Assembly (NCBI GenBank): GCA_963738315.1
Contig: CAVTVT010000004.1
Location: 470,123-534,122, forward strand
Direction of reading: 5' to 3'
DNA length: 64,000 bases
Origin: Vicinamibacterales bacterium
GTDB taxonomy: Bacteria > Acidobacteriota > Vicinamibacteria > Vicinamibacterales > JAMQPK01
This document shows, in pieces, positions 1 through 64,000 of this stretch (position 1 is its first letter; the number at the start of each line of letters is the position of its first letter). The position numbers were made by a program, and so were the translations under genes. The notes beneath the pieces are model-generated. The model was not told the origin of the DNA, did no database searches, and worked only from the letters and a program-made list of their open reading frames with translations.

Positions 1-34
1 CGCCGAGCTCGGAATGCAGGACGAGCACCCTCAT
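1..34 (-). CDS. N-terminus of a probable glycosyltransferase (runs off the window)
   Basis: ATG at 34 reads MRVLVLHSELG, a typical GT-B first beta-strand; it follows the GT at 77-1219. Confidence 0.45.
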   Translation of the reverse strand, partial: MRVLVLHSELG

Positions 35-76
35 GACTCGCCCGCTTCGTCCCTGAGCGCCATGACGTCCAGCCGC

Positions 77-1219
77 CTACTCGACCGGCGAGGCCGACGG
101 GTGCAGCGCGCCGGCAGCGGAGCCGTAGCTCTGCAGGATTGCCTGGAACGCCCGGACCACGGCGTCCTCGCTGTGCACCGTCTCGACGTGACGGCGCGCG
201 AGCAGGCCCATTTTCTGGCGCTCCCCGGAGGATTCCAGGAGCGCCTGCATCGCCGGCACCGCGCCGTCGATGCCGCCCGGAACGACGCCGAAGCCCCCGC
301 GCCTCATCGCATCATCGGGATCAATCGTGAGGCTCACCACCGGCGTTCCGGCGGACCACGCCTGAAGGAACGTGTTCGGGAATCCTTCTTCGTCCGATGT
401 CGAAAGGAGCAGGGACGCGGCGCCGATGATTTCCTCCGCCCGCTCCGGCGCCACGTAGCCGAGATGCTGCACGTTGGGAACGCTCCGCAGGGCACGTTCG
501 ATGCGCTCGCCGTAGCCTTCGGGCAATCGGTGGCTGCTCGGCCCGCCGCACACGACGAAGCGCGTCGCGGGCGACCTCCGCGCGATATCGATCAGCAGAT
601 CGGGCCGCTTCGGCGCGCGCAGCATCCCGACCCATGCCACCACTGGCTCCCGCTCCGCATGGGGCCTCATGACCGGCGGGGAACCGGCGATGCTGTAGAC
701 CACTCCCGCCTTCGAGCGCCATCTGGACGGGACGCCCGCCAGCTGCCCCCCATGCTGCACCAGGATTCTGTCGGCCCGCCGCAGGCCCCACGCATAGAGC
801 GGCCACCAGCTGCGGCGGATCGTGAGCGCCTTGCGCGGGTGCACGTCGCTGTCGAACGCGGTCGCGAACACGGTCCGGACCCCAGCGGCCCGGGCGAGCG
901 CCACGCCGGGCCCGAGAAGATGATACGCGCCCCGCCAGTAACACCAGTCGGGACGCTCCTGGAAGAGAAACCGGCGCCACGCCGCCAGCGAGCGGCCGCG
1001 ACCGATCCCCACGAACTCGAGACCATCGAGGTGGCGCCGCTCGTTCAGATCCAGTCCGTCCTGAACGCCGAAGACCACCTGCCATCCCGCGGCCGCGAGC
1101 GCCCGGCCGAGCAGCCACTGCTGGCGTTCGGCGCCGCAGAACAGGCACGGCCGTCCCGCGACGTGCGCGTACACGGCGTCGGCGAGAAACCCGATCTTCA
1201 CCGGCGTTCCCGCCGGCAC
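77..1219 (-). CDS. Glycosyltransferase, GT4 family
   Basis: GAERQQ N-terminal motif and EGFPNTFLQAW (EX7E-like) motif; real start may be the GTG of VKIGFL. Confidence 0.85.
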   Translation of the reverse strand: MPAGTPVKIGFLADAVYAHVAGRPCLFCGAERQQWLLGRALAAAGWQVVFGVQDGLDLNERRHLDGLEFVGIGRGRSLAAWRRFLFQERPDWCYWRGAYHLLGPGVALARAAGVRTVFATAFDSDVHPRKALTIRRSWWPLYAWGLRRADRILVQHGGQLAGVPSRWRSKAGVVYSIAGSPPVMRPHAEREPVVAWVGMLRAPKRPDLLIDIARRSPATRFVVCGGPSSHRLPEGYGERIERALRSVPNVQHLGYVAPERAEEIIGAASLLLSTSDEEGFPNTFLQAWSAGTPVVSLTIDPDDAMRRGGFGVVPGGIDGAVPAMQALLESSGERQKMGLLARRHVETVHSEDAVVRAFQAILQSYGSAAGALHPSASPVE

Positions 1220-1237
1220 GCAGTCTGCCTGTGCACG

Positions 1238-3127
1238 CTACACTCCCACCGCAATCGGATCCGGCGCGGGCCCGCTCGCCGGCGCCTGCGCGCGTGCCAT
1301 GGCCCACGCGATCACGACGATGGGGTTCCAGAGCTCGCGGCCAATCCCGCCCTGCGACACGTTGATCGCGTGCAGCCGGCGGAGATAGCGGTAATCGAAC
1401 AGCTCGAGGTGCGACTCTCCCCAGTCGAGCACGGTTTCCACGGCGGGCCGCCAGCCGCCAGCCAGCCTCACTTCCAGCGGGACGGTGAACCCATGCTTCG
1501 GCCTGTCCCAGACCTCGCGCGGCAGCAGGCGTCGCGCGATGGGCAGCAGCAGCGCCTTCAGCCGGTCTCCCGCGATCTTGGTCTCTGCCGAAAGCGGCAG
1601 GATGCGGTCGAGGATCGTTTCATCCAGATACGGAACGCGCACCTCCAGCGACGCCAGCATGCTGGCGCGATCGGTCTTCACGAGACAGTTTTCACTCAGG
1701 TACGACTCGAGGTCCGCGCGCATGAGCACATCGGTGTCGAAGTCCGTTCCGTACCGGCGGGCAATCCGCTCCCAGGGCTCGAAGAACTTCTCGATCTCGG
1801 CCCCGTCCTGAAACTCGTGGCGCAGCACCTGCCGCAGGTCCTTCCGGAACACCGGAAAATCGCCGTAGCGCGTCCAGGCGAACCGAATCCGATCGTCGGG
1901 CACGAGCGTACGCCAGTACACGCGCCCCATCCCCCTGGGCCGCCACGGCACGGCGTTCAGGACGCGATGGAACGCATCCGAGAACGGCAGCCGATGTCGG
2001 ACCGCGGCGGGAAGCAGGTACTTCGGGTACCCGCCGAAGACCTCGTCGGCGCCGTCGCCGGCCAGCGCGACCTTCACGTGCCGCTTGGTCATGACCGACA
2101 GCGTGTAGGTCGGAATCAGCGTGGGGTCGCAGAACGGCTCGTCGAGCCGGCCGAGGAGCTCGAGGAGGGCGTCCGCGCCGACCTCCTCCGCCCGGAGGAT
2201 CGTGTGCTCCGTCCCGTACTGCCGCGCCACCAGCGACGCGATCGGCGATTCGTCGACGTTGCCCTCGGCGAAGGCGACCGAGAACGTCCGCACGGGCCGG
2301 CTCGAGTAGCGCGACATGAAGGCCACGAGCAGCGACGAGTCGATGCCGCCCGAGAGGAAGGCGCCCACCGGCACGTCGCTGATCATCTGCCGTTCGACCG
2401 CCCGCTCGAGCAGCGTTTCGAGCTCCCGGTCGTCAGGCGGACGGAGACCGGCGCGGGCCGGCGGCGGCCGCCAGTAGCGCTCTACTCGCGGCGCCTCGTC
2501 GCCCGGCCGCCAGGTGAATCGGCTGCCCGGCTCGAATTTCGAGACGCCTTTATAGATGGACCGCGGCGCCGGGATGTAGTCGAACGTCATCAGGTCCCGC
2601 ACCGCGACCGGATCCAGCGCCTCGAACCCGAGACGGGTGAACGGTTCGAGCGTGGAGGCGAGAATCAGCGCCCCCCGCTGCACCGTCCACGCCAGCGGCT
2701 TGATCCCGAGGCGATCCCGCGCGCCGAACGCCACGCGATTCAGCCGGTCCCAGATGACGAAGGCGAACATCCCGTGCAGGTGATCGACCACCGAAGGCCC
2801 CCACCAGCGATAGCCCTCGATGATGACCTCGCTGTCGGAGCGCGTCCTGAACACCGCACCGTGGCTCTCGAGCAGCGGCCGGAGCTCGCCGAAGTTGTAG
2901 ATCTCGCCGTTGAACACCAGCACGTAGCGGCCGTCGGCGCTGTGCATCGGCTGGTCGCCGGTCGACAGATCGATGATCGAGAGCCGGCGGTGGCCGAGAT
3001 AGATTCCGTTCTCGGCCCACTCCCCCGACGCATCGGGACCGCGATGCGCCAGGCACCCGAGCGCCCGGCTCGCGTCGGACGCATCGATCACCGCAGATGA
3101 CTGCAAGACCGCAAGAAAGCCGCACAT
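1238..3127 (-). CDS. asnB: Asparagine synthase (glutamine-hydrolysing)-type amidotransferase
   Basis: MCG N-terminus (Ntn Cys), HRGPD, GHRRLSIID, FNGEIYN, LSGGIDSS, GDGADEVFGGY. Confidence 0.92.
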   Translation of the reverse strand: MCGFLAVLQSSAVIDASDASRALGCLAHRGPDASGEWAENGIYLGHRRLSIIDLSTGDQPMHSADGRYVLVFNGEIYNFGELRPLLESHGAVFRTRSDSEVIIEGYRWWGPSVVDHLHGMFAFVIWDRLNRVAFGARDRLGIKPLAWTVQRGALILASTLEPFTRLGFEALDPVAVRDLMTFDYIPAPRSIYKGVSKFEPGSRFTWRPGDEAPRVERYWRPPPARAGLRPPDDRELETLLERAVERQMISDVPVGAFLSGGIDSSLLVAFMSRYSSRPVRTFSVAFAEGNVDESPIASLVARQYGTEHTILRAEEVGADALLELLGRLDEPFCDPTLIPTYTLSVMTKRHVKVALAGDGADEVFGGYPKYLLPAAVRHRLPFSDAFHRVLNAVPWRPRGMGRVYWRTLVPDDRIRFAWTRYGDFPVFRKDLRQVLRHEFQDGAEIEKFFEPWERIARRYGTDFDTDVLMRADLESYLSENCLVKTDRASMLASLEVRVPYLDETILDRILPLSAETKIAGDRLKALLLPIARRLLPREVWDRPKHGFTVPLEVRLAGGWRPAVETVLDWGESHLELFDYRYLRRLHAINVSQGGIGRELWNPIVVIAWAMARAQAPASGPAPDPIAVGV

Positions 3128-3129
3128 GC

Positions 3130-3999
3130 TTATTTCGGCGGAATCGGCTCCGCCTCCTCGATGATGTCGCCGACCGAGCGCCAGATCAGGTTTCGGCCCG
3201 ACCCGGCCAGATCGGCGAGCCGCTGCAGCTGTCCACCCACCGGGGGCTGGCCCCGATGCACGCTCGGCACGTCCAGTTCCCAGTAGTGCGTGGCCGCGCA
3301 GAACACGCCGCCCACGCTGCGTGCCGATTCCAGCACCGCGGCGTTCTCCTCGAACGTGGAGAGCGGCGTCACCGGGTTTCCCGCGATCTCGCGGTGATCG
3401 CCCAGATCCAGCACCCACGGAATGCCCGGCCCTCCCTGCCTGCGCCACCGCCGCAGGCGGAGCCACGTGGCCCACGTGGATCTGGACAGCCTCGGCCAGC
3501 CTGCGCGCACGCCGGCGGTTCCGCCCAGATGGAGCCGGTGATCGGCGAGCGCCCGCAGCCCCGACGCCCCGATCGTGTTGTGCGGCGGTACGAACACCCG
3601 AATCCTCGTGTTGAGCAAGTCTTCCAAGTACGCACGCCCGGCGGCGATGCGGCCGTGAAGATCGCGGCCGCGCTCGAATTCCGGCCGGCCGTGCGGCTCG
3701 TCGTGGGAGTGGCCGTGGAGCATGACCTCGAAGCGTCCCTCGGAGACGCGCATCCGGAGGTAGTCGACCAGCTCCCGGTTTTCGTGGAGCGGATGGACGG
3801 TCCACCGCCCGCGGAACTTCTCGGGCACTCCGCGGCTGGCGCCCGCGCGGCAGAACGGAATCACGGCCAGCGACACCGGCCCGCGGCGCGTCATCTCGCC
3901 GTACGCCTGCTCGAGCTCCGCCGGTGACGTAAAGAAGCTGGTGTCGTCGTCGCGGATGCAGAACCGCAGGGACGCATCGGCCGCCGCAGCCCTGCTCAT
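3130..3999 (-). CDS. Polysaccharide deacetylase-like protein (DUF2334/CE4-like)
   Basis: IRDDD, LHGHSH and FVPPHN motifs; ATG at 3999 overlaps the upstream stop. Confidence 0.75.
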   Translation of the reverse strand: MSRAAAADASLRFCIRDDDTSFFTSPAELEQAYGEMTRRGPVSLAVIPFCRAGASRGVPEKFRGRWTVHPLHENRELVDYLRMRVSEGRFEVMLHGHSHDEPHGRPEFERGRDLHGRIAAGRAYLEDLLNTRIRVFVPPHNTIGASGLRALADHRLHLGGTAGVRAGWPRLSRSTWATWLRLRRWRRQGGPGIPWVLDLGDHREIAGNPVTPLSTFEENAAVLESARSVGGVFCAATHYWELDVPSVHRGQPPVGGQLQRLADLAGSGRNLIWRSVGDIIEEAEPIPPK

Positions 4000-5430
4000 G
4001 GCGTCCGGCCCGCCGGGCGCGCCCGGCCGGCAATCTCGCGCCGGAGGCTGGCCGGCACCTGAGTCCGTCCCGGCACGAAGCGATCCACGGGGGCGCATCC
4101 CTTCAGCGCGGCGACGAGCGCGCGCCCCTGGTGCGCCGCGGAGTACCTCTGGCAGGCGTCTCTGTCGGGCGCGAGGCACGGCAACCGCCGCATCCGCCAT
4201 GCGTCGACCATCGTCGTGAGGACCTGACGAATCTCGCCCGGCGAACCTGCGTCGGCCAGCGTGGTCACCCGCAGCTGCTGCAGCGTCCTCCTGGTCTCGT
4301 CGTGCGGCAGCACGCCCAGGATGGGCTTGCCGCTCTTGAGGTAATCGAACAGCTTGGCCCCCACCAGCAGCTCGTGCCCTTTCATCGAGCTGGGCCGGCC
4401 GAGGATCAAGAGGGCGTCGGCCGTCCGCCGCACACCGGCCACATCGGATCGCGATCCTGCGCCCCGGGTTTCGATCAGCTCCGTCAGGCCGCGCGAGGAG
4501 ACCTCTCGGGCGAGGGCCGCCGCGCTCTCGCCCATCACGAGCAGCCGGAGCTGCGCGGCCCGGCCGGGATCTGAGACCTTGAGCTCCGCGAGCGCCTCGA
4601 CGAGCGTGTCGTACCGGTACGACGACAAGGTCCCCGTGTAGACGATCGTGCATTTGTCGTTCTGCGCCGGCTCGCTCGCGTCAATCGCCCCTTCGAACCC
4701 GTTGGGGATGAGATGGACCCTCGAGGGATCCAGCGCGCCCGGATAGGCCTCCCAGTAGCACTGCGCCACCGTTTCGTACAGGAATACGACCGACTGCGCC
4801 TGCGTCAGATATCCATGCATCGCGCGGCGATCGGCGGCGACCGCCCACCCTGGACGCCTGTCTTCGAAATCGTTGGCCGTGATCGTCCACGGATCGCGGA
4901 AGTCGAGCACGTATGGCAGCCCCGTCTTCCGGGAGATCCGCTCGACGACGGCGAACGACGAGACGGGACCGGCGGTGGCCCAGAGGGCGTCCGGCCGCCC
5001 GGCGGCGCAGGCGTTCAATCCGGCGGCCACGGCCGGGCGAATCCAGGGCATGGCCATGTCCGGGTGGTAGCACCAGGCCTCGGCCGACCGGACGAGCTCC
5101 CGGAGCGAGGCGCGCACCGACCTGTCGTGACCGTCGTCGAGCGGCGCCGGCTCGCCTGCCGGGGCGGCGCCGGCCTCCCCGGCTCCCTGCGCGCGCCTGG
5201 CCTGGATGAGCTGCCATGGATCGCGGCCGCGCACACGACGCACCGCGGTGCCGGCGGGCACGAGGCTCGCCATGTCCGGATCGTAGCGCTCGTACCGAAT
5301 AGGGATCCGACGCGATCACGGTCGTGCGCCAGCCGCGCTGCGCGAGCTCCCGCACGAAACGGAGCGGCCGATACGCTCCCGCGTTGCCTTCGGGCGGAAA
5401 GCAGTACGCAATCATGAGCAGCGAGCTCAT
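3996..5430 (-). CDS. Glycosyltransferase, GT4-like (frameshift near 5295)
   Basis: MSSLLMIAYCFPPEGNAGAYRP start joins the frame carrying LDFRDPW, IPNGF and AKLFDYL. Confidence 0.82.
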
Positions 5431-6587
5431 GAGGCGCAGATCTGCCGGTAGCGCGCGGCAAGCTGCTCGGGCCGCCTCGCCGTCTCCGCCGCGGACAGGT
5501 TGCTCACCTGCGTGCGATAGCGGACCTGATCGCCCGCCTCGACGATGTGGCCGACGATCCGCTGCAGCTCCGCTTCGTCCGCGAACAGGTAGCCGATGTC
5601 TCCGTACTCGCGGAACATGTTTTCGAACACCGGGATGCGGCGCGCCACGAGCGGCTTCTTCCACGCGATGGCGTCGAGCAGCGTGCCGGTCGCGCTCATG
5701 TCGTAGTACCCCGGTTCGTACGGGAGCACCGTGAAGTGAAGCGCCTTCACGCCGCGGACGAACTCCGCGCGGCTCAAGCGCTCCGACACGGGTCTCGTCG
5801 CCAGCGCGGCCGTCGTCGGTGAGGGACCGCGCTCCGAGCTCCAGCGCCCCACGACGTGAAACTCCGCGTCGCGCCCCAATTTCCCGGTCATCTGCTCCGC
5901 CAGGCGGCAGAAGAGCGGAAACCCCTTGGCCTCGCTCGCCAGCCCGAGAAAGCCGAAGCGGACCGGACGAGTGAATTCGGTGCCGTCCGCCTCGCCCTCG
6001 TTGGGAGGCAGGGGATGCTCGAGCAGATCCACTCTCCCCTCGAGCGCCGGAACGCCGGCCAGCAGGAACTCCCGCATCGACTCTTCCAGCACCAGGTATC
6101 GGATGCGGCTGCGGCGGCGCAGCGTCAGGGCGGTCCGCATTTCTTCGAATCGGCGAAGAGGATGACGGTGGCGCCGCCCGGCGACGCCGCTCAGGCCGCC
6201 GTGCACCACCGCCTGCAGCGTCAGGTGTCGCAGGCGCGTGCGCTCCAGCAGCTGGGCGGCGACGAGCGTCGATGGATAGGACGATGTCAAGAGCAGCCGT
6301 CCGCGAGGCTCGCGTCCGATGACGCGCCCGAGCGACGAGAGGATCCTCATCTCCCGCGAGAAGCGGCGCCAGTACGTGAGACCGGGGCCTGGTGCGGCGA
6401 TCGGGATCCACGCCAGCGAGCCGGCGAGATCCTCGCCCAGCTGGCGCCTGACCTCCGCGATGTGCGAGGGAGTCCCGAGGAACAGGAGCTCCTCGCCAGG
6501 GTAGGCCGCACGGATCGTCGCCAGCATCCCGGCATTGAACGGGACGTGCGCGCCCCCCGACATTGCGAGCTCGCAGGCGGCGATCAT
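5427..6587 (-). CDS. Glycosyltransferase, GT-B fold
   Basis: FGFLG..EAKGF, VLPY, SATGTLLDAI; embedded in the GT array. Confidence 0.75.
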   Translation of the reverse strand: MIAACELAMSGGAHVPFNAGMLATIRAAYPGEELLFLGTPSHIAEVRRQLGEDLAGSLAWIPIAAPGPGLTYWRRFSREMRILSSLGRVIGREPRGRLLLTSSYPSTLVAAQLLERTRLRHLTLQAVVHGGLSGVAGRRHRHPLRRFEEMRTALTLRRRSRIRYLVLEESMREFLLAGVPALEGRVDLLEHPLPPNEGEADGTEFTRPVRFGFLGLASEAKGFPLFCRLAEQMTGKLGRDAEFHVVGRWSSERGPSPTTAALATRPVSERLSRAEFVRGVKALHFTVLPYEPGYYDMSATGTLLDAIAWKKPLVARRIPVFENMFREYGDIGYLFADEAELQRIVGHIVEAGDQVRYRTQVSNLSAAETARRPEQLAARYRQICAS

Positions 6588-6615
6588 GGCCCGACGCCGG
6601 ATCGTGCAGGGCGTC

Positions 6616-8445
6616 TCACAGGCGGTTCCAGTCGAGCTCCAGATGCGCCTGTTTCACCCGCATCTCGAGCACATGGAGACGCCGCAAGGTCAAGAGCGCA
6701 CTCTCGACGACAGGCGCCACCCGCTCGCTCATGCGCGAGGGCAGCGTGGAAAGCCCGAGCACGGCGAGAGGAATGCACCGCTCCCGGGCCACCAACCCGA
6801 GCGACTGGTCGTGGGTGAGGATCGGGAGCAGCTGCCGGGCCCACCGTGCCGTGCACCTGGCGACGCGCGGCCGCTGGCTCCGCCACTGCCGGATCTGCGC
6901 CGCGAGCCCGCGCGGCGTCTGCCGCAGCCGGGCCCGGCGCAGCTCGTCGCTGTGGGGAATGTTCTCGAGCGCCGGGTAGTACCGGCTGAAGATCGTGTGA
7001 TAGACGGCGTCGTGGAACACCCGGTACGGATGCTCCATCTTGTAGCGGATCAGGCGCCAGCTGTAGAACGGCAGGACGGCCTCGGCCAGGCCGAGATGCT
7101 GGAGATAGTTGTTGGACGCAAGATACCGCTGCCGGTTGTACATGTTCGTCCAGTCCATGATCTTCCCGGCCGGCGACCCGCGCCGGGCCAGCACCTCGAG
7201 CGGTTCGCGGGATCGCTCGCGGATTCTGCGCGAGATTGCGGGCTGAAACAGATCCAGATCGCACAGGAGGAAGTTCCTCTGGATCACCGTGACGGGATCG
7301 TCGTCCCACTCCGACTCGTGCCTGCCATCGAAGACGTCGTCGAAGCCGCGGACGATGATCCCGCCGAGAAATCCGTTGACCATCGGCATGCCCGGATACC
7401 GCTCGGCCACTTTGTAGGTGACGAACTTCGAGATCGGCAGGCCATCCGCCATGAAGTGGTGGACGTCCTGATAGAGATCCCACACGGATGTGGCCACCGG
7501 GAAGTCCTCGATGGGCACGCCGAGCAGGCCCGCGACCCGATGAGAGACCTCGGCCTCTTCGGCCGTGAAGTTGACGTTCACGATCCGTTCGAGCGGCGCC
7601 TTGAGCTCGAGGGAGAGGGCGAGCAGGTAACGACTGTCGAAGCCGCCGGACAGCGGCAGGCTGAGCGGCGGCTGTTCCTTCAGCAGCGCGCGCGCGGCCG
7701 ACCAGACGATCTCGTGCAGCTCTTCGGCCGCCTGCCCGGTGGCGGGCGCGCGATCGGTCGGTTCGACCGATGTGTAGGACACCTCGACCGTGCGGCCGTC
7801 CTCGATCACCAGGGCCCCGCCGGGCGGCAGCCGCTTGAGATCGGCGAAGAGCGACCCGCCGGTGCACGCATAGCCGTAGGCAATCCAGCTGCCGAGCGCC
7901 GCGTAGTCGAGCTCGCCCGTCGTGAGGCCGGCCTCCTGCATCGGCCAGACGCTGCTGCCGAACACCAGCCTGCCGTCGCGGCGCCCGATGAACAGCGGCC
8001 GGATCCCCAGTGCGTCCGACACGAACGTCAGCCGGTGCTGCCGCGGTTCGTCCACGATCACGACGAAGGTGCCGAGGAGATCGCGGAAGCGGTCGAACTG
8101 CCCGCGGGCGACGACGTCGGCGCACCACGCCGCCACGTCCGCACGGGCCAGCTCGGGGTGCGCGGGCACGCCCCACACGACGGTGCGCGTGCCGCGCTCT
8201 GCAGAGACGAACGTCTGGAGATGGGTGCCCGGAGTGGCGAGGATCTCCAGCTGCCACGCCCGCGCATTCGGCCCGCTCCCGATCGGCTCGGCCCCCTCGA
8301 CACGAATCGCGGGCGGCGACGCGAGATCCGGAGCCAGCCGCTCGTACCCGAAGATCCGGTTGGCGATCGCGGGATCCCGCGTCGCGGCCGCGCGCACGGT
8401 GCGTGCTGACGAATCGGCCGTGCGGGCGGTTGTCGCCTGAGTCAT
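6616..8445 (-). CDS. Asparagine-synthetase-like ATP-dependent ligase lacking the N-terminal Cys
   Basis: SDALGIRPLF and PLSGGFDSR (PPi-loop); no MCG start. Confidence 0.75.
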   Translation of the reverse strand: MTQATTARTADSSARTVRAAATRDPAIANRIFGYERLAPDLASPPAIRVEGAEPIGSGPNARAWQLEILATPGTHLQTFVSAERGTRTVVWGVPAHPELARADVAAWCADVVARGQFDRFRDLLGTFVVIVDEPRQHRLTFVSDALGIRPLFIGRRDGRLVFGSSVWPMQEAGLTTGELDYAALGSWIAYGYACTGGSLFADLKRLPPGGALVIEDGRTVEVSYTSVEPTDRAPATGQAAEELHEIVWSAARALLKEQPPLSLPLSGGFDSRYLLALSLELKAPLERIVNVNFTAEEAEVSHRVAGLLGVPIEDFPVATSVWDLYQDVHHFMADGLPISKFVTYKVAERYPGMPMVNGFLGGIIVRGFDDVFDGRHESEWDDDPVTVIQRNFLLCDLDLFQPAISRRIRERSREPLEVLARRGSPAGKIMDWTNMYNRQRYLASNNYLQHLGLAEAVLPFYSWRLIRYKMEHPYRVFHDAVYHTIFSRYYPALENIPHSDELRRARLRQTPRGLAAQIRQWRSQRPRVARCTARWARQLLPILTHDQSLGLVARERCIPLAVLGLSTLPSRMSERVAPVVESALLTLRRLHVLEMRVKQAHLELDWNRL

Positions 8446-9713
8446 GATTTTGCCGCCTCCGTGAGCGGGTCGACGCGATCGGGTTTCCGGTGAGCGCCGG
8501 TGAGGCGATCTTGGATACGCCGGATCACCCGCTCCCGCAGGTAGCGCTCCTCGACCACCGCAAGGGCCCCCTCACCCAGCCGCCGGCACGCAGCCGGATC
8601 GCCGAGCAGTTCGATGCACGCCCGGGCGAACGCCGACGGATCGTCTCTCAGCAGCAGCTCACGCCCGTCGCGCAGATCGAGCCCTTCGGCCCCCACCCGC
8701 GTGGCCACGATCGGCCGTCCGTACGAGGCCGCCTCGATGATCTTGACCCTCGTGCCGCCGCCCTCGAGGATCGGCGCGCACACGACGCGCGCGCGAGCGT
8801 ACAGCGACTCGAGATCGTCCACGAAGCCGGTGAACTCCACGCCGGGTCCGGCATGCTCCCGGCCCGGGATCGACTCGGGCGACGAGCCCGCCACGATCAG
8901 CCGGGCCTCCGGGATCGTGGCCCGGATCCGCGGCCAGATTCGCTGAATCAGCAGCGCGGCGGCGTCGGCATTCGGCTTGTACCAGTACGCCCCCAGGAAG
9001 AGCAGGGCCGGCTCCGCCGCGGGCGGCAGCCGCTTCACCGCCCTGACGGCATTCGGCGCCACGGTGACGCCCCGGCGCAGCCACCAGGCCGCCAGATGCT
9101 GTCTATCGGCCTCGGAACAGACGAAGGTGGTCTGCGCCAGCCGCACCGCCCGGCGCTCTCCGTACAACAGGGCGGGCAGACGCGACAACCTGACGCATCG
9201 ATCGCGCAGCGTGCGCTCGGACCGGAGCCCGCGAATCAGCAGGACGTCCGGTATGTCGCCGATATCGAACATCACCGGCGGCAGGCGCTGGCGGGTCGCG
9301 AGCAGCGGACACATGGCCTCGAAGCCGTTGGCGAAGATTGCGTCCGGCCGGCGGGCCAGACAGGCTTCGAACGCCGCCAGTTGCGCCGTGCCGCTGGTCC
9401 CGAGATAGTCCTGCTGCCTGAACACGCTGAGCGCCGGCTCCAGGTACTGGTGCCGCACGGACGCGTCGTCGGCCGGCTGATCGCGCCGGCAGCAGTGGAG
9501 GCGCAGAGGAACGTTCCAGTGCGCGGCCAGCATGTCTTCCATCCCTGCCACGGCGGCGGGCGAAATGTCGGTCCGATCGTCCGCGTAGAGCAGCATGTCG
9601 AGCTCGGCGATGCGGCCGACCGCCTCCACGAACATCGCGAGGCGCTGAAAGCCGCCGTGAACATGCGTCCGCGTGTTCCGGGGGAAGGCGCAGGTGACGA
9701 CCAGCACCCGCAT
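8442..9713 (-). CDS. Glycosyltransferase, GT4 family
   Basis: MRVLVVT start, YKPNADA, GGGTRVKIIEAASYGRPIVAT. Confidence 0.87.
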   Translation of the reverse strand: MRVLVVTCAFPRNTRTHVHGGFQRLAMFVEAVGRIAELDMLLYADDRTDISPAAVAGMEDMLAAHWNVPLRLHCCRRDQPADDASVRHQYLEPALSVFRQQDYLGTSGTAQLAAFEACLARRPDAIFANGFEAMCPLLATRQRLPPVMFDIGDIPDVLLIRGLRSERTLRDRCVRLSRLPALLYGERRAVRLAQTTFVCSEADRQHLAAWWLRRGVTVAPNAVRAVKRLPPAAEPALLFLGAYWYKPNADAAALLIQRIWPRIRATIPEARLIVAGSSPESIPGREHAGPGVEFTGFVDDLESLYARARVVCAPILEGGGTRVKIIEAASYGRPIVATRVGAEGLDLRDGRELLLRDDPSAFARACIELLGDPAACRRLGEGALAVVEERYLRERVIRRIQDRLTGAHRKPDRVDPLTEAAKS

Positions 9714-9715
9714 GG

Positions 9716-10634
9716 CTAGCCGCCGGCCGCATCCACCAGGTGCGGCTCCCAGAACGCGCGATCGAATCTCGTCCAGGCGTGGCAGCCGAACGGCATCCTG
9801 TTCTTGTTGAGCGCGAAGCAGGTGCGCGGCGCCGCCTCGAACGCGAACTGCAGCGCCTCCTCGACGGTCGCCACCTTGAAGCTCGGCAGGTACCGCACCG
9901 CCTCGAAGGCCCAGAAGAAGTCGTTCGGCCGGCCGTGGGCGCCCGGCGCCTGGCTCACGCGCCAGTCCTCGAGCAGGCGGTTGGCGATCCTGGACGACGG
10001 GAACCGCCGCCGCACCCGGTCCAGCGCCCTGAAGACCACAGAGAGCCGCTCGCCGTTCCTCGTCAGAAGGTCCGACCAGTAGCTGGCCGGCTCGGCGCGA
10101 TAGCGGTTGTAGATCACCTGCAGCACGCTCTCGATGCGCATGAGCGTGAAGCCGCCGTTCCCCACCGCCGCCGTTTTCACCCACGGGGTGTCCGCGCACG
10201 GGATCCAGGGCGCGCCGATGAAGTCCCATCCCGCCTCGCACCATCTCGCGAGCTGGTCCGAGAACACGAGCGCGTCCACGTGATAGATGAAGATGTACTG
10301 GTACTCCTCGAACGTGCGGTAGAACTGCGGCCACATGAGCAGCCGGCCGCTGGCGGCCGGCGATCCGAAGAACTTTCGCGGAAGATGCACCGTGGCGAAG
10401 CCGTCGCGCCTGATCGCCGTTCCCTCGGCGGCGAGCAGGTACTTTGTCGTACCCGCCGAGGAAGTGGCAGAGCTGGCGCAGCGAGAGCTCTTCTTCCGGG
10501 CCGAGGACCGGCGGCAGCGAGAGCGGCACGACGATGGCCACTTTGCGGGTTGCCGGCCGCTTCCGCCGGTACGGCGGCGTCACGGCCCTGGTGGCCGCGC
10601 CGGCGGTGCGCTTCACGATCTCTTCGAAGCTCAT
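9716..10634 (-). CDS. DUF5672-like GT-A-fold protein (frameshift near 10440)
   Basis: AIVVP..EELSL N-part joins YIFIYHVDALVF, DFIGAPW, VGNGGFTL, PFGCHAW. Confidence 0.72.
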
Positions 10635-10673
10635 CAGGCGTCTGGAAGGACGGCGGGCCCGCCGGCCGGGCGA

Positions 10674-11672
10674 TCAGGCATACACCCGGCGCCGGTCCGC
10701 CGGCGTGGCGACCTGGCCGTGGATCCAGCGGTAGGTCTTCTCCATCCCGTCACGCAGCCTGATCGACGGCGCCCAGCCGAGCCGTTCCTTCACCATCGTG
10801 TTCTCGCTGCAGCGGCCCCGCACGCCTTTGGGTGCGGACAGATCATAGCGGCGCGAGAGCCGGACGCCCGCGATCTCCTCGACGATGTCGATGAGCTGGT
10901 TGATGGTGACCATCTCGTCGCTGCCGACGTTCAACGGCTCGCGGCACTCGCTCCGCATCAGCCGCAGCGTGCCCTCGAGGCAGTCGTCGATGTACATGAA
11001 GCTCCGCGTCTGCTCCCCGTCGCCCCAGACATCGATCGTATCGGCGCCGCTCAACTGCGCGGCGATGACCTTGCGGCAGATGGCCGCCGGCGCCTTCTCG
11101 CGGCCCCCTTCATAGGTGCCGTGCGGCCCGTATACGTTGTGGTATCGGGCGATCCGGGTCTCGAGCCCGAAATCCTCGCGGAAATGGCGGCACATCCGCT
11201 CGCTGAACAGTTTTTCCCAGCCGTACCCGTCTTCGGGCATCGCCGGGTAGGCGTCGCTCTCTCTGAGCGGCGCCACGTCGGGCCGCGTCTGCTTGTCCGC
11301 GGCGTACACGCACGCCGACGAGGAGTAGAAGTACCGGCTCGCCCCGGCCTTGCGCGCCGCCAGGAGCATGTGGGTGTTGATGAGCACCGAGATCATGCAT
11401 TCCGCCTTGTGTGTCTCGATGAAGCCCATCCCGCCCATGTCGCAGGCCAGGTTGTAGATCTCGGCCGCGCCCGCGGCGGCCTCGTGGCACGCGTCCTCCC
11501 TCCGGAGATCCAGGCAGAGGGCCTCGGCCTCGGGGTGCCGCTGATACCACTCGTCCAGCGGCTTGACGTCCACGGCCCGGACACGGCGGTGTCCGAGGCT
11601 GAGAAGCTTGCCGACCAGGTGCCCGCCGATGAATCCGCCCGCACCTGTCACCAGGATCAACTCGTCACTCAT
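10674..11672 (-). CDS. NAD-dependent epimerase, GDP-mannose 3,5-epimerase-like
   Basis: GAGGFIG, NLACDMGGMGFI, YSSSACVY, PEDGYGWEKL, GGREKAPAAICRK. Confidence 0.88.
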   Translation of the reverse strand: MSDELILVTGAGGFIGGHLVGKLLSLGHRRVRAVDVKPLDEWYQRHPEAEALCLDLRREDACHEAAAGAAEIYNLACDMGGMGFIETHKAECMISVLINTHMLLAARKAGASRYFYSSSACVYAADKQTRPDVAPLRESDAYPAMPEDGYGWEKLFSERMCRHFREDFGLETRIARYHNVYGPHGTYEGGREKAPAAICRKVIAAQLSGADTIDVWGDGEQTRSFMYIDDCLEGTLRLMRSECREPLNVGSDEMVTINQLIDIVEEIAGVRLSRRYDLSAPKGVRGRCSENTMVKERLGWAPSIRLRDGMEKTYRWIHGQVATPADRRRVYA

Positions 11673-11804
11673 GTGCACTCACCTCGTCTGATGGATAGAA
11701 GTCCGGGGCCCGCGGGCGCGGGCTCGGACGAATCGGGAACACCGGTGTGCTGTCGTGGTTCAGCGCCGAACGGGACGGCGATGCCCGCGATGCGGGCGGA
11801 CGCC

Positions 11805-13925
11805 TCAGAACACGGGAGGCATGTACGACGCGGCGGTCTTCAGCGCGCGCGCGGCGAGACCGGGCCGGGGCGCCGCCGGACGGCCGGGCCACGGCTCCGC
11901 GTACTCGACGGTCCTGTACAGAACGGCATTGACATGGCAGTCGTTGCGCTGCAGGAACTGGCCGATGCCTTCCATCGTCTGGCCGTACTGCGCGAAGTAG
12001 CGCGCCAGATCGGCCTTCTGGGCGTCGGAATGCCGCACGGTGAAACGGAGCCCGCTCTCGATGAAGTGATCGCGCGGGTCGTCCAGGTTGTCACACGCGT
12101 GCAGCGCGGGGAAATCGAAGTGCAGCGTGAGCGACACCGATCGCTCCAGATCGGTGAGCTGCGTCTTGCGCGCGACGGCGAGCTGGAACAGCTCCGCGAG
12201 GTAGCGCTCGAGCACCGGATCGAGCAGCGACCGCTCCTGAAGCTCCGCCCGCACGGCCTGGTGCGCGAGGGCCGCGATGTCCTCGAACAGGAACAGCAGG
12301 GCCGTCGAGCGCGCCTTGTAGATGTGGTTGACGCCGTAGTCGCCCCGCAGGTACGCGCTCATCGTGTCCGGCCGGCCCAAGAAGGCCTCCAGCTCCTCGC
12401 GCGTCTCGAAGAAATTGCGCCCCTCCGCCGTCCGGAACTCGGTGTAGAGATCCGCCACCGGCCCGGGCGTCGCCCGCGACAGACCGTGAATCCGCTGGAG
12501 CACGGTCGATTTCTGTACGCCCAGCGTCTCGGCGAGCCGGAAGAACTCCTTCAGGATGCCGCCGTTGTTGAAGATCGCGACCGTGAGGTCGAAGGCGCGG
12601 CACTCGAAGTACTCGTCGCGCGGCAGCGTGTTGTTCCCGAGGCAGATCTCCTGGATCTCGGCCACGGGCACCTCGTCGCCGCAGATGTCGTAGCGCCCGA
12701 AGCAGCGCGCCAGCACCCGGAAGCCCGTGTCGTACTGATAGCGCTCGCGGCTCGCGGTGTCGTTCGCTTCGGTGCCGGGCAGCAGGATGAACTGGAACGA
12801 TCGCACGTCCTGGATGCCGGCATCCAGCATGTCGCAGACCGACTTGCAGTGCTTCTCCCTCGTGTCGCCCGGCAGCCCGAGAATGATCTCGGTGAACGAC
12901 CCGGTGTGGCTGGCGGTCGCGTCCTTGGCCATCTTGACGATCGCGTCGAGGCTGATGTTGGTCCGTTTGATGTTGCGGAGCACGTCGGGATCGGTCGACT
13001 GGATCGCCGCGCCGATCTGGAGCAGATCGCCGAGGATGCGCGACATCTCGATCATCCGCCCCTTCTGGTTCTTGGCGGTCGCCACCATGACGTTCCGGGG
13101 CCACGGCCCGTTCCGCCGGATCTCGGCGAGGAACTCGGCGGTCTGGATGTCGCCGGGGAACATGCCCCAGTTGAGATCCGCCAGCTGGAGCGTGGCCGTC
13201 TTCACGCGCGCGGCGATGTAGTCGAGCTCCGCCCGCACCCGGTCGGCCGAGAACGCCCGCGTCTTGTTCATGTACGCGATGCCGTCGTGGCAGAAGGTGC
13301 AGGAGTAGGGGCATCCCCGCGAGGTCTGCACCATGGGCGTGAGCCGGTCGTCGAAGAACTCGTCGAGCAGCCCGCTGGTGTAGGGCGACGGCAGGCGGTC
13401 CATCTCGAGATTCCGCGGAAGCAGGTCGCCGCGCACGAACTCGCCGCCCGACAGATAGTGCACGCTCGGAATCCGCTCGCCGCTCTCGCGCAGCCGCCCT
13501 CCGTCGAAGTCCACCCGCTCGAGCGCCTTGAAGAGCTCGACGAAGGCCAGCTCCCCTTCGCCGTCGACGAAGAAGTCGATCTCGGGGTGCGCCTCGAGAT
13601 AACTCTGCTGCTCGGGCACGTCGATGGGATAATTGGGCCCCCCCATCACCGTGACCGTGCCCGGATGGCGCGCTTTGACCGCGCTCGCGAACGCACAACC
13701 CAGGCGCGCATTCCACATGTAATGCGTGAAGCAGGCAATCGCCGGCCGATTCTGCTGGAGATAGGCGGACAACTTCGCCGGATATTTGAAGAGATGCGGC
13801 TCGATGGCGCCGCCGAGATGCGCCTGCGCGTAGGCGGCGATGTATCCCACCGCCAGCGGCATGTTGTTGGCGTCAATCGCCACACCAGTGTGTGTCAGGT
13901 CCGCAAACGTGACGGCCGTCTTCAT
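11805..13925 (-). CDS. Cobalamin-dependent radical SAM protein
   Basis: B12-binding N-domain (PLAVGYIAAY, VMGGP, GEGE), RGCPYSCTFC (CxxxCxxC), IILGLPGDT. Confidence 0.9.
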   Translation of the reverse strand: MKTAVTFADLTHTGVAIDANNMPLAVGYIAAYAQAHLGGAIEPHLFKYPAKLSAYLQQNRPAIACFTHYMWNARLGCAFASAVKARHPGTVTVMGGPNYPIDVPEQQSYLEAHPEIDFFVDGEGELAFVELFKALERVDFDGGRLRESGERIPSVHYLSGGEFVRGDLLPRNLEMDRLPSPYTSGLLDEFFDDRLTPMVQTSRGCPYSCTFCHDGIAYMNKTRAFSADRVRAELDYIAARVKTATLQLADLNWGMFPGDIQTAEFLAEIRRNGPWPRNVMVATAKNQKGRMIEMSRILGDLLQIGAAIQSTDPDVLRNIKRTNISLDAIVKMAKDATASHTGSFTEIILGLPGDTREKHCKSVCDMLDAGIQDVRSFQFILLPGTEANDTASRERYQYDTGFRVLARCFGRYDICGDEVPVAEIQEICLGNNTLPRDEYFECRAFDLTVAIFNNGGILKEFFRLAETLGVQKSTVLQRIHGLSRATPGPVADLYTEFRTAEGRNFFETREELEAFLGRPDTMSAYLRGDYGVNHIYKARSTALLFLFEDIAALAHQAVRAELQERSLLDPVLERYLAELFQLAVARKTQLTDLERSVSLTLHFDFPALHACDNLDDPRDHFIESGLRFTVRHSDAQKADLARYFAQYGQTMEGIGQFLQRNDCHVNAVLYRTVEYAEPWPGRPAAPRPGLAARALKTAASYMPPVF

Positions 13926-13975
13926 CGGGTCTCCAGTGTTTCCGCGCGATAAACCGCGAGGGACCCGAGTTTCTG

Positions 13976-13991
13976 TGCAATAATTCCGCCG
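13976..13991 (-). promoter_or_regulatory. Sigma54-like -24/-12 promoter for the radical SAM operon
   Basis: Minus strand CGGCGGAATTATTGCA = GG-N10-GC with TTGCA, about 50 nt upstream of the ATG at 13925. Confidence 0.55.
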
Positions 13992-14048
13992 ATGCTCGCC
14001 GCCCCGACATCGGCTGGATTCCGTGACTCACCAGCGAGGCACTTCTGG

Positions 14049-14070
14049 AAGTCTTCCCGAAGGAAGACTT
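14049..14070. promoter_or_regulatory. Perfect 9-bp inverted repeat (operator or hairpin)
   Basis: AAGTCTTCC-CGAA-GGAAGACTT in the divergent intergenic region. Confidence 0.5.
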
Positions 14071-14121
14071 ATTACCGGATGCGCTGCGAATAGGGCCTTG
14101 TAAGATTGCAGAGGAGGTCGA

Positions 14122-14691
14122 ATGGCCGAAGTGCCGAAGGAATCCCGCCGACGAGGACGGCCGCGAAAGTTCGACGGCCCCTGCCGCCGCGTCACGGTGA
14201 CGCTGCCGGAAGAAGTGATCGCCGCCCTCGAAGGGGTGAACGTCGACCTGAGCAGCGCGATCGTCGAGTCGGTGCAGGTGCCCGCAGCGCCGAACGGCAA
14301 CGCTCCAGCCGAGCTCATCACGTACGGCAACCAGAGCGTGATCGTGGTGCCTCGCACGAGCCGGCTCACGGAGCTCGCCGGCGTCGGCCTGGTGCCGATT
14401 GCCGATGGCCGCGCGCTCATTTCGTTCGACCATCAGCTGTCCATCCCGCAGCTGGAGCTCCAGCTCGTCGACGGACTGCGCGACGACACGCTCCCGGCCG
14501 CCGACCGCGCCATCTTCGAGTCGCTCGTCGAGCTGCTCCGCAGCGCCAGGCGCGGCGACGTCATGACGCTGCAGCAGCACAGCATCATCGTCGTGCGCCA
14601 CGGCGCCGGGCCGGGCGTCCGGCAATCTGTCGGACTGCTGGCGACGCTGGCCGCGTGGCCGCTGTGGGAGCTATGCGCCATCCTGGGATGA
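14122..14691 (+). CDS. Putative DNA-binding regulator (AT-hook plus ribbon-helix-helix-like N-terminus)
   Basis: GAGGAGG RBS; RRRGRPRK followed by RRVTVTLPEEVIAAL; only plus-strand gene in the first 49 kb. Confidence 0.6.
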   Translation: MAEVPKESRRRGRPRKFDGPCRRVTVTLPEEVIAALEGVNVDLSSAIVESVQVPAAPNGNAPAELITYGNQSVIVVPRTSRLTELAGVGLVPIADGRALISFDHQLSIPQLELQLVDGLRDDTLPAADRAIFESLVELLRSARRGDVMTLQQHSIIVVRHGAGPGVRQSVGLLATLAAWPLWELCAILG

Positions 14692-14694
14692 CGA

Positions 14695-15418
14695 TCAATA
14701 TGACTTCGCCATCGGACGGATGTTGATGTCGGTCACCTCGGCGGTCGCCGGAAGAGACAGCGCCGCGATCACCATCGCCGCGATGTCCTCCGGCTGCAGC
14801 AGCAGCTCCGGCCGGTACGGCCTGTTCTCCCTGGCGTAGAGCCGCGACTGGCGCGACGTGGCGGTCCGCCCCGGATAGACCGAGAGCACACGCACGCCAT
14901 CCGCGTTCACTTCCTGGCGCAGCGTGTCGGCCAGCGCCCTCACGGCATGCTGCGTGGCGGCGAACTGGCTCGTGTTCGGCCGCGCGCCCCCGAACACGAT
15001 GCTGGAATTCACGAACGCGATCTGGCCGGGGCGCTTCCGGAGGAGCGGCAGCAGCCGCTGGGTGACGCGGTACGGCAGCCGCACGTTGGCCTGATACTGC
15101 GCATCGAGCGCGTCGACCGGCGCATCCGCGACGGCCCCGTGCGCAATCACTCCCGCCGAGTGCACGAGCACGTCCACCCGGCCGAACTCCCGTTCGGCGT
15201 CCTGCTCCAGCCCCGACACCTGCCCGTCGTCGGTCAGGTCGGCCACATAGGCGCGGCCGCGGGCGCCGCACGTCGCGACCGTCTCGGCGAGCGTCTCGCG
15301 AGTGCGGCCCACCGCCCATACCGAGGCGCCCTCGCGGGCCAGGGCCTGCGCGATGGCCCGGCCGAATCCCTCCCCCGCCGCCGGTCACGATTGCGAACTG
15401 CTGGTCGAAGAGCGCCAT
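14695..15418 (-). CDS. SDR family oxidoreductase (frameshift near 15370)
   Basis: AIVTGGGGGIG, LVHSAGV, SVYPGRTAT; the YxxxK catalytic position reads FAATQ as sequenced. Confidence 0.8.
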
Positions 15419-15421
15419 GAC

Positions 15422-16370
15422 TCAGCCCTGGGCCGCCACGAACGCGCGCGGCCGGACGGCGCGCAGCACCGTTTCCGCGATCTGATCCGCGGCGAGGCCG
15501 TGCTGCGCGAGCAGGTACTCCTGCGATCCGATCTTCGACGGGAAGCACGCCGGCACGCCCAGGCGTTGAAACCGGCACCGCACGCCGGAGGTCTCCGCGA
15601 GGAGCTCCGCGACCGCTCCGCCGAGGCCGCCCGTGACGCTGTGTTCCTCGATCGTGAACACCGCCGGCGTCTCCCGCGCCGCCGCGAGCACGGCTTCCCC
15701 GTCGAGCGGCTTCAACGTGTGCATGCTCAAGACCCGCGCCCGTACGCCGGCGTTCTCCAGCATGGCGGCGGCCGTGACCGTGTTGTGGAGCATGCCGCCC
15801 GTCGAGATGAGCGCCGCATCGCTCCCCTCGCGCACCGTGATGGCCCTGCCGATCTCGAAGTCGATGTCGCCGCCGTGCACGACCGGCTCGCCGGCCTTGC
15901 CCAGCCTCAGGTAGCAGGGGCCGGGATGTTCCACCAGCGCGCGCGTGGCGTGCCGCGCCTCGAGCGGATCGCCGGGCGCGAGAATGGTCATGCCCGGCAG
16001 CATACGCATGACGCCCAGATCCTCGGTCGCGAAATGCGTGGCGCCCATCGCGCCGTACGCGAATCCGCCGCCGACGCAGACGACTTTGACATTGGCCTGG
16101 TGATAGCAGAGGTCGTTGCGGATCTGCTCGAGACAGCGCAGCGTGGGGAAGTTCGCGATGGAATAGGTGAAGACGATCTTTCCGCTGAGCGCCATTCCGG
16201 CGGCCATGCCGGTCATGTTCTGCTCGGCCACGCCCGCGTTCACGAACTGCGCGGGAAGCTGCTCCATGTACTTCTCGACCACGCTGAAGCCCAGATCGCC
16301 CGTCATGAAGACGATGCGCGGATCGGTCCGCGGCGAGCTCGAAGAGGGTGTCGAGGAATGCGGTTCTCAT
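15422..16370 (-). CDS. Transketolase, C-terminal (pyrimidine-binding) subunit (frameshift near 16320)
   Basis: MRTAF start, NAGVAEQNM, EQIRNDL, GATHFATED, TIEEHS. Confidence 0.88.
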
Positions 16371-17195
16371 GGCTGGCGCTCCAGTTCCGCCAGGGCCTGT
16401 TCCAGGAGCTCGCCCCGCGCGGCCCGGTAGTGCCAGAGCAGCCGATCCTCCATGAAGCTCACGCCCTTGCCCTTCACGGTGTGCGCGACGACGCAGCTCG
16501 GCTTGCCCGGCTCGAAGGGCAGCGCCGCGAACGTCTGCTCGATGGCCGCCAGGTCGTGCCCGTCGATCTCGCGCGCCGCCCAGCCGAACGATTCCCACTT
16601 GCGGGCGAGCGGCTCCAGATCGATGACGTCTTCGACCCGTCCGAGGCTCTGAATCTTGTTGTAGTCCACGATGACGATCAGGTTGTCGAGCTCGTGCTGC
16701 GGCGCGAAGAGCGCCGCCTCCCACGTCGAGCCCTCGTCGCACTCGCCGTCGCTGATCATGCAGATACACCCGGTGCGCGGCTCCGTCGCGCTTCGCCGCG
16801 AGCGCCATTCCGGCCGCAATCGGGAGCCCGTGCCCCAGAGAGCCGCTCGAGATCTCGACGCCGGGAACGCCCTTGTGCGTCGCGTGCCCCACGAGCCTCG
16901 AGCCGTTCTGATAGAACGTCTCGAGCTCGGCGACCGGGATATGCCCCGTCTCGGCCAGCACGGCATAGAGCGCCGTGCACGCGTGCCCCTTGCTGAGGAT
17001 GAACCGGTCGCGATCGGGCCAGTCGGGGCGGGCCGCGTCGAAGCGCAGGAACCGGCCATACAGCGCCGCGAGCAGATCGCAGGCCGAGAGCGCGGACCCT
17101 ACGTGAGACGCGTTCGCGCGCCCCGTCATGGTGACGCAGTGCACGCGCATCCGTCGTGCGAGCTCGGTCAGATCCACGTCAGGAGTCATGTTCAT
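16367..17195 (-). CDS. Transketolase, N-terminal (ThDP-binding) subunit (frameshift near 16770)
   Basis: [43 protein letters not shown]. Confidence 0.88.
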
Positions 17196-17671
17196 CTCCG
17201 GTGCGCTCCATGGCGGCGCGCACGTCCGCCTCGACGATCCGCCCGCCCGGCCCCAATCCGCGGAGCGACGCCAGATCGATCCCGTGCTCGAGCGCGAGAC
17301 GCCTGGCAATCGGGCTGGCGCGCAGCTCGCCTCCTTCCGCGAGCGGGGCGGTCGGCCGGCGCGGCCGGTGCCGAGGCGGCGGCCGGAGCCGGCCGCGGCA
17401 CGGCTGCGCCGGCGGCATCGCCCGGCACCGCCTCTCCCGGCGCCAGGATGTAGCCGATGAGCGACTCCACCTGCAGCCGCGCGCCTTCGGCCAGGACGTG
17501 ATGGAGCACACCGCCTGCGGGCGCCTCCACGTCCTGCACCGCCTTCTCGGTTTCGATCTCGAGCACCACCTCGCCGGCTTCCACGGCCGCGCCGCTGGCC
17601 TTGCGCCAGGCCGTGAGCGTCCCCTCCGCGGTATACATTCCAAAGCTCGGCATGACGATTCGATGAGCCAT
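17179..17671 (-). CDS. Stand-alone lipoyl domain plus peripheral-subunit-binding domain (no acyltransferase domain; frameshift near 17350)
   Basis: IETEKAV lipoyl-Lys motif, Ala/Pro linker, [20 protein letters not shown], then stop overlapping the transketolase start. Confidence 0.8.
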
Positions 17672-17674
17672 GCG

Positions 17675-18736
17675 TTATCCGATCAGATCGCGAACGGCCG
17701 ACACGACCTTCGCGGCGTTCGGGATGTACTCCGCCTCGAGCACGGCGGAAAAGGGCACAGGCGTATGGGGCGCCGTGACCGTCTTGACGGGCGCGTCGAG
17801 CCAGTCGAAGCCCTTGTCCGCCACGACCGCCGCGATGTCGCGCGCCATCGACGCCACCGGGGTGTCCTCGTCGACCACCACGAGACGATGCGTGCGCCGC
17901 ACCGATTCGAGGATCGTCGTTTCGTCCAGCGGCACCAGCGAGAGCACGTCGATCACTTCGGCTTCGATCCCGCTCCCGGCGAGGATCCCTGCCGCTTCGA
18001 GACAGATATGCGTCATACGGCCGATGCCGCACAGCGTCACGTCGGCGCCTGGACGCACGACCTCGGCCTTGCCGATCGTCACACGTATACGCCTCGGGCG
18101 GCACGGCTCCCTTCGCCGCAAACCCCAGGAACTTGTGCTCCATCACCACGACCGGCCCATCGTCGCGAATGGCGGCGACCAGCAGCCCCTTGGCATTGTA
18201 GGCGGTGCTCGGGACGACGACCTTCAGACCGGGGACGTGCGCGAGCACGGAATAGAGCGTCTGGGAGTGCTGCGCCGCGGCGCCGCCGCCGTACGTGCGC
18301 TTGTCGCCGCGGCTGCCGAACGCCGTCCTGATGACGAGCGGCAGCGTGAGCTGCCCTCCCATCATGTAGTGCATCTTCGCGGCCTGATTGACGATCTGGT
18401 CGTAACAGACGCCGATCAGGTCGACGAACATGATTTCCACGATGGGACGGAGGCCGGTCATCGCCGCCCCGACGGCCGCGCCGACGAAGCCCATCTCGGC
18501 AATCGGCGTATCGATCACGCGATCGGGGCCGAACTCCTGGATCAGGCCGCGCGTGGCGCGCAGCGGTCCGCCCCACGCGTCGACCAGGCCGAGATGGGCG
18601 CGTCCGGCGGCCCCGGCCACGTCTTCGCCGAGCACGATCACGCGGCCGTCGCGCTGCATCTCCTGGCGGATGGCTTCGTTGATCGCCTGACTGAGGGTGA
18701 GCTCGCGCGAGGCGACGGCGGCGTCCATGGATCGGG

Positions 18737-18740
<4 letters not shown>
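17675..18740 (-). CDS. ThDP-dependent dehydrogenase E1 beta subunit, acetoin/pyruvate type (frameshift near 18085)
   Basis: [34 protein letters not shown]. Confidence 0.9.
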
Positions 18741-19698
<958 letters not shown>

Positions 19699-19702
<4 letters not shown>

Positions 19703-21055
19703 GAGCCGGCCCCCGCTTCGCGAACGAGATCGTGTCGAACCAGCGCGTCGGCCGCCGAGCGCACGGCGGAGAACGGCAGCCCGGATCGCTCGGCGACATC
19801 CAGCAGCGCGTGTGCGCCGTCCGAGAGACTCAGCACCCAGAGGAGCGCCTCCTCCATCGCGCGGTCGCCTCCGTGGCCGCCCATGGCCGCGTACAGGCCG
19901 CGTTTGCCGAGCTGCGGCTCGCACTTCGGGTTGCGGCTCTCGTAGCGCGCGTTCCCCTCGAGCACTTCGAACACCTTGAGACAGGTGGACAGCGTGTCGG
20001 CCAGCGAGGCGGGATCCACGAGGTCCAGGTTGTCCGCCGACGTGTGGTACTCCGGAAAGCAGCCATGAGGGGTGCGCGACAGCACGCCCACGGCGAGATC
20101 GAAGCCCGGCGAGCAGTACTGGCGCTCGTCGTAGCCGTACGGCGTAAAGCGCCGGATCTCGAACGGCGCTCCCGATCGCTCGAGGACGTGCGCCACGGCC
20201 CGGTCGATCTCGGCATCTTCACGGCGGCTTCGTTTGTACGTCAGGGAGCCGCGGTCACCGGCGCAGGCGAGCACCAGCCCGTGGCGCACCCGCGCCGCCG
20301 CCGGCTCGTTGAGCGCGAGCCAGGTGATGGCGCCGATGGTCCCCGGATTGAACAGGAAGCGGTAGGTGTAGCGGTGCGCGGTGCCTGCCAGCAGCCGCGC
20401 GAGCGTCACGGCGAGCGACACGCCCGACAGATTGTCGTTGCAGAGCGAGGGATGGCAGATGTGGCTCGACACCAGCACTTCGTGCGGCTCGCGGCCGGGC
20501 AGCAGGCATTCGGCCAGCGTCAGATGGCCCGGCTCGAGCGACGCGTCGATGCAGACGTCGAGCTCGCCGGGCTCGGCCTGCGAGAGGCGCTCGAGCTGCC
20601 GCCCGGTCACGCAGAAGCCCCAGTTCTCCGAGTAGTACCGAGGTCTTGTACGGAATCCAGTCCGGATGCTCCGGGATCGCGTGAAGATGCGGCCGGAGCG
20701 CCTCGAGGCTCATCCGCGCCCGCACCGGCACGCTCCCGCTCACCACGTGCAGGTTCGAGGCGTTGAAGTCGACCAGCCGCTCTCCCTGAACGTTCTTGAT
20801 GTAGGCGTCGCGGATGTTCCACTCCTTCGGAACGGCCCAGTCGTAGACCACGGTTCCCGTGGGAACCTCGCGCGTCCGAATCGGAATCTCCTGGGCGATC
20901 AGCCCGAGCGTCTCGCGCACGCCGCCGCCGGTGATGCTCCGGCAGATCGGATAGAGCCGGCGGATCCGCTCGTACAGCTCGGCGCCGGTCTCGCGCGAGT
21001 CGAGTGACGCCCGCAGCGCGGCGACGTCCATCTGCGCCTCGGTCGCGCGGCTCAT
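19699..21055 (-). CDS. DUF4910-type polysaccharide biosynthesis protein with aminopeptidase-like domain (frameshift near 20640)
   Basis: YPICRSITG, HICHPSLCNDNLSG, GYDERQYCSPG, EYHTSAD, PKCEPQLGKRGLY. Confidence 0.85.
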
Positions 21056-22092
21056 GACGCTCTCGACACCACCGGGCCATGGCCGGCGCGCTCCAGGCAG
21101 GCGCGCAGGCGATCCGGGAACGCGTCGGCAGGCGCCGCATCGCGCTGCCGGATCCAGCTCTTCAGATACTGCCGGGCGGGCTTCGAGCCGGTGAAGAGCT
21201 GCGCCAGGATGTAGCTCCGACGCTCGACCGGCCGCGAAGACCTCGCGACGATCTCGTCGAAGTCCTCCTGCGCCCGCAGCTCCGCGACCCGTCGCCGCAG
21301 CGCCGGCGTGAGCGACCGGCCGGCGCTCTCCAGCGCGTTCTCGATCATCGCGGCGATCCGCTCGCGGTGCTCCGGCGTCCCCAGGCGCGCCCCCGCCGTG
21401 GCCTGCGCCGTGTGAATTCTCCAGCCGCCCCACGTGTCGGGCACGTGCACGGTGTTCGCCACCAGTCCGGCCCGCATGCTCCAGTTGAAGTCTCCCACCG
21501 AGCCCCAGGTGGACTGAAACAGCCCCACGCGGTCGAACAGCGACCGCCGGATCAGGAGCTGCGTGATCGAGATGTACACGGATTCCCCGAGCAGGTGCAG
21601 CAGGCCGTCGAAGGGCGCCCGGCGCACGTGCGCGACATCGAGCAGCGGCCCGCTGCTCCGCGCGAACAGCGACGCGCGCTCCCACCATGCCTGCCGTTCC
21701 GCCACCTCGCGGCCTTCCTCGTCGATCGCACGCAGACGGCAGTGCGCGAGGTCGCAGTCGGGATGGGCGTCGAGCGCCGCGACGAGCTTGGCGAGGCAAT
21801 CCGGCGGCATCGTGTCGTCGCTGGTGGCAATGTACACGTACTCACCGCGCGCCTCCCGCACGCAGGGGCTCCAGCTCCCGGGAGTGCCTTCCTTCGGCCC
21901 CTGCCAGATGCGCATCCGCGGCTCGCGCGCCGCCAGCTCGGTGAAGTACTCCCAGGCGCCGTCGGTCGAGTGGCTGTCGTACACGAGCAGCTCCCAGTCG
22001 GTGAACGACTGGTCGAAGATCGTGCGGAATCGATCCGGGAGAAAAGGCCGGGTGTTCAAGTTGGGAACGCAGATCGAGACGCGGGGGCTCAC
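21052..22092 (-). CDS. Glycosyltransferase, GT2 family
   Basis: VSICVPNLN, VYDSHSTDG, IATSDD; GTG start inferred. Confidence 0.82.
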   Translation of the reverse strand: MSPRVSICVPNLNTRPFLPDRFRTIFDQSFTDWELLVYDSHSTDGAWEYFTELAAREPRMRIWQGPKEGTPGSWSPCVREARGEYVYIATSDDTMPPDCLAKLVAALDAHPDCDLAHCRLRAIDEEGREVAERQAWWERASLFARSSGPLLDVAHVRRAPFDGLLHLLGESVYISITQLLIRRSLFDRVGLFQSTWGSVGDFNWSMRAGLVANTVHVPDTWGGWRIHTAQATAGARLGTPEHRERIAAMIENALESAGRSLTPALRRRVAELRAQEDFDEIVARSSRPVERRSYILAQLFTGSKPARQYLKSWIRQRDAAPADAFPDRLRACLERAGHGPVVSRAS

Positions 22093-22094
22093 GA

Positions 22095-23132
22095 CTACCA
22101 GCCGGCCGTGCCCAGCACCCGCTCGACCACCGAGTGAGAGAGCCGCCCCAGCCGGTTGGGCGGTTCGGCGCCATGCGAGTAGAAGGGCTGAGTCCGCTCC
22201 AGCCACGAATGAACCGTCCGCTCCAGCCACGAGCGGGGATCCCTGAGGCTCCTGGGAGGCGGCGATTTCTTGATCAGCTCGTGCATGGCCTCCCAGTCCT
22301 GATCCCAGATCGCCAGCTTCCTGAACTTACTGGTGCCGTGCGCGTCGAACAACTGCAGGATTTCCTCGTCCCAGCGGTAGAACGTCTGCGTGGGCACGCC
22401 GAGCAGGTCGATCGAGGGCCCGTAGCCGGAGACCCAGTCATCGGGCAACGGACGCACCAGCCGGTCCGGCACGCAGAAGTCGCGGTGGTACCAGCGATAG
22501 AGCTCGATCAGCCGTCCCTGCCAGCGATCCTTCAGGAATTCCCAGCACTGATACCACCGCACCTTGCTCTTGAACCGGCCGAAATCGATCGTCGAGAAGT
22601 GCATCACCTTGATCGCGCGCAGCGAGATGCTCGGCCGATCCGGCGGAATCGGGAGCCTGGGACTGTGGATCGCCCGGCCGGCGTGCTCGGCGCCGTCGTC
22701 CATGTACCCGAGCGGAAACTCCGTCGGGAACAGATAGTAGCTCTTCCGATCGGGGAGCACGCACGCCCACTGGAAATTGATCACGGTGCCCGGCACGGCG
22801 CCGAGGATCAGCTCCCACTCCACGCTCGTAAGGGCGGTGGCCGTGAGAAACTCGTCGGCGTCCAGGGCGATGAGCAGCTTCTGGCCGGGGATCCGCCTCG
22901 CCGCCTCGATCAGCAGCTTCTGCCGTTCCGGCTCGTTGAACTCCTGCGCGCTGTTCTCGATGAGCCGAACCTTCGGGAAGCGGGACGCAATCTCCCTGGA
23001 GCCGTCGTCCGATCCCTGATCGGCCACGACAATGTGATCTGCCCACGCACTGGCGCACGTCAGGAAGCGATCCAGGATCCACGCCTCGTTCTTCACGGGC
23101 GTGAGACAGACGACCTGAGGCCTCGGCGTCAT
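22095..23132 (-). CDS. Glycosyltransferase, GT2 family
   Basis: TPVKNEA, DQGSDDGS, ALDADEF (DxD). Confidence 0.85.
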   Translation of the reverse strand: MTPRPQVVCLTPVKNEAWILDRFLTCASAWADHIVVADQGSDDGSREIASRFPKVRLIENSAQEFNEPERQKLLIEAARRIPGQKLLIALDADEFLTATALTSVEWELILGAVPGTVINFQWACVLPDRKSYYLFPTEFPLGYMDDGAEHAGRAIHSPRLPIPPDRPSISLRAIKVMHFSTIDFGRFKSKVRWYQCWEFLKDRWQGRLIELYRWYHRDFCVPDRLVRPLPDDWVSGYGPSIDLLGVPTQTFYRWDEEILQLFDAHGTSKFRKLAIWDQDWEAMHELIKKSPPPRSLRDPRSWLERTVHSWLERTQPFYSHGAEPPNRLGRLSHSVVERVLGTAGW

Positions 23133-23154
23133 GGGCGGCTCGGGTCGCTGCGCG

Positions 23155-26100
23155 CTATGGTCCGGCGATGGCATCCCGCCACAGCTCCGCCATGTGCTGG
23201 TACCCCGTCTCCGTGAAGATGATGCCGTCGCTGTAGGTACTCGTTGGTGTGGGCCATGAAGTACGTCCGGAAGTCCGGCGGCGGCACGGTGATCCCGTTG
23301 CTGCTGTCGTTGTACAGCTCGACGATCACCTGGTTGTACTGCTGGATGCGAACGTCGGTCGCACCGCCGAACGGCATCGTTCCGGGGAGCTGCGCAAGCA
23401 CGGCGGACCGGCCGGCGGCCTTCAGCAGGTTGATCATCTGCTGGAGGATGTCCTTGTAGCTGTTGGCGTATCCGGGATCGCCGGGGTGCAGCCCGAGGCC
23501 GCTGGGCCGGTTGGTACTGGCAGGAAGTCGTTGTGCCCGTAGAGAATCAGGAAGCCCTTGGCCGTCGGGTATTTCTGCAGCAGCCCGGGAAGCTCCGCCA
23601 GGCCGTCGGGTGAAGCGGTCCCCTGCAGTCCTTCGTTGATGACCGCCGCCGGATATCCCAGCCGCGCGGTCAGCAGGTTCGAGAGGATGGCGGGATATCC
23701 CGCGTTCCTGGTCGTCCGGCCGTCGAGGGAATTGTCGTTGGTGGGATCGGCGTCGCCGCCTCCCTCGGTCATGCCGTCGCCGATCGCCACGTACAGGTCT
23801 CCAATCCCCGCCGGCGCCGCCTTGTCATAGGCCGCGGCACCGGTGACGAGATTGTGGTTCTGGTCGATGACGAAGGCCTCGACGACGTGCTCGGCTCGAG
23901 TGAGCGGCCCGGCCGTCACGCCGTACGGCGGGTTGTAGATGTCCATCTGCGTATTTCCGTCGACGCTCAGCCTGATGCCCTGCCCGGCGCCGGCATTGAT
24001 GCAGGCATCGGCGACGACCTGAAGCGTCTGCGACGACTGCAGGTAGAGCGATGTGGGCTGGGCCAGCCTGACCGACGGCACGACGCACTGCTGTTCGAGC
24101 ACGCCGAGCTCGGCCATCGACGCGAACGGCAGTCCGCTCACCTCCGAGATCGCCTGGAGCCTGACATAACGCCCGGTCTTCGCGGCGAAATCCACCTCCT
24201 GCTCGGCGGCGGTGTTCTGCAGCGTACCGCTCGCCGCCGCGTTGCCCCAGGTCACGCCGTCGGTGCTGACATAGAAGTTGTACTGGCTGATCCGGCCGTT
24301 CGGCCTGCCATCCTGGCGCGGGAGATAGCGGAACCCCGTGATCGCGTGCGAGGCGCCGAGATCGATCTGGATCTCGTGCGGCATCCCCGGCTGCGCGTTG
24401 AACCACTGCGTGTGCCAGAAGGTGCTCGGATTGCCGTCGAACGCGTTGGTCGCCGGCGCTGACTCGCCGACCGTTTCCTCGCTGTCGACGTACCTCAGCG
24501 TCCAGCCCGCCTTCGAGATCACGCCGTTGCCGGCGACGGTCACCGTACGGATCGCCGTCCCCACAGCCCCGAGCGCATCCGCCACGGTGAACGTCACCGT
24601 GTAGACGCCGGGAACCGTGAAGTGCACGAGCCCGGCATCCGCGCTCGAGCTGTCGATCACGCCCGACAGGGACGAGACGCTCCACCGGTAGGTGAGCGGC
24701 AGGTTGCCATCGGGGTCGTTGCCGCTCCCCGACAGCCTGATGCCCGCCCCCAGCGAAATGGTCACGTTCTGGGATGGCTGCGAAATGGTGGCCGTCGGCG
24801 CCTGATTCGCAACCGTGGCGGCCTTGAACACGCTCAATTCCGCCACGGCCGCCCAGTAGTTGCCTTCCGTCTCGGAGAAGATCCGCAGGCGCACGTAGCG
24901 CCCCGACTTCGGCGCGAAGAGCACGTCACGCGCTGCGCTGCTGTTGGTGTCGGCGAACGCCCCGGCCGCCACCGGATTTCCCCAGGTGTTGCCGTCGGTG
25001 CTGACGTAGAACTCATACGCCTGGATGCGGCCCGATTGGGACGTCTGGCGCGGCAGGTACCGGAACCCGTTCACGCTGTACCAGGAACCGAGATCGAGTT
25101 GAATCTCGTGAGGAGGATACTGTTCGTCGAGCCACGGCGCCCATTCCGTGCGCCAGATGGTGTTCGGATTTCCGTCGTAGGCCTGAACCGCATAGCCGTT
25201 CTCGTAGTGATCCTCGCTGCTCACGAAGCGGAGCGAGTAGTTCGACTGGGGGATCAGCTGCAAGCCCGAGGATCCGCTCTGCACGGTGATGGTGCGCGTG
25301 GCCGGCGTCGGATCCGCCGTCCCCAGACTATCGGTCACCGTGAAGTTGACGACGTACGTCCCCGCATTCGGGAAGGTCACCGGGCCCGGGTTCTGGCTCG
25401 TCGAGGTGGCCGGCCCGCCCGTGCCGAACGTCCACCGGTAGGTCAGCGGCGTGTTCCCGTCCGGATCCGTCCCCGACCCGCTGAAGGTCACCGACCCGCC
25501 CGGCGCAATCGTCACGTCGCTGGTCGGCTGCAGAATCGTGCTGTCGGGCGGCTGGTTCCCCGACCCGAGCACGTTCAGCTCCGCCACCGTCGTGAAGTAC
25601 CGCCCAGCACCTCCGTCAGCGCCCGCAGCCGCACGTACCGCCCCGTCTTCGCCGTGAACAGCACCTGCTGCTCCGTCGCCGTGTTCGGCCACGTGCCGGT
25701 CGCCACCGCCGGGCCCCAGGTCGTCCCGTCCGTGCTGACGTAGAACTGGTACTGCGCGATCCGGCCGTTGTCCATCCCCTGCCGCGGCAGGTAGCGGAAC
25801 CCGCTCACGCTGTACGTGCTCCCCAGGTCGATCTGCAGCTCGTGCGGCATCCCCGGTTGCGCGTTGAACCACTGCGTGTGCCAGAACGTGCTCGCATTTC
25901 CGTCGAACGCGTTGGTCGCCGGCGCCGACTCGCCCACCGTCTCCTGGCTGTCCACGTACCGCACCGTCCAGCCCGTCTGCGGGATGACCCCCGACGACAC
26001 GCTCTGGACGATCACCGTGCGGGTGGCCGGCGTCGGATCCGGCGCTCCCAGGCTGTCGGTGACCGTGAAGTTGACGACGTACGTCCCCGCATTCGGGAAG

Positions 26101-27813
26101 GTCACCGGGCCCGGGTTCTGGCTCGTCGAGGTGGCCGGCCCGCCCGCGCCGAACGTCCACCGGTAGGTCAGCGGCGTGTTCCCGTCCGGATCCGTCCCCG
26201 ACCCGCTGAAGGTCACCGACCCGCCCGGCGCAATCGTCACGTCGCTGGTCGGCTGCAGAATCGTGCCGTTCGGCGGCTGATTCGATATGCTCTGCACCGT
26301 CACCGTGCGGGTGGCCGGCGTCGGATCCGCCACTCCCAGGCTGTCGGTCACGGTGAAGGTGACGAGATAGGTCCCCGCATTCGGGAAGGTCACCGGGCCC
26401 GGGTTCTGGCTCGTCGAGGTGGCCGGCCCGCCCGTGCCGAACGTCCACCGGTAGGTCAGCGGGGTGTTCCCGTCCGGATCCGTCCCCGATCCGTTGAAGG
26501 TCACCGATCCGCCCGGCGCAATCGTCACGTCGCTGGTCGGCTGCAGAATCGTGCTGTCGGGCGGCTGGTTCCCCGACCCCAGCACGTTCAGCTCCGCCAC
26601 CGTCGTGAAGTACCGTCCCAGCACCTCCGTCAGCGCCCGCAGCCGCACGTAGCGGCCCGTCTTCGACGTGAACAGCACCTGCTGCTCCGCCGAGGTGTTC
26701 GGCCACGTGCCGGTCGCCACCGCCGGTCCCCAGGTCGTCCCGTCCGTGCTCACGTAGAACTCGTACTGCGCGATCCGGCCGTTGTCCACGCCCTGCCGCG
26801 GCAGGTAGCGGAACCCGCTCACGCTGTACGTGCTCCCCAGGTCGATCTGCAGCTCGTGCGGCATCCCCGGCTGCGCGTTGAGCCACTGCGTGTGCCAGAA
26901 CGTGCTCGTATTCCCGTCGAACGCGTTGGTCGCCGGCGCCGACTCGCCCACCGTCTCCTGGCTGTCCACGTACCGCACCGTCCACCCCGCCTGCGGGATG
27001 ACGCCCGACGAGGCGCTCTGGACGATCACCGTGCGGGTGGCCGGCGTCGGATCCGCCGCTCCCAGACTGTCGGTCACCGTGAAGTTGACGACGTACGTGC
27101 CCGCATTCGGGAAGGTCACCACGCCCGGGTTCTGGTTCGTCGAGGTGGCCGGCCCGCCCGTGCCGAACGTCCACTGGTAGGTCAGCGGCGTATTGCCGTC
27201 GGGATCCGTCCCCGATCCGCTGAAGGTCACCGACCCGCCCGGCGCAATCGTCACGTCGCTGGTCGGCTGCAGGATCGTCCCGTTCGGCGGCTGGTTCCCC
27301 GACCCGAGCACGTTCAGCTCCGCCACCGTCGTGAAGGTACCGTCCCAGCACCTCCGTCAGCGCCCGCAGCCGCACGTACCGCCCCGTCTTCGCCGTGAAC
27401 AGCACCTGCTGCTCCGTCGCCGTGTTCGGCCACGTGCCGGTCGCCACCGCCGGGCCCCAGGCCGTCCCGTCCGTGCTGACGTAGAACTGGTACTGCGCGA
27501 TCCGGCCGTTGTCCAGTCCTTGCCGCGGCAGGTAGCGGAACCCGCTCACGCTGTACGTGCTCCCCAGGTCGATCTGCAGCTCGTGCGGCATCCCCGGCTG
27601 CGCGTTGAGCCACTGCGTGTGCCAGAACGTGCTCGCATTTCCGTCGAACGCGTTGGTCGCCGGCGCCGACTCGCCCACCGTCTCCTGGCTGTCCACGTAC
27701 CGCACCGTCCACCCCGCCTGGGGGATGACGGACTGCGCCGAGGCGACGCTCGCGCTGACTGCCAGCAGGAGGCCGCAGACAACCCCCCGGAACACCAGGA
27801 GAGTGCGTGTCAT
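23155..27813 (-). CDS. Large secreted protein: 5 F5/8 type C (discoidin) domains, 5 PKD domains, Ig-like domain, C-terminal SGNH-fold domain (several frameshifts)
   Basis: Signal peptide ending ASA; repeats of AFDGNxxTFWHT..QIDLG..RYVRLRAL and DPDG..LTYxWTFG..GTYVVNFTVTD; frames rejoin near 27335, 25600, 23490 and 23235. Confidence 0.85.
25275..27730. repeat. Near-identical intragenic tandem repeats (726-nt F5/8C+PKD unit x3 plus one extra 288-nt PKD)
   Basis: Unit starts (VIPQ) at about 27729, 27002 and 25988; long stretches of identical DNA. Confidence 0.9.
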
Positions 27814-28926
27814 ATTCGTGTCTCTCTCAAGAAGCGCTGTTGCCGAATCTCAGACAGGGAGGAACGTGGCTCGCGCGCGGGCTTCGACGAGTCTCCTCGA
27901 AGCGCGCCGGCCCTGAACGAATCGTGCAGGCGCGAGAGCACCTCGGTCATCCGCCGGTGCCCGCGCTGATTCCAGTGGATGCCCTCGCGCCGCTTGGTAC
28001 TCGGCCCGCGAGAGGTGCGCCTTGGCCGCCAGCATCGCCACCTCGTGCCTGCGGCAGCAGTCGGCAATCCGCCGGTCGGGCAGATCGGGGTCACAGGTCT
28101 CCCGGCTGCCGCTGAGGCCGGCGAGCTCGGCCACCCCGGCCGCGGTGAGCTGCATGGGATGGGGGATCGTGACCACGACGAGCTCCGCGCCGGCCCGCAG
28201 GCAGGCCGCTTTCGCCCGCGCGATGAGGTAGTCGCAGGCGGAATACGCCCGGTCGGCGAGCGGCCCCGGGACGCAGAAGCGCGGAAACAACCGGCGCACG
28301 TCGGAGTTCGAGGTGCGCCATCTCTCGGTCCGGAGGTGGTGATTCACAATCCCCCACGCGCCCTCGCGCGCGTCGTACCTGAGGAACGGCGCACGATATC
28401 TCCGCATCTCGGGTGCGAGGTTGTCCTGCAGGTCGTTCTCGAGATACACGAACCAGACCACCAGCTTGCCGGCGAGCCTGGAGGCGAGCTGCTCCATCAG
28501 GAGCACGCCGTGCACCATGCTGTAGCCGGGCGCCCCGATCGCCTTGACCTTCAGGCGCGGATCGAGGTCCGCGAACGACCTGCCGGCATCGATGCCGTAC
28601 CCCGCCGCGAACGAGTCGCCCACGACGACGACCTCGCTTTCGGCAATCGACGCGCGCCCCGCCCACCCTTCCCCATCCGTCACCATCCGGAACACATCGT
28701 CGTGCTCGGCGAGATAGCAGGTGTCGAGGTTCGGACGCATCCGCCAGCCGAGGACGCTGTCGAAGGCGACGAGCTCGCTCCAGTCGACGAAGGATCGGTC
28801 GAACAGGCGCCGCACCAGGCGGACGGCGGAGACGAAGGCGAGCTGCGCCGCCAGGATCAGATACACGGGCAGCAGCAGGACCAGCCCCACGAGAGCCGCG
28901 AGGAACACGAGAATCGAACGGAGCAT
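27810..28926 (-). CDS. Membrane-anchored SGNH/GDSL hydrolase-like protein (frameshift near 27995)
   Basis: N-terminal TM helix, VVGDSFAAG, ENDL, EGIHWNQRGH. Confidence 0.72.
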
Positions 28927-28937
28927 CGGCACGTGGA

Positions 28938-29468
28938 TCAGTACAAGGTGTAGGTGGCCGCCGGCGGAGAATCGTCCTCCGGCTCCTCTTCGAGGAAGAA
29001 CAGCAGCAAGATCAGCGGAAGCAGAAGCAATGCCCACGGCTTCCCCGTTGTTCGAGCCCACGAGTATAGATCGTGGGACTCCCCACCAGTAGAGGACGTG
29101 CGCGCCGCCCAGCGTGACGCCGCGGCAGGCGGCAGAGCCGGATCGAGCCGCGATCCCGGGCCGGCCGCCAGGGCGAGGAGCCCGTAGCCCACCCGCAAGC
29201 TGTATCTCCTGAGCGCACAGGCAGATAGACTGGATGCGGCATTCCAGACCGCGACGCCGTCCTCGAACCAGGGTCTCCAGAACAGCCCCGGGGCGAGCAG
29301 CGCGGCCCCCGCGGCGACGCCCCATCCCCACCATGAGCGGCCCCCGAATCGATGCGCCGCGACCGCCGCGAGCGCCGCCGCGGCGAGGGCCGTGACGGCC
29401 CAGAACGCCGCCACCTCGGCACGGCGGAGCGACAGGGTCAGCGACGGTCGCCGATCAATCAAGGGCAC
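28938..29468 (-). CDS. SxtJ-like membrane protein with SxtK/DUF5989-like C-terminus
   Basis: Hydrophobic helices directly after a carbamoyltransferase; ends KPWALLLLPL..ATYTLY. Confidence 0.55.
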   Translation of the reverse strand: MPLIDRRPSLTLSLRRAEVAAFWAVTALAAAALAAVAAHRFGGRSWWGWGVAAGAALLAPGLFWRPWFEDGVAVWNAASSLSACALRRYSLRVGYGLLALAAGPGSRLDPALPPAAASRWAARTSSTGGESHDLYSWARTTGKPWALLLLPLILLLFFLEEEPEDDSPPAATYTLY

Positions 29469-31305
29469 TGGAGTACTTCTCCCGGTAGCGATCCACGTCG
29501 GGCATGAGGCTGAACGCCTGCGCGTCCTTGACGAGGAGATGGTTTTCCAGCACGAGGCAATCCATGTCGGTGGCCATGAAGCAGCGGTACGCGTCTTCTG
29601 GCGTGCAGACGATCGGTTCTCCGCGGATGTTGAAGCTCGTATTGACGATGATCGGACAGCCGGTCAGCCGATGAAACTGCTTCATGAGCCGGTAGTACCG
29701 CCCGTGGCGTTCGGCATCCACCGTCTGCACCCGCGCCGAGTAGTCGACGTGGGTGATCGTGGGCACCGCCGACCGCGGGACCGAGAGGCGCACTCTCAGG
29801 TCGGGATCCTCCATCTTCCGGCGATCCGCATCGCTCAGCGGCGTCCGCCAGCGCTCCCGGACGGGCGCCACGAGCAGCATGTAGGGGCTGTCCTCCATGG
29901 GCCGCATTTCGAAGTACTCGTCCACGTGCTCGCGCAGGACGCAGGGGGCGAACGGGCGGAACGATTCGCGGAATTTGATCTTCACGTTCATCTTCTGCTG
30001 CATGCGCGGCGACCGGGGGTCGCCGATGATGCTGCGGCAGCCGAGCGCGCGCGGCCCGAACTCCATCCGTCCCTGGAACCAGCCGATCACCTTCTCGGCG
30101 GCCATCAGCCCGGCGACCCTCTCGAGCAGCGGTGCCTCGTCGTCGAACCGCTCGTAGCTCGCCCCCATGCTGTCGAGGAAGAGGCCGATTTCATCGTCGG
30201 GGAACGAGGGTCCCAGCAGGGACCCCTTCTGCGCGTCCGGCCGCTGGGCCCGGCGCGGCTCGTTCAAATGGTGATGCCAGACGAGCAGGGCCGCGCCGAG
30301 CGCTCCGCCCGCGTCGCCGGCGGCCGGCTGGATCCAAATCTGCTCGAACGGCCCTTCGCGGAGCAGCCGGCCGTTGGCCACGCAGTTCAGGGCCACCCCG
30401 CCCGCCATGACGAGGTTCGGCGCCCCGGTCAGGGCATGGGCATGGCGTCCGGCCCGCAGCATCACGTCCTCGCAGACGGCCTGGACCGATGCCGCCAGGT
30501 CCATCTCCTTCTGGGTGATCAGCCCCTCGGGCGATCGCGGCGGACCGCCGAACAGATCGTGGAACCTGGCGGAGGTCATCGTCAGGCCGCGGCCGTATTC
30601 GAAGTACGACATGTCGAGCCAGAGCGAGCCATCCTCCATGACGCGGACCAGCCGCTCGCGGATGAGGTCGGCAAAGCGGGGCTTCCCGTACGGGGCGAGC
30701 CCCATGAGCTTGTACTCGCCCGAGTTGACGCGAAACCCGGTGTAGTAGGTGAAGGCCGAGTAGAGCATCCCGAGCGAGTGGGGAAACCGCTGCTCCCGGG
30801 TGAGCGACACCCGGTTGCCGCGGCCGGCTCCGATGGCGCTCGTGCTCCACTCGCCCACCGCGTCGAGCGTGAGCATGGCGGCCTCGTCGAAGGGCGAGGG
30901 AAAGAAGGCGCTCGCGGCGTGCGACTCGTGGTGCCCCATGAAATGCAGCTCGCCGCGGAACCCCGACAGCCGGTCGCGGAGGACGTCGGGGAGATGGAGC
31001 TTGAGCTGCGCCCACACCGGCATCGCTTCCTCGAACAGCGCGAAGCCGCGCGGCGCGAAGCCGCGGAACGTCTCCACGAGGCGATCGAACTTCACGAGGG
31101 GCTGCTCGTAGAAGGCCGCGAAGTCGACGTCGCCCGCGCCGAGGCCCGCTTCCCGCAGGCAGTACGCCACCGCGTTCACGGGAAACCGCGCGTCGTGCTT
31201 GACCCTCGAGAACCGCTCCTCCTGCGCGGCGGCCACGATCTCGCCGTCGCACACCAGCGCCGCCGCCGAATCGTGGTAGAACGCCGAGATCCCGAGGATG
31301 TTCAT
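29455..31305 (-). CDS. O-carbamoyltransferase (NodU/CmcH family)
   Basis: ILGISAFYHDSAA, AQEERFSR, HHESHAAS, GEYKLMGLA, GRMEFGPRALG, NTSFN. Confidence 0.95.
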   Translation of the reverse strand: MNILGISAFYHDSAAALVCDGEIVAAAQEERFSRVKHDARFPVNAVAYCLREAGLGAGDVDFAAFYEQPLVKFDRLVETFRGFAPRGFALFEEAMPVWAQLKLHLPDVLRDRLSGFRGELHFMGHHESHAASAFFPSPFDEAAMLTLDAVGEWSTSAIGAGRGNRVSLTREQRFPHSLGMLYSAFTYYTGFRVNSGEYKLMGLAPYGKPRFADLIRERLVRVMEDGSLWLDMSYFEYGRGLTMTSARFHDLFGGPPRSPEGLITQKEMDLAASVQAVCEDVMLRAGRHAHALTGAPNLVMAGGVALNCVANGRLLREGPFEQIWIQPAAGDAGGALGAALLVWHHHLNEPRRAQRPDAQKGSLLGPSFPDDEIGLFLDSMGASYERFDDEAPLLERVAGLMAAEKVIGWFQGRMEFGPRALGCRSIIGDPRSPRMQQKMNVKIKFRESFRPFAPCVLREHVDEYFEMRPMEDSPYMLLVAPVRERWRTPLSDADRRKMEDPDLRVRLSVPRSAVPTITHVDYSARVQTVDAERHGRYYRLMKQFHRLTGCPIIVNTSFNIRGEPIVCTPEDAYRCFMATDMDCLVLENHLLVKDAQAFSLMPDVDRYREKYSSALD

Positions 31306-32090
31306 GCGCGCGGCGCCTGGTAGGTGACGACTCGAGCCGGATCCTTCGACGCGGCTCTGTTGTAATGTCTCGAAATCCTGATCAGATCGAACGGCACGGC
31401 GGCCATGTGCGAGAGCCCGAGCTTCGATCCCCCCACTTCGGCCCAGCGTGCGAGGGGCGCTTCCATCACCGCGTCGAGCACCCGGGTCTCACCGAGGTGG
31501 TTGCGCAGCCTCGCCAGGATCTCGACGTCGAACAACCATCTGGTGAGGAACGGCTCGCCGAACAGCACGCCGGCGAGATCGGCGCGCATCACCTTCGCGC
31601 CGCATTGCGAGTCGTAGACGGGGAGCCGCAGCAGCAGGCTGGCCCAGGTCGCGAATATCCGTCCGACGTAGTGCCGCGGCGCACGGCGCGCGATGGCGGC
31701 GCCCATCCGCCGGACGCGCGAGCCCATCACCATCCCGCACTCAGGATGGGCCGCGAGCATCTCGAGCATCCGATCCAGCTCGCCCAGGGGCGTCGAGAGG
31801 TCGGCATCCCAGTACCCGACGAACGCGAACCGTCCCGAGGCCGCGCTGTCGAGCACACCCCGGCGGACCGCTTCGGCCTTGCCGCTGTTCTTCCCGAGCC
31901 GGAGCACGGCGATCGCCCGCGGCGCCTGCTGCTGCAGCGCCTCGAGCTTCGCCGCCGTGGCGTCCGAGCTGCCGTCGTCGACCAGGCACAGGGACGCGTG
32001 CCCGTGGCCGGCCACGTACTCGAGGATCGCCCGGCTGTCGAGCCGGTGCTCCTCGTTGTAGCAGGGGATTACGATGCAGATTTCGTCCAT
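31302..32090 (-). CDS. GT2 polyprenol-phosphate glycosyltransferase (DPG/DPM synthase-like)
   Basis: IPCYNEE, VDDGSSD, GKAEAVR, YWDADLSTP, DSQCGAK, FDVEIL. Confidence 0.87.
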   Translation of the reverse strand: MDEICIVIPCYNEEHRLDSRAILEYVAGHGHASLCLVDDGSSDATAAKLEALQQQAPRAIAVLRLGKNSGKAEAVRRGVLDSAASGRFAFVGYWDADLSTPLGELDRMLEMLAAHPECGMVMGSRVRRMGAAIARRAPRHYVGRIFATWASLLLRLPVYDSQCGAKVMRADLAGVLFGEPFLTRWLFDVEILARLRNHLGETRVLDAVMEAPLARWAEVGGSKLGLSHMAAVPFDLIRISRHYNRAASKDPARVVTYQAPRA

Positions 32091-33766
32091 CACTCGTACC
32101 AGAACGCACGATGGCCGTCGGAGGGAATCATGTGACGGCCCCGCGCCGCGCCCCGCGGAACATCGAGCAGGGTGTAGTCGATCGCGGCTTCGTGGAACCG
32201 CCTCCGGAGCGCTCTGAACGGTCCGACATACACCGTCACCGGCCGCGGCGCGGCCGCCATCTGGCTCAGGGTCTCCCGCATCGATCGGGCGTACATCACG
32301 TCCCGCTGCGCCACGTTGAACCCGACGATCGCCACGTTCAGGGCCGCGAGCGCGACGAGGACGGCGCCCAGCCGCCACTGAAGGCTGCGAACCGGCGCGC
32401 ACAGACTCGCCACGGCGGCCACGATCGGCAGCAGCCAGGCCTGCGGCACGTAGCGCGCCCACCATGTTTCACGGTGCGTGAAGATCGACAGCAGCAGCGC
32501 GGCCGACACGGCGGCGACGATCCAGCCGAGCGCGCGCGTGGAGGGGCGAGAGAGGAGCATGAGGGCGCCCGCCACGCCGAGGAGCAGCAGGCCGCTGTAC
32601 AGCGGGCCGAACCCGCCGGCCTCCAGATCCCCCGGATACGCGCCGCCCCAGAGCTCGTCTCTCATCACCCGCAGCGGAATCTTGAGCATCGTCGAGTTCG
32701 GCGGCCTGACGGTGGCCGTGTACGACAGGTTCGCGAGGAGAAACCGCATGACCCTGTTGTGGCCGTTGAGGTTCACAGGCCGCTGCGAGTCGACGTCGAC
32801 CTGGTGCGATCCGCCCACGGCCGGGTAGAACGGGTTTCCGAACGCGACCGTATTGCGCACGTAAGGCTGGTATCCCAGGAGGAGCGCTCCGACGATCCCC
32901 GCGGCCAGACCGGCGAAGGCCAGGCGCCGGGCCTCCGCAAAGCCCCGCCACGCCCAGACGATCGGCACGGCCGCGACGAGCAGCACGGCCACGTAGACGA
33001 GCGCCGTGAACTTCAGATTGATCGCGAGACACGCCGCGATCAGCGCGATCGCGAGCGGCTGCCTCCTTCCGGCGGCGCCGTACATCACGAGCCCGGCAAT
33101 CAGGATGCTGAGCGTGCTGGCGACCATGCCGTCCACGAGGAAGGTCACGCTCTGATAGACGAACACAGGGTTCAGAGCCGCGACGGCCGCGACGGCGGCC
33201 GCCGGCCACGGCCGGAGCGGCGTCAAGCGCAGCAGCAGGGCCATCGCCATGGCGGCCGCGGCGAACATCAGGCTGAAGGTGAACAGCTTGCCGGCCTCCA
33301 CGTGTCCGGTGCTCACGAGCACCGACGCGGCCGCGATCCACGGCGCTTTCGGATAGCAATTGAGGAAGATTTCATTGCCGATGCCGTACGCGGCCGCGTC
33401 TTCGAAGTAGGGGTTCCACCCGGCCGCCAGACGCAGGACGGCTTCCTGGTGATAGGCCAGTCCGTCCCACGAGCTGTCGAGCGTCCTGACCGCCGCGTTC
33501 CAGGCCACGACGTGCAGCACGAGCGCGACAACCGCCGCAAGGCCGACCTCGCGCCAGGAGCCGGTGAACGCCCGGAGGGCGAGAACGGTGCACGCCGCCG
33601 CCAGCGGCAGCAGCCAGACCCCAATTGGCCGGCCGGCCAGGAAGCCGGCGACGGCGAGGGCCAGGAGCATCGCGGGCAGCAGCACGAGGGCCGCCGTCAG
33701 CGTCTCCAGGAACCCCGCCAGACGAAGCCGGGCCGAATCGGAAGCGTGCGTGCGGGAAGCCATCAC
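32090..33766 (-). CDS. Polytopic membrane protein, probable GT-C glycosyltransferase
   Basis: More than 10 TM segments; WDGLAYH acidic motif in first loop; NLKFT; GNPFYP; WARY. Confidence 0.65.
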   Translation of the reverse strand: MMASRTHASDSARLRLAGFLETLTAALVLLPAMLLALAVAGFLAGRPIGVWLLPLAAACTVLALRAFTGSWREVGLAAVVALVLHVVAWNAAVRTLDSSWDGLAYHQEAVLRLAAGWNPYFEDAAAYGIGNEIFLNCYPKAPWIAAASVLVSTGHVEAGKLFTFSLMFAAAAMAMALLLRLTPLRPWPAAAVAAVAALNPVFVYQSVTFLVDGMVASTLSILIAGLVMYGAAGRRQPLAIALIAACLAINLKFTALVYVAVLLVAAVPIVWAWRGFAEARRLAFAGLAAGIVGALLLGYQPYVRNTVAFGNPFYPAVGGSHQVDVDSQRPVNLNGHNRVMRFLLANLSYTATVRPPNSTMLKIPLRVMRDELWGGAYPGDLEAGGFGPLYSGLLLLGVAGALMLLSRPSTRALGWIVAAVSAALLLSIFTHRETWWARYVPQAWLLPIVAAVASLCAPVRSLQWRLGAVLVALAALNVAIVGFNVAQRDVMYARSMRETLSQMAAAPRPVTVYVGPFRALRRRFHEAAIDYTLLDVPRGAARGRHMIPSDGHRAFWYE

Positions 33767-33776
33767 TGCCGTCTCA

Positions 33777-35069
33777 TCACCCGCGCGCGGCCGCCGGAGC
33801 GTACACCGTCAGCTCCGGAATCGGGAAGACGAACTGCCCGCCCCAGTCTGCGATCCAGCGCATCTGCGACATGATCTCGTCGCGCAGATTCCACGGCAGC
33901 ACGACCAGATAGTCGGGTCTCACGCTCCGCAGAATCGACGGGTCGTGGATGGGAATGCGCGAGCCCGGCAGGTAGCGGTTCTGCTTGTGCGGATTGCGAT
34001 CGACCGTGATCGGAATCAGCTCCGTGCCGATGCCGCAGTAGTTCAGCAGCGTGTTGCCCTTCGCCGGCGCGCCATAGGCGGCAACGCGCTTGCCGTCGGC
34101 GCGGGCGCCGTGGAGAAAGGCCAGGAAGTCTTCGCGAACGCGCGCACCGGCCTCGCCGAACGCGGCGTAGCTGGCCGGCGAGCGGAAGCCCGCCGCTTCC
34201 TCGCGCGCGATCACGGCCCCGGCCGCCGCCGTGGACCGATGCGGCCCGCCGGCGTGCTGCACGAAGATCCGCAGCGATCCGCCGTGGGTGTCGAGCTCCT
34301 GCACGTCGAACACCGACAGCCCGTGCGATTCGAAGAGGCGCGCGGCGGCCACGAGCGAGAAGTACGAGAAGTGCTCGTGGTAGATCGTGTCGAACTCGCG
34401 CTCCTCGACGAGCCGCAGCAGGTGCGGAAACTCGAAGGTGGCGACGCCCGACGGCTTGAGCAGCATGCGGAAGGCCTCGACGAAGTCGTTCAGCTCCGGC
34501 ACGTGAGCCAGCACGTTGTTGGCCACCGTCAGATCCGCGCGGATGCCGTCCTCGACGAGCTGCCGCGCCGTCGACGTGTTGAAGAACGCCACCCGCGTGT
34601 CCACGCCGATGGCCACGGCCGCTTCGGCGACGTTGGCTGCCGGCTCGATGCCGAGCGCCGGGATCCCCCGCGCCACGAAGTTCCTGAGCAGGTAGCCGTC
34701 GTTGCTCGCCACCTCCACCACCTGGCTGCCGCGGCCCAGCTCGAACCGACCGGCGGCCTCCTGCGCGAAGCGGCTGGCGTGCGCCAGCCAGCTCTCGGAG
34801 TAGGAGGCGAAGTACGCGTAGTCGGAGAAGATCTCGCCGGCATCCGCCACGTGATCCAGCTGCACCAGCAGGCAATCGGGACAGACGACGGCGCGCAGGG
34901 GGAAGGCCGGCTCCGGCCGGGCGAGATCCTCCTCGCGCAGATAGCTGTTCGCCAGCGGCGTCACGCCGAGATCGATCATCGTGACGGCCGCTCCCACCGG
35001 CGCGCCGCAGCCCCGGCAGGCGGTCAGACGAGCGGCCCGTGCGGCCTCGTTCGGCGGTCTGTTCTCCAT
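33777..35069 (-). CDS. NDP-hexose C-methyltransferase (SAM-dependent, Zn-binding N-terminus)
   Basis: CRGCG..CPDC, EVASNDGYLL, NNVLAHVP, IYHEHFSY, GAPAKGNTLLN. Confidence 0.92.
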   Translation of the reverse strand: MENRPPNEAARAARLTACRGCGAPVGAAVTMIDLGVTPLANSYLREEDLARPEPAFPLRAVVCPDCLLVQLDHVADAGEIFSDYAYFASYSESWLAHASRFAQEAAGRFELGRGSQVVEVASNDGYLLRNFVARGIPALGIEPAANVAEAAVAIGVDTRVAFFNTSTARQLVEDGIRADLTVANNVLAHVPELNDFVEAFRMLLKPSGVATFEFPHLLRLVEEREFDTIYHEHFSYFSLVAAARLFESHGLSVFDVQELDTHGGSLRIFVQHAGGPHRSTAAAGAVIAREEAAGFRSPASYAAFGEAGARVREDFLAFLHGARADGKRVAAYGAPAKGNTLLNYCGIGTELIPITVDRNPHKQNRYLPGSRIPIHDPSILRSVRPDYLVVLPWNLRDEIMSQMRWIADWGGQFVFPIPELTVYAPAAARG

Positions 35070-35617
35070 CAGCTCCCCGGCCGGACGGCGGTGAACGCCG
35101 GCCAGCTCGTGTCCTTCTGCGACATCAGCCGCCGTTCGGCCGGCGGCCAGTCGATGTCAAATGCGGGATCGTCCCACCGGACGCCGCGCTCGGCCTCCGG
35201 CGTGTAGAACCCGGCCATGTGATAGAACACGTGGCAGTCGTCGGTCAGCGTCTGGAAGCCGTGGGCGAACCCCTCGGGCACGTACAGCATCCGTCCGGCG
35301 CCCCCGGCGAGCTCCACCGCGATCCACTGCAGATACGTCGGCGAGGAGGGCCGCAGGTCGACGATCACGTCGTAGATCGCTCCGGCGAAGCAGTGCACCA
35401 CCTTCGCCTGCGCGTGCGGCGCCTCCTGGTAGTGCAGCCCCCGCAGAATGCCGCGGGTCCGGTTGTACGAATGGTTCGCCTGTGCCAGGCGCGACTGGAG
35501 CCCGTGCGCCTCGAACTCGCGGCGGCACCAGACGCGGGAGAAGTGGCCGCGCTCGTCCTCGACGACGTCCGTCTCGACGAGGAACGCCCCCTTCAGCCTG
35601 GTTTCCTGGAAGACCAT
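35069..35617 (-). CDS. rfbC: NDP-4-keto-6-deoxyhexose 3,5-epimerase
   Basis: DERGHF, LRGLHYQ, VDLRPSSPTY, PEGFAHGFQTL. Confidence 0.9.
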   Translation of the reverse strand: MVFQETRLKGAFLVETDVVEDERGHFSRVWCRREFEAHGLQSRLAQANHSYNRTRGILRGLHYQEAPHAQAKVVHCFAGAIYDVIVDLRPSSPTYLQWIAVELAGGAGRMLYVPEGFAHGFQTLTDDCHVFYHMAGFYTPEAERGVRWDDPAFDIDWPPAERRLMSQKDTSWPAFTAVRPGS

Positions 35618-35629
35618 CGCGTCGTCGAG

Positions 35630-36721
35630 CTAGCCCGCCGCCGCGGCCACCGCGCGGGCGGAGGCGGCCCCCCGTCCGTGCGCCCAGGTCAGGTCGTCGT
35701 TCAACAGGCCGCGGGAGCGCAGGCCGGTGAGCACGCGAAGCCGGACGAACGGCGAGCTCCGGAAGTCGGCGTTGTCGAACCGCATGCCGGCAAGACCGCT
35801 GCGGAGCTCGTCGATCGTCTGCCGGAGCGTCATCTGCGGCAGGTGATCGGGGGCGAGCCGCCGGAACAGCGAGAAGTCGACGCGATACGACCGCTTGTCG
35901 GGCGGCGCGGCCTGATTGATCGACACCTCGGTCGACGGAATCGCGTCCGCCACCGCCTGCGCCAGGTCGCGGACCTGATAGTTCCACTCGTCGCGGCCGG
36001 TGTTGACCACCAGGTGGGGCCCCCCCGCCTCGGCCGGTCTGCCGACAGCCCACTCGATGGCGCGGGCCATGTCGCGGACGTCGATCAGCGGCCGCCACGG
36101 GCTTCCGTCGCTGAGCACGGTGATCCGCCCGGTCGTCACGGCGCAGGCGACGAAATCGTTGAGCACCAGGTCGAGCCGGAGGCGCTCGCTCATGCCGCAG
36201 GCGGTGGCGAATCGCAGGCAGGTGGTGCGGAAGTCCGCGCCGGCCAACTCGCCGAGCGCCTCCTCGAGGAGGACCTTCGATCGCGCGTACGCCGTCAGCG
36301 GGTTCACCGCCGACGCCTCGGTGCGCGCGCCGTCCTCGGCCGCTCCGTACACGCTGCAGCTCGACGCGAAGACGAACGACCGCACGCCGGCCGCCTTGGC
36401 GCGCCGCGCCACCTCGACGCCCGCGTGGTAGTTGACGTCGAGCGTCACCGCCTCGTATTCGTTGCCCATCGGGTCGTTGGAGATGGCCGCCAGATGGACG
36501 ACGGCATCCGCTCCCCGGAACAGGTCCGCCGGCGCGCGGCGCAGGTCGACGAAGTGCTGAACGTCGAGACACGACTCCGGCAGCGACGCCGCGTTCGTGA
36601 GGCAGTGCGCGAAGAAGCCGGTGTCCACGCCCGCCAGCGTCGCGTCGGGAAAGCGCGCGCGCAGCCGCCGCGTGACCGAGGGGCCGACGTATCCCAGATT
36701 CCCCGTGATCAGAATCTTCAT
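35630..36721 (-). CDS. Extended SDR NAD-dependent sugar epimerase/dehydratase
   Basis: [37 protein letters not shown]. Confidence 0.87.
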
Positions 36722-36725
36722 GGCG

Positions 36726-37505
36726 CTACCAGATCTTCCAGGGCGCGTTGCCGGAGGTCCACAGCTCCTCGAGATAGACCTTGTCGCGCAGCGTGTCCAT
36801 CGGCTGCCAGAAGCCGGTGTGCTTGTACGCGGCGAGCTGGCCGTCGCGCGACAGGCTCTCGAGCGGCTCCTGCTCCCACACGGTCGAGTCGCCGTCGATG
36901 TAGTCGATGACGCTCGGGCTCGAGCACGAAGAAGCCGCCGTTGATCCAGGCGCCGTCGCCGCCGGGCTTCTCGCGGAACCCGTCGACGTGGGTCTGGCCG
37001 CTCGCCAGGGTCAGCGCGCCGAAGCGTCCGGGCGGCTGGATGGCCGTCAGCGTCGCCAGCGCGCCCTGCTCGCGATGGAACGCGATGAGGCTGCGGATGT
37101 CCACGTTGCTGACGCCGTCGCCGTAGGTCAGGCAGAACGTGCTCGTCGCCCAGATACGGCCGGACGCGCCTGAGGCGTCCGCCCGTCATGGTGTCCTCGC
37201 CGGTGTCGACCAGGGTCACGTCTCCAGGGCTCGACGCCGTTGCGCAGAATTTCCATGCGGTTGGCCTTGCAGGTCGAAGCGGCAGTCGGACCTGATACAG
37301 GAAGTAGTTCGCGAAGTACTCCTTGATCATGTAGCCCTTGTAGCCGCAGCAGACGATGAAGTCGGTCAGCCCGTAGGCGCCGATAGATCTTCATGATGTG
37401 CCACAGGATCGGCCGGCCGCCGATCTCGACCATCGGCTTGGGCTTGACCTGCGTCTCTTCGCTCAGGCGCGACCCGAAGCCGCCGGCCAGGATGACGACT
37501 TTCAT
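36726..37505 (-). CDS. rfbF: Glucose-1-phosphate cytidylyltransferase (several frameshifts)
   Basis: [43 protein letters not shown]-terminal APWKIW. Confidence 0.88.
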
Positions 37506-37536
37506 GTCAGAGACCTCGCTGCGATGTGCACCGGCA

Positions 37537-37562
37537 GACAGAGCTTCGCCCTCTCACTTACA
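37537..37562 (-). promoter_or_regulatory. Conserved leader element, copy 1
   Basis: TGTAAGTGAGAGGGCGAAGCTCTGTC; 23/26 identical to 47703-47728. Confidence 0.6.
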
Positions 37563-37610
37563 TCAGTCCGGATCATTCTGGCGGGAACCGGATAGGACGG
37601 CCGTTCCTAC

Positions 37611-37626
37611 AGCAAAGAGCCGTCCG
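37611..37626 (-). promoter_or_regulatory. Sigma54-like -24/-12 promoter upstream of rfbF
   Basis: Minus strand CGGACGGCTCTTTGCT = GG-N10-GC with TTGCT. Confidence 0.5.
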
Positions 37627-37760
37627 ACGCACCGAAGGAAGGCGTTCGGATATAACCCCTTTCACCGTCATTACTTACGCGAAATCAGAACCGGCGGGTC
37701 AACCAGGACCGCCGGATTGTCCATGGCAAGCAGACTATTTGTCTGCCGAACAGAAGACTT

Positions 37761-39032
<1,272 letters not shown>

Positions 39033-39037
39033 CGGTC

Positions 39038-39911
39038 TCACACGACGTCCGCGAACGTCCGCTCCATGCGGCGGAAGTAGCAGGAGCCCGCCGACGAGCA
39101 GCGCGACCACCGCGGCGACGATCGACCGCGACGAGCTCGGAGGCCGCGGGCGGGCCGTGCCCAGCAGCGCCCAGCGGAAGCCCTCGATCACCGCCGGCCA
39201 TCGGGTTGAGCCCGTAGAGCGAGCGCCAGCGCTCCGGCACGAACGCTCGCGGGATAGGCGACCGGCGTGGCGAACATCCAGAACTGGATGCAGGAACGGG
39301 ATCGACGTACCGCACGTCGCGGTACTGACCGTTCAGCGCCGAGAGCCAGAGCGCCGACGGCGAGCGCGGTCGCGAGCGCCAGCAGGACGAACAGCGGGAG
39401 CGCGAGCGATCGCCGCGGTCGGCGCGATGCCGTAGTAGCCAGCATCAGCACGACCAGCAGCGGGAACGCGAGGCCGAAGATCGACGAGGCCGGCACGACC
39501 AGCGCGCCAGCGGCATCACGAGCCGCGGGAAGTAGACCTTCGTGATCAGCGTTGAGTTGCCGACGAGGCTGTGACGCGACTGCGTCGAGTGGCGTGCGCG
39601 AAGAGCGTCCACGGCACGAGCGCCGCGAACGCGAAGACCGGGTACGGCACGCCGTCGGAGGGAATCTTCGCCATGCGGCCGAAGACGACGCGTGAACACC
39701 ACCATCGTCAGCGAGCGGCTGGAGCACCGCCCAGGCCGCCCCGAGCGCCGTCTGCTTGTAGCGCACCTTGATGTCGCGCCAGCACGAGGAAGTAGAGCAG
39801 CTCCCGATAGCGCCAGACCGACGGCAGGTCCAGGTCGAACAGGCCCTGCGGCGGCGCGATGAGCACCGTGTCTTCAGCGGCGCCGGGAGGGGCATACCCG
39901 TCCGACAGCAC
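39038..39911 (-). CDS. wzm: Polysaccharide ABC exporter permease (many frameshifts)
   Basis: WRYRELLYFL, RDIKVRYKQTALG, LITKVYFPR, WMFATPVAYP, LNPMAG, EGFRWALLG. Confidence 0.85.
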
Positions 39912-39945
39912 CGCGACCGATGAGTTTTGATCGATCCGTTCTCCC

Positions 39946-42013
39946 TCAGCCGACCTGTTCGGCGGCCGAGCGAAGCGCCGCCGCGTCCTTCCGCCGCTCC
40001 GGCCTCTGAACCCCGCCCTCGACGCGGGGGGATCCGTCGCGCCCGGCGTGCCGCTGCTGATAGCCGATGTTCAGTCCGCGGAGCGTGGCGCGGAGCGCCT
40101 TCGCGTCGCCGAACCGCGCGGCGTCTTCCAGGTCGCGCACGGCGATGTCCAGGAGCGACCGATCCTGCTGGAGCGCCTCCACGACGAAGATTCTTCGAAT
40201 ACTCGGTGCTCCGCGCGCCCGACTCGCCGGCAATCAGCAACTCCTCGTTGAGCTTCTCGCCGGGCCGCAGCCCCGTGAACTCGATCTTCACGTCCTTGTC
40301 GGGCACGAGCCCCGACAGCTCGATGAGGTTGCGCGCGAGATCGACGATCTTCACCGGATCGCCCATGTCCAGCAGGAAGATCTCCCCCTGCTTGCCGAGC
40401 GAACCGGCCTGGATGACGAGCTGCACCGCCTCGGGAATCGTCATGAAGTAGCGGCGCACGTCCGGGTGCGTCACCGTGATGTTCCTGCCGCTCCTGATCT
40501 GCCGCTGGAAAGCGGCACGACGCTGGCCCGGCTGCCGAGCACGTTGCCGAACCGCACGCAGCAGAACCGCGTGGCGGTCGCGCGCGATCCGCGGTCCTGC
40601 ACGATCAGCTCCGCGACGCGCTTCGAGGCGCCCATCGTGCTGATCGGGTTCACCGCCTTGTCGGTGGAGATGAAGACGAAGTTCCCGACGCCGAATCGCG
40701 TCCGAGACGTCCACCAGATGGCGGGTGCCCATCACGTTGTTGAGGATCGCCTGCGCCGGGTGGTGCTCCATCAGCGGCACGTGCTTGTAGGCCGCCGCAT
40801 GGAACACGACTTCGGGCCGGTGCAGCTCGAAGGTGCGCTCGATGACGTCCAGATCGCGGATGTCCGCCACGACCTCGCTGACCTCCGGGAAGTCCTCCTT
40901 GATCTCGCAGGCGGTCTCGTAGAGGTTGTTCTCGTCCTTGTCGAGCAGCACCAGGCGCGACGGCTTGAACTCCCGCAGCTGCCGCACCAGCTCCGAGCCG
41001 ATCGACCCGCCCGCCCCCGTGACCAGAATCCGCCGGCCGGCGTACGACCTGGCGAGCTCCTCCAGATCGCGCGGGTAGGTCACGCTGTCCCGTCCGAGCA
41101 GCGCCTCCATGTTGACCGAGGTGAGCTGCGTGAGGCTGGCCTTGCCCGACATGATCTCGCCCAGCGTCGGCACCGACGAGGTCTTGACCGGCAGCTGGGC
41201 GCACCGGGCCGACAGGCGCTGCAGCGTCGGCTTCGACGCGCTCGGCATGCACAGCACCACCTCGTCCACCAGGTATTCCGCGACCACCGCCTCCAGGTCT
41301 TCGGTCGTGCCGAGCACGCGCCAGCCGCCGATCGTCCGCCGCTGGATCTCGATATCGTCGTCGAGGAAGCCGACGACGTCGAAATGGTCGCGGAGCTCGC
41401 GGAGCAGATGGAGGCCCGCTTCTCCCGCGCCGATCAACAGCAGCCGCTTCCTGGTCCTGGGCCCGCGCGCCCCCTTCTGCGCGCGCGCGACCGCCTTCTC
41501 GTAGAGGATGCGCCGGGTGAGCCGCGCCTCCACCAGCCCGGTGTAGGCGAGGAGCGGATGAATGGCGAGCACGCCGAAGGGCACCGGCGTATCCGCGAAG
41601 ACGCCCGAATCGAGCACGCGCCACACGAAACAGACAATGAAGGCGACCGACACGGAGGCCGCCATCGCGGCGGCGTCGTTCAACCCGAAGAACCGCCAGA
41701 TCCGCTTGTAGACGCCGGACGCGATGTTCGCGCCCACGTACAACGACACCACGAAGGGGAGCGCCAGGCGGAGCTGATGACCGTAGGGAGCGGGCGGAAA
41801 TCCGTCGAACCGGATCATGTAGGCCAGTCCCAGCGCGGCCGCCACGATCGCGGCGTCGATCGTCAGCTGGCTCAGCCGGCTGGTCACGACCCTGCCCGCC
41901 TGCCGCTGCAGGCGCCCCAGCAGGAGCGCAACGGCTGGCGTGCGCCGACCGATCAACAGCTCCCGCCAGGAGCTCATCGACGGTTGGACGGATTTGGCGA
42001 GATCGCGGCCCAT
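39946..42013 (-). CDS. Membrane-bound UDP-GlcNAc 4,6-dehydratase (CapD/PglF/WbpM family; frameshifts near 40690, 40510, 40195)
   Basis: N-terminal TMs, [51 protein letters not shown]. Confidence 0.9.
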
Positions 42014-42131
42014 GTTTTCCCCCACAGTGAAGTGGATGCTTCGAGATGTCTGGTGATCGACGAGAGTGCTGGCGGGTGCACGATGGTGCACCGCCCCCGA
42101 TCTGCGGCCGGCCGGACGAACGGAGGCGCGT

Positions 42132-43160
42132 CTACCGGGCTATCACGTACGGAACGTTGGCGATCGTGCCCGGCAGGAGCCCGAGCAGGCTGTATCCCAG
42201 GTTCTTCGCCTTGCTCCCGGGCACGAAGATGATGTCGTCGGCCCGCACGAGAAAGTCGGGCTTCTTGCCGGAGAGAATCTGTCCGAAGTCGACCGAGAGC
42301 TGCTCCCGCTGGCCCGCGTCGTTGTAGCGCACCAGGATGCCGTCGCCCATCTTCGCGGTCTTGGTCGGCCCGCCCGCCCAGGCGATCGCCTGCGAGATGC
42401 GCAGGTCCTGCTTGGCGGGAAGCTGATAGGCGCCGGATCGATTCACCTCGCCCACCACGTACACCATCTGGACCGGCCGGTCTTCGATGTGGACCACGTC
42501 TCCCCCCTTGACGGGCACGTTCAGGGAGATGTCGGCCTCGTCCAGGAGCTGCCGCAGGTTCACCTTGATGACCTCGTCGGCGCCGTCCGGAGTGTGGCGC
42601 TGGATGACCGCCTCGTCGCCGGCGTTCGCCGTGAGGCCGCCGGCCATCGACAGCACGTCGACGATCTTGAGCGGCAGCGTGATCTGGTACTGTCCGGGCT
42701 TGCCGACCGCGCCGAGCACGAAGACCGGCTGCGATCGATACTCCTTGACGAACACCGTGACCTGCGGCCGCTTGATCAGCTCGCCGTCGAGCGCCTCGGT
42801 CAGCCGCTGTTCGAGCTCGGCCGGGGTCAATCCCGCCGCCGTGATCGGCTCGAGCAGCGGCAGCTTGATGAGTCCCGCCGCGTTGATCCGCACTTCGTGC
42901 TTGTACTCGACCTCGAACACGCTGATCTCGATCAGGTCGCCCGGCCCGAGCCGGTACTCGACGTCCGTCTTGTCGAGCGCGCTCACCTTGGCGAGGCGCC
43001 CGTCGACCGCGGGCGCCGGCGGCGCGGCTACGGGCGGCGGCGCGGCCACGCGCGGCGGCCCGGCGGGAGAGGGCGACGCCGGGGCCGGCCCCACCGGCGT
43101 TTGGGCCCGCAGCACCGCCGAGCCGAGCAGAAGAATGGAGCACCAGATCGTCTTCTTCAT
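42132..43160 (-). CDS. wza: Polysaccharide export protein (Poly_export plus SLBB domains)
   Basis: Signal peptide, YRLGPGDLIEI, VFVLGAVGKPG, VYVVGEVNRSG, DDIIFVP. Confidence 0.88.
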   Translation of the reverse strand: MKKTIWCSILLLGSAVLRAQTPVGPAPASPSPAGPPRVAAPPPVAAPPAPAVDGRLAKVSALDKTDVEYRLGPGDLIEISVFEVEYKHEVRINAAGLIKLPLLEPITAAGLTPAELEQRLTEALDGELIKRPQVTVFVKEYRSQPVFVLGAVGKPGQYQITLPLKIVDVLSMAGGLTANAGDEAVIQRHTPDGADEVIKVNLRQLLDEADISLNVPVKGGDVVHIEDRPVQMVYVVGEVNRSGAYQLPAKQDLRISQAIAWAGGPTKTAKMGDGILVRYNDAGQREQLSVDFGQILSGKKPDFLVRADDIIFVPGSKAKNLGYSLLGLLPGTIANVPYVIAR

Positions 43161-43168
43161 CACAACCC

Positions 43169-45331
43169 CTATTTCACTTGCAGCCCGCTCGACTGCGAGG
43201 CGGCCGCCAGGTTTCCGGCGGCGCCGTAGTAGCCGTATCCGTAGCCGCCGCTCTCCTGCTGGCCGCGGTTGAGCAGAATCCCGAGCACCTTGGCGCCCAC
43301 GCCGCGCAGCAGGCTCGTGGACTTCTGGACCAGCGCCTTCGGCGTCTTGCCGGCCTCCACGACCAGGAGCACGCCGTCCACCCGCGGCGACACGACGACG
43401 GCGTCGGTCACCGGCATGAGCGGCGGACCGTCGAGGATGATGAACTCGAAGTACCGTCCGAGAATCTCGAGCGCGCCCTGCATGCGGCTGGATCCGATCA
43501 GCTCCGGAGGATTCGGCGGCGTCGGGCCCGACGGGATGACGTACAGATTCGGAATGCCGGTGTCCTGGATCTCCGTGTTCAGGCTGCTCTGCCCCGACAG
43601 GTACCGGCTGATGCCCCGCGTCCTCGTCAGTTGAAAGAGCTGCGCGAGCCGCGGCTTGCGCATGTCGAGCTCGAGGAGCAGCGTGCGGGCGCCCGTCTGC
43701 GCGAGCGCCGTGGCGAGGTTCACCGCCGTCGTGGTCTTGCCCTCGCCGGAGACGGCGGAGGTCACGAGCACGGTGCTCGGGCGCGCGTCGGCGGAGGAGA
43801 ACAGCAGCGAGGTGCGCAGGGCGCGGTAGCTCTCCCAGTACACGTCGCTCGTCGATTCCAGGTTGGCGCCCACGCGTGTGATCTGATGCTGGCCGTCCAT
43901 GGGCACCAGCAGCCCGCCGGTCGCCTCGCTCCAGGACTTCTCGAACGCCGGAATCGATCCCATGAAGGGCAGCCGGAGGTCGCGCTCGATCTCCTCGGGC
44001 GACTTGACCGTGCGATCCAGGAAGTCGCTGCCCACGGCGAGCCCGACCGCGCACATCAGCCCCAGCAGCAGCCCCAGCGCGAAGTTGCGCGGGACGTTGG
44101 GCGAGAACGGCCGCCTGGGCACGAGCCCCCGATCGATGACGTGGATGTTCGCCGACTTCATGCCGGCCGAGACGTCGGTCTCTTTCAGCCGCTGCAGGAG
44201 GCCGTCGTGCAGCTGCCGATCCGTCTCCACCTCGCGCTTCAGGATGTTGTACTGGATCGACTCTTCGGAGAGCTGATCGAGCTGCTTGTTCTGATCCGCC
44301 AGCGCCGAGGCGACCCGCTGGCGGTGGGCCAGCGCGAGGTCGTATGCGAGCCTCGACTGCGCGGAGGCGTTCCGCGTCTCCTTGACGAGATCCTGCCGCG
44401 TCTCGGCGATCTCCTGCTGCAGGGCCTCCACTTCGGGCCACTTCGGCCCGAACTGCTGCGTCAGGGCCGCGTGCTTCTGGCGGAGACCCGCCAGGCGTCG
44501 CTCGAGATCCCGCATCGCGTCGCTCTTGAGCGCCTCGGGGAAGGCCTCCGGCGTGGCGTCCCTGAGGGCCTGGTGCTGGTTCTTCAGCAGCTCGGCCTCG
44601 ACCTGGGTCATCTCCTGGTTGAGATCCGAGAGCTTCTGGACCGCGATCTTCTCGGTCGGCTCGAGGATGCCGTGCGCCCGGCCGTACTCGGCGAGCTGCT
44701 GCTCGGACTGCTCGAGCTTCGCCTTGACCTTGAGCCGCTCCTGCTCCAGGAACTCGCGCGCGCGGCTGGTCGCCTCCCGCTTCACCTCGAAGCTGTACTC
44801 GACGTACTCGTCGGCGACCGCGTTGACGGCGGTGGCCGCGAACTGCGGGCTCGGAGAGGTGTAGCTCACCCGGACGATCTGCGACCGCTCCACCGGCAGC
44901 ACTTCCAGCGGGCCCAGGAAGCCGGTCGCCGCCGCGTTGAGATTCTTCGGATCGCTCGTCAGCTGCAGGCGCTGCACCACGCGGCGCGCCAGCACCTGGC
45001 TCTTCAGCACCTGGCTCTGCGTGCCCAGATACAGCGGGTTTTCGGTCAGGCTCGCAGACAGCGGCTGGTACGGCAGCACGTTCTGTTCCGGATCGATCTG
45101 GATCCTGACCGAAGACTTGTAGAGCGGCTTCGTGCTGAAGGTCCACAGCGCGGTGGCGGCCAGGAAGAACGCGACCACGGCCGCGATGAACCACTTGCGC
45201 CGCAGGATCACCTGCAGGTAGCGGTGGATCTCGCTCTGCTTCCCGTCGAGATAGTCGTCGACCCAGATGGCCTGGGGCTGCGGTTCGTAGGCCACCGGAG
45301 GACGGGCGTCGCGTTTGATCAGGTCCGACAT
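43169..45331 (-). CDS. wzc: Polysaccharide co-polymerase / BY tyrosine autokinase
   Basis: Two TMs around a coiled coil, ESYRALRT, SGEGKTT, DMRKP, LDGPP, C-terminal GYGYGYY cluster. Confidence 0.93.
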   Translation of the reverse strand: MSDLIKRDARPPVAYEPQPQAIWVDDYLDGKQSEIHRYLQVILRRKWFIAAVVAFFLAATALWTFSTKPLYKSSVRIQIDPEQNVLPYQPLSASLTENPLYLGTQSQVLKSQVLARRVVQRLQLTSDPKNLNAAATGFLGPLEVLPVERSQIVRVSYTSPSPQFAATAVNAVADEYVEYSFEVKREATSRAREFLEQERLKVKAKLEQSEQQLAEYGRAHGILEPTEKIAVQKLSDLNQEMTQVEAELLKNQHQALRDATPEAFPEALKSDAMRDLERRLAGLRQKHAALTQQFGPKWPEVEALQQEIAETRQDLVKETRNASAQSRLAYDLALAHRQRVASALADQNKQLDQLSEESIQYNILKREVETDRQLHDGLLQRLKETDVSAGMKSANIHVIDRGLVPRRPFSPNVPRNFALGLLLGLMCAVGLAVGSDFLDRTVKSPEEIERDLRLPFMGSIPAFEKSWSEATGGLLVPMDGQHQITRVGANLESTSDVYWESYRALRTSLLFSSADARPSTVLVTSAVSGEGKTTTAVNLATALAQTGARTLLLELDMRKPRLAQLFQLTRTRGISRYLSGQSSLNTEIQDTGIPNLYVIPSGPTPPNPPELIGSSRMQGALEILGRYFEFIILDGPPLMPVTDAVVVSPRVDGVLLVVEAGKTPKALVQKSTSLLRGVGAKVLGILLNRGQQESGGYGYGYYGAAGNLAAASQSSGLQVK

Positions 45332-45939
45332 GAACGTCTGAGCTCTGGATACCGCGGTTTGCTGAACAGCGCGAAGATGGTCTGCGCCAGAATCATGAGG
45401 TCGCTCGACAGGGTCCGCCGCGACAGGTAATCCAGCTCGATCTGCAGCTTGCGCGGCAGGATCTCGCGCCGGTAGGTCGCCTCCCAGTCGGGTCCGGTGA
45501 GCATCTGCTCTTCGTGCCGGTGCAGGAGCGTGGCCAGGCTGGTGATGCCCGGCCTCACTCGGAGCACCTGCCGCTCGTCCGCTGAGTAGTACTTTACATA
45601 TTCCGGATCCTCGGGTCGAGGTCCGACGAGGCTCATCTCGCCCTTGAGCGTGTTCACCAGCTGGGGCAGCTCGTCCAGCTTCGACCGTCGCAGGAGCCGG
45701 CCGACGCGCGTGATCCGCGCATCTCCGCTGGCCGTGATCCGCGGCCCCCGCGCCGCCGCATCGGCCACCATCGTCCGGAATTTGTACAACTCGAACAGCC
45801 GGCCGTTCCGGCCGACGCGCCGCGCCCGGTAGAGGACCGGCCCCCGCGAGCCCGCCTTCACGGCGAGGGCAATCAGGAGCATGAGCGGGCTCAGCACGGC
45901 CAGCCCGACGACCGACACGCTAACGTCCAGCCAGCGCAT
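45319..45939 (-). CDS. Initiating undecaprenyl-phosphate phosphoglycosyl transferase (small PglC/WcaJ-type)
   Basis: KFRTM, LRRSKLDELPQL, GEMSLVGPRPE, RPGITS. Confidence 0.92.
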   Translation of the reverse strand: MRWLDVSVSVVGLAVLSPLMLLIALAVKAGSRGPVLYRARRVGRNGRLFELYKFRTMVADAAARGPRITASGDARITRVGRLLRRSKLDELPQLVNTLKGEMSLVGPRPEDPEYVKYYSADERQVLRVRPGITSLATLLHRHEEQMLTGPDWEATYRREILPRKLQIELDYLSRRTLSSDLMILAQTIFALFSKPRYPELRRSCRT

Positions 45940-47241
45940 AGGAAGCCGAGGGACGCGTGCGCGCGATGTCCAGGACGGCGTCGATCACCTGTTCGACGTC
46001 CTCGTCGGTCATGCGGCTGTAAATCGGCAGCGAGATCTCGCGCCGGTATTCGCGGTAGGCGACCGGGAAGTCGTCGGGCCGGTAGCCGTACACGGTCTCG
46101 TAGTACGGGTGCACGTGGAGCGGGATGAAGTGGACGCTCGAGCTGATGTTCCGATCCTTGAGCTCCTGGATGAACTGCTCGCGGCTGATGCCGAGCGCCT
46201 CCTCGCGCACGCGGATCATGTAGAGGTGCCAGGCATGCCCCACGCCGTCGCGCTCGACGGGCGTCTCGAGCCCGGGCTCGCCGGTGAAGGCGGCGGTGTA
46301 GCGGGCCGCGATCTCGGCGCGGCGCCGGCGCATCCGGTCGAGCTTCCTGAGCTGCGCCAGGCCGAGCGCGGCCAGCAAGATCCGGCATGTTGTACTTGTA
46401 GCCGGGCGCCATGATCTCGTAGTACCAGCTGCCTTCGGCGGTGTACCGCTTCCAGGCGTCCTTGCTGATGCCGTGCAGGCTCATGATGCGGAACCGGTCC
46501 GCCTGCTCCTCGCTGTCGGTCGGTGATCATCCCGCCTTCGCCGGTGGCCAGCGTCTTGGTGGCGTAGAACGAGAAGCACGCCGCCCAGGGCACGCCGCCG
46601 CCAATCGGGGCGCCCACGGGACGTCCGTTGAACGACGCCGAGCAGGCGTGGGCCGCATCCTCGACCACCGCGAGCCCGTGCGCGCCGGCCGCCGACACGA
46701 TGGCGTCCATGTCGCAGGGATGCCCCGCCATGTGCACCGGGATGATCGCCTTGCCGGCGCCGCGATACACGTTCCTGCTCCGCCGCCCCTGCCGAGGCCG
46801 CGCCGACCGCTCGAGCGCCCGCCCGACCGCCAGCGTGCGCGGCTTCCGCCCCTCGTGGAGGCACCGGTTGAGATCCGCGATGGTGTCGGTGAGCGCGGCG
46901 GGATCGATGTTGAACGTGTCCGCCTGCACGTCGACGAAGATCGGCACGGCGTCGAAGTAGCGGATCACTTCCGCGGTGGCGGCGAACGTGTAAGGCGTCG
47001 TGAACACGAAATCGCCGGGCCGCACGCCGATCGCCTCGAGCGCCAGGTGCATCGCCGCCGTGCAGGAGCTCACCGCGACCGCGTATTTCGCCCCGACGAG
47101 ATCGGCGAACGCCTGCTCGAACTGTCTCGTCTTCGGACCGGTCGTGATCCAGCCGGAGTCGAGCACCTCCCGGATTTCGTTGAGCTCGTCGCCGCCGAGA
47201 TCCGGCAGCGCGAACGGCAGCAGCGTGGTCCGCCTGGTCAC
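45920..47241 (-). CDS. DegT/DnrJ/EryC1/StrS sugar aminotransferase (frameshifts near 46515 and 46380)
   Basis: SGWITTGPK, SSCTAAMHL, EDAAHA, SFYATKTLATGEGG, GYKYNM, ISLPIY. Confidence 0.92.
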
Positions 47242-47690
47242 CGGGCGCCTCCCTCGCGGGGATCCTGGCGCGGCGCCGGCGAGGCGCCCGACTCTTTCTG
47301 CGACCTCTCCGCTTCGGCGATCTGCTCGAGCAACTGCTGGAACCCGCCTTCTCCCTCGGGTCGAATGAACGTGGAGAACGCTTCAGCGCCGGTCCGCACG
47401 GGTGCCTCGAAATGGATCTGGGAGAAGCGGCTGCGGCAGGTCCCGCACCGGTACGGCGGCAGGCCCATCCTGACGAGCAGGCTCTGCAGCCACGCCCTCG
47501 AGCTCAAACGGTGCGCCTGCGCGCCGCAGTGCGGACACCTGATCCACTCCCCCTTCACGACGGTCAGCGGCCTGTCCACTGCGGCGGCGGGCTGGCCGAA
47601 ATGGGGAGCCCGCAGCGGCGGCTGGGCGGTGGTCGGGGTGGCCGTGCCGAACGCCTTCGCGCGTTCGAGGGCCTGATGAATTCTTGTCAT
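47238..47690 (-). CDS. Small Zn-ribbon protein, first gene of the polysaccharide operon
   Basis: CPHCG...PYRCGTC; stop overlaps the DegT start. Confidence 0.6.
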   Translation of the reverse strand: MTRIHQALERAKAFGTATPTTAQPPLRAPHFGQPAAAVDRPLTVVKGEWIRCPHCGAQAHRLSSRAWLQSLLVRMGLPPYRCGTCRSRFSQIHFEAPVRTGAEAFSTFIRPEGEGGFQQLLEQIAEAERSQKESGASPAPRQDPREGGAR

Positions 47691-47702
47691 ATGCGAGGTG
47701 TG

Positions 47703-47728
47703 GACACACCTTCGGCCTCTCACTTACA
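47703..47728 (-). promoter_or_regulatory. Conserved leader element, copy 2
   Basis: TGTAAGTGAGAGGCCGAAGGTGTGTC, 12 nt upstream of the ATG at 47690. Confidence 0.6.
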
Positions 47729-47805
47729 ACCGGACGCACCGGAGAACGACCGCCGCCTAGGTCTGCGGGGGTGCTCCCCGGACGCGGAGAGCTCACCCCG
47801 GCAAC

Positions 47806-47821
47806 AGCAAAAGTTGTGCGC
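47806..47821 (-). promoter_or_regulatory. Degenerate sigma54-like promoter
   Basis: GCGCACAACTTTTGCT resembles TGGCAC-N5-TTGC(A/T), but the -24 GG reads CG. Confidence 0.35.
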
Positions 47822-48107
47822 GCCCCGCATGGCAACGACCAGAGCCTCGGCAACGCGCTGCAGGGTAGGGACTTACACAGTCATTGCACAGAGAGAACGA
47901 TGTCCAGAACGGCGGATGTTATCTGCTGGGCCGTTGGAAAAAGTGGCCCCTGGAGAGGATTAAGTTGGCCGGGCCGGGCGAAGAACCAGACTTTGCCTGA
48001 AGTTACTGAAAATACATCACTTATACAAGACCGTAACGGTCCCGCGGCCCGCCCGTTTTCGCCTGCGCCATACCGGGCCCCCCCCGGAGGCCGCCGATCC
48101 CGCTCCC

Positions 48108-49133
48108 TCACTCCCCCGCCGGGGAGAGCACGACGTCCACCACGAGCGCCGCATGATCGCCGCCAAAACGGTCGGCCAGCACACGCGCCCCGGCGCATCG
48201 GAGCTCTTTCGACATGAGCACGTGATCGATCCGGATGCCGAACAGGCTCGTGAACTTCGTATGTCCGAATCCGACGCCGCAGCTAGAGAAGCCGTTCCGA
48301 AGATCGCCCCAGTTCGCCCGGTAGATGGCACTCTCCACCGGCATGTTGAAGTCGCCCACCACCAGAAATGGCTCGCCGCCGGGCTCGAGCCACATGCGGG
48401 TGCGCTGCGATTCCCACTCTGCTTCGGCACGGTTCCTCGCGAAGGCCAACATGGCGTGGCGACGGCCGCGAAGGACCTGCTGGAGCCCTCTCCGGATGGT
48501 GGCGAAATGGACGTTCAGCAGACGCATATGCCCGGCGGGGGTGGCGATGTCGAACCAGTCCGGCTCGATCGGTCCGTCCGGGCCCCCCTCCTCTCCCGCC
48601 ATCCCTCCGTAGAGCCGCGCGGCGGGGGGCGCCGGCAACGCGGTGATCCTGTAGCGGCTGGCCAGGCAGAGATCGTCGCCGCGAGAGTAGAAATACCAGC
48701 CGCGGTGCGCCATGCCGTCGTTCGAGAGCGGGCACTCCTGCAAGGCGGCCACGTCGATGCCTTCGGTCCGCATCACACGGTCGAGGGCGCTCACCGTGAC
48801 CTGTCCTTCTCCGACGTTGTGGGTCATGACGCGAAGCACCACCGGCGCGCTCACGCGTGACAGACCCAGCCGGAAGTCCATGAAGCCGAAGAGCAGGACG
48901 GCCGCGGCGGCGGCCGCCGGGATCGCCATCTGCAGCCGCGTCCGGCCGCGCGCCAGGACGGCCGCGGCACACAGGGGAATCAACGGCACAGCCGCCAGCC
49001 ACCGCGGTCCGAAGGCGATGATCGTCGCGGGCCAGGCCCGGTCGGCCCACAGATCGATGCTCAGCCAGAGCAGAACAGCGAAGCCGGCATAGCCGAAAGC
49101 CAGCCGTCTGCCCCAGCTCGAAGTCATCTCCAT
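48108..49133 (-). CDS. Membrane-anchored endonuclease/exonuclease/phosphatase family protein
   Basis: Three N-terminal TMs, MTHNV, ALQE, VGDFN, RIDHV, GGDH. Confidence 0.88.
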   Translation of the reverse strand: MEMTSSWGRRLAFGYAGFAVLLWLSIDLWADRAWPATIIAFGPRWLAAVPLIPLCAAAVLARGRTRLQMAIPAAAAAAVLLFGFMDFRLGLSRVSAPVVLRVMTHNVGEGQVTVSALDRVMRTEGIDVAALQECPLSNDGMAHRGWYFYSRGDDLCLASRYRITALPAPPAARLYGGMAGEEGGPDGPIEPDWFDIATPAGHMRLLNVHFATIRRGLQQVLRGRRHAMLAFARNRAEAEWESQRTRMWLEPGGEPFLVVGDFNMPVESAIYRANWGDLRNGFSSCGVGFGHTKFTSLFGIRIDHVLMSKELRCAGARVLADRFGGDHAALVVDVVLSPAGE

Positions 49134-49201
49134 GCGAGGGTAGCACGCCTCCCGGCGCGGGCGCTGGCATGCGGCCGTCCGTACACGTCACAATGACGCC
49201 G

Positions 49202-49966
49202 ATGGACGGCTTCGTCGATCTCCACACCCACGTCCTCCACGGCCTCGACGATGGCGCGAAGACGCGTGACGACAGTCTGGAGATGCTGCGCATCGCCGAG
49301 GCGAACGGCACCACCGATCTGGTGGCGACGCCGCACGCCAACAGCCGCTTCACGTTCGACCCGGCGCTCATCGACCGGCGCATCGCGGAGCTCGCGCCGC
49401 ACACCGGCGTGCGCCTGCACCGCGGCTGCGACTTCCACCTGCACGTCAGCAATATCGAGGACGCGCTGGCGAACCCCGGCAAGTACACGATCGACCACGG
49501 CCCGTACCTGCTGGTCGAGCTGCCGGCGACGGTCGTGCCGAGCGGCACCGATCGCATCCTGATGCAGCTCCTCGACGCCGGCATGCTGCCCATCGTCACG
49601 CATCCCGAGCGGAACGGCCACCTGCAGCGGCACACCGGCGACCTCGTGAGATGGATTGGCCTGGGCTGTGCGGTGCAGGTCACGGCGGCGTCGCTCACGG
49701 GCCTCTTCGGCCGCGCGGCCCGCGCCTCGGCTCACGCGCTCGTCAAAGCGGGGCTGGCGCACTTCGTCGCCAGCGATGCGCACGACGCCGAAGTGCGCAC
49801 GCCGAGTCTGCGCGAGGCGTACGCGTGCCTGATCGATCTGTTCGAGGAGGATCGCGTGAGGGCGCTATTCGTGGAGAACCCGCGCGCGGTGCTGGAAGGG
49901 GACGAGCTCGACGTCGACGCGCCGCCGCCCGCCGCGAGGAAGCGGCGCTGGTATCAGTTCTGGTGA
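49202..49966 (+). CDS. PHP-family protein tyrosine phosphatase (CpsB/CapC/YwqE type)
   Basis: DLHTHVL..DDG, ATPH, THPERN, ASDAH; likely partner of Wzc. Confidence 0.92.
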   Translation: MDGFVDLHTHVLHGLDDGAKTRDDSLEMLRIAEANGTTDLVATPHANSRFTFDPALIDRRIAELAPHTGVRLHRGCDFHLHVSNIEDALANPGKYTIDHGPYLLVELPATVVPSGTDRILMQLLDAGMLPIVTHPERNGHLQRHTGDLVRWIGLGCAVQVTAASLTGLFGRAARASAHALVKAGLAHFVASDAHDAEVRTPSLREAYACLIDLFEEDRVRALFVENPRAVLEGDELDVDAPPPAARKRRWYQFW

Positions 49967-50307
49967 GCGTCGGGGTGGATGGGCCGCCAGTCGTGGTACT
50001 GGAGGCGGCAGGCGTCGCACCGGACGAGCGGCGCGCCGGAGAGCGCGGCGAGGCTGCTGAGCGGATGCCGTGAGACCGAATCGATGTGATCGCGCTTGCG
50101 GCTCCGCTTCACGTGCACACTGCCGCACCGGACGCAGTGCGTATGCGTGGCCAGGACGAACCTGACGCCCGGGCGATCGAACAGGCGGCGGGTCTTCTTC
50201 GTCCGGCCGCAGCTCGAGCAGCGGAAGACGCGGCTGTACAGCAGCTTGTCGAACCAGCTCCGGCGGCGCCTCGCCATGGCGCCCCCGCAGCCCGGGCACA
50301 CGGGCAT
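49954..50307 (-). CDS. Small basic double Zn-ribbon protein
   Basis: CPGC..CSSC and CVRC..CDAC; Arg-rich. Confidence 0.6.
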   Translation of the reverse strand: MPVCPGCGGAMARRRRSWFDKLLYSRVFRCSSCGRTKKTRRLFDRPGVRFVLATHTHCVRCGSVHVKRSRKRDHIDSVSRHPLSSLAALSGAPLVRCDACRLQYHDWRPIHPDAHQN

Positions 50308-50324
50308 GGTGGAGGGGCAGGAGT

Positions 50325-50971
50325 TTACCTCGTTTTTACAGGGAAGCCAGCCCAGGCGTTGAGCACGCCGAACCACTCCTTCGAGACCGCGTTCGCGTCC
50401 TGGGTGGTCTTCCACCACCGGCCCGGCTGGAACGGGTCGCGGCGGGCGAAGCGCACCATCAGCGAGGGCGTCGCGCCGACCAGCACGCCCCAGAGCACCT
50501 TCACGCGGCGCGTGTGATATTTCGAGGTCACCACGATCGCGCGCTCGCCGCCGGCGCGCCGCAGCTCGGCGGCAATCGCCTGCACCTCTTCCGCGGTGTT
50601 CTTCGTGTAGCCGGGCAGCACCCGGATCGCGCCGGCCGGCACGTCGAGCCGCTCCAGCACCCGGCGGCTGGAACTGGTACTCCGGCACCCGCGGCACGGC
50701 GAGATCCGACAGCGCCGCGTCCTCCGCGTCTGTACGCGCCCCGCGTGAGCCACACCTCGGGAGCCAGCCGCTGCCCGTAGATGGCCGCCGCCTCCATCGC
50801 GCGGAACGGCACGCCCCCGGCGAGCACGACGATCGCCCGGGCCGGCTGGAGCGTGTCGGCCACGATGAGCCATCTGGCGGCGGCGGTGAGGGCCAGCGGC
50901 GTCACGAGACAGAGGCCCAGGAGCACAACCGCGCCGGCCAGGAGCCGCCGAACGGACGCCGGGAACGTCAA
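50325..50971 (-). CDS. YdcF/DUF218 family protein (frameshifted near 50700)
   Basis: N-terminal TM, AIVVLAGG..R, NTAEE, VVTSKYHTRR, SKEW. Confidence 0.82.
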
Positions 50972-50979
50972 GGCGCCGG

Positions 50980-51150
50980 CTACTTCGCCGATGTTCGCTT
51001 GGTGTTGCCGGGGGGCGGCGGCTGGCCGTCCTTGGCTCCCTTGTTGCCGACCGCACTGGTGACATCCGCCAGGTTCCCGTAGATCCGGAACTGCGGACGG
51101 CCGTACTGCTCGCCCCGGGCGGGTGGATTACGCGATTCCTCTGCGCTCAT
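50980..51150 (-). CDS. Lasso peptide precursor (56 aa)
   Basis: AGGAGG RBS; leader YGRPQFRIYGNLADVT fits YxxPxL(F)xxxGxxxxxT; Thr at -2; core AVGNKGAKD.. has Asp at position 9; overlaps the cyclase stop. Confidence 0.88.
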   Translation of the reverse strand: MSAEESRNPPARGEQYGRPQFRIYGNLADVTSAVGNKGAKDGQPPPPGNTKRTSAK

Positions 51151-52995
51151 GTGTGTCTGCCTCCTCCTGATTGCCGCCGGCGCTCTCGAGCTGCGAGAGC
51201 CACCGGCCCAGCACGCCGAACCGGAACCTCGCGCCGGCATCGCTGGGGTTCAGCGCCGATTCTTCTGTCATCTTCTTCACGTCGCCGTACTCCGCGAGCC
51301 GTGCCACGGGCCGGAGTGCGGCCCCCTGGCGGCCCGGCTGCGCCAGCACCGGGTCCCGGCCGAGCGGTGTCTTGCGCCGCGTGCGGACGGCTTCCGGCAG
51401 TGCGCCCCTCAGCGCCTCGCGCAGCAGGTGCTTCCGGCGGCACCAGGGCAGCGCCGGCACCCGCAGCATGAACCTCAACAGCCGGATGTCGAGGTAGGGA
51501 TGGCGCACCTCGATCGGCGCGCCGGTATAGGCCGGCTCCAGCGATTCAAACAGCGACTGCCAGAGCGGCGTCAGCATCGACGCGTAGCCGCGCGGCCGCA
51601 CCGGATGCGCGGAAACGGTGTCGCGGCACCAGTCGCTCCAGCGCCGTTCGAGCTCGAGGCGCGAGACGAGCTCTGGACGAAGCCAGTCGGGAAACCTCGT
51701 CCCGTCCCCACCGGCGGCGCCGCCGCCATTGCCGAAGAGGCGCGGCACCATCCCGGCGAGCGGAAGCCGCCGGTGCGCGCGCAGGTGCCGCGCGCCGTCG
51801 GCCGCCAGGCGCCCCCATCGCTTGCCCGCGACGAGATGCCGCACGTACGGCTGCCATTCGTACAGGAGCGCGTTGTCCGGCCCTTCGCCGTAGAAGACGA
51901 CCCGCCCCTGCGCGGCGACGTCGGCGTAGAACGGCTTCGCGGCGCCCGCGTGCACGGCCGACTCGAGCGGCTCCGGCGTCGGCGCCTGCGCCTCCGCATG
52001 CGCCGACGGAGCATCGTCGGCCACCCAGGACCGGATCGGAATGCCGAGGTGCCGGGCCACCATGCCCGCATAGTGCCCTTCCGTGTCGGGCATCAGCCGG
52101 GTGTAGATCGACGTGAACGCCTTCACCGGGTGCGCGGCCGGGCCGTGCCGCAGCAGCCGGGCGGCCGTCGCGGCGAGACCCGGCGAGTCGAGGCCGCCGC
52201 TCATGAACACCGACACCCGCCCGGTGCGCAGGCGATCGGCGACGGCCGTGTCGACGAGCTCGCGGAACTCGTCCACGTAGTCGCGGCTGCGGCGGTAGAA
52301 GAGCGGCTCCTCGATCGGCAGCGTCCAGTATCGGCTGCAGGCCCACACCCTGCGAGGCCGACCACCTGAGCGCGTGCGCCGGCGGCAGCCGCTGGATGTC
52401 GGCGAACGAGGTCGTCGCGAGCTCCTGGTTGTCGCCGAACAGCAGGAAGTCGGCGATGGCGAGATCGTTCAGCCGCGACGAGACGCCGGGGTGGCGCCGC
52501 AGGCACTCGATCGAGCTCGCGACGGCGACCGCCGATCCCAGCCGCGCGTAGTAGAGCGGCTTCACCCCCATCTGGTCGCGGGCGCAGAAGAGCGTCCGCC
52601 GGCGCGCGTCCCAGACGGCGAAGGCGAAGTCTCCCAGCAGGCGGTCGACGCATCGCTCGCGCCATCGCATGTAGGCGTGCAGCAGCAGCGCGGCATCGGA
52701 CGCTCCCGTATCGGCCGAGGCGCCGGCGCTCCGAAGCGCGCGCACCAGATGGCGGCGATCGTCCACGCGCGCGTCGGCCACGATCCAGGTGCTGCCGTCG
52801 ATCGTCAGCGGCTGGCGGTCGTGGCCCGCTTCGGCGCCGGTCGCCAGGAGCGCGTGCCCGAGCGCCACGCCGTCGCCGATCCAGACCTGCTGCCGATCCG
52901 GTCCTCTCGAGGCGAGCGCGCCAGTGAGGTCCGCGGGCCAGCTCCGGATCGGCCGGCGCGCCATCGGTCTCGAGCAGCGCCAGGATGCCGCTCAT
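51128..52995 (-). CDS. Lasso peptide cyclase (C protein; frameshifts near 52940 and 52350)
   Basis: MSGI start without Ntn Cys, GDFAFAVWD, ARDQMGVKPLYY, MSGGLDS, GEGPD, EVRHPYLD. Confidence 0.88.
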
Positions 52996-53942
52996 GCCGG
53001 CGACTCCCGTGCGCAGATCGGCGACGAGCGCCTCTCTGACCTGCTCCAGCACATCGAACGTGCGCGGATAGCGAAGGCGGCGCACCGGGATCCGCCTGGC
53101 GAGCGCGCCCGCCGCGGCGAACTGGCGGCTCAGCCGCGCGGCGTCCCTCACGCGCGCGTTGAACGTGGCGCGCACGATCTCCATCACCGAGTCCGATCCC
53201 GGCACGTCTTCGATCGTCACCGTCTCATCGCCGGCATAGTCGAGCACGACGAAGCGGCGGATCGGCACCGGCGAGCGGTGCTGTTCGCCTCCCGCGAGCG
53301 GAATGACCAGCTTGTCGGTCTCCGGGTTCATCGCCGCGCCCGGGCGGTCGCCGAACCGATGGGCGCCGGCGGAGTCGGGAAAGAGCTTGATGCGCGGCGG
53401 ACCGGGATAGCCGCACGGCTCTCCCCGCACGCTCCGCACGAGCAGCAGATCGTCGCCGAGAATGGCGCTCCCCGCGCGAAGGAACGAGGCGGCCAGCGTC
53501 GACTTGCCCTGGCCGCTGTCGCCGAAGAGCGCCAGCCCCTGTCCGTCGACGACCAGGGTCGTCGCGTGCAGCGGCTCCCAGCCCTGCTTCACGAGCGCGA
53601 ACGACAGCACCGCGCCGAGCAGATAGGTCTGGAAGCACTCGACCGTCGCCCGATCGAGCAGCGCGCAGGAGATGTGCCGGCCGTCGGCCGACACGACGAA
53701 CTGGAACAGATCGGGCCAGCGCAGGAGCTCCGACCCGTCCGGATGGACGAACCGGCGATACCAGGCGCCCTCCGGTCCGCCAGGCTCGAAGCCGGCCGTC
53801 CGATCGTCCATCGAGTCCGCCGTCTCGAGCGCCAGCGTCACGTCGGCCTCGCCGTGCGGCGCCGGCGCCGGTCGAACGGCAGCGGGATCTCGCTGCGGAT
53901 CGACAGGCCGTACCCCGCGTACGTCAGTCCTGCCATGCTCAT
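52996..53942 (-). CDS. HPr-kinase-like lasso peptide kinase (frameshift near 53870; no stop before the cyclase)
   Basis: YGLSIRSEIPL start, LHATT, GDSGQGKSTLA, LGDDLL. Confidence 0.85.
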
Positions 53943-55735
53943 GCGGTTGCCAGTATCGGCGTGCGCCGCTCCGGCATCTGCTCGCCCCAGACCGCGGCGT
54001 ACGTCGCGGAGCGCTCGAGCAGCTCCTCGTGCGACCCGGAGGCGGCAATCGTGCCGTGCTCGATCAGATGGATGACATCGGCGTGCATCGCCGTCTTCAG
54101 CCTGTGGGTGATGATGATGGCCGTGCGGCCGCGGGCCACCTCGCGGAATCGCGCGAACCAGTCGAGCTCCGACCAGGGATCCAGCGCGCTCGTCGGCTCG
54201 TCGAGCACCATGATCGGCGCCGGCCGGAGGAAGGCGCGCGCCAGCGCGAGCCGCTGCCATTCGCCGGCGCTCAGCTCCATGCCGTCGCAGAACCACTTGC
54301 CGAGGAGCGTCCGGTAGCCGGCGGGCAGCGTGCGGATGAACGCCGCGGCTCCCGACAGTTCGCTGGCCCGTCGGATGTCGCCGCTCGAAGGCCGCCGCGC
54401 CAGCGCGCTGATGCTGATGTTGTTGGCGATCGACTGGCTGTAGCGGACCGGCTCCTGGAAGAGCGGCGTCACCAGCGCCCGCAGCTCCTGCAGATCGATC
54501 CTCCGCAGATCGACATCGTCTATTTCGATCGTCCCTTCCGCAGGGTCGTACAGCCGGCAGAGCAGCTTGAGCAGCGTGCTCTTGCCGCCGCCGTTCGGCC
54601 CGACCAGCGCCACCGTCCGCCCCGCCGGAATCTCGAGGTCGAAATGCTCGAGCGCCGGCCGCGTGCTGCCCGGATAGCTGAACGTGACGTCGCGGAAGCG
54701 GATGCGCCGCGCCGCCGCGGGCGTCGTGTGCACGGCGGCGGCGTTGCGAATCTCCGGCTGGAGCTCGAGGAACTCGAAGAGGTTCTCCAGGAACAGGCTG
54801 CTGGCATAGAGATGCGCCACCGCGCCGAGCAGCCCGCGCATCGTCGACAGCCCCTGGGCGAACGCCTGGTAGAAGGCGGCGAGCTGTCCGAGCGAGAAGG
54901 CGCCGCGGAGCGTGCGCAGCACCACCCATCCGAACGCGCCCGACGCGATCAGCATGCCGGAGGCGGCGGCCAGCAGCTCGGCCACGCCCCGCCGGCGGAC
55001 CAGCGCCAGCCGTTCGCACCGGAGCTGCCGGCGGATCTCCTCGTGCGCGCGCCGGAAGAGCGGCCCGAGATCGAACAGCCGCAGCTCCGAGGCGTGGGCC
55101 GCCGAGGTCAGCACGCTGTCGTAGTAGTACCCGCGACGCTCCGTGGCCGTCGTCTCGCGCCACCACGCCTGCTGGATGAGCGCGTGCTTCCCGACGACGT
55201 AGAGCACCGGCACGGCGCTGAGGAAGAGGGCGAGCGGCAGCCACCAGCCGTAGGCGACGAGCACGGCGCCCATGGCGGCCAGCGTGACGCAGCCCTGGAA
55301 GACCTCGCCCAGCGTGTCGAGCAGCTCCGAGGGGCGGTAGGTCGCTTCGTCGCGCGCGCGGTGCAGATGGTCGAAGAACGACGGCGACTCGTAGAACGCC
55401 AGATCGAGGCGTGCGGACTGCTCGTGTATCCGCGCGGTGATCCGATCCTTGAGGCGCTCGGCCTGCGCCACCCGGGCCCAGCCGAGCGCCGCCCGGGCCG
55501 CGGCCACCGCGGCCATGACGATCGCCGAGAGCGCGGCCCACAGCAGCAGCGGCTCCACGGCCGGCCAGGCGCCGTGCGCCGCGGCGGCGGCCACCACGTG
55601 ATCCACGATCTGCCTGGTGATGTAGACCGTCGCCAGCGGCGCGAGGCCGAGCACCGCCAGCAGCGCCGCCCAGATCAGCATCGACCGATCGCCCTCGGCG
55701 CGCAGCAGCCTCACGATGTTCGAGAGCGATCGCAT
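53939..55735 (-). CDS. ABC exporter, fused TMD and NBD (lasso cluster)
   Basis: TM domain, GPNGGGKST, LSAGEWQR, LDEPT, ITHR. Confidence 0.92.
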   Translation of the reverse strand: MRSLSNIVRLLRAEGDRSMLIWAALLAVLGLAPLATVYITRQIVDHVVAAAAAHGAWPAVEPLLLWAALSAIVMAAVAAARAALGWARVAQAERLKDRITARIHEQSARLDLAFYESPSFFDHLHRARDEATYRPSELLDTLGEVFQGCVTLAAMGAVLVAYGWWLPLALFLSAVPVLYVVGKHALIQQAWWRETTATERRGYYYDSVLTSAAHASELRLFDLGPLFRRAHEEIRRQLRCERLALVRRRGVAELLAAASGMLIASGAFGWVVLRTLRGAFSLGQLAAFYQAFAQGLSTMRGLLGAVAHLYASSLFLENLFEFLELQPEIRNAAAVHTTPAAARRIRFRDVTFSYPGSTRPALEHFDLEIPAGRTVALVGPNGGGKSTLLKLLCRLYDPAEGTIEIDDVDLRRIDLQELRALVTPLFQEPVRYSQSIANNISISALARRPSSGDIRRASELSGAAAFIRTLPAGYRTLLGKWFCDGMELSAGEWQRLALARAFLRPAPIMVLDEPTSALDPWSELDWFARFREVARGRTAIIITHRLKTAMHADVIHLIEHGTIAASGSHEELLERSATYAAVWGEQMPERRTPILATA

Positions 55736-55737
55736 GA

Positions 55738-56178
55738 TCAGCCCGCGAGGCTCCTGAACGGCACGAACGCCGCGTCGCGCGCCTGCAGCGACGGGTCAAG
55801 CCGGCGGCCGCCAATCCCGACCCAGGCGTGCGCCTCGAAGATGCCGCCGGGCCTGGCCGCGCCCAGTTCCACGCGGCTCTCGATCCCCTGCTGCTCGAGC
55901 AGCGCCCAGACGACCAGCGCGCGCGGCAGGCAGGCGGTGCGGCATACGTGGTGATCCGCGGCGGCGCGCACCAGGCGGCAGGTCGTATCGGCCGCGTCGT
56001 TACGGGACGTGGAACCCGGCATGGCGGGCCGCCGCGACCCCATCGCGAGCCATCTCTGCGTCCGCCGCAGCCCCAGACCGGCGACGCTGAGCCGGACGAG
56101 CGGCAGCAGGAGCCACGCGCGGACGAACATGTTGCGTTCCTCGGGGCTCAACAGGCCGAATTGCCTCAGCCGCTTCAT
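55738..56178 (-). CDS. Lasso peptide leader peptidase B2 (transglutaminase-like)
   Basis: CLPRAL (Cys) and EAHAWV (His). Confidence 0.92.
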   Translation of the reverse strand: MKRLRQFGLLSPEERNMFVRAWLLLPLVRLSVAGLGLRRTQRWLAMGSRRPAMPGSTSRNDAADTTCRLVRAAADHHVCRTACLPRALVVWALLEQQGIESRVELGAARPGGIFEAHAWVGIGGRRLDPSLQARDAAFVPFRSLAG

Positions 56179-56456
56179 CCGCGGATCTCCAGGAGCCCGT
56201 GCGCGAGCAGCGTGCCGACGAGATCGGCCAGATCCTGCCGGAGCTCCCGCTCGTCCACGTCGTACACGCCCTTCAGCGATTCGAGCGCCGCATCCACCGA
56301 GCCGGCCTTCGTCATGGCGTCCCACATGCGTCCGCCCACCCTGTCGAGGCCGAAATAGGTCTCGCTCTGGAGATTCAGCAGCACCGCTTCGCCGTCGATT
56401 TCCGAGATCATCACGTGCTCCGGCGCGCGCACGCACGAGCTGAACGAGAACGTCAC
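56175..56456 (-). CDS. Lasso peptide RiPP recognition element B1 (PqqD family)
   Basis: IDGEAVLLNL..YFGLD.VG..MW..YDVD..GLLE; GTG start overlaps the upstream stop. Confidence 0.92.
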   Translation of the reverse strand: MTFSFSSCVRAPEHVMISEIDGEAVLLNLQSETYFGLDRVGGRMWDAMTKAGSVDAALESLKGVYDVDERELRQDLADLVGTLLAHGLLEIRG

Positions 56457-57574
56457 CTCAGCACCTCCCCCTTCATCACCCGCCACGATGCGCCCGCCGC
56501 CCGCCGCAGATAGGCAGCCGCCAGTCCCGCCGCGGTGTCGACGCCGTGCGCTCTGCGCATGAAGCCGGCGTCGGGCAGCGCGTGCTCGAGGAGCAGCCGC
56601 GCCTTCGCGCGAAGGCCGGCCGACCCGCGGACGTCGAGCAGCAGGCTGCGCGCCTCGCTGCGCACGCCTCCGAGGTACTCGCGCGAGGGCTCCCGCACAT
56701 CGCCCGCGCGCGCGCCCCGTGCGTCGAGGTGCCGCAGGATCCCTCCAGGGCACCCGACGAGCGCCACCGCCGACTGGATTCCGCCGGCGCAGACGCCGAG
56801 CAGCTTCTTTTCGGCGGCGAGCGCGGCGAAGCGGATCGCCTCGGGCTCCGGCATCGCTTCCACCAGCAGCCGGATGTCGTACAGCCACATCAGGACCGGC
56901 GAGTCGTCATGGTGCGCCACCCGGTGCGCGCAGGCGACGAGCAGCGCGTGCGGCAGTGACGGCATCTTCGCGCCCGGGCCGAGCGCCGGCACCGGCAGTG
57001 CGCCGGCGGCGAGCTCGTCGAACGAGAACATCGACGCGAACAGCGGGCGGTTGCTCACGGCCCAGTGCAGATCGATGACGTGCCACGTCGATCCGATCTG
57101 CCGCTCGAAGGTGCACTGCGTGTGTACCGATCCGCCCGACAGGCTGTTGAGGCGCGTGTAGCCGAGCGCCTCGAGCAGATCGGCCGCTGTCGGAAAGCTG
57201 GATCGCCTGACGAGCAGGTCGGTGTCGTACCGCGATCGCAGCGCCGGGGCCGGGTAGAGCGTGTAGCCGAGCGCCGCACCCTTGAACACGAGCGTCTCGA
57301 CGCCTGCCTCGCGCAGGCGCTCGACGACGCGCTGGAGCTCGCGGCGGCGCACCAGCTCGATGGCCGCTTCGCGCGTGACGTGGCGCTCGAGCGCGTCGCT
57401 GATGCGCGCAGGCACATCGCCCGGCGCCCGCTCCTTGAGGACGCGCCAGACCAGCCCTTCCACCCGCTGCTCCGCGGCGGCGGCAAGCAGCCGATCCTGG
57501 ACGGCAGGGTCGTCCAGCGCGCCGCGCGGCGGCAGCTCGCCTCGCAGGATGGCGCTCGCCAGTGTGTCGCTCAT
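56453..57574 (-). CDS. Nucleotidyltransferase (NTP_transf_5-like, lasso-associated)
   Basis: FKGAAL..YP....R..DTDLLV, IDLHW, WLYDI. Confidence 0.87.
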   Translation of the reverse strand: MSDTLASAILRGELPPRGALDDPAVQDRLLAAAAEQRVEGLVWRVLKERAPGDVPARISDALERHVTREAAIELVRRRELQRVVERLREAGVETLVFKGAALGYTLYPAPALRSRYDTDLLVRRSSFPTAADLLEALGYTRLNSLSGGSVHTQCTFERQIGSTWHVIDLHWAVSNRPLFASMFSFDELAAGALPVPALGPGAKMPSLPHALLVACAHRVAHHDDSPVLMWLYDIRLLVEAMPEPEAIRFAALAAEKKLLGVCAGGIQSAVALVGCPGGILRHLDARGARAGDVREPSREYLGGVRSEARSLLLDVRGSAGLRAKARLLLEHALPDAGFMRRAHGVDTAAGLAAAYLRRAAGASWRVMKGEVLR

Positions 57575-57578
57575 GAGT

Positions 57579-59018
57579 TCAGGCGGAAAGCGCGCGATCG
57601 AGCGGCGCGGCGCCGAGCAGGCCGAGCACTGCCGGCGCGCCCACGCCGACGTCCGAGGCGACCCGTCCCGCCGCGTCGAGCAGCACCGCCGAGGGGGTGC
57701 CGGTGGCGCCGAACACCCTGGCCGCGCCGAAGCTCGGGTCGAGGACGACGCGCGAGCGGAAGCGCTGCGCGCGATTGGCGTCCGCCGCGCCCGCGGCCAC
57801 GATCACGAGCTGCGGGCCGGTCTTCGCGCGCGTGCGCTCCCACGATCGCACCTCGCCGAGCATCGCCTTGCAGAAGCCGCAGCCAGGGTTCCAGAAGAGC
57901 AGCACGCTCGGGCGGCCGCGGAGGGCGGCGATATCGAACGCCGCGCCGTCGAGATCCCGAAGATCGAGCGGCGGCGCCAGGTCGCCCTGCGCCACCGGAT
58001 CGGGCACGGTTTCGCCGAAGACGAGCGCGCGGATCTCGTCGCCTCCCGCGGCGAGCGGGGCCGCCACCAGGCCTTCCTTAATAAGGATGGCGCTCGGCGA
58101 CGCCTTGACCCGGTAGGCGTCGCCGACCTCCCGGTCCTCCTGCAGCAGCATGTCTGCCAGGCCGTGCCGGGCGGCCTTGGCGCGGTTCGCTTCCAGATCG
58201 CCGCGGCTCACGGGCACGATCACGAGCTTGCCGGCGTGCACCCGCTGCCATCGCGCCACCTCGGGGAGGAGCGCCTCGCACGCGGTGCAGCCCGGCTCGA
58301 CGAACAGCAGCATCACCGGCTTGCCGAGCGCTTTCACGGCGTCGAGCGCCACCGGGATGCCGTCCAGGCCTTCGAGCGTGAAGGGTGGCGCCTCGGTCGC
58401 CACCGGCAGGCCGGCTGCCGGCGTCTCGTCGGCCGTCGTGCCCGCCTTCGCCTCGAGCGCCTCGATGCGCAGCATCATGCGGCCGTTCTGCGCGAGCAGG
58501 CTGACGAGCATGAACGCGCCGCCTGCGGCTATCGCCGCGATCGCGAGGCCGAGGAAGAGCGCCACCTGCTGGCTGCCGTCGAGGCTGCCGATCCAGGCGG
58601 CGAGCCCCGGGCCCGTCTGACCCGGTCCGCGCGCGACGATGGCGGCGGCGATGGCGGCGAGGGCGCCGTTCCTGGCCACCGTGCTCCAGCCGACCGGCTC
58701 GGAGTGGAGCTTGCCGAAGCAGTGGCAGTCGGGCGTCCTGCCGCGCGCGAGGTTGGCGACGATGCCGGTGATGAAGACGGCGAGCATCGAGACCGCGGCG
58801 ATCGCGCCGAACCAGGCGGATGCGCTGCCGAGCAGGGCGGCGGCGGTGGCGAGCTCCGCGATCGGGAGCGCGAGTGCGAGCGGGCCCGCGACGGCGGCCG
58901 GCACGCCGAACTCGCGCATGGAGCGGCGGGAGCCGGGCCGGTCGAAGAGCTTGGCGATGCCGGCGACGGCGAAGATGGACGCGAGGAGAAGGCGTGCTGA
59001 CAGCAGAATCAGGTTCAT
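57579..59018 (-). CDS. MauE/DoxX membrane domain fused to two thioredoxin-like (TlpA/MauD-like) domains
   Basis: FAVAGIAKL, PDCHCFG, ARNG; PGCTAC and PGCGFC CxxC motifs. Confidence 0.88.
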   Translation of the reverse strand: MNLILLSARLLLASIFAVAGIAKLFDRPGSRRSMREFGVPAAVAGPLALALPIAELATAAALLGSASAWFGAIAAVSMLAVFITGIVANLARGRTPDCHCFGKLHSEPVGWSTVARNGALAAIAAAIVARGPGQTGPGLAAWIGSLDGSQQVALFLGLAIAAIAAGGAFMLVSLLAQNGRMMLRIEALEAKAGTTADETPAAGLPVATEAPPFTLEGLDGIPVALDAVKALGKPVMLLFVEPGCTACEALLPEVARWQRVHAGKLVIVPVSRGDLEANRAKAARHGLADMLLQEDREVGDAYRVKASPSAILIKEGLVAAPLAAGGDEIRALVFGETVPDPVAQGDLAPPLDLRDLDGAAFDIAALRGRPSVLLFWNPGCGFCKAMLGEVRSWERTRAKTGPQLVIVAAGAADANRAQRFRSRVVLDPSFGAARVFGATGTPSAVLLDAAGRVASDVGVGAPAVLGLLGAAPLDRALSA

Positions 59019-59102
59019 TGCTAATGCTCTCGATTGAAGATCGACCTAGTAGTGCGTGATGCTCACGCCGTCGATGAACGGACGCTGTCGAGGGAAGGCT
59101 GG

Positions 59103-60755
59103 TTATTGTCGAGCGAGCGCAGATCGCATGAGTCTCGAATCCACTCGTTCCAGACACTCGCTTGCGCCATTGCGGACTTCAACGCCACATCGTCTCCATT
59201 CCGAGTTCAGCCATCGCGGGTCCAGCGCGCTCCGGATTACACTCTTCCAGTCGATGAGCACGCCGATGTCTTCGTCGTCCACATATTGTCCAAGTCGCGT
59301 CGGAGTAGCCGCTCCAAGGACGGCCTCGTTTACCTTTCCATCTAGATTCACGACGTTCTCGTTGAAGAATCCTATGACGCCGCTTTGAAAAGCCCCGACC
59401 CTCTGGCTCGAGAAACGCTCGTGGATGACTCCGGCGCTCACCGTGTGGCTGTTGCCGATTCGCCCTGAGTGAAGGCTCAGCACTGCCCATACCGAAAATG
59501 CGAGCGGCATAGACCCGAAGGCGACAATGTGACCCGCGCGGGGCAGCCGCTTGAGCGTGGCCAGTAGAACAACTCCAATGAGTGGTGTCGCGACCGGCAA
59601 AATAGGACTCGAATAGCGCTGATAGAAGTGGGCTGCCCAGAAGAAGTACGTGTAGACGCCAGCGAGGCCGACGGCCGCGATTCCCCATGCGACCAGTGGC
59701 GTGTTCTCTCGAATCGCAGCTTGAATTGAGGCCGATTCCCGCCACGCATATCGCCCCAACACCAAGAGCGAGACTGCAGCCGCTACAACGAACACTCCAC
59801 CTGAATTTGAATATATCCACGGCGTCAGGTGGCTCAAAAGCGCCGCTGACATCGCACTGACACGACCGGCTGCGGTATGCCACCCGATCATTCCAGCTTG
59901 CGCTCGGCCGGATGACGGAACCCAGTGACCGGACTCCACCTGGTTATAGAGCAGCCAAGGGCTCAAAACTGCAGCTGCCGTTGCGCCGACCACGACGATT
60001 TCGGAAAGGGACGCCCTCCGCGTCAGTAGCGAGACGACAAAGTAGAAACCCAGAAGAACGCCAAAATCGAGACGTGCCCACGCGGTAAGGCCGGCTAACA
60101 GCCCAAACGACAGGCAATTGACCATTGTCTGCGGCCGGGACTGGTGCCGCAGAGTGAAGAGAATGCAAGCGGCGACCAGGGTCAGGTAGATACCGGTCTC
60201 CAGACCGTAGGTGAACCACCGGAAATTGGCGAAATTGAACACCGAGAGCGTAAATCCCAGAAGATAGGCACTAGCGCCGCTACCTTTCGGCGCTATGTGC
60301 TCAAGGATGCGTCCCACAAAGTGACCGTAAAGGAGGAGAATCAGCGCCCCGAAGACCAACACGCTGCGGACAAAGGCCCAGCGGTCCCCGAGATGCTGAA
60401 TGGGTTTCGCGATCAGCGCAAAGCACAACGTGCTCAGAGGTTGGACCCCCGTTGTTGGCATGTCCAGGTTGTAGACAAGCCCGTGCCCTCTGGCAATGTT
60501 CCATGCGACTGTGAGCATGTAGTAGCCGTCCTCGCCGACAGGCTTGTCGGCGAGATAAGGGAAGGCGTGCCCGTCTGCCATATCGCGTGGAAACCCTGGG
60601 TGAGAAGCAATCGCTAACGCCACAACGTATGCCAGGTAGACTCCAATGACGATTCCGAGAAACCAGCGGCCCCAAGCCGCTGTTTGCAGGCGCGTCTCTT
60701 CCGAATCGTTTCTTTCGGCTGACAGCTCGTTGCGCATGAAGTAATCCAGGTCCAT
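59103..60755 (-). CDS. Polytopic membrane protein, probable GT-C glycosyltransferase
   Basis: GEDGYY..AWNIARGHG, GLET, ARLD, NLDG; visibly lower GC than its neighbours. Confidence 0.65.
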   Translation of the reverse strand: MDLDYFMRNELSAERNDSEETRLQTAAWGRWFLGIVIGVYLAYVVALAIASHPGFPRDMADGHAFPYLADKPVGEDGYYMLTVAWNIARGHGLVYNLDMPTTGVQPLSTLCFALIAKPIQHLGDRWAFVRSVLVFGALILLLYGHFVGRILEHIAPKGSGASAYLLGFTLSVFNFANFRWFTYGLETGIYLTLVAACILFTLRHQSRPQTMVNCLSFGLLAGLTAWARLDFGVLLGFYFVVSLLTRRASLSEIVVVGATAAAVLSPWLLYNQVESGHWVPSSGRAQAGMIGWHTAAGRVSAMSAALLSHLTPWIYSNSGGVFVVAAAVSLLVLGRYAWRESASIQAAIRENTPLVAWGIAAVGLAGVYTYFFWAAHFYQRYSSPILPVATPLIGVVLLATLKRLPRAGHIVAFGSMPLAFSVWAVLSLHSGRIGNSHTVSAGVIHERFSSQRVGAFQSGVIGFFNENVVNLDGKVNEAVLGAATPTRLGQYVDDEDIGVLIDWKSVIRSALDPRWLNSEWRRCGVEVRNGASECLERVDSRLMRSALARQ

Positions 60756-60758
60756 CGA

Positions 60759-63344
60759 TCAGCTCTCCGGTATCAGCGCGACGTTGTCGATCCAGATGCT
60801 CCCTGCGATCTGGTTGTCGAACTTCCACGAATGGTTTCTTCGAAGCTGGATCTGGAGCAGCTCCGCGTGCGGGGGGATGTCGACCTCCGCTTCCACGAGA
60901 CGCCAGCCGCCCGCGGCGCTCACGGGTTCGGACTTCAGGTCGAGGCCGCCGCCCGAAATCGAGAGGAACACTCCCTGATCGGTCGTGAGACCGCCGCTCC
61001 TGATCCGCGCCTGCAGCCTGAATCGCCCGGGCGGGACGAAGATCATCTGGCTCAGCGGAATCGCCGTCACGTTGCCGGAGCCGTCGAAGGCCACGTGGAC
61101 CGAGCGCGCCCCTTCGAACGGGGCGGTCTCGTCTGTCACGACCGCCACACCAGGCCCGCTCGACAGCCGCCAGTCGAACGGCCCCTTCGCCGTCTCGAGC
61201 TCGAAACCGCCGTTGTAGACGTAGTTCCCGTTCAGGTAGTCGCCGCACCGCGCCGCCGAATAGTCGGCCCACGACCGCGCCGCCGCGTCGTCTCGCTTCA
61301 CGGCCACCAGCGCCTGCGCGTACTTCGCCGCCGACTCGTCGTCCGCCCAGCCTCTTGCCAGCAGGATGCGCCAGGCTTCTTCGGCCTGGACCAGGTCCTG
61401 TTCGCCGATCAGAAATCCCAGATAGCGGCGGGCGAGCGCGGGATCGGGTATTCCTCTGGCCAGGACCCTTTCGACGGGAGCGTGATGCGCTCGGTAGTTC
61501 GCGAAGACAAGAGGCGCGAACGATGGATCGATCGCGATGGCACGAGCGGAAAGGTCGAGTCCGCCGTCGTAGTCTCCGCGCTTCAAGCTCGACTGCGCGG
61601 CCCTGATCGCGAAGAATGGAATGTGGGGGCCGAGCGTGAGGGCGCGCGCGAAGGCATACCGGGCGCCCGCCTGGTCACCTCGGCGCTGCAGCGCTTCCGC
61701 CAGGTCGAGCCACCGGTAACCGCCCGCTGGATCCCGTGCGAGCAGCCTCTGCAGCTCGGATACCGGAACGGCCGAGATGTCGTCGCCGTACTGGTGCTGG
61801 AGCACCGATGAGATGCCGAACGGATTGCAGATGCCGAAGCGGCAGAAGGCCCGCTCCGCTGCCACGTTTTCCGTGAAGCCGTTCATGAAGACGAGCCAGG
61901 CACAAGCGTAGACCAGGGAGACCGCCGACAACCCCAGAAGATGCGGTCGAAGCGATTTCGTGTTCGCGTCCCCGCCTTCGCGTGCAGCTCCTGCGTGCCA
62001 AGCCGTTGACCAATATGCGCTGCCGAAGCCGAGGAGCCAGGCGAACGTCATCGCATTGGCGGGCACGTAGAGATTGAAATCGGCAAAGCTGTGAATGCCA
62101 ATCGCGGTCATCGACCCGAGGACGCCGAGTGCTTTCCATCGGTCGTCGGAGGAGTCATGTCTGCGGAGCGCGCGCCAGGAGACCGTCGCGACGCCCCCCA
62201 CGAGAATCGCGCCGAGCAGAAAGCCCACGATCCCCAGCTCGGAGAGAAACTGCAGGTAGTCGTTGTGGGCGTACACCCAGGTGACGTTCGTTCCCGCGGT
62301 CTGGTAGCGGAGCAGAGCGGGATAGTAGGTGCCGAGGCCGGTTCCGACGAGAGGATAGTCGTGCGCCATGGCGAGGGTGTTCCTGGCGATGGGCCATCTT
62401 CCCTCGGCAGTGGGATCGTCAGTCGAGGCGCCGAGGTTTCGCACGAGCGCATCGGGGGGCAGGGCAAACAAGAGGGTGGCAAGGAGGGCCGCCGTGCCGA
62501 ACCCGTACGCCAACTTTGCTTTCGCGGAGCGACCCGCCCCAATGGCGAGAACCGCCATCAACCCCAGTGAGCAGATGGCCGCCAGGAGGCCTGCCTTCGA
62601 CAATGAGAAGGCGATCGCCACCAGCATCATGAGAGAGGCGGCCGCGAAAGCCGCTCCGAGCCCCAGAGGTGCGAGCGGAGATCCGGCTCTCCCCTCGCGG
62701 CTCCGGACAAAGAACGCTGCCGACGCGGCGGCAGCGAGCGGCAGCACCATCTCGAGGAAGCCGGCCAGGTGGTTCTTGTTGGCGTAACTTCCCGATACGA
62801 CCTGCGCACTTGCGGCGTGCTGCAGCAGCGCGATGGTGGCTTGCCACACGCCGAGCACGACGAGCGGCGCGATCGGCAGCCAGGCACGCCTGGTCCGCCT
62901 GCTCAGCTCCCGTGCCACGAGAAACACCACGGCGTAGCCGGCGACGTGGAGCAGTTGCATCCAGGTGCTGGGAGGGAAGAGCGAGAACGGCACGAAACCC
63001 TGCCTGGTGCCGACCATGGCCAGGGAACGGGCGACCTCCGCACGCATCGGATCGAGAATCCCCAACATCCAGAGCGGCAGAGGAAGCAGTTGAAGCGCCA
63101 CGAACAGCGGGAGGAGCAGACCACCGCCGATCGCGACGCGTTCAACGGTTCGCCGTTCGACGGCTGGCTTCAACCAGCAGCCGGCCGCCAGCCCCGCCGC
63201 GCCGAGCGGCAGCAACCCGACGTTCCAGTCCACCGGGTCGCCGCCGCCGGACCAGAGCATCAGGAGCACAAGCGACACCATCAGCGTAGTGCCGCACAGT
63301 ACCGCCGCGATCCAGACTCGCGCATTCGCAGGCGGTGCTAGCAC
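60759..63344 (-). CDS. O-antigen ligase / oligosaccharyltransferase-like protein with TPR repeats and a C-terminal carbohydrate-binding-like domain
   Basis: GSYANKNHLAGF, SLSKAG, GTGLGTY, AHNDYLQ..ELG, HSFADFNL; YNGGFE..FDW CBM-like end; GTG at 63344 chosen because the longer ORF overlaps the upstream gene. Confidence 0.85.
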   Translation of the reverse strand: MLAPPANARVWIAAVLCGTTLMVSLVLLMLWSGGGDPVDWNVGLLPLGAAGLAAGCWLKPAVERRTVERVAIGGGLLLPLFVALQLLPLPLWMLGILDPMRAEVARSLAMVGTRQGFVPFSLFPPSTWMQLLHVAGYAVVFLVARELSRRTRRAWLPIAPLVVLGVWQATIALLQHAASAQVVSGSYANKNHLAGFLEMVLPLAAAASAAFFVRSREGRAGSPLAPLGLGAAFAAASLMMLVAIAFSLSKAGLLAAICSLGLMAVLAIGAGRSAKAKLAYGFGTAALLATLLFALPPDALVRNLGASTDDPTAEGRWPIARNTLAMAHDYPLVGTGLGTYYPALLRYQTAGTNVTWVYAHNDYLQFLSELGIVGFLLGAILVGGVATVSWRALRRHDSSDDRWKALGVLGSMTAIGIHSFADFNLYVPANAMTFAWLLGFGSAYWSTAWHAGAAREGGDANTKSLRPHLLGLSAVSLVYACAWLVFMNGFTENVAAERAFCRFGICNPFGISSVLQHQYGDDISAVPVSELQRLLARDPAGGYRWLDLAEALQRRGDQAGARYAFARALTLGPHIPFFAIRAAQSSLKRGDYDGGLDLSARAIAIDPSFAPLVFANYRAHHAPVERVLARGIPDPALARRYLGFLIGEQDLVQAEEAWRILLARGWADDESAAKYAQALVAVKRDDAAARSWADYSAARCGDYLNGNYVYNGGFELETAKGPFDWRLSSGPGVAVVTDETAPFEGARSVHVAFDGSGNVTAIPLSQMIFVPPGRFRLQARIRSGGLTTDQGVFLSISGGGLDLKSEPVSAAGGWRLVEAEVDIPPHAELLQIQLRRNHSWKFDNQIAGSIWIDNVALIPES

Positions 63345-63802
63345 CCTGCAAATCCGGTCCGACAATTGCCCGAGCCACCCGTAGACGATTGGCAGGTCCC
63401 GTTGGTCGTACAACAGCACATATTGCTGCCGCAGCTTCCTGAGCCGCACGCGCACTTGATTGAGGTAACCGTGCATTTGCTCCCGGGCGTGCAATTTCCT
63501 GAGCCTCCGGCTCCGCCAGTGCACGTCGCTGTCCTCGTCGGACATCCAGCCGGACACGTAGCCGTAGCCGCACCAAGCGACGCGACTATGAGATCGTCGT
63601 CGGCCACGCCGCCGCTACAGTGGCCAGTGCTCACAGCCGTCCCGCTTGTCGCCGTCGTCCCGCACGTCGCAGCAGCGGCAGAAGCTGGAAACAACGAGAC
63701 CAGGAACGTTCCACCGACCAGCTGAAACAGCGACTTGATTACCTCGCGCCGCGGCGCGGGCCGCCCAAGGGTCCTCGCAACCTCATCAATCAGAAAGCTC
63801 AT
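63338..63802 (-). CDS. Tat-type exported Cys-rich, Ser/Thr/Gly-rich small protein
   Basis: AAGGGAGGAG RBS; PRREVIK twin-Arg, hydrophobic region, ASAAAA cleavage site; 16 Cys in the mature part. Confidence 0.82.
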   Translation of the reverse strand: MSFLIDEVARTLGRPAPRREVIKSLFQLVGGTFLVSLFPASAAAATCGTTATSGTAVSTGHCSGGVADDDLIVASLGAATATCPAGCPTRTATCTGGAGGSGNCTPGSKCTVTSIKCACGSGSCGSNMCCCTTNGTCQSSTGGSGNCRTGFAGC

Positions 63803-63823
63803 CTGCTCCTCCCTTACGATCCG

Positions 63824-64000
63824 TCACATCCGGCTTACGCTCTCGAACGACTTCGCCATCGGCACCGGGATCAGGTCCGGCGCGAACAGCTCGGCCTGCG
63901 CGATCGCGGGCGCCAGCGGCCCGTCCACCGATCGCTGCAGGATGGAAATCAGAGAATGCACCGTGACCGCGTGCTTCACCGACGCGCCGAGCGGGCACTT
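63824..64000 (-). CDS. 3' end of an unidentified upstream gene (partial)
   Basis: Open frames from the window edge (KCPLGASVKHAVTVHSLISILQRSVD..) end just before the RBS of the Cys-rich gene; frame uncertain. Confidence 0.3.
   Translation of the reverse strand, partial: KCPLGASVKHAVTVHSLISILQRSVDGPLAPAIAQAELFAPDLIPVPMAKSFESVSRM

Follow-up and report, generated by a model that had tools for sequence, protein, structure and literature searches.

A lasso peptide cluster with a kinase and a nucleotidyltransferase at a polysaccharide locus of a soil acidobacterium

Introduction

In the lineage of the soil acidobacterium considered here, lasso peptide clusters that encode both a kinase and a nucleotidyltransferase (NTase) are linked to polysaccharide genes, and the linkage is lineage-wide and specific to this type of cluster. 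We describe one of these clusters, from a 64,000-nucleotide stretch of DNA of a Vicinamibacterales bacterium (‘the window’), in which the lasso gene set is, by its profile matches and motifs, genuine. By analogy with known systems, positions 50980–57574, perhaps extending to 59018, probably encode a phosphorylated, NTase-tailored, split-B lasso pathway (paeninodin/pseudomycoidin-like) whose product would act together with exopolysaccharide. Lasso peptides have been studied mostly as free antibiotics.

Organization of the locus

The genes form a minus-strand run, 50980–57574. Pfam and NCBIfam profiles identify in it a PF14907 nucleotidyltransferase, the proteins B1 and B2, a pump of the ABC type, a kinase resembling HprK, and a cyclase; the ORF that follows these encodes a 56-aa precursor. 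Upstream, this core is preceded by genes for three proteins: MauE-Trx-Trx, a PMT-like protein of the membrane, and one that combines Wzy_C with TPRs. Downstream, it is followed by a DUF218 gene and a Zn-ribbon gene. The run is the end of an 80-kb single-strand glycan locus, which includes genes for a Wza-like protein, a Wzc-like tyrosine autokinase and an initiating sugar transferase (42288–45984, minus strand). A first-pass annotation had placed the lasso genes beside such a locus, and rightly so; the locus even reaches beyond the window on the upstream side, as far as about C4:452 kb. The phosphatase it had named as a neighbor is there too, a CpsB/CapC-type PHP tyrosine phosphatase (49169–49966, plus strand; PF19567, 149.5 bits). 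Its description of a co-oriented run with short gaps or overlaps holds for the strand and for the junctions, which are overlaps or gaps of 2–17 nt with the sole exception of 84 nt between the PMT-like and MauE genes. The frames of the kinase, cyclase and DUF218 genes are broken (see below). Scans of 49–64 kb gave 1 promoter site (0.7 in shuffled sequence) and 8 terminator sites (4.9 in shuffled sequence), and were uninformative.

The precursor, A (50980–51150, minus strand), is an ORF with a GGAGGAGG motif upstream, and aligns with 18 precursors from related loci to form a family of 19. It has all of the features expected of a lasso precursor: a leader motif (YxxPxF) and Thr at −2, both read from the ORF, a small residue (Ala) to open the core, and an Asp at core position 9, within the range of 7–9 in which Asp or Glu is expected. 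The predicted 24-aa core begins Ala-Val-Gly, would form an Ala1–Asp9 ring, has a tail that contains T-K-R-T-S, and ends in Lys; the precursor contains no Cys. None of the 19 family members has a terminal Ser, and neither of the known phosphate acceptors (C-terminal Ser or Ser3) is present in the window precursor. A word search of the protein collection returned the identical protein on record, and otherwise nothing.

B1 (56175–56456, minus strand) is an RRE/PqqD protein (PqqD 51 bits, cut-off 23.4; lasso_PqqD_Bac E 7e-16, under that family's cut-off), and B2 (55738–56178, minus strand) is a leader peptidase (NF033537 66.7 bits, cut-off 33; Transglut_core3). Together they make up the split-B arrangement of a PqqD-like RRE and a transglutaminase-like peptidase. 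The exporter, D (53939–55735, minus strand; 598 aa), is MsbA-like (ABC_tran 97 bits), and shares 53–54% identity with the exporters of L013 and L014, the closest clusters. The kinase, K (52996–53942, minus strand), matches Hpr_kinase_C (E 5e-5) and HprK_rel_A (E 1.4e-9), both under their cut-offs. It shares 43% identity with its counterpart in a second cluster in the same genome, and 37–47% with those of 14 related lasso loci; an apparent P-loop, His and Asp-Asp were spotted by eye. An HprK-like kinase, the mark of phosphorylated (paeninodin-type) lasso peptides, is thus part of the set. The cyclase, C (51128–52995, minus strand), is Asn-synthase-like and carries an SGGLDS motif.

The NTase, N (56453–57574, minus strand), matches NTP_transf_5 at 134.9 bits (cut-off 31.2). 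Its Asp117 and Asp119 are invariant across 15 aligned relatives, and a search of PDB sequences with it gave no matches up to E 1. Four nucleotides away is the gene for a membrane protein with a MauE/DoxX domain and two thioredoxin-like domains (57579–59018, minus strand; MauE 95 bits, AhpC-TSA, Thioredoxin_2). A thioredoxin-like match adjoins the NTase in five other loci at E<1e-4, two of them at E<1e-6. MauA, MauD and MauE are proteins of methylamine dehydrogenase, and in the window protein, likewise, a thioredoxin resembling MauD is joined to the MauE membrane domain, although its TIGR02661 match (67.8 bits) falls far under the cut-off of 188.6 bits. We see no credible MauA-like substrate in the window, because the one Cys-rich ORF is a doubtful gene, and Cys is absent from the lasso precursor.

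That ORF (63338–63802, minus strand; 154 aa), taken earlier for a Cys-rich Tat protein, is probably not a gene. It has no relatives in a collection of 5.8 billion proteins and three marginal matches in 300 class genomes, and positional GC in its 220-nt overlap with the Wzy_C gene is as expected if Wzy_C is the frame in use (0.63/0.37/0.84), whereas the ORF's own frame (0.38/0.85/0.62) does not fit. The Wzy_C membrane protein itself (60759–63557, minus strand; start uncertain) has a PF04932 domain (69.3 bits), TPR repeats (TPR_14 23.9 bits with the piece scanned alone) and a putative C-terminal beta-rich domain. Its earlier designation as an O-ligase with TPRs agrees with this at the level of the predicted family. 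PF04932 spans both ligase and Wzy polymerase activities, and linked Wzy_C genes in related cassettes adjoin Wzc, as a polymerase would. The ‘CBM’ also ascribed to it was not found: no Pfam profile matches its last 193 aa, even at E 5, and a single-sequence AlphaFold model of the C-terminal 373 aa has strands at a mean pLDDT of 55, too low for a fold search.

The neighboring polytopic protein (59103–60755, minus strand; 550 aa) is PMT-like, or GT-C-like. The earlier GT-C assignment is tentative: Atlas language-model look-alikes at 0.99 bear PMT-family names and there is a weak match to the NCBIfam LA_3751/2 family (E 9.5e-6), but Pfam gives none, even at E 5. The gene occurs in 8 of 301 class genomes, a count that includes the organism's own (G000) and one flagged as unpublished (G271), and beside lasso genes in 0 of 5 loci fetched. 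Neither the DUF218/YdcF-like gene (50325–50971, minus strand; three frames, DUF218 28.9 bits on the C-terminal piece) nor the gene for the 117-aa Zn-ribbon protein (49954–50307, minus strand; weak Zn_ribbon matches under cut-offs) has a counterpart in the related loci examined. Conservation with lasso or NTase genes was seen in none of the loci examined for the PMT-like gene, the Cys-rich ORF, DUF218, Zn-ribbon or CpsB, and so these cannot be counted as parts of one system with the others, as had been proposed.

Linkage to polysaccharide genes

An alignment of NTases used as query gave 190 confirmed matches (a single NTase query gave 264 pattern matches, of which none was confirmed). Among the best 80 of these 190 loci, Wzy_C genes are present in 38, Wzc genes in 42 and sugar transferase genes in 34, and at least one of the three in 45. 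By comparison, 72 of 1404 random 21-kb segments of the organism's own genome (5.1%) contain any of them. Lasso loci of the same class, collected by way of B2 (n = 40), divide by type: glycan genes accompany 10 of 14 clusters with kinase and NTase versus 2 of 26 others (Fisher p = 6e-5, with kin that are not independent). This is the enrichment that the first-pass annotation had suggested looking for. It had also reasoned that lasso genes unlinked to glycan loci in relatives would tell against its idea; such is not the pattern, because clusters of this type are enriched beside glycan genes and are also interleaved with them, beyond adjacency, in L033, L064, L086, L097 and the second cluster of the same genome, L017. 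Partners in the related cassettes are a dedicated Wzy_C clade, a Wzc-like kinase, a sugar transferase and a gene of the geranylgeranyl-reductase family. Linkage was not seen in five loci from Thermoanaerobaculia.

The most serious competing explanation is that the product is an ordinary secreted antimicrobial or signaling lasso peptide, and that it adjoins glycan genes because one ancestral order was inherited, or because both sit in the same variable island, and not because they share a function. We consider this unlikely, though by no means negligible. In its favor, the cluster has its own ABC pump; the Wzy_C/PMT-like stretch is lower in GC (63–66%) than the lasso genes (72%); the PMT-like, DUF218, Zn-ribbon and CpsB genes are, as noted, unconserved with lasso genes; and the linked loci come mostly from one phylum, in which kin are not independent. 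Against it, the linkage is specific to the kinase and NTase type and persists through many rearrangements of gene order and strand. Relatives have 1–10 copies of Wzy_C per genome, yet 37 NTase-linked copies and one unlinked copy form a single clade (SH-aLRT 98), separate from two paralogue clades. In L064 the PqqD and Wzy_C ORFs share a strand and 4 nt, the overlap falling at the end of Wzy_C. The same co-localization, moreover, is reported from an unrelated phylum (PMC13381572).

The PF14907 enzyme may serve the glycan instead of the peptide, because among the best 80 of the 190 loci, 20 of the 41 without a lasso core still have polysaccharide genes. Carried further, this enzyme, and perhaps the kinase too, would mainly decorate a polysaccharide or lipid-linked precursor, with the lasso genes as passengers. 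NTase and Wzy_C genes are direct neighbors in 11 of 32 loci, which fits. The GTGA overlap in which the GTG start of B1 meets the stop codon of the window NTase, coupling it to B1 and B2, does not, and nor does PsmN, which works on a phosphopeptide (PMC6993621); it also tells against this view that several of the 41 loci are short contigs. On balance we regard the passenger explanation as improbable.

Broken reading frames

The window contains five frame breaks in the lasso region, one in the kinase, two in the cyclase and two in DUF218, that the first-pass annotation had missed. The first ~23 residues of the kinase are in another frame, with an N-terminal motif that matches the kinase of L058, and the gene enters the start of the cyclase without a stop codon. 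The cyclase occupies three frames (52995–52933, 52934–52368 and 52348–51128), across all of which the L058 cyclase aligns; its best NCBIfam match, NF033535, is spread over two of them (positions 25–212 and 217–398; 201 and 84 bits, cut-off 525). Two other genes in the window, for DegT and transketolase, are split as well.

These five breaks are probably assembly errors, because the assembly shows such events genome-wide: 736 frameshift-like events, evenly spread at 17 per 100 kb, with an equal density in the window. Completeness is 89%, for an assembly of 4 contigs. Since the breaks are confined to 3.7 kb (50.3–54.0 kb), with none in the 9.5 kb upstream, where the ABC, B2, B1, NTase, MauE-Trx, PMT-like and Wzy_C genes are whole, and since rpoB and rpoC are intact, local decay, with kinase, cyclase and DUF218 as pseudogenes and no peptide made, keeps a small probability; the broken genes lack in-frame stops, retain their catalytic motifs and keep a high GC3 in every piece, all of which makes it implausible.

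Relation to known systems

To call this a candidate new system, as was done at first, is too strong. Lasso clusters with kinase and NTase have been described (PMC6993621, PMC10368454), and so has, for Bacilli, their embedding in capsule loci (PMC13381572). The psm cluster of Bacillus pseudomycoides and the bsf cluster of Bradymonas sediminis both have an HprK-like kinase and an NTP transferase (PMC6993621, PMC10368454). PsmK and PsmN place phosphate and hexose on pseudomycoidin, and PsmN, whose substrate is the phosphopeptide, is termed an ‘uncharacterized NTP transferase’ in the sections available (PMC6993621). The acceptor of published kinases of this type is a terminal Ser (paeninodin, pseudomycoidin) or Ser3 (bsf, LPP) (PMC9266682, PMC10368454, PMC13381572). 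With psm and bsf the window shares the gene set A, B1, B2, C, D, K and N and a YxxPxL-type leader, and the metal-site Asp pair mutated in PsmN may correspond to Asp117 and Asp119. It differs in phylum, in gene order, in a precursor without terminal Ser or Ser3, in the coupled upstream MauE-Trx-Trx gene, and in its setting, a Gram-negative Wzy/Wzc-type locus. By its genes, then, the window cluster is a variant from the Acidobacteriota, with precursors that do not end in the Ser usual for the type.

The nearest parallel is a 2026 report in Nat Commun of paeninodin-like lasso and LPP clusters inside capsular polysaccharide loci of Bacilli, with speculation about a role in biofilms (PMC13381572). 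There, as here, peptide clusters with kinase and NTase lie at polysaccharide loci and an envelope or biofilm role is suspected. The text of that paper names Bacilli/Bacillota alone, with 0 occurrences of ‘Acidobacteri-’, ‘Gram-negative’, ‘Pseudomonadota’ or ‘O-antigen’; the partners here differ, being the Wzy_C clade, the Wzc-like kinase, the sugar transferase and the geranylgeranyl-reductase-family gene.

A literature search on HprK-related kinases, PF14907, and lasso peptides with exopolysaccharide or O-antigen ligase found nothing on the linkage. We had first likened the arrangement to a presumed exosortase-associated HprK/PqqD cassette, and dropped the idea.

Proposed function and significance

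In the pathway that we favor, B1 would bind the YxxPxL-type leader, and K would phosphorylate a hydroxyl residue of the core. Because terminal Ser and Ser3 are both absent, the candidate acceptor is the conserved tail Thr that precedes Arg/Lys. N would then attach a hexose or nucleotide to the phosphate, drawing on the sugar nucleotides of the adjoining locus. B2 would cleave the leader, C would close the Ala1–Asp9 ring, and D would export the peptide, which would then work alongside exopolysaccharide, as an accessory or regulator of the matrix or capsule, rather than as an unrelated antibiotic. We count against this the Lys terminus of the precursor and the want of a terminal Ser throughout its family, the position of the window Wzy_C, which lies outside the NTase-linked clade as a long-branch sister and in a lower-GC stretch, the Thermoanaerobaculia loci, the NTase loci that have polysaccharide genes but no lasso core, and the crowding of the frame breaks into 3.7 kb.

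That the peptide is bound to the glycan is speculation. In its most specific form, which we put forward as a long shot, the phospho-lasso peptide would be a covalent partner of exopolysaccharide in Vicinamibacteria-like Acidobacteriota: the kinase and PF14907 enzyme would build a phospho-sugar or nucleotide-activated handle on the tail, and the NTase-linked Wzy_C enzyme would join an undecaprenyl-linked polymer to it, or else the peptide would be a primer or cap. If true, the product would be a lasso-peptide–polysaccharide conjugate.

That the pairing recurs in related bacteria is a hint of a peptide that cooperates with the slime layer and does not act alone. In another soil phylum, one unrelated to the Bacilli and still largely uncultured, it is only the kinase and NTase subgroup of lasso clusters that travels with polysaccharide export genes and with a Wzy_C clade of its own. 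This turns a passing remark on Bacilli into a testable general rule, and it supplies concrete partners (Wzy_C, Wzc, the sugar transferase and the PF14907 enzyme) for experiments on the soil matrix.

Gene content of the cluster

The genome assembly comprises four contigs (4.27 Mb, 68% GC, estimated completeness 89%), and the related public records are mostly MAGs of Vicinamibacterales and other Acidobacteriota. All of the genes considered here, except that of the CpsB phosphatase, lie on the minus strand. Their identities come from Pfam and NCBIfam scans, which find a Wzy_C protein with TPR repeats (60759-63557); a protein with a MauE domain and two thioredoxin-like domains (57579-59018); a PF14907 nucleotidyltransferase (NTase; 56453-57574, 135 bits); the lasso proteins B1 (PqqD) and B2 (the leader peptidase; NF033537, 66.7 bits against a cut-off of 33); an MsbA-like ABC pump (53939-55735); an HprK-like kinase; and an Asn-synthase-like protein whose top NCBIfam match is lasso cyclase. 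DUF218 (YdcF) and Zn-ribbon proteins are matched on the same strand, and CpsB on the other. The precursor is a 56-aa ORF (50980-51150, minus strand), preceded by the motif GGAGGAGG, that bears the marks of its kind: a YxxPxF leader, Thr at -2, Ala as core residue 1 and Asp at core position 9. The first-pass annotation had named these families from sequence alone, in a tight co-oriented run, and the run, too, is borne out: genes overlap (GTGA, ATGA) or are separated by 2-17 nt, with the sole exception of an 84-nt gap before MauE. The lasso cluster is real, of the kinase+NTase type, and ordinary in kind.

Three other proposed components fare less well. A search of 5.8 billion protein clusters found no relative of the ‘Cys-rich Tat protein’ (63338-63802, minus strand), and 300 class genomes yielded only three marginal matches (E > 1e-4). 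Its codon score is negative. The half that holds the Cys residues shares sequence with the Wzy_C frame, and positional GC in this overlap suits the Wzy_C frame (0.63/0.37/0.84) rather than the ORF's own (0.38/0.85/0.62). The protein as described is doubtful, although its N-terminal signal-like stretch may be real. The protein read as O-ligase/TPR/CBM has a Wzy_C domain and TPR repeats; its ‘CBM’ has no profile match, and a single-sequence model of the region was of too low quality for structure search. The GT-C assignment is tentative, drawn from look-alikes named for the PMT family and one weak NCBIfam match.

The adjoining glycan locus, also proposed earlier, is real. Its gene content comprises glycosyltransferases, Asn-synthase-like amidotransferases, sugar-nucleotide enzymes, a carbamoyltransferase, and Wza-like, Wzc-like and initiating-transferase genes. 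It extends upstream beyond the window to about 452 kb on the contig (C4), near which lie a third, weak PF14907 gene and a further Wzy_C gene. Within it, a 1471-aa protein (23434-27849) combines PKD domains with three F5/8 type C domains, and a B12-binding radical SAM methyltransferase (11805-14027; KedN5-family match of 170 bits, below its cut-off) is encoded amid sugar genes.

Of 301 class genomes, 8 encode the PMT-like protein (a count that takes in this genome and one flagged unpublished), and in the five loci fetched its gene lacks lasso, NTase and Wzy_C neighbours. The 100 loci searched contain nothing corresponding to DUF218, Zn-ribbon, CpsB or the Cys-rich ORF. A thioredoxin-like match adjoins the NTase in five loci (E<1e-4). 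GC is 63-66% across 58-64 kb versus 72% across 50-58 kb. Because of this GC contrast and the pattern of neighbour conservation, we regard the lasso genes as one module, to which MauE-Trx may also belong, and assign the PMT-like and Wzy_C-TPR genes to the glycan side.

Interrupted reading frames

The cyclase is spread over three frames, a relative's cyclase aligning at 52995-52933, 52934-52368 and 52333-51269. The first ~23 residues of the kinase lie in a different frame, where a YGLSIR..PLP motif matches a relative's N-terminus, and DUF218 is readable only with three frames. These breaks are probably assembly indels, since other genes in the window are also split (e.g. DegT and a transketolase-like gene) and a codon-score scan of the whole genome finds ~736 events resembling frameshifts (17 per 100 kb, ~1 per 5.8 kb), across all large contigs and at equal density in the window. 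Against this, all five breaks cluster in a 3.7-kb stretch with 9.5 kb of clean sequence upstream, and rpoB and rpoC are whole. At the kinase-cyclase junction (52915-53010), the kinase frame continues, with neither a stop codon nor a shift, into the MSGIL start of the cyclase, reflecting either a fusion of the two or a further assembly artefact. Gene calls in this assembly call for caution.

Linkage to polysaccharide genes

The linkage of kinase+NTase lasso clusters to polysaccharide genes is real and recurrent. Gene presence around the NTase was scored by tblastn with family query sets (E<1e-6) in the best 80 of 190 confirmed matches, 44 of these 80 loci spanning at least 20 kb. Wzy_C is present in 38 of these best 80, Wzc in 42, a sugar transferase in 34 and a geranylgeranyl-reductase-family gene in 36. 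A lasso core (cyclase plus B1 or B2) occurs in 39 of the same 80, and Wzy_C, Wzc or a sugar transferase accompanies 25 of these 39, versus 20 of the 41 without it. As a baseline, 72 of 1404 random 21-kb windows of this genome (5.1%) score positive with these queries, and Wzy_C and Wzc coincide in 0.6%; Wzy_C numbers 1-10 copies per genome in 25 relatives.

A control independent of the NTase was anchored on B2, which is found in 96 of 301 class genomes. Forty sites were taken by score, one per genome, at least 30 kb from the contig start and in genomes new to sampling. The enrichment near glycan genes that the first-pass annotation had suggested looking for is evident here: polysaccharide genes accompany 10 of 14 kinase+NTase loci versus 2 of 26 others (Fisher p = 6e-5, overstated because the sampled genomes are kin). 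No such linkage appears in the five Thermoanaerobaculia loci.

The window's PF14907 protein has no close orthologue among the relatives searched (best match 44% identical). The closest whole cluster, L033 (also fetched as L013), is from the same genus, with an ABC pump 53% identical to the window's, and reads LuxR, LuxR, Wzy_C, Wza, Wzc, NTase, B1/B2, ABC, cyclase, precursor, PRMT-like methyltransferase, kinase and CapD-like dehydratase. Locus L064 carries GT4, sugar transferase, reductase-family, kinase, cyclase, methyltransferase and NTase genes, with PqqD, Wzy_C and Wzc facing the opposite way; similar sets, lasso and polysaccharide genes interleaved in varying order, occur in L086, L097, L106, L041 and L051. 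A second lasso cluster of this genome (L017, C3:630000-643300), also of kinase+NTase type, is contiguous with sugar transferase, Wzy_C and Wzc genes.

L017 also adjoins a reductase-family gene and a CarboxypepD_reg protein, and its PqqD gene adjoins a GHMP kinase. The reductase-family flavoprotein (TIGR02032, 194 bits) lies next to the initiating sugar transferase in L106 (8454-9818), L064 (3673-4842), L086 (7796-9016) and L041 (6708-8441), and may reduce the polyprenol of the lipid carrier. Alongside cyclase and kinase, 20 of the best 80 of 190 NTase loci encode the PRMT-like methyltransferase (PrmA + PRMT_C; e.g. L033 15911-17065, L058 14468-15640, L064 8215-9816), which the window lacks. 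In some loci (L035 8720-9784, L106 13227-13805), DUF5658 and PilZ genes separate Wzy_C from the NTase or ABC pump, a placement that hints at c-di-GMP control.

A tree of 61 Wzy_C proteins (38 from NTase loci, 18 from elsewhere in relatives and five from this genome) places 37 linked proteins and one unlinked in a single clade (SH-aLRT 98), though the linked set was gathered with the window's protein as query and may be biased toward similar proteins. The other unlinked proteins fall in two further clades. The window's own Wzy_C is a long-branch sister to the linked clade (support 91), its placement uncertain. In 11 of 32 loci the distance between Wzy_C and NTase midpoints is below 1.5 kb.

Precursors and relation to known systems

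A family of 19 peptides, drawn from the window and from related loci, shares the leader PYxxPxLxx[YH]G with Thr at -2, a core x-K-G-x-N-x-x-[DE]-G and a tail P-x-T-[RK]. The precursors of other linked loci fall into other core families, and some have tails rich in Met; in L033 (15739), L107 (20280), L086 (20070) and L077 (20195), clusters beside Wzy_C/Wzc genes encode tails with 4-7 consecutive Met. Kinase-tailored lasso peptides carry phosphate on a terminal Ser (PMC9266682, PMC6993621), whereas none of the 19 precursors of the window's family has one; the acceptor predicted for them is the Thr that precedes Arg/Lys in the tail. In pseudomycoidin, addition of hexose to the phosphate requires the NTP transferase PsmN (PMC6993621). 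The bsf cluster has both kinase and NTase, with Ser3 as acceptor (PMC10368454), and Butyrivibrio clusters contain NTase, HprK and glycosyltransferases (PMC7533575).

The first-pass annotation had put the cluster forward as a candidate new system. In Bacilli, from another phylum, PMC13381572 describes capsular polysaccharide loci that contain lasso clusters of the paeninodin-like kind and those for a linear relative, LPP, and the central idea is therefore not new; a biofilm role is there called tempting, still speculative. New elements here are the occurrence in Acidobacteriota, an enrichment specific to the kinase+NTase type, a dedicated clade of Wzy_C proteins and a different predicted acceptor position. 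By its gene neighbourhood, the lasso peptide would function together with the polysaccharide; that the two are joined covalently is speculation.

Follow-up and report, generated by a model that had tools for sequence, protein, structure and literature searches.

The 56-codon gene on the minus strand at positions 50,980 to 51,150 of the window (the whole 64,000-nucleotide stretch of Vicinamibacterales DNA that was analyzed) is, judging from its sequence and from the genes around it, a genuine lasso peptide precursor of the class II type that is tailored by a kinase and a nucleotidyltransferase. It sits last in its operon, as gene A of a seven-gene minus-strand set with the order N-B1-B2-D-K-C-A, and two of the six partner genes, the kinase gene K and the cyclase gene C, are interrupted by changes of reading frame. 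Our reading, which we hold with a probability of about 0.8, is that A is a class II lasso precursor at the end of this operon and that the frame changes in K and C are most likely consensus errors.

The precursor gene and its operon

Translation of the minus strand of 50980-51150 gives a predicted leader, MSAEESRNPPARGEQYGRPQFRIYGNLADVTS, directly followed by the core, AVGNKGAKDGQPPPPGNTKRTSAK, and a stop codon, and the gene caller behind a public protein collection gave the identical 56-aa product (P0002). The gene and its parts are the following.

50980..51150, minus strand: precursor gene A, 56 codons plus TAG, read by translation
51055..51150, minus strand: leader of A, 32 aa, with Tyr(-17), Pro(-14), Phe(-12), Gly(-8), and Thr(-2), from motif scans
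50983..51054, minus strand: core of A, 24 aa, with a predicted Ala1-Asp9 isopeptide ring
51010..51015, minus strand: run of six C in codons P14-P15, an indel-prone spot
51160..51168, minus strand (read 51168-51160): ribosome-binding site (RBS) AGGAGGAGG, rated strong, 9 nt before the ATG of A

The leader fits the pattern Y..P.[LFIVM]...G.....T. exactly, and its segment YGRPQFRIYGNLADVTS matches the class II leader motif YxxPxLx3Gx5Tx with Leu replaced by Phe, a replacement also found in the nearest relative, the metagenomic P0004. Within the core, D9 is the single acidic residue, which places the ring acceptor within positions 7-9, and the predicted ring is followed by a loop with P12-P15 and by the tail NTKRTSAK. 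Residue counts give five basic residues (K5, K8, K19, R20, and K24), no F/W/Y/H, and Lys as the last residue, in agreement with the composition given in the original prediction (24 aa, five Lys/Arg, aromatic-free, no C-terminal Ser); its central claim of a lasso precursor with an Ala1-Asp9 ring beside a kinase likewise agrees with the leader motif, with D9, and with the cluster genes. When all six frames of the 64-kb window were scanned for the complete precursor pattern (leader motif, Asp or Glu as one of core residues 7-9, and a stop no more than 75 residues away), there was a single match; of 200 windows simulated with a first-order Markov model, 3 held one or more. None of the precursor family models reached its cut-off for A (lasso_cyano, 17.5 bits against 33), and a promoter and terminator scan of 50200-59400 returned no promoter-like site and three terminator-like sites against 2.0 expected, none of them usefully placed.

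The run of six C raises the question of whether the reading frame of the tail is right. Taking one C from the run gives an open frame of 274 codons, and adding one gives 207 codons, so the earlier argument that either one-base shift loses the nearby stop is confirmed. Conservation supports the same frame better than the stop argument does: GNxKRT is kept in relatives beyond the Pro-rich loop, and the frame after the run is therefore correct.

All six partner genes of A are codirectional with it, and their ends overlap or abut: N overlaps B1, B1 and B2 abut, the D stop (TGA) overlaps the ATG of K, and the final 23 nt of C overlap the start of A.

56453..57574, minus strand: N, nucleotidyltransferase, 373 aa, intact (PF14907, E 4.7e-39)
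56175..56456, minus strand: B1, RRE protein (PqqD-like), 93 aa, intact (PF05402, E 1.5e-13; alignment A5)
55738..56178, minus strand: B2, leader peptidase, transglutaminase-like, 146 aa, intact (PF13471)
53939..55735, minus strand: D, ABC exporter, 598 aa, intact (Pfam ABC_tran and ABC_membrane)
52996..53942, minus strand: K, HPr-kinase-like, in two frames (Hpr_kinase_C, 21.9 bits, cut-off 33.3)
51128..52995, minus strand: C, asparagine-synthase-like cyclase, in three frames (Pfam GATase_7/GATase_6 at 51546-52964, Asn_synthase at 51128-52348)

Among the intact partners, N keeps the KG...DxD motif, with K98, G99, D117, and D119 invariant in alignment A7, and D is 52% identical to the D gene of the metagenome locus L087. 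B2 scores 65.3 bits against NF033537 (lasso_biosyn_B2), over the cut-off of 33; B1 reaches 58 bits against lasso_PqqD_Bac, under the cut-off of 80, and all the NCBIfam models specific to B1 stay under theirs. In K, the residues H92, G107, G110, G112, K113, S114, D130, and D131 are invariant (alignment A3), and HPr kinases take the first four places when the K profile is matched to the PDB (E 3e-7 to 1e-5). The best NCBIfam model for C is the lasso cyclase NF033535, which matches with profile positions 25-213 in one frame and with 217-398 in another, both pieces scoring under the curated cut-offs.

Two flanking genes were considered as further cluster members and rejected, the MauE/DoxX-thioredoxin gene upstream (3 weak matches in 37 related loci that carry K, hereafter K loci) and the DUF218 gene downstream (matched in 0 of the 37). 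The upstream gene, at 57579-59018 on the minus strand, encodes a membrane protein with MauE/DoxX and two thioredoxin-like domains and ends 4 nt before N; precursor A, for its part, has no Cys. The rest of the window (1-50000) is mostly a large region for polysaccharide biosynthesis and export, with a Wza-like Poly_export protein, a Wzz/tyrosine-kinase-like protein, a CpsB phosphatase, a sugar transferase, several glycosyltransferases, a carbamoyltransferase, dTDP-sugar enzymes, and an intact asparagine synthase at 1247-3094.

Frame changes in the kinase and cyclase genes

Neither gene is whole in the assembly: the frame is broken at one place in K and at two in C, interruptions that the original prediction overlooked. 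The C proteins of relatives align in frame -2 over 52928-52353 and continue in frame -3 over 52339-51365, which places the two changes near 52931-52932 and between 52331 and 52353. Codons 1-21 of C (MSGILALLETDGAPADPELAR) lie in the third frame and are colinear with the N-terminus of a relative once a single base near 52931-52932 is discounted. In K, codons 1-34 (MSMAGLTYAGYGLSIRSEIPLPF...) run into a stop at 53838, and the body follows in another frame from about 53841-53871, with no stop up to the ATG of C. A strict N-terminal kinase motif lends the 5' frameshift in K only moderate support, because it matched just 7 of the 37 relatives' K open reading frames (ORFs). Read through in one frame each, K would have about 315 aa and C about 620 aa.

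Are these frame changes errors of the assembly or signs of decay? The genome consists of 4 contigs with 89% completeness, and its secA gene (contig C3, 1352775-1355213), the only copy found, is broken into 7 pieces that alternate between two frames, with one TGA inside, while a uvrA paralogue (contig C3, 551614-554360) is spread over three frames. The genes rpoB, rpoC, dnaE, carB, and the main uvrA copy each occupy a single frame, meaning that assembly errors are not everywhere. A survey of split genes in the window, by Pfam scan of 72 segments selected by GC3, found at least four further genes split across frames: Transketolase_N, DUF4910, Polysacc_synt_2 (3 pieces), and DegT (3 pieces). Genes that cross frames lie at window positions 16370-17183, 20221-21094, 36700-42025, 45932-47259, and 50325-51065, and the set also includes DUF2172 (with DUF4910), RmlA-like and ABC ATPase fragments, a CapD-like Polysacc_synt_2, and DUF218. 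The frameshifts in K and C are probably consensus errors of this assembly, an explanation favored by the fact that the indispensable secA, in its only copy found, carries clustered indels.

The alternative is a decaying relic, in which the precursor is open, the kinase and the cyclase carry real frameshifts, and the organism makes no lasso peptide. Three frame changes within the 2.9 kb of K plus C, with the K body reading into C without a stop, would suit such decay; five long conserved genes are unbroken elsewhere, so the assembly is not uniformly poor, and a second kinase-linked lasso cluster in the genome could make this one dispensable. The DUF218 gene downstream is split too. Against these points, the at least six frame switches of secA mark clustered indels as a trait of the assembly, and N, B1, B2, D, and A are intact and have kept their motifs. 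Moreover, each frame change in K and C fits a single base and costs no residues relative to homologues, which is how consensus errors, or very recent mutations, would look. On this evidence we regard a relic as unlikely.

A kinase-linked precursor family with a conserved tail threonine

The original prediction called the peptide new, and the searches bear this out, in that no close relative was found. A HMMER pass over 1.84 billion representatives gave 7 matches at E up to 0.001, of which four are precursor sized: P0004 (...MVGNKGAKDGYVPPKGNVKRTLP), P0006 (...AVGNMGNLDGGPVPAGNLKRTAP), P0007, and P0008. All four are singletons from metagenome assemblies, and they are 51, 40, 37, and 40% identical to A (alignment A1), or 55/49/41/49% over the matched stretches. 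They have xVGNxGxxDG and GNxKRT in common, with conservation extending over residues 5-53. Two other matches, P0003 (934 aa) and P0005 (756 aa), both long and repetitive, were discarded as spurious. A further match, the metagenomic protein P0009 (133 aa), holds two tandem units that resemble lasso precursors (KKPYHTPKLTVYGNLPTIT...) in a single frame. A word-index protein search with A matched the query only, a search of 60 related genomes with the precursor found no relative (best E 0.0275, noise), and the pattern from alignment A2 matched 38 stretches on genome contigs, 0 of which were confirmed as relatives. A metagenome scan added four more loci with five precursors, including AVGNMGNVDGGGAPNTKTAA in a full B1-B2-C-A-A-K-D-N cluster. 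A literature search on such peptides (Acidobacteriota kinase, Vicinamibacter, PF14907 lasso), with supplementary precursor lists outside its scope, found none.

Alignment of 15 precursors of this subfamily (alignment A6) leaves six invariant columns: Y16, P19, G25, and T31 in the leader, and D9 (D41) and T21 (T53) in the core. In alignment A2, K51, R52, T53, and core P14 are invariant, and the relatives end variously in LP, AP, H, SV, and others. Two members, P0007 and the metagenomic L089:501-668, have Asp at core position 10 if they are cut at the usual site, so that either the ring would have ten residues or the cleavage site would be shifted; the ring and cleavage rule of the subfamily would then not be perfectly uniform.

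How unusual is the core of A among precursors that are linked to a kinase? Homologues of the K body occur in 61 of 401 genomes of the phylum, its own genome counted, and the 18 named MAG contigs that carry K homologues belong to Acidobacteriota (including Vicinamibacterales), Gemmatimonadota, Methylomirabilota/Rokuibacteriota, Nitrospirota, and Actinomycetota. Across the 37 K loci, many of them cut by contig ends, C was found in 35, B1 in 26, B2 in 24, N in 22, and D in 9. By a strict scan for the leader motif, 30 of the 37 other K loci, and the window as well, have precursors. Once a spurious row from the window, PRWARP..., which arose from a relaxed first-residue pattern, was dropped, the scan gave 32 precursors. 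The locus L080, whose length and precursor are identical to those of L049, was left out. Aromatic residues are absent from 28 of the 32 cores, and one of the 32 has a C-terminal Ser. Cationic, aromatic-free cores without C-terminal Ser are the family norm in the kinase-linked clusters of these soil lineages. The features that had been taken to set this core apart are real, and it is their distinctiveness that falls away. Similarly, the tetraproline loop is present as described, and PPPP is one version of a Pro-rich loop in which P14 is invariant (alignment A2) rather than a special feature of A.

The same genome has a second kinase-linked lasso cluster on contig C3 (locus L048, about 9300-14300), with a K that is 44% identical and the core LKGRDKSDGSGEPATRK; its cyclase frame reads into the precursor without a stop codon.

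A further question is which residue the kinase would modify in a core that ends in Lys. The arrangement [KR]T followed by 0-3 residues to the end is found in 14 of the 15 subfamily precursors, against a mean of 1.3 when tails are shuffled, and 0 of 2,000 shuffles reach 14. The cores of P0004 and P0006 contain no Ser or Thr other than Thr21. Thr18 and Ser22 of A are not conserved across the 15 subfamily precursors. The 16 other precursors of the clade to which K belongs all have [ST][RK] in the tail, and 13 of the 16 have P-x(1,2)-[ST][RK]; 0 of 2,000 tail shuffles reach either count. The segment P15-G-N-T18-K19 of A fits both of these tail motifs, and N-T18-K-R-T21 holds both candidate acceptor motifs, the one at Thr18 and the one at Thr21. 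The precursors compared are kin, and all of these motif counts overstate their independence. Going by these motifs, Thr21 and Thr18 have about equal odds of being the acceptor, and Ser22 has little. The original prediction had placed the acceptor at an internal Thr18, Thr21, or Ser22, or else had the kinase act after trimming of AK: Thr21 (15 of 15) and Thr18 (by the K-clade motif) gain from the comparison, Ser22 is unconserved, and the trimming finds no support.

The trees of K and C suggest different histories. In the K tree, a 20-row clade (support 100/99), made up mostly of ring-8 loci from several phyla, takes in the kinase of the window, and the kinases of ring-9 loci form a separate clade (99/96). 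In the C tree, built on the C-terminal piece only and with 11 rows, the cyclase of the window groups with ring-9 loci (100/100). Precursor A, too, has its nearest kin among ring-9 loci. Gene order differs as well, K lying upstream of C here and downstream of A in most relatives. That K on the one side and C and A on the other have different nearest kin suggests a recombined cluster. A more specific scenario, which we offer as possible but doubtful, is that the cluster is a hybrid part of a large group from soil phyla (Acidobacteriota, Gemmatimonadota, Methylomirabilota/Rokuibacteriota, Nitrospirota, and Actinomycetota, all uncultured), combining a ring-8 kinase of the P-x-T-[RK] kind with a ring-9 cyclase and precursor of the [KR]T-end kind, and that in this group the thread would be locked by a phospho(-hexosyl) group in place of bulky side chains, put by the kinase and the nucleotidyltransferase on a conserved tail Thr that adjoins a Lys/Arg pair.

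Proposed pathway and comparison with known lasso systems

A pathway can be proposed by analogy with the characterized pade, psm, and bsf systems. B1, as the RRE protein, would bind the leader through the YxxPxF...G...T motif; the affinity between PadeB1 and its leader is described as nanomolar (PMC5067487). A complex prediction for B1 and the precursor gave an ipSAE of 0.46 against 0.00 for the best control and was rated as weak support for binding. In the calibration, 58 of 80 solved complexes attained the ipSAE mark, as did 2 of 110 mismatched pairs, and the band up to 0.60 holds 7 of the 80 solved complexes together with both passing mismatches. The runs used custom alignments and had a contact agreement of at least 83% and a partner pLDDT of at least 51, and RRE-leader pairs resemble solved complexes.

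K may then phosphorylate a tail Thr of the still linear precursor, either Thr21 ([KR]T) or Thr18 (T-K), in keeping with described lasso kinases, which work on the linear precursor (PMC9266682, PMC10368454). Phosphorylation away from the C terminus has a precedent in BsfK, described as requiring BsfB1 and as acting on a nonterminal Ser, Ser3 (PMC10368454). N may put a hexose onto the phosphate, by analogy with PsmN, which is reported to be required for hexose on the phosphate (PMC6993621). B2 would cleave after Ser(-1), and C would close the ring around the tail by linking the Ala1 amino group with the Asp9 side chain. Lys19 and Arg20, perhaps with the modified Thr, would then sit at the ring, a plug role with which their conservation is compatible, and D would export the peptide, leaving four basic side chains free of compensation. 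The predicted monoisotopic masses are 2357.2564 Da for the core after loss of H2O, 2437.2227 Da with HPO3 added, and 2599.2755 Da and 2761.3284 Da with one and two hexoses in addition.

The product might instead be made without being held by side chains, so that it unthreads to a branched-cyclic peptide or relies on a phospho(-hexosyl) lock added by K and N. The core of A has no F/W/Y/H and a nine-residue ring, 28 of the 32 kinase-linked cores are equally aromatic-free, and the conserved Thr adjoins K19 and R20, the only bulky residues. A lock of this kind was suggested for pseudomycoidin in the account of Zyubko et al. (PMC6993621). On the other side, N is missing in 15 of the 37 K loci, many of which are cut by contig ends, and Arg-rich lasso peptides such as lariocidin are described as threaded (PMC11451635). 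We consider such a product quite unlikely. It is hardly credible that this ORF arose by chance in GC-rich DNA, with the real substrate elsewhere: random ORFs are long at about 70% G+C, and no curated precursor model reaches its cut-off, but the full leader motif together with a ring acceptor has a single match in the window and turned up in 3 of 200 simulated ones, A abuts the cyclase gene behind a strong RBS, its relatives are conserved over residues 5-53, and no other precursor candidate was found in the cluster.

Taken as a single gene cluster, this is one further genome-mined candidate. To our knowledge, every characterized kinase-tailored lasso peptide carries its phosphate on a C-terminal Ser, apart from one case in which ring Ser3 is the site. 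The family described here is widespread in soil and groundwater MAGs; a C-terminal Ser is very rare in it, and a tail Thr next to basic residues is retained instead. If this Thr were the acceptor, the site rules of lasso kinases would widen, and the family would provide a natural test of whether a phospho-sugar can plug a lasso that lacks aromatic residues. Of most interest are the conserved tail Thr and the mosaic ancestry of kinase and cyclase.

Lariocidin and triculamin, likened here by description, are strongly cationic like A and have a ring Asp flanked by Gly, with a Ser1-Asp8 ring against the predicted Ala1-Asp9 ring of A (PMC11451635). Their cluster is described as carrying genes for a GNAT and for a clostripain-like peptidase, with neither a kinase nor N (PMC11451635), whereas a Pfam scan of the present cluster genes found no GNAT. 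Paeninodin (pade) and the ThcoK/SyanK systems share more with the present cluster: split B1/B2, an HPr-kinase-like K that acts on the linear precursor, an Ala-Asp ring, and export by D, as far as these systems are described (PMC9266682, PMC5067487). K of the window has the His/P-loop Lys/Asp-Asp motif of such HPr-kinase-like proteins, with a Pfam score under the cut-off and a 5' frameshift. The acceptor differs, being a C-terminal Ser called "extremely conserved" in those systems (PMC9266682, PMC5067487), while A ends in ...TSAK and lacks this residue; N, present here, is absent from the pade cluster as described (PMC6993621). Pseudomycoidin (psm) from Bacillus pseudomycoides combines K with an uncharacterized nucleotidyltransferase N, as here, the two N proteins being likened by description alone (PMC6993621). 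That N is reported to be needed for one or two hexoses on the phosphate, with the bulky group suggested as a lock, and psm is unlike A in its C-terminal Ser acceptor and its Firmicute host (PMC6993621).

The closest characterized system by gene content is bsf of Bradymonas sediminis FA350, known here by description, in which all seven gene types of the present cluster recur (A, B1, B2, C, D, K, and N; PMC10368454). Its gene order and core are unrelated to those of this cluster (PMC10368454). The described target of BsfK is ring Ser3, whereas the ring of A is without Ser/Thr and has Gly at position 3, and the Bsf leader has Ile(-2) against Thr(-2) in A (PMC10368454), so A shows neither the Ser/Thr at core position 3 nor the Ile/Val at -2 that mark the Bsf type. 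The bsf precursor does resemble A in having no C-terminal Ser (PMC10368454), and the spacing of the H-G-G-G-K-S-D-D residues in K equals that of H148-G163-G166-G168-K169-S170-D186-D187 in BsfK, as taken from the published positions (PMC10368454).
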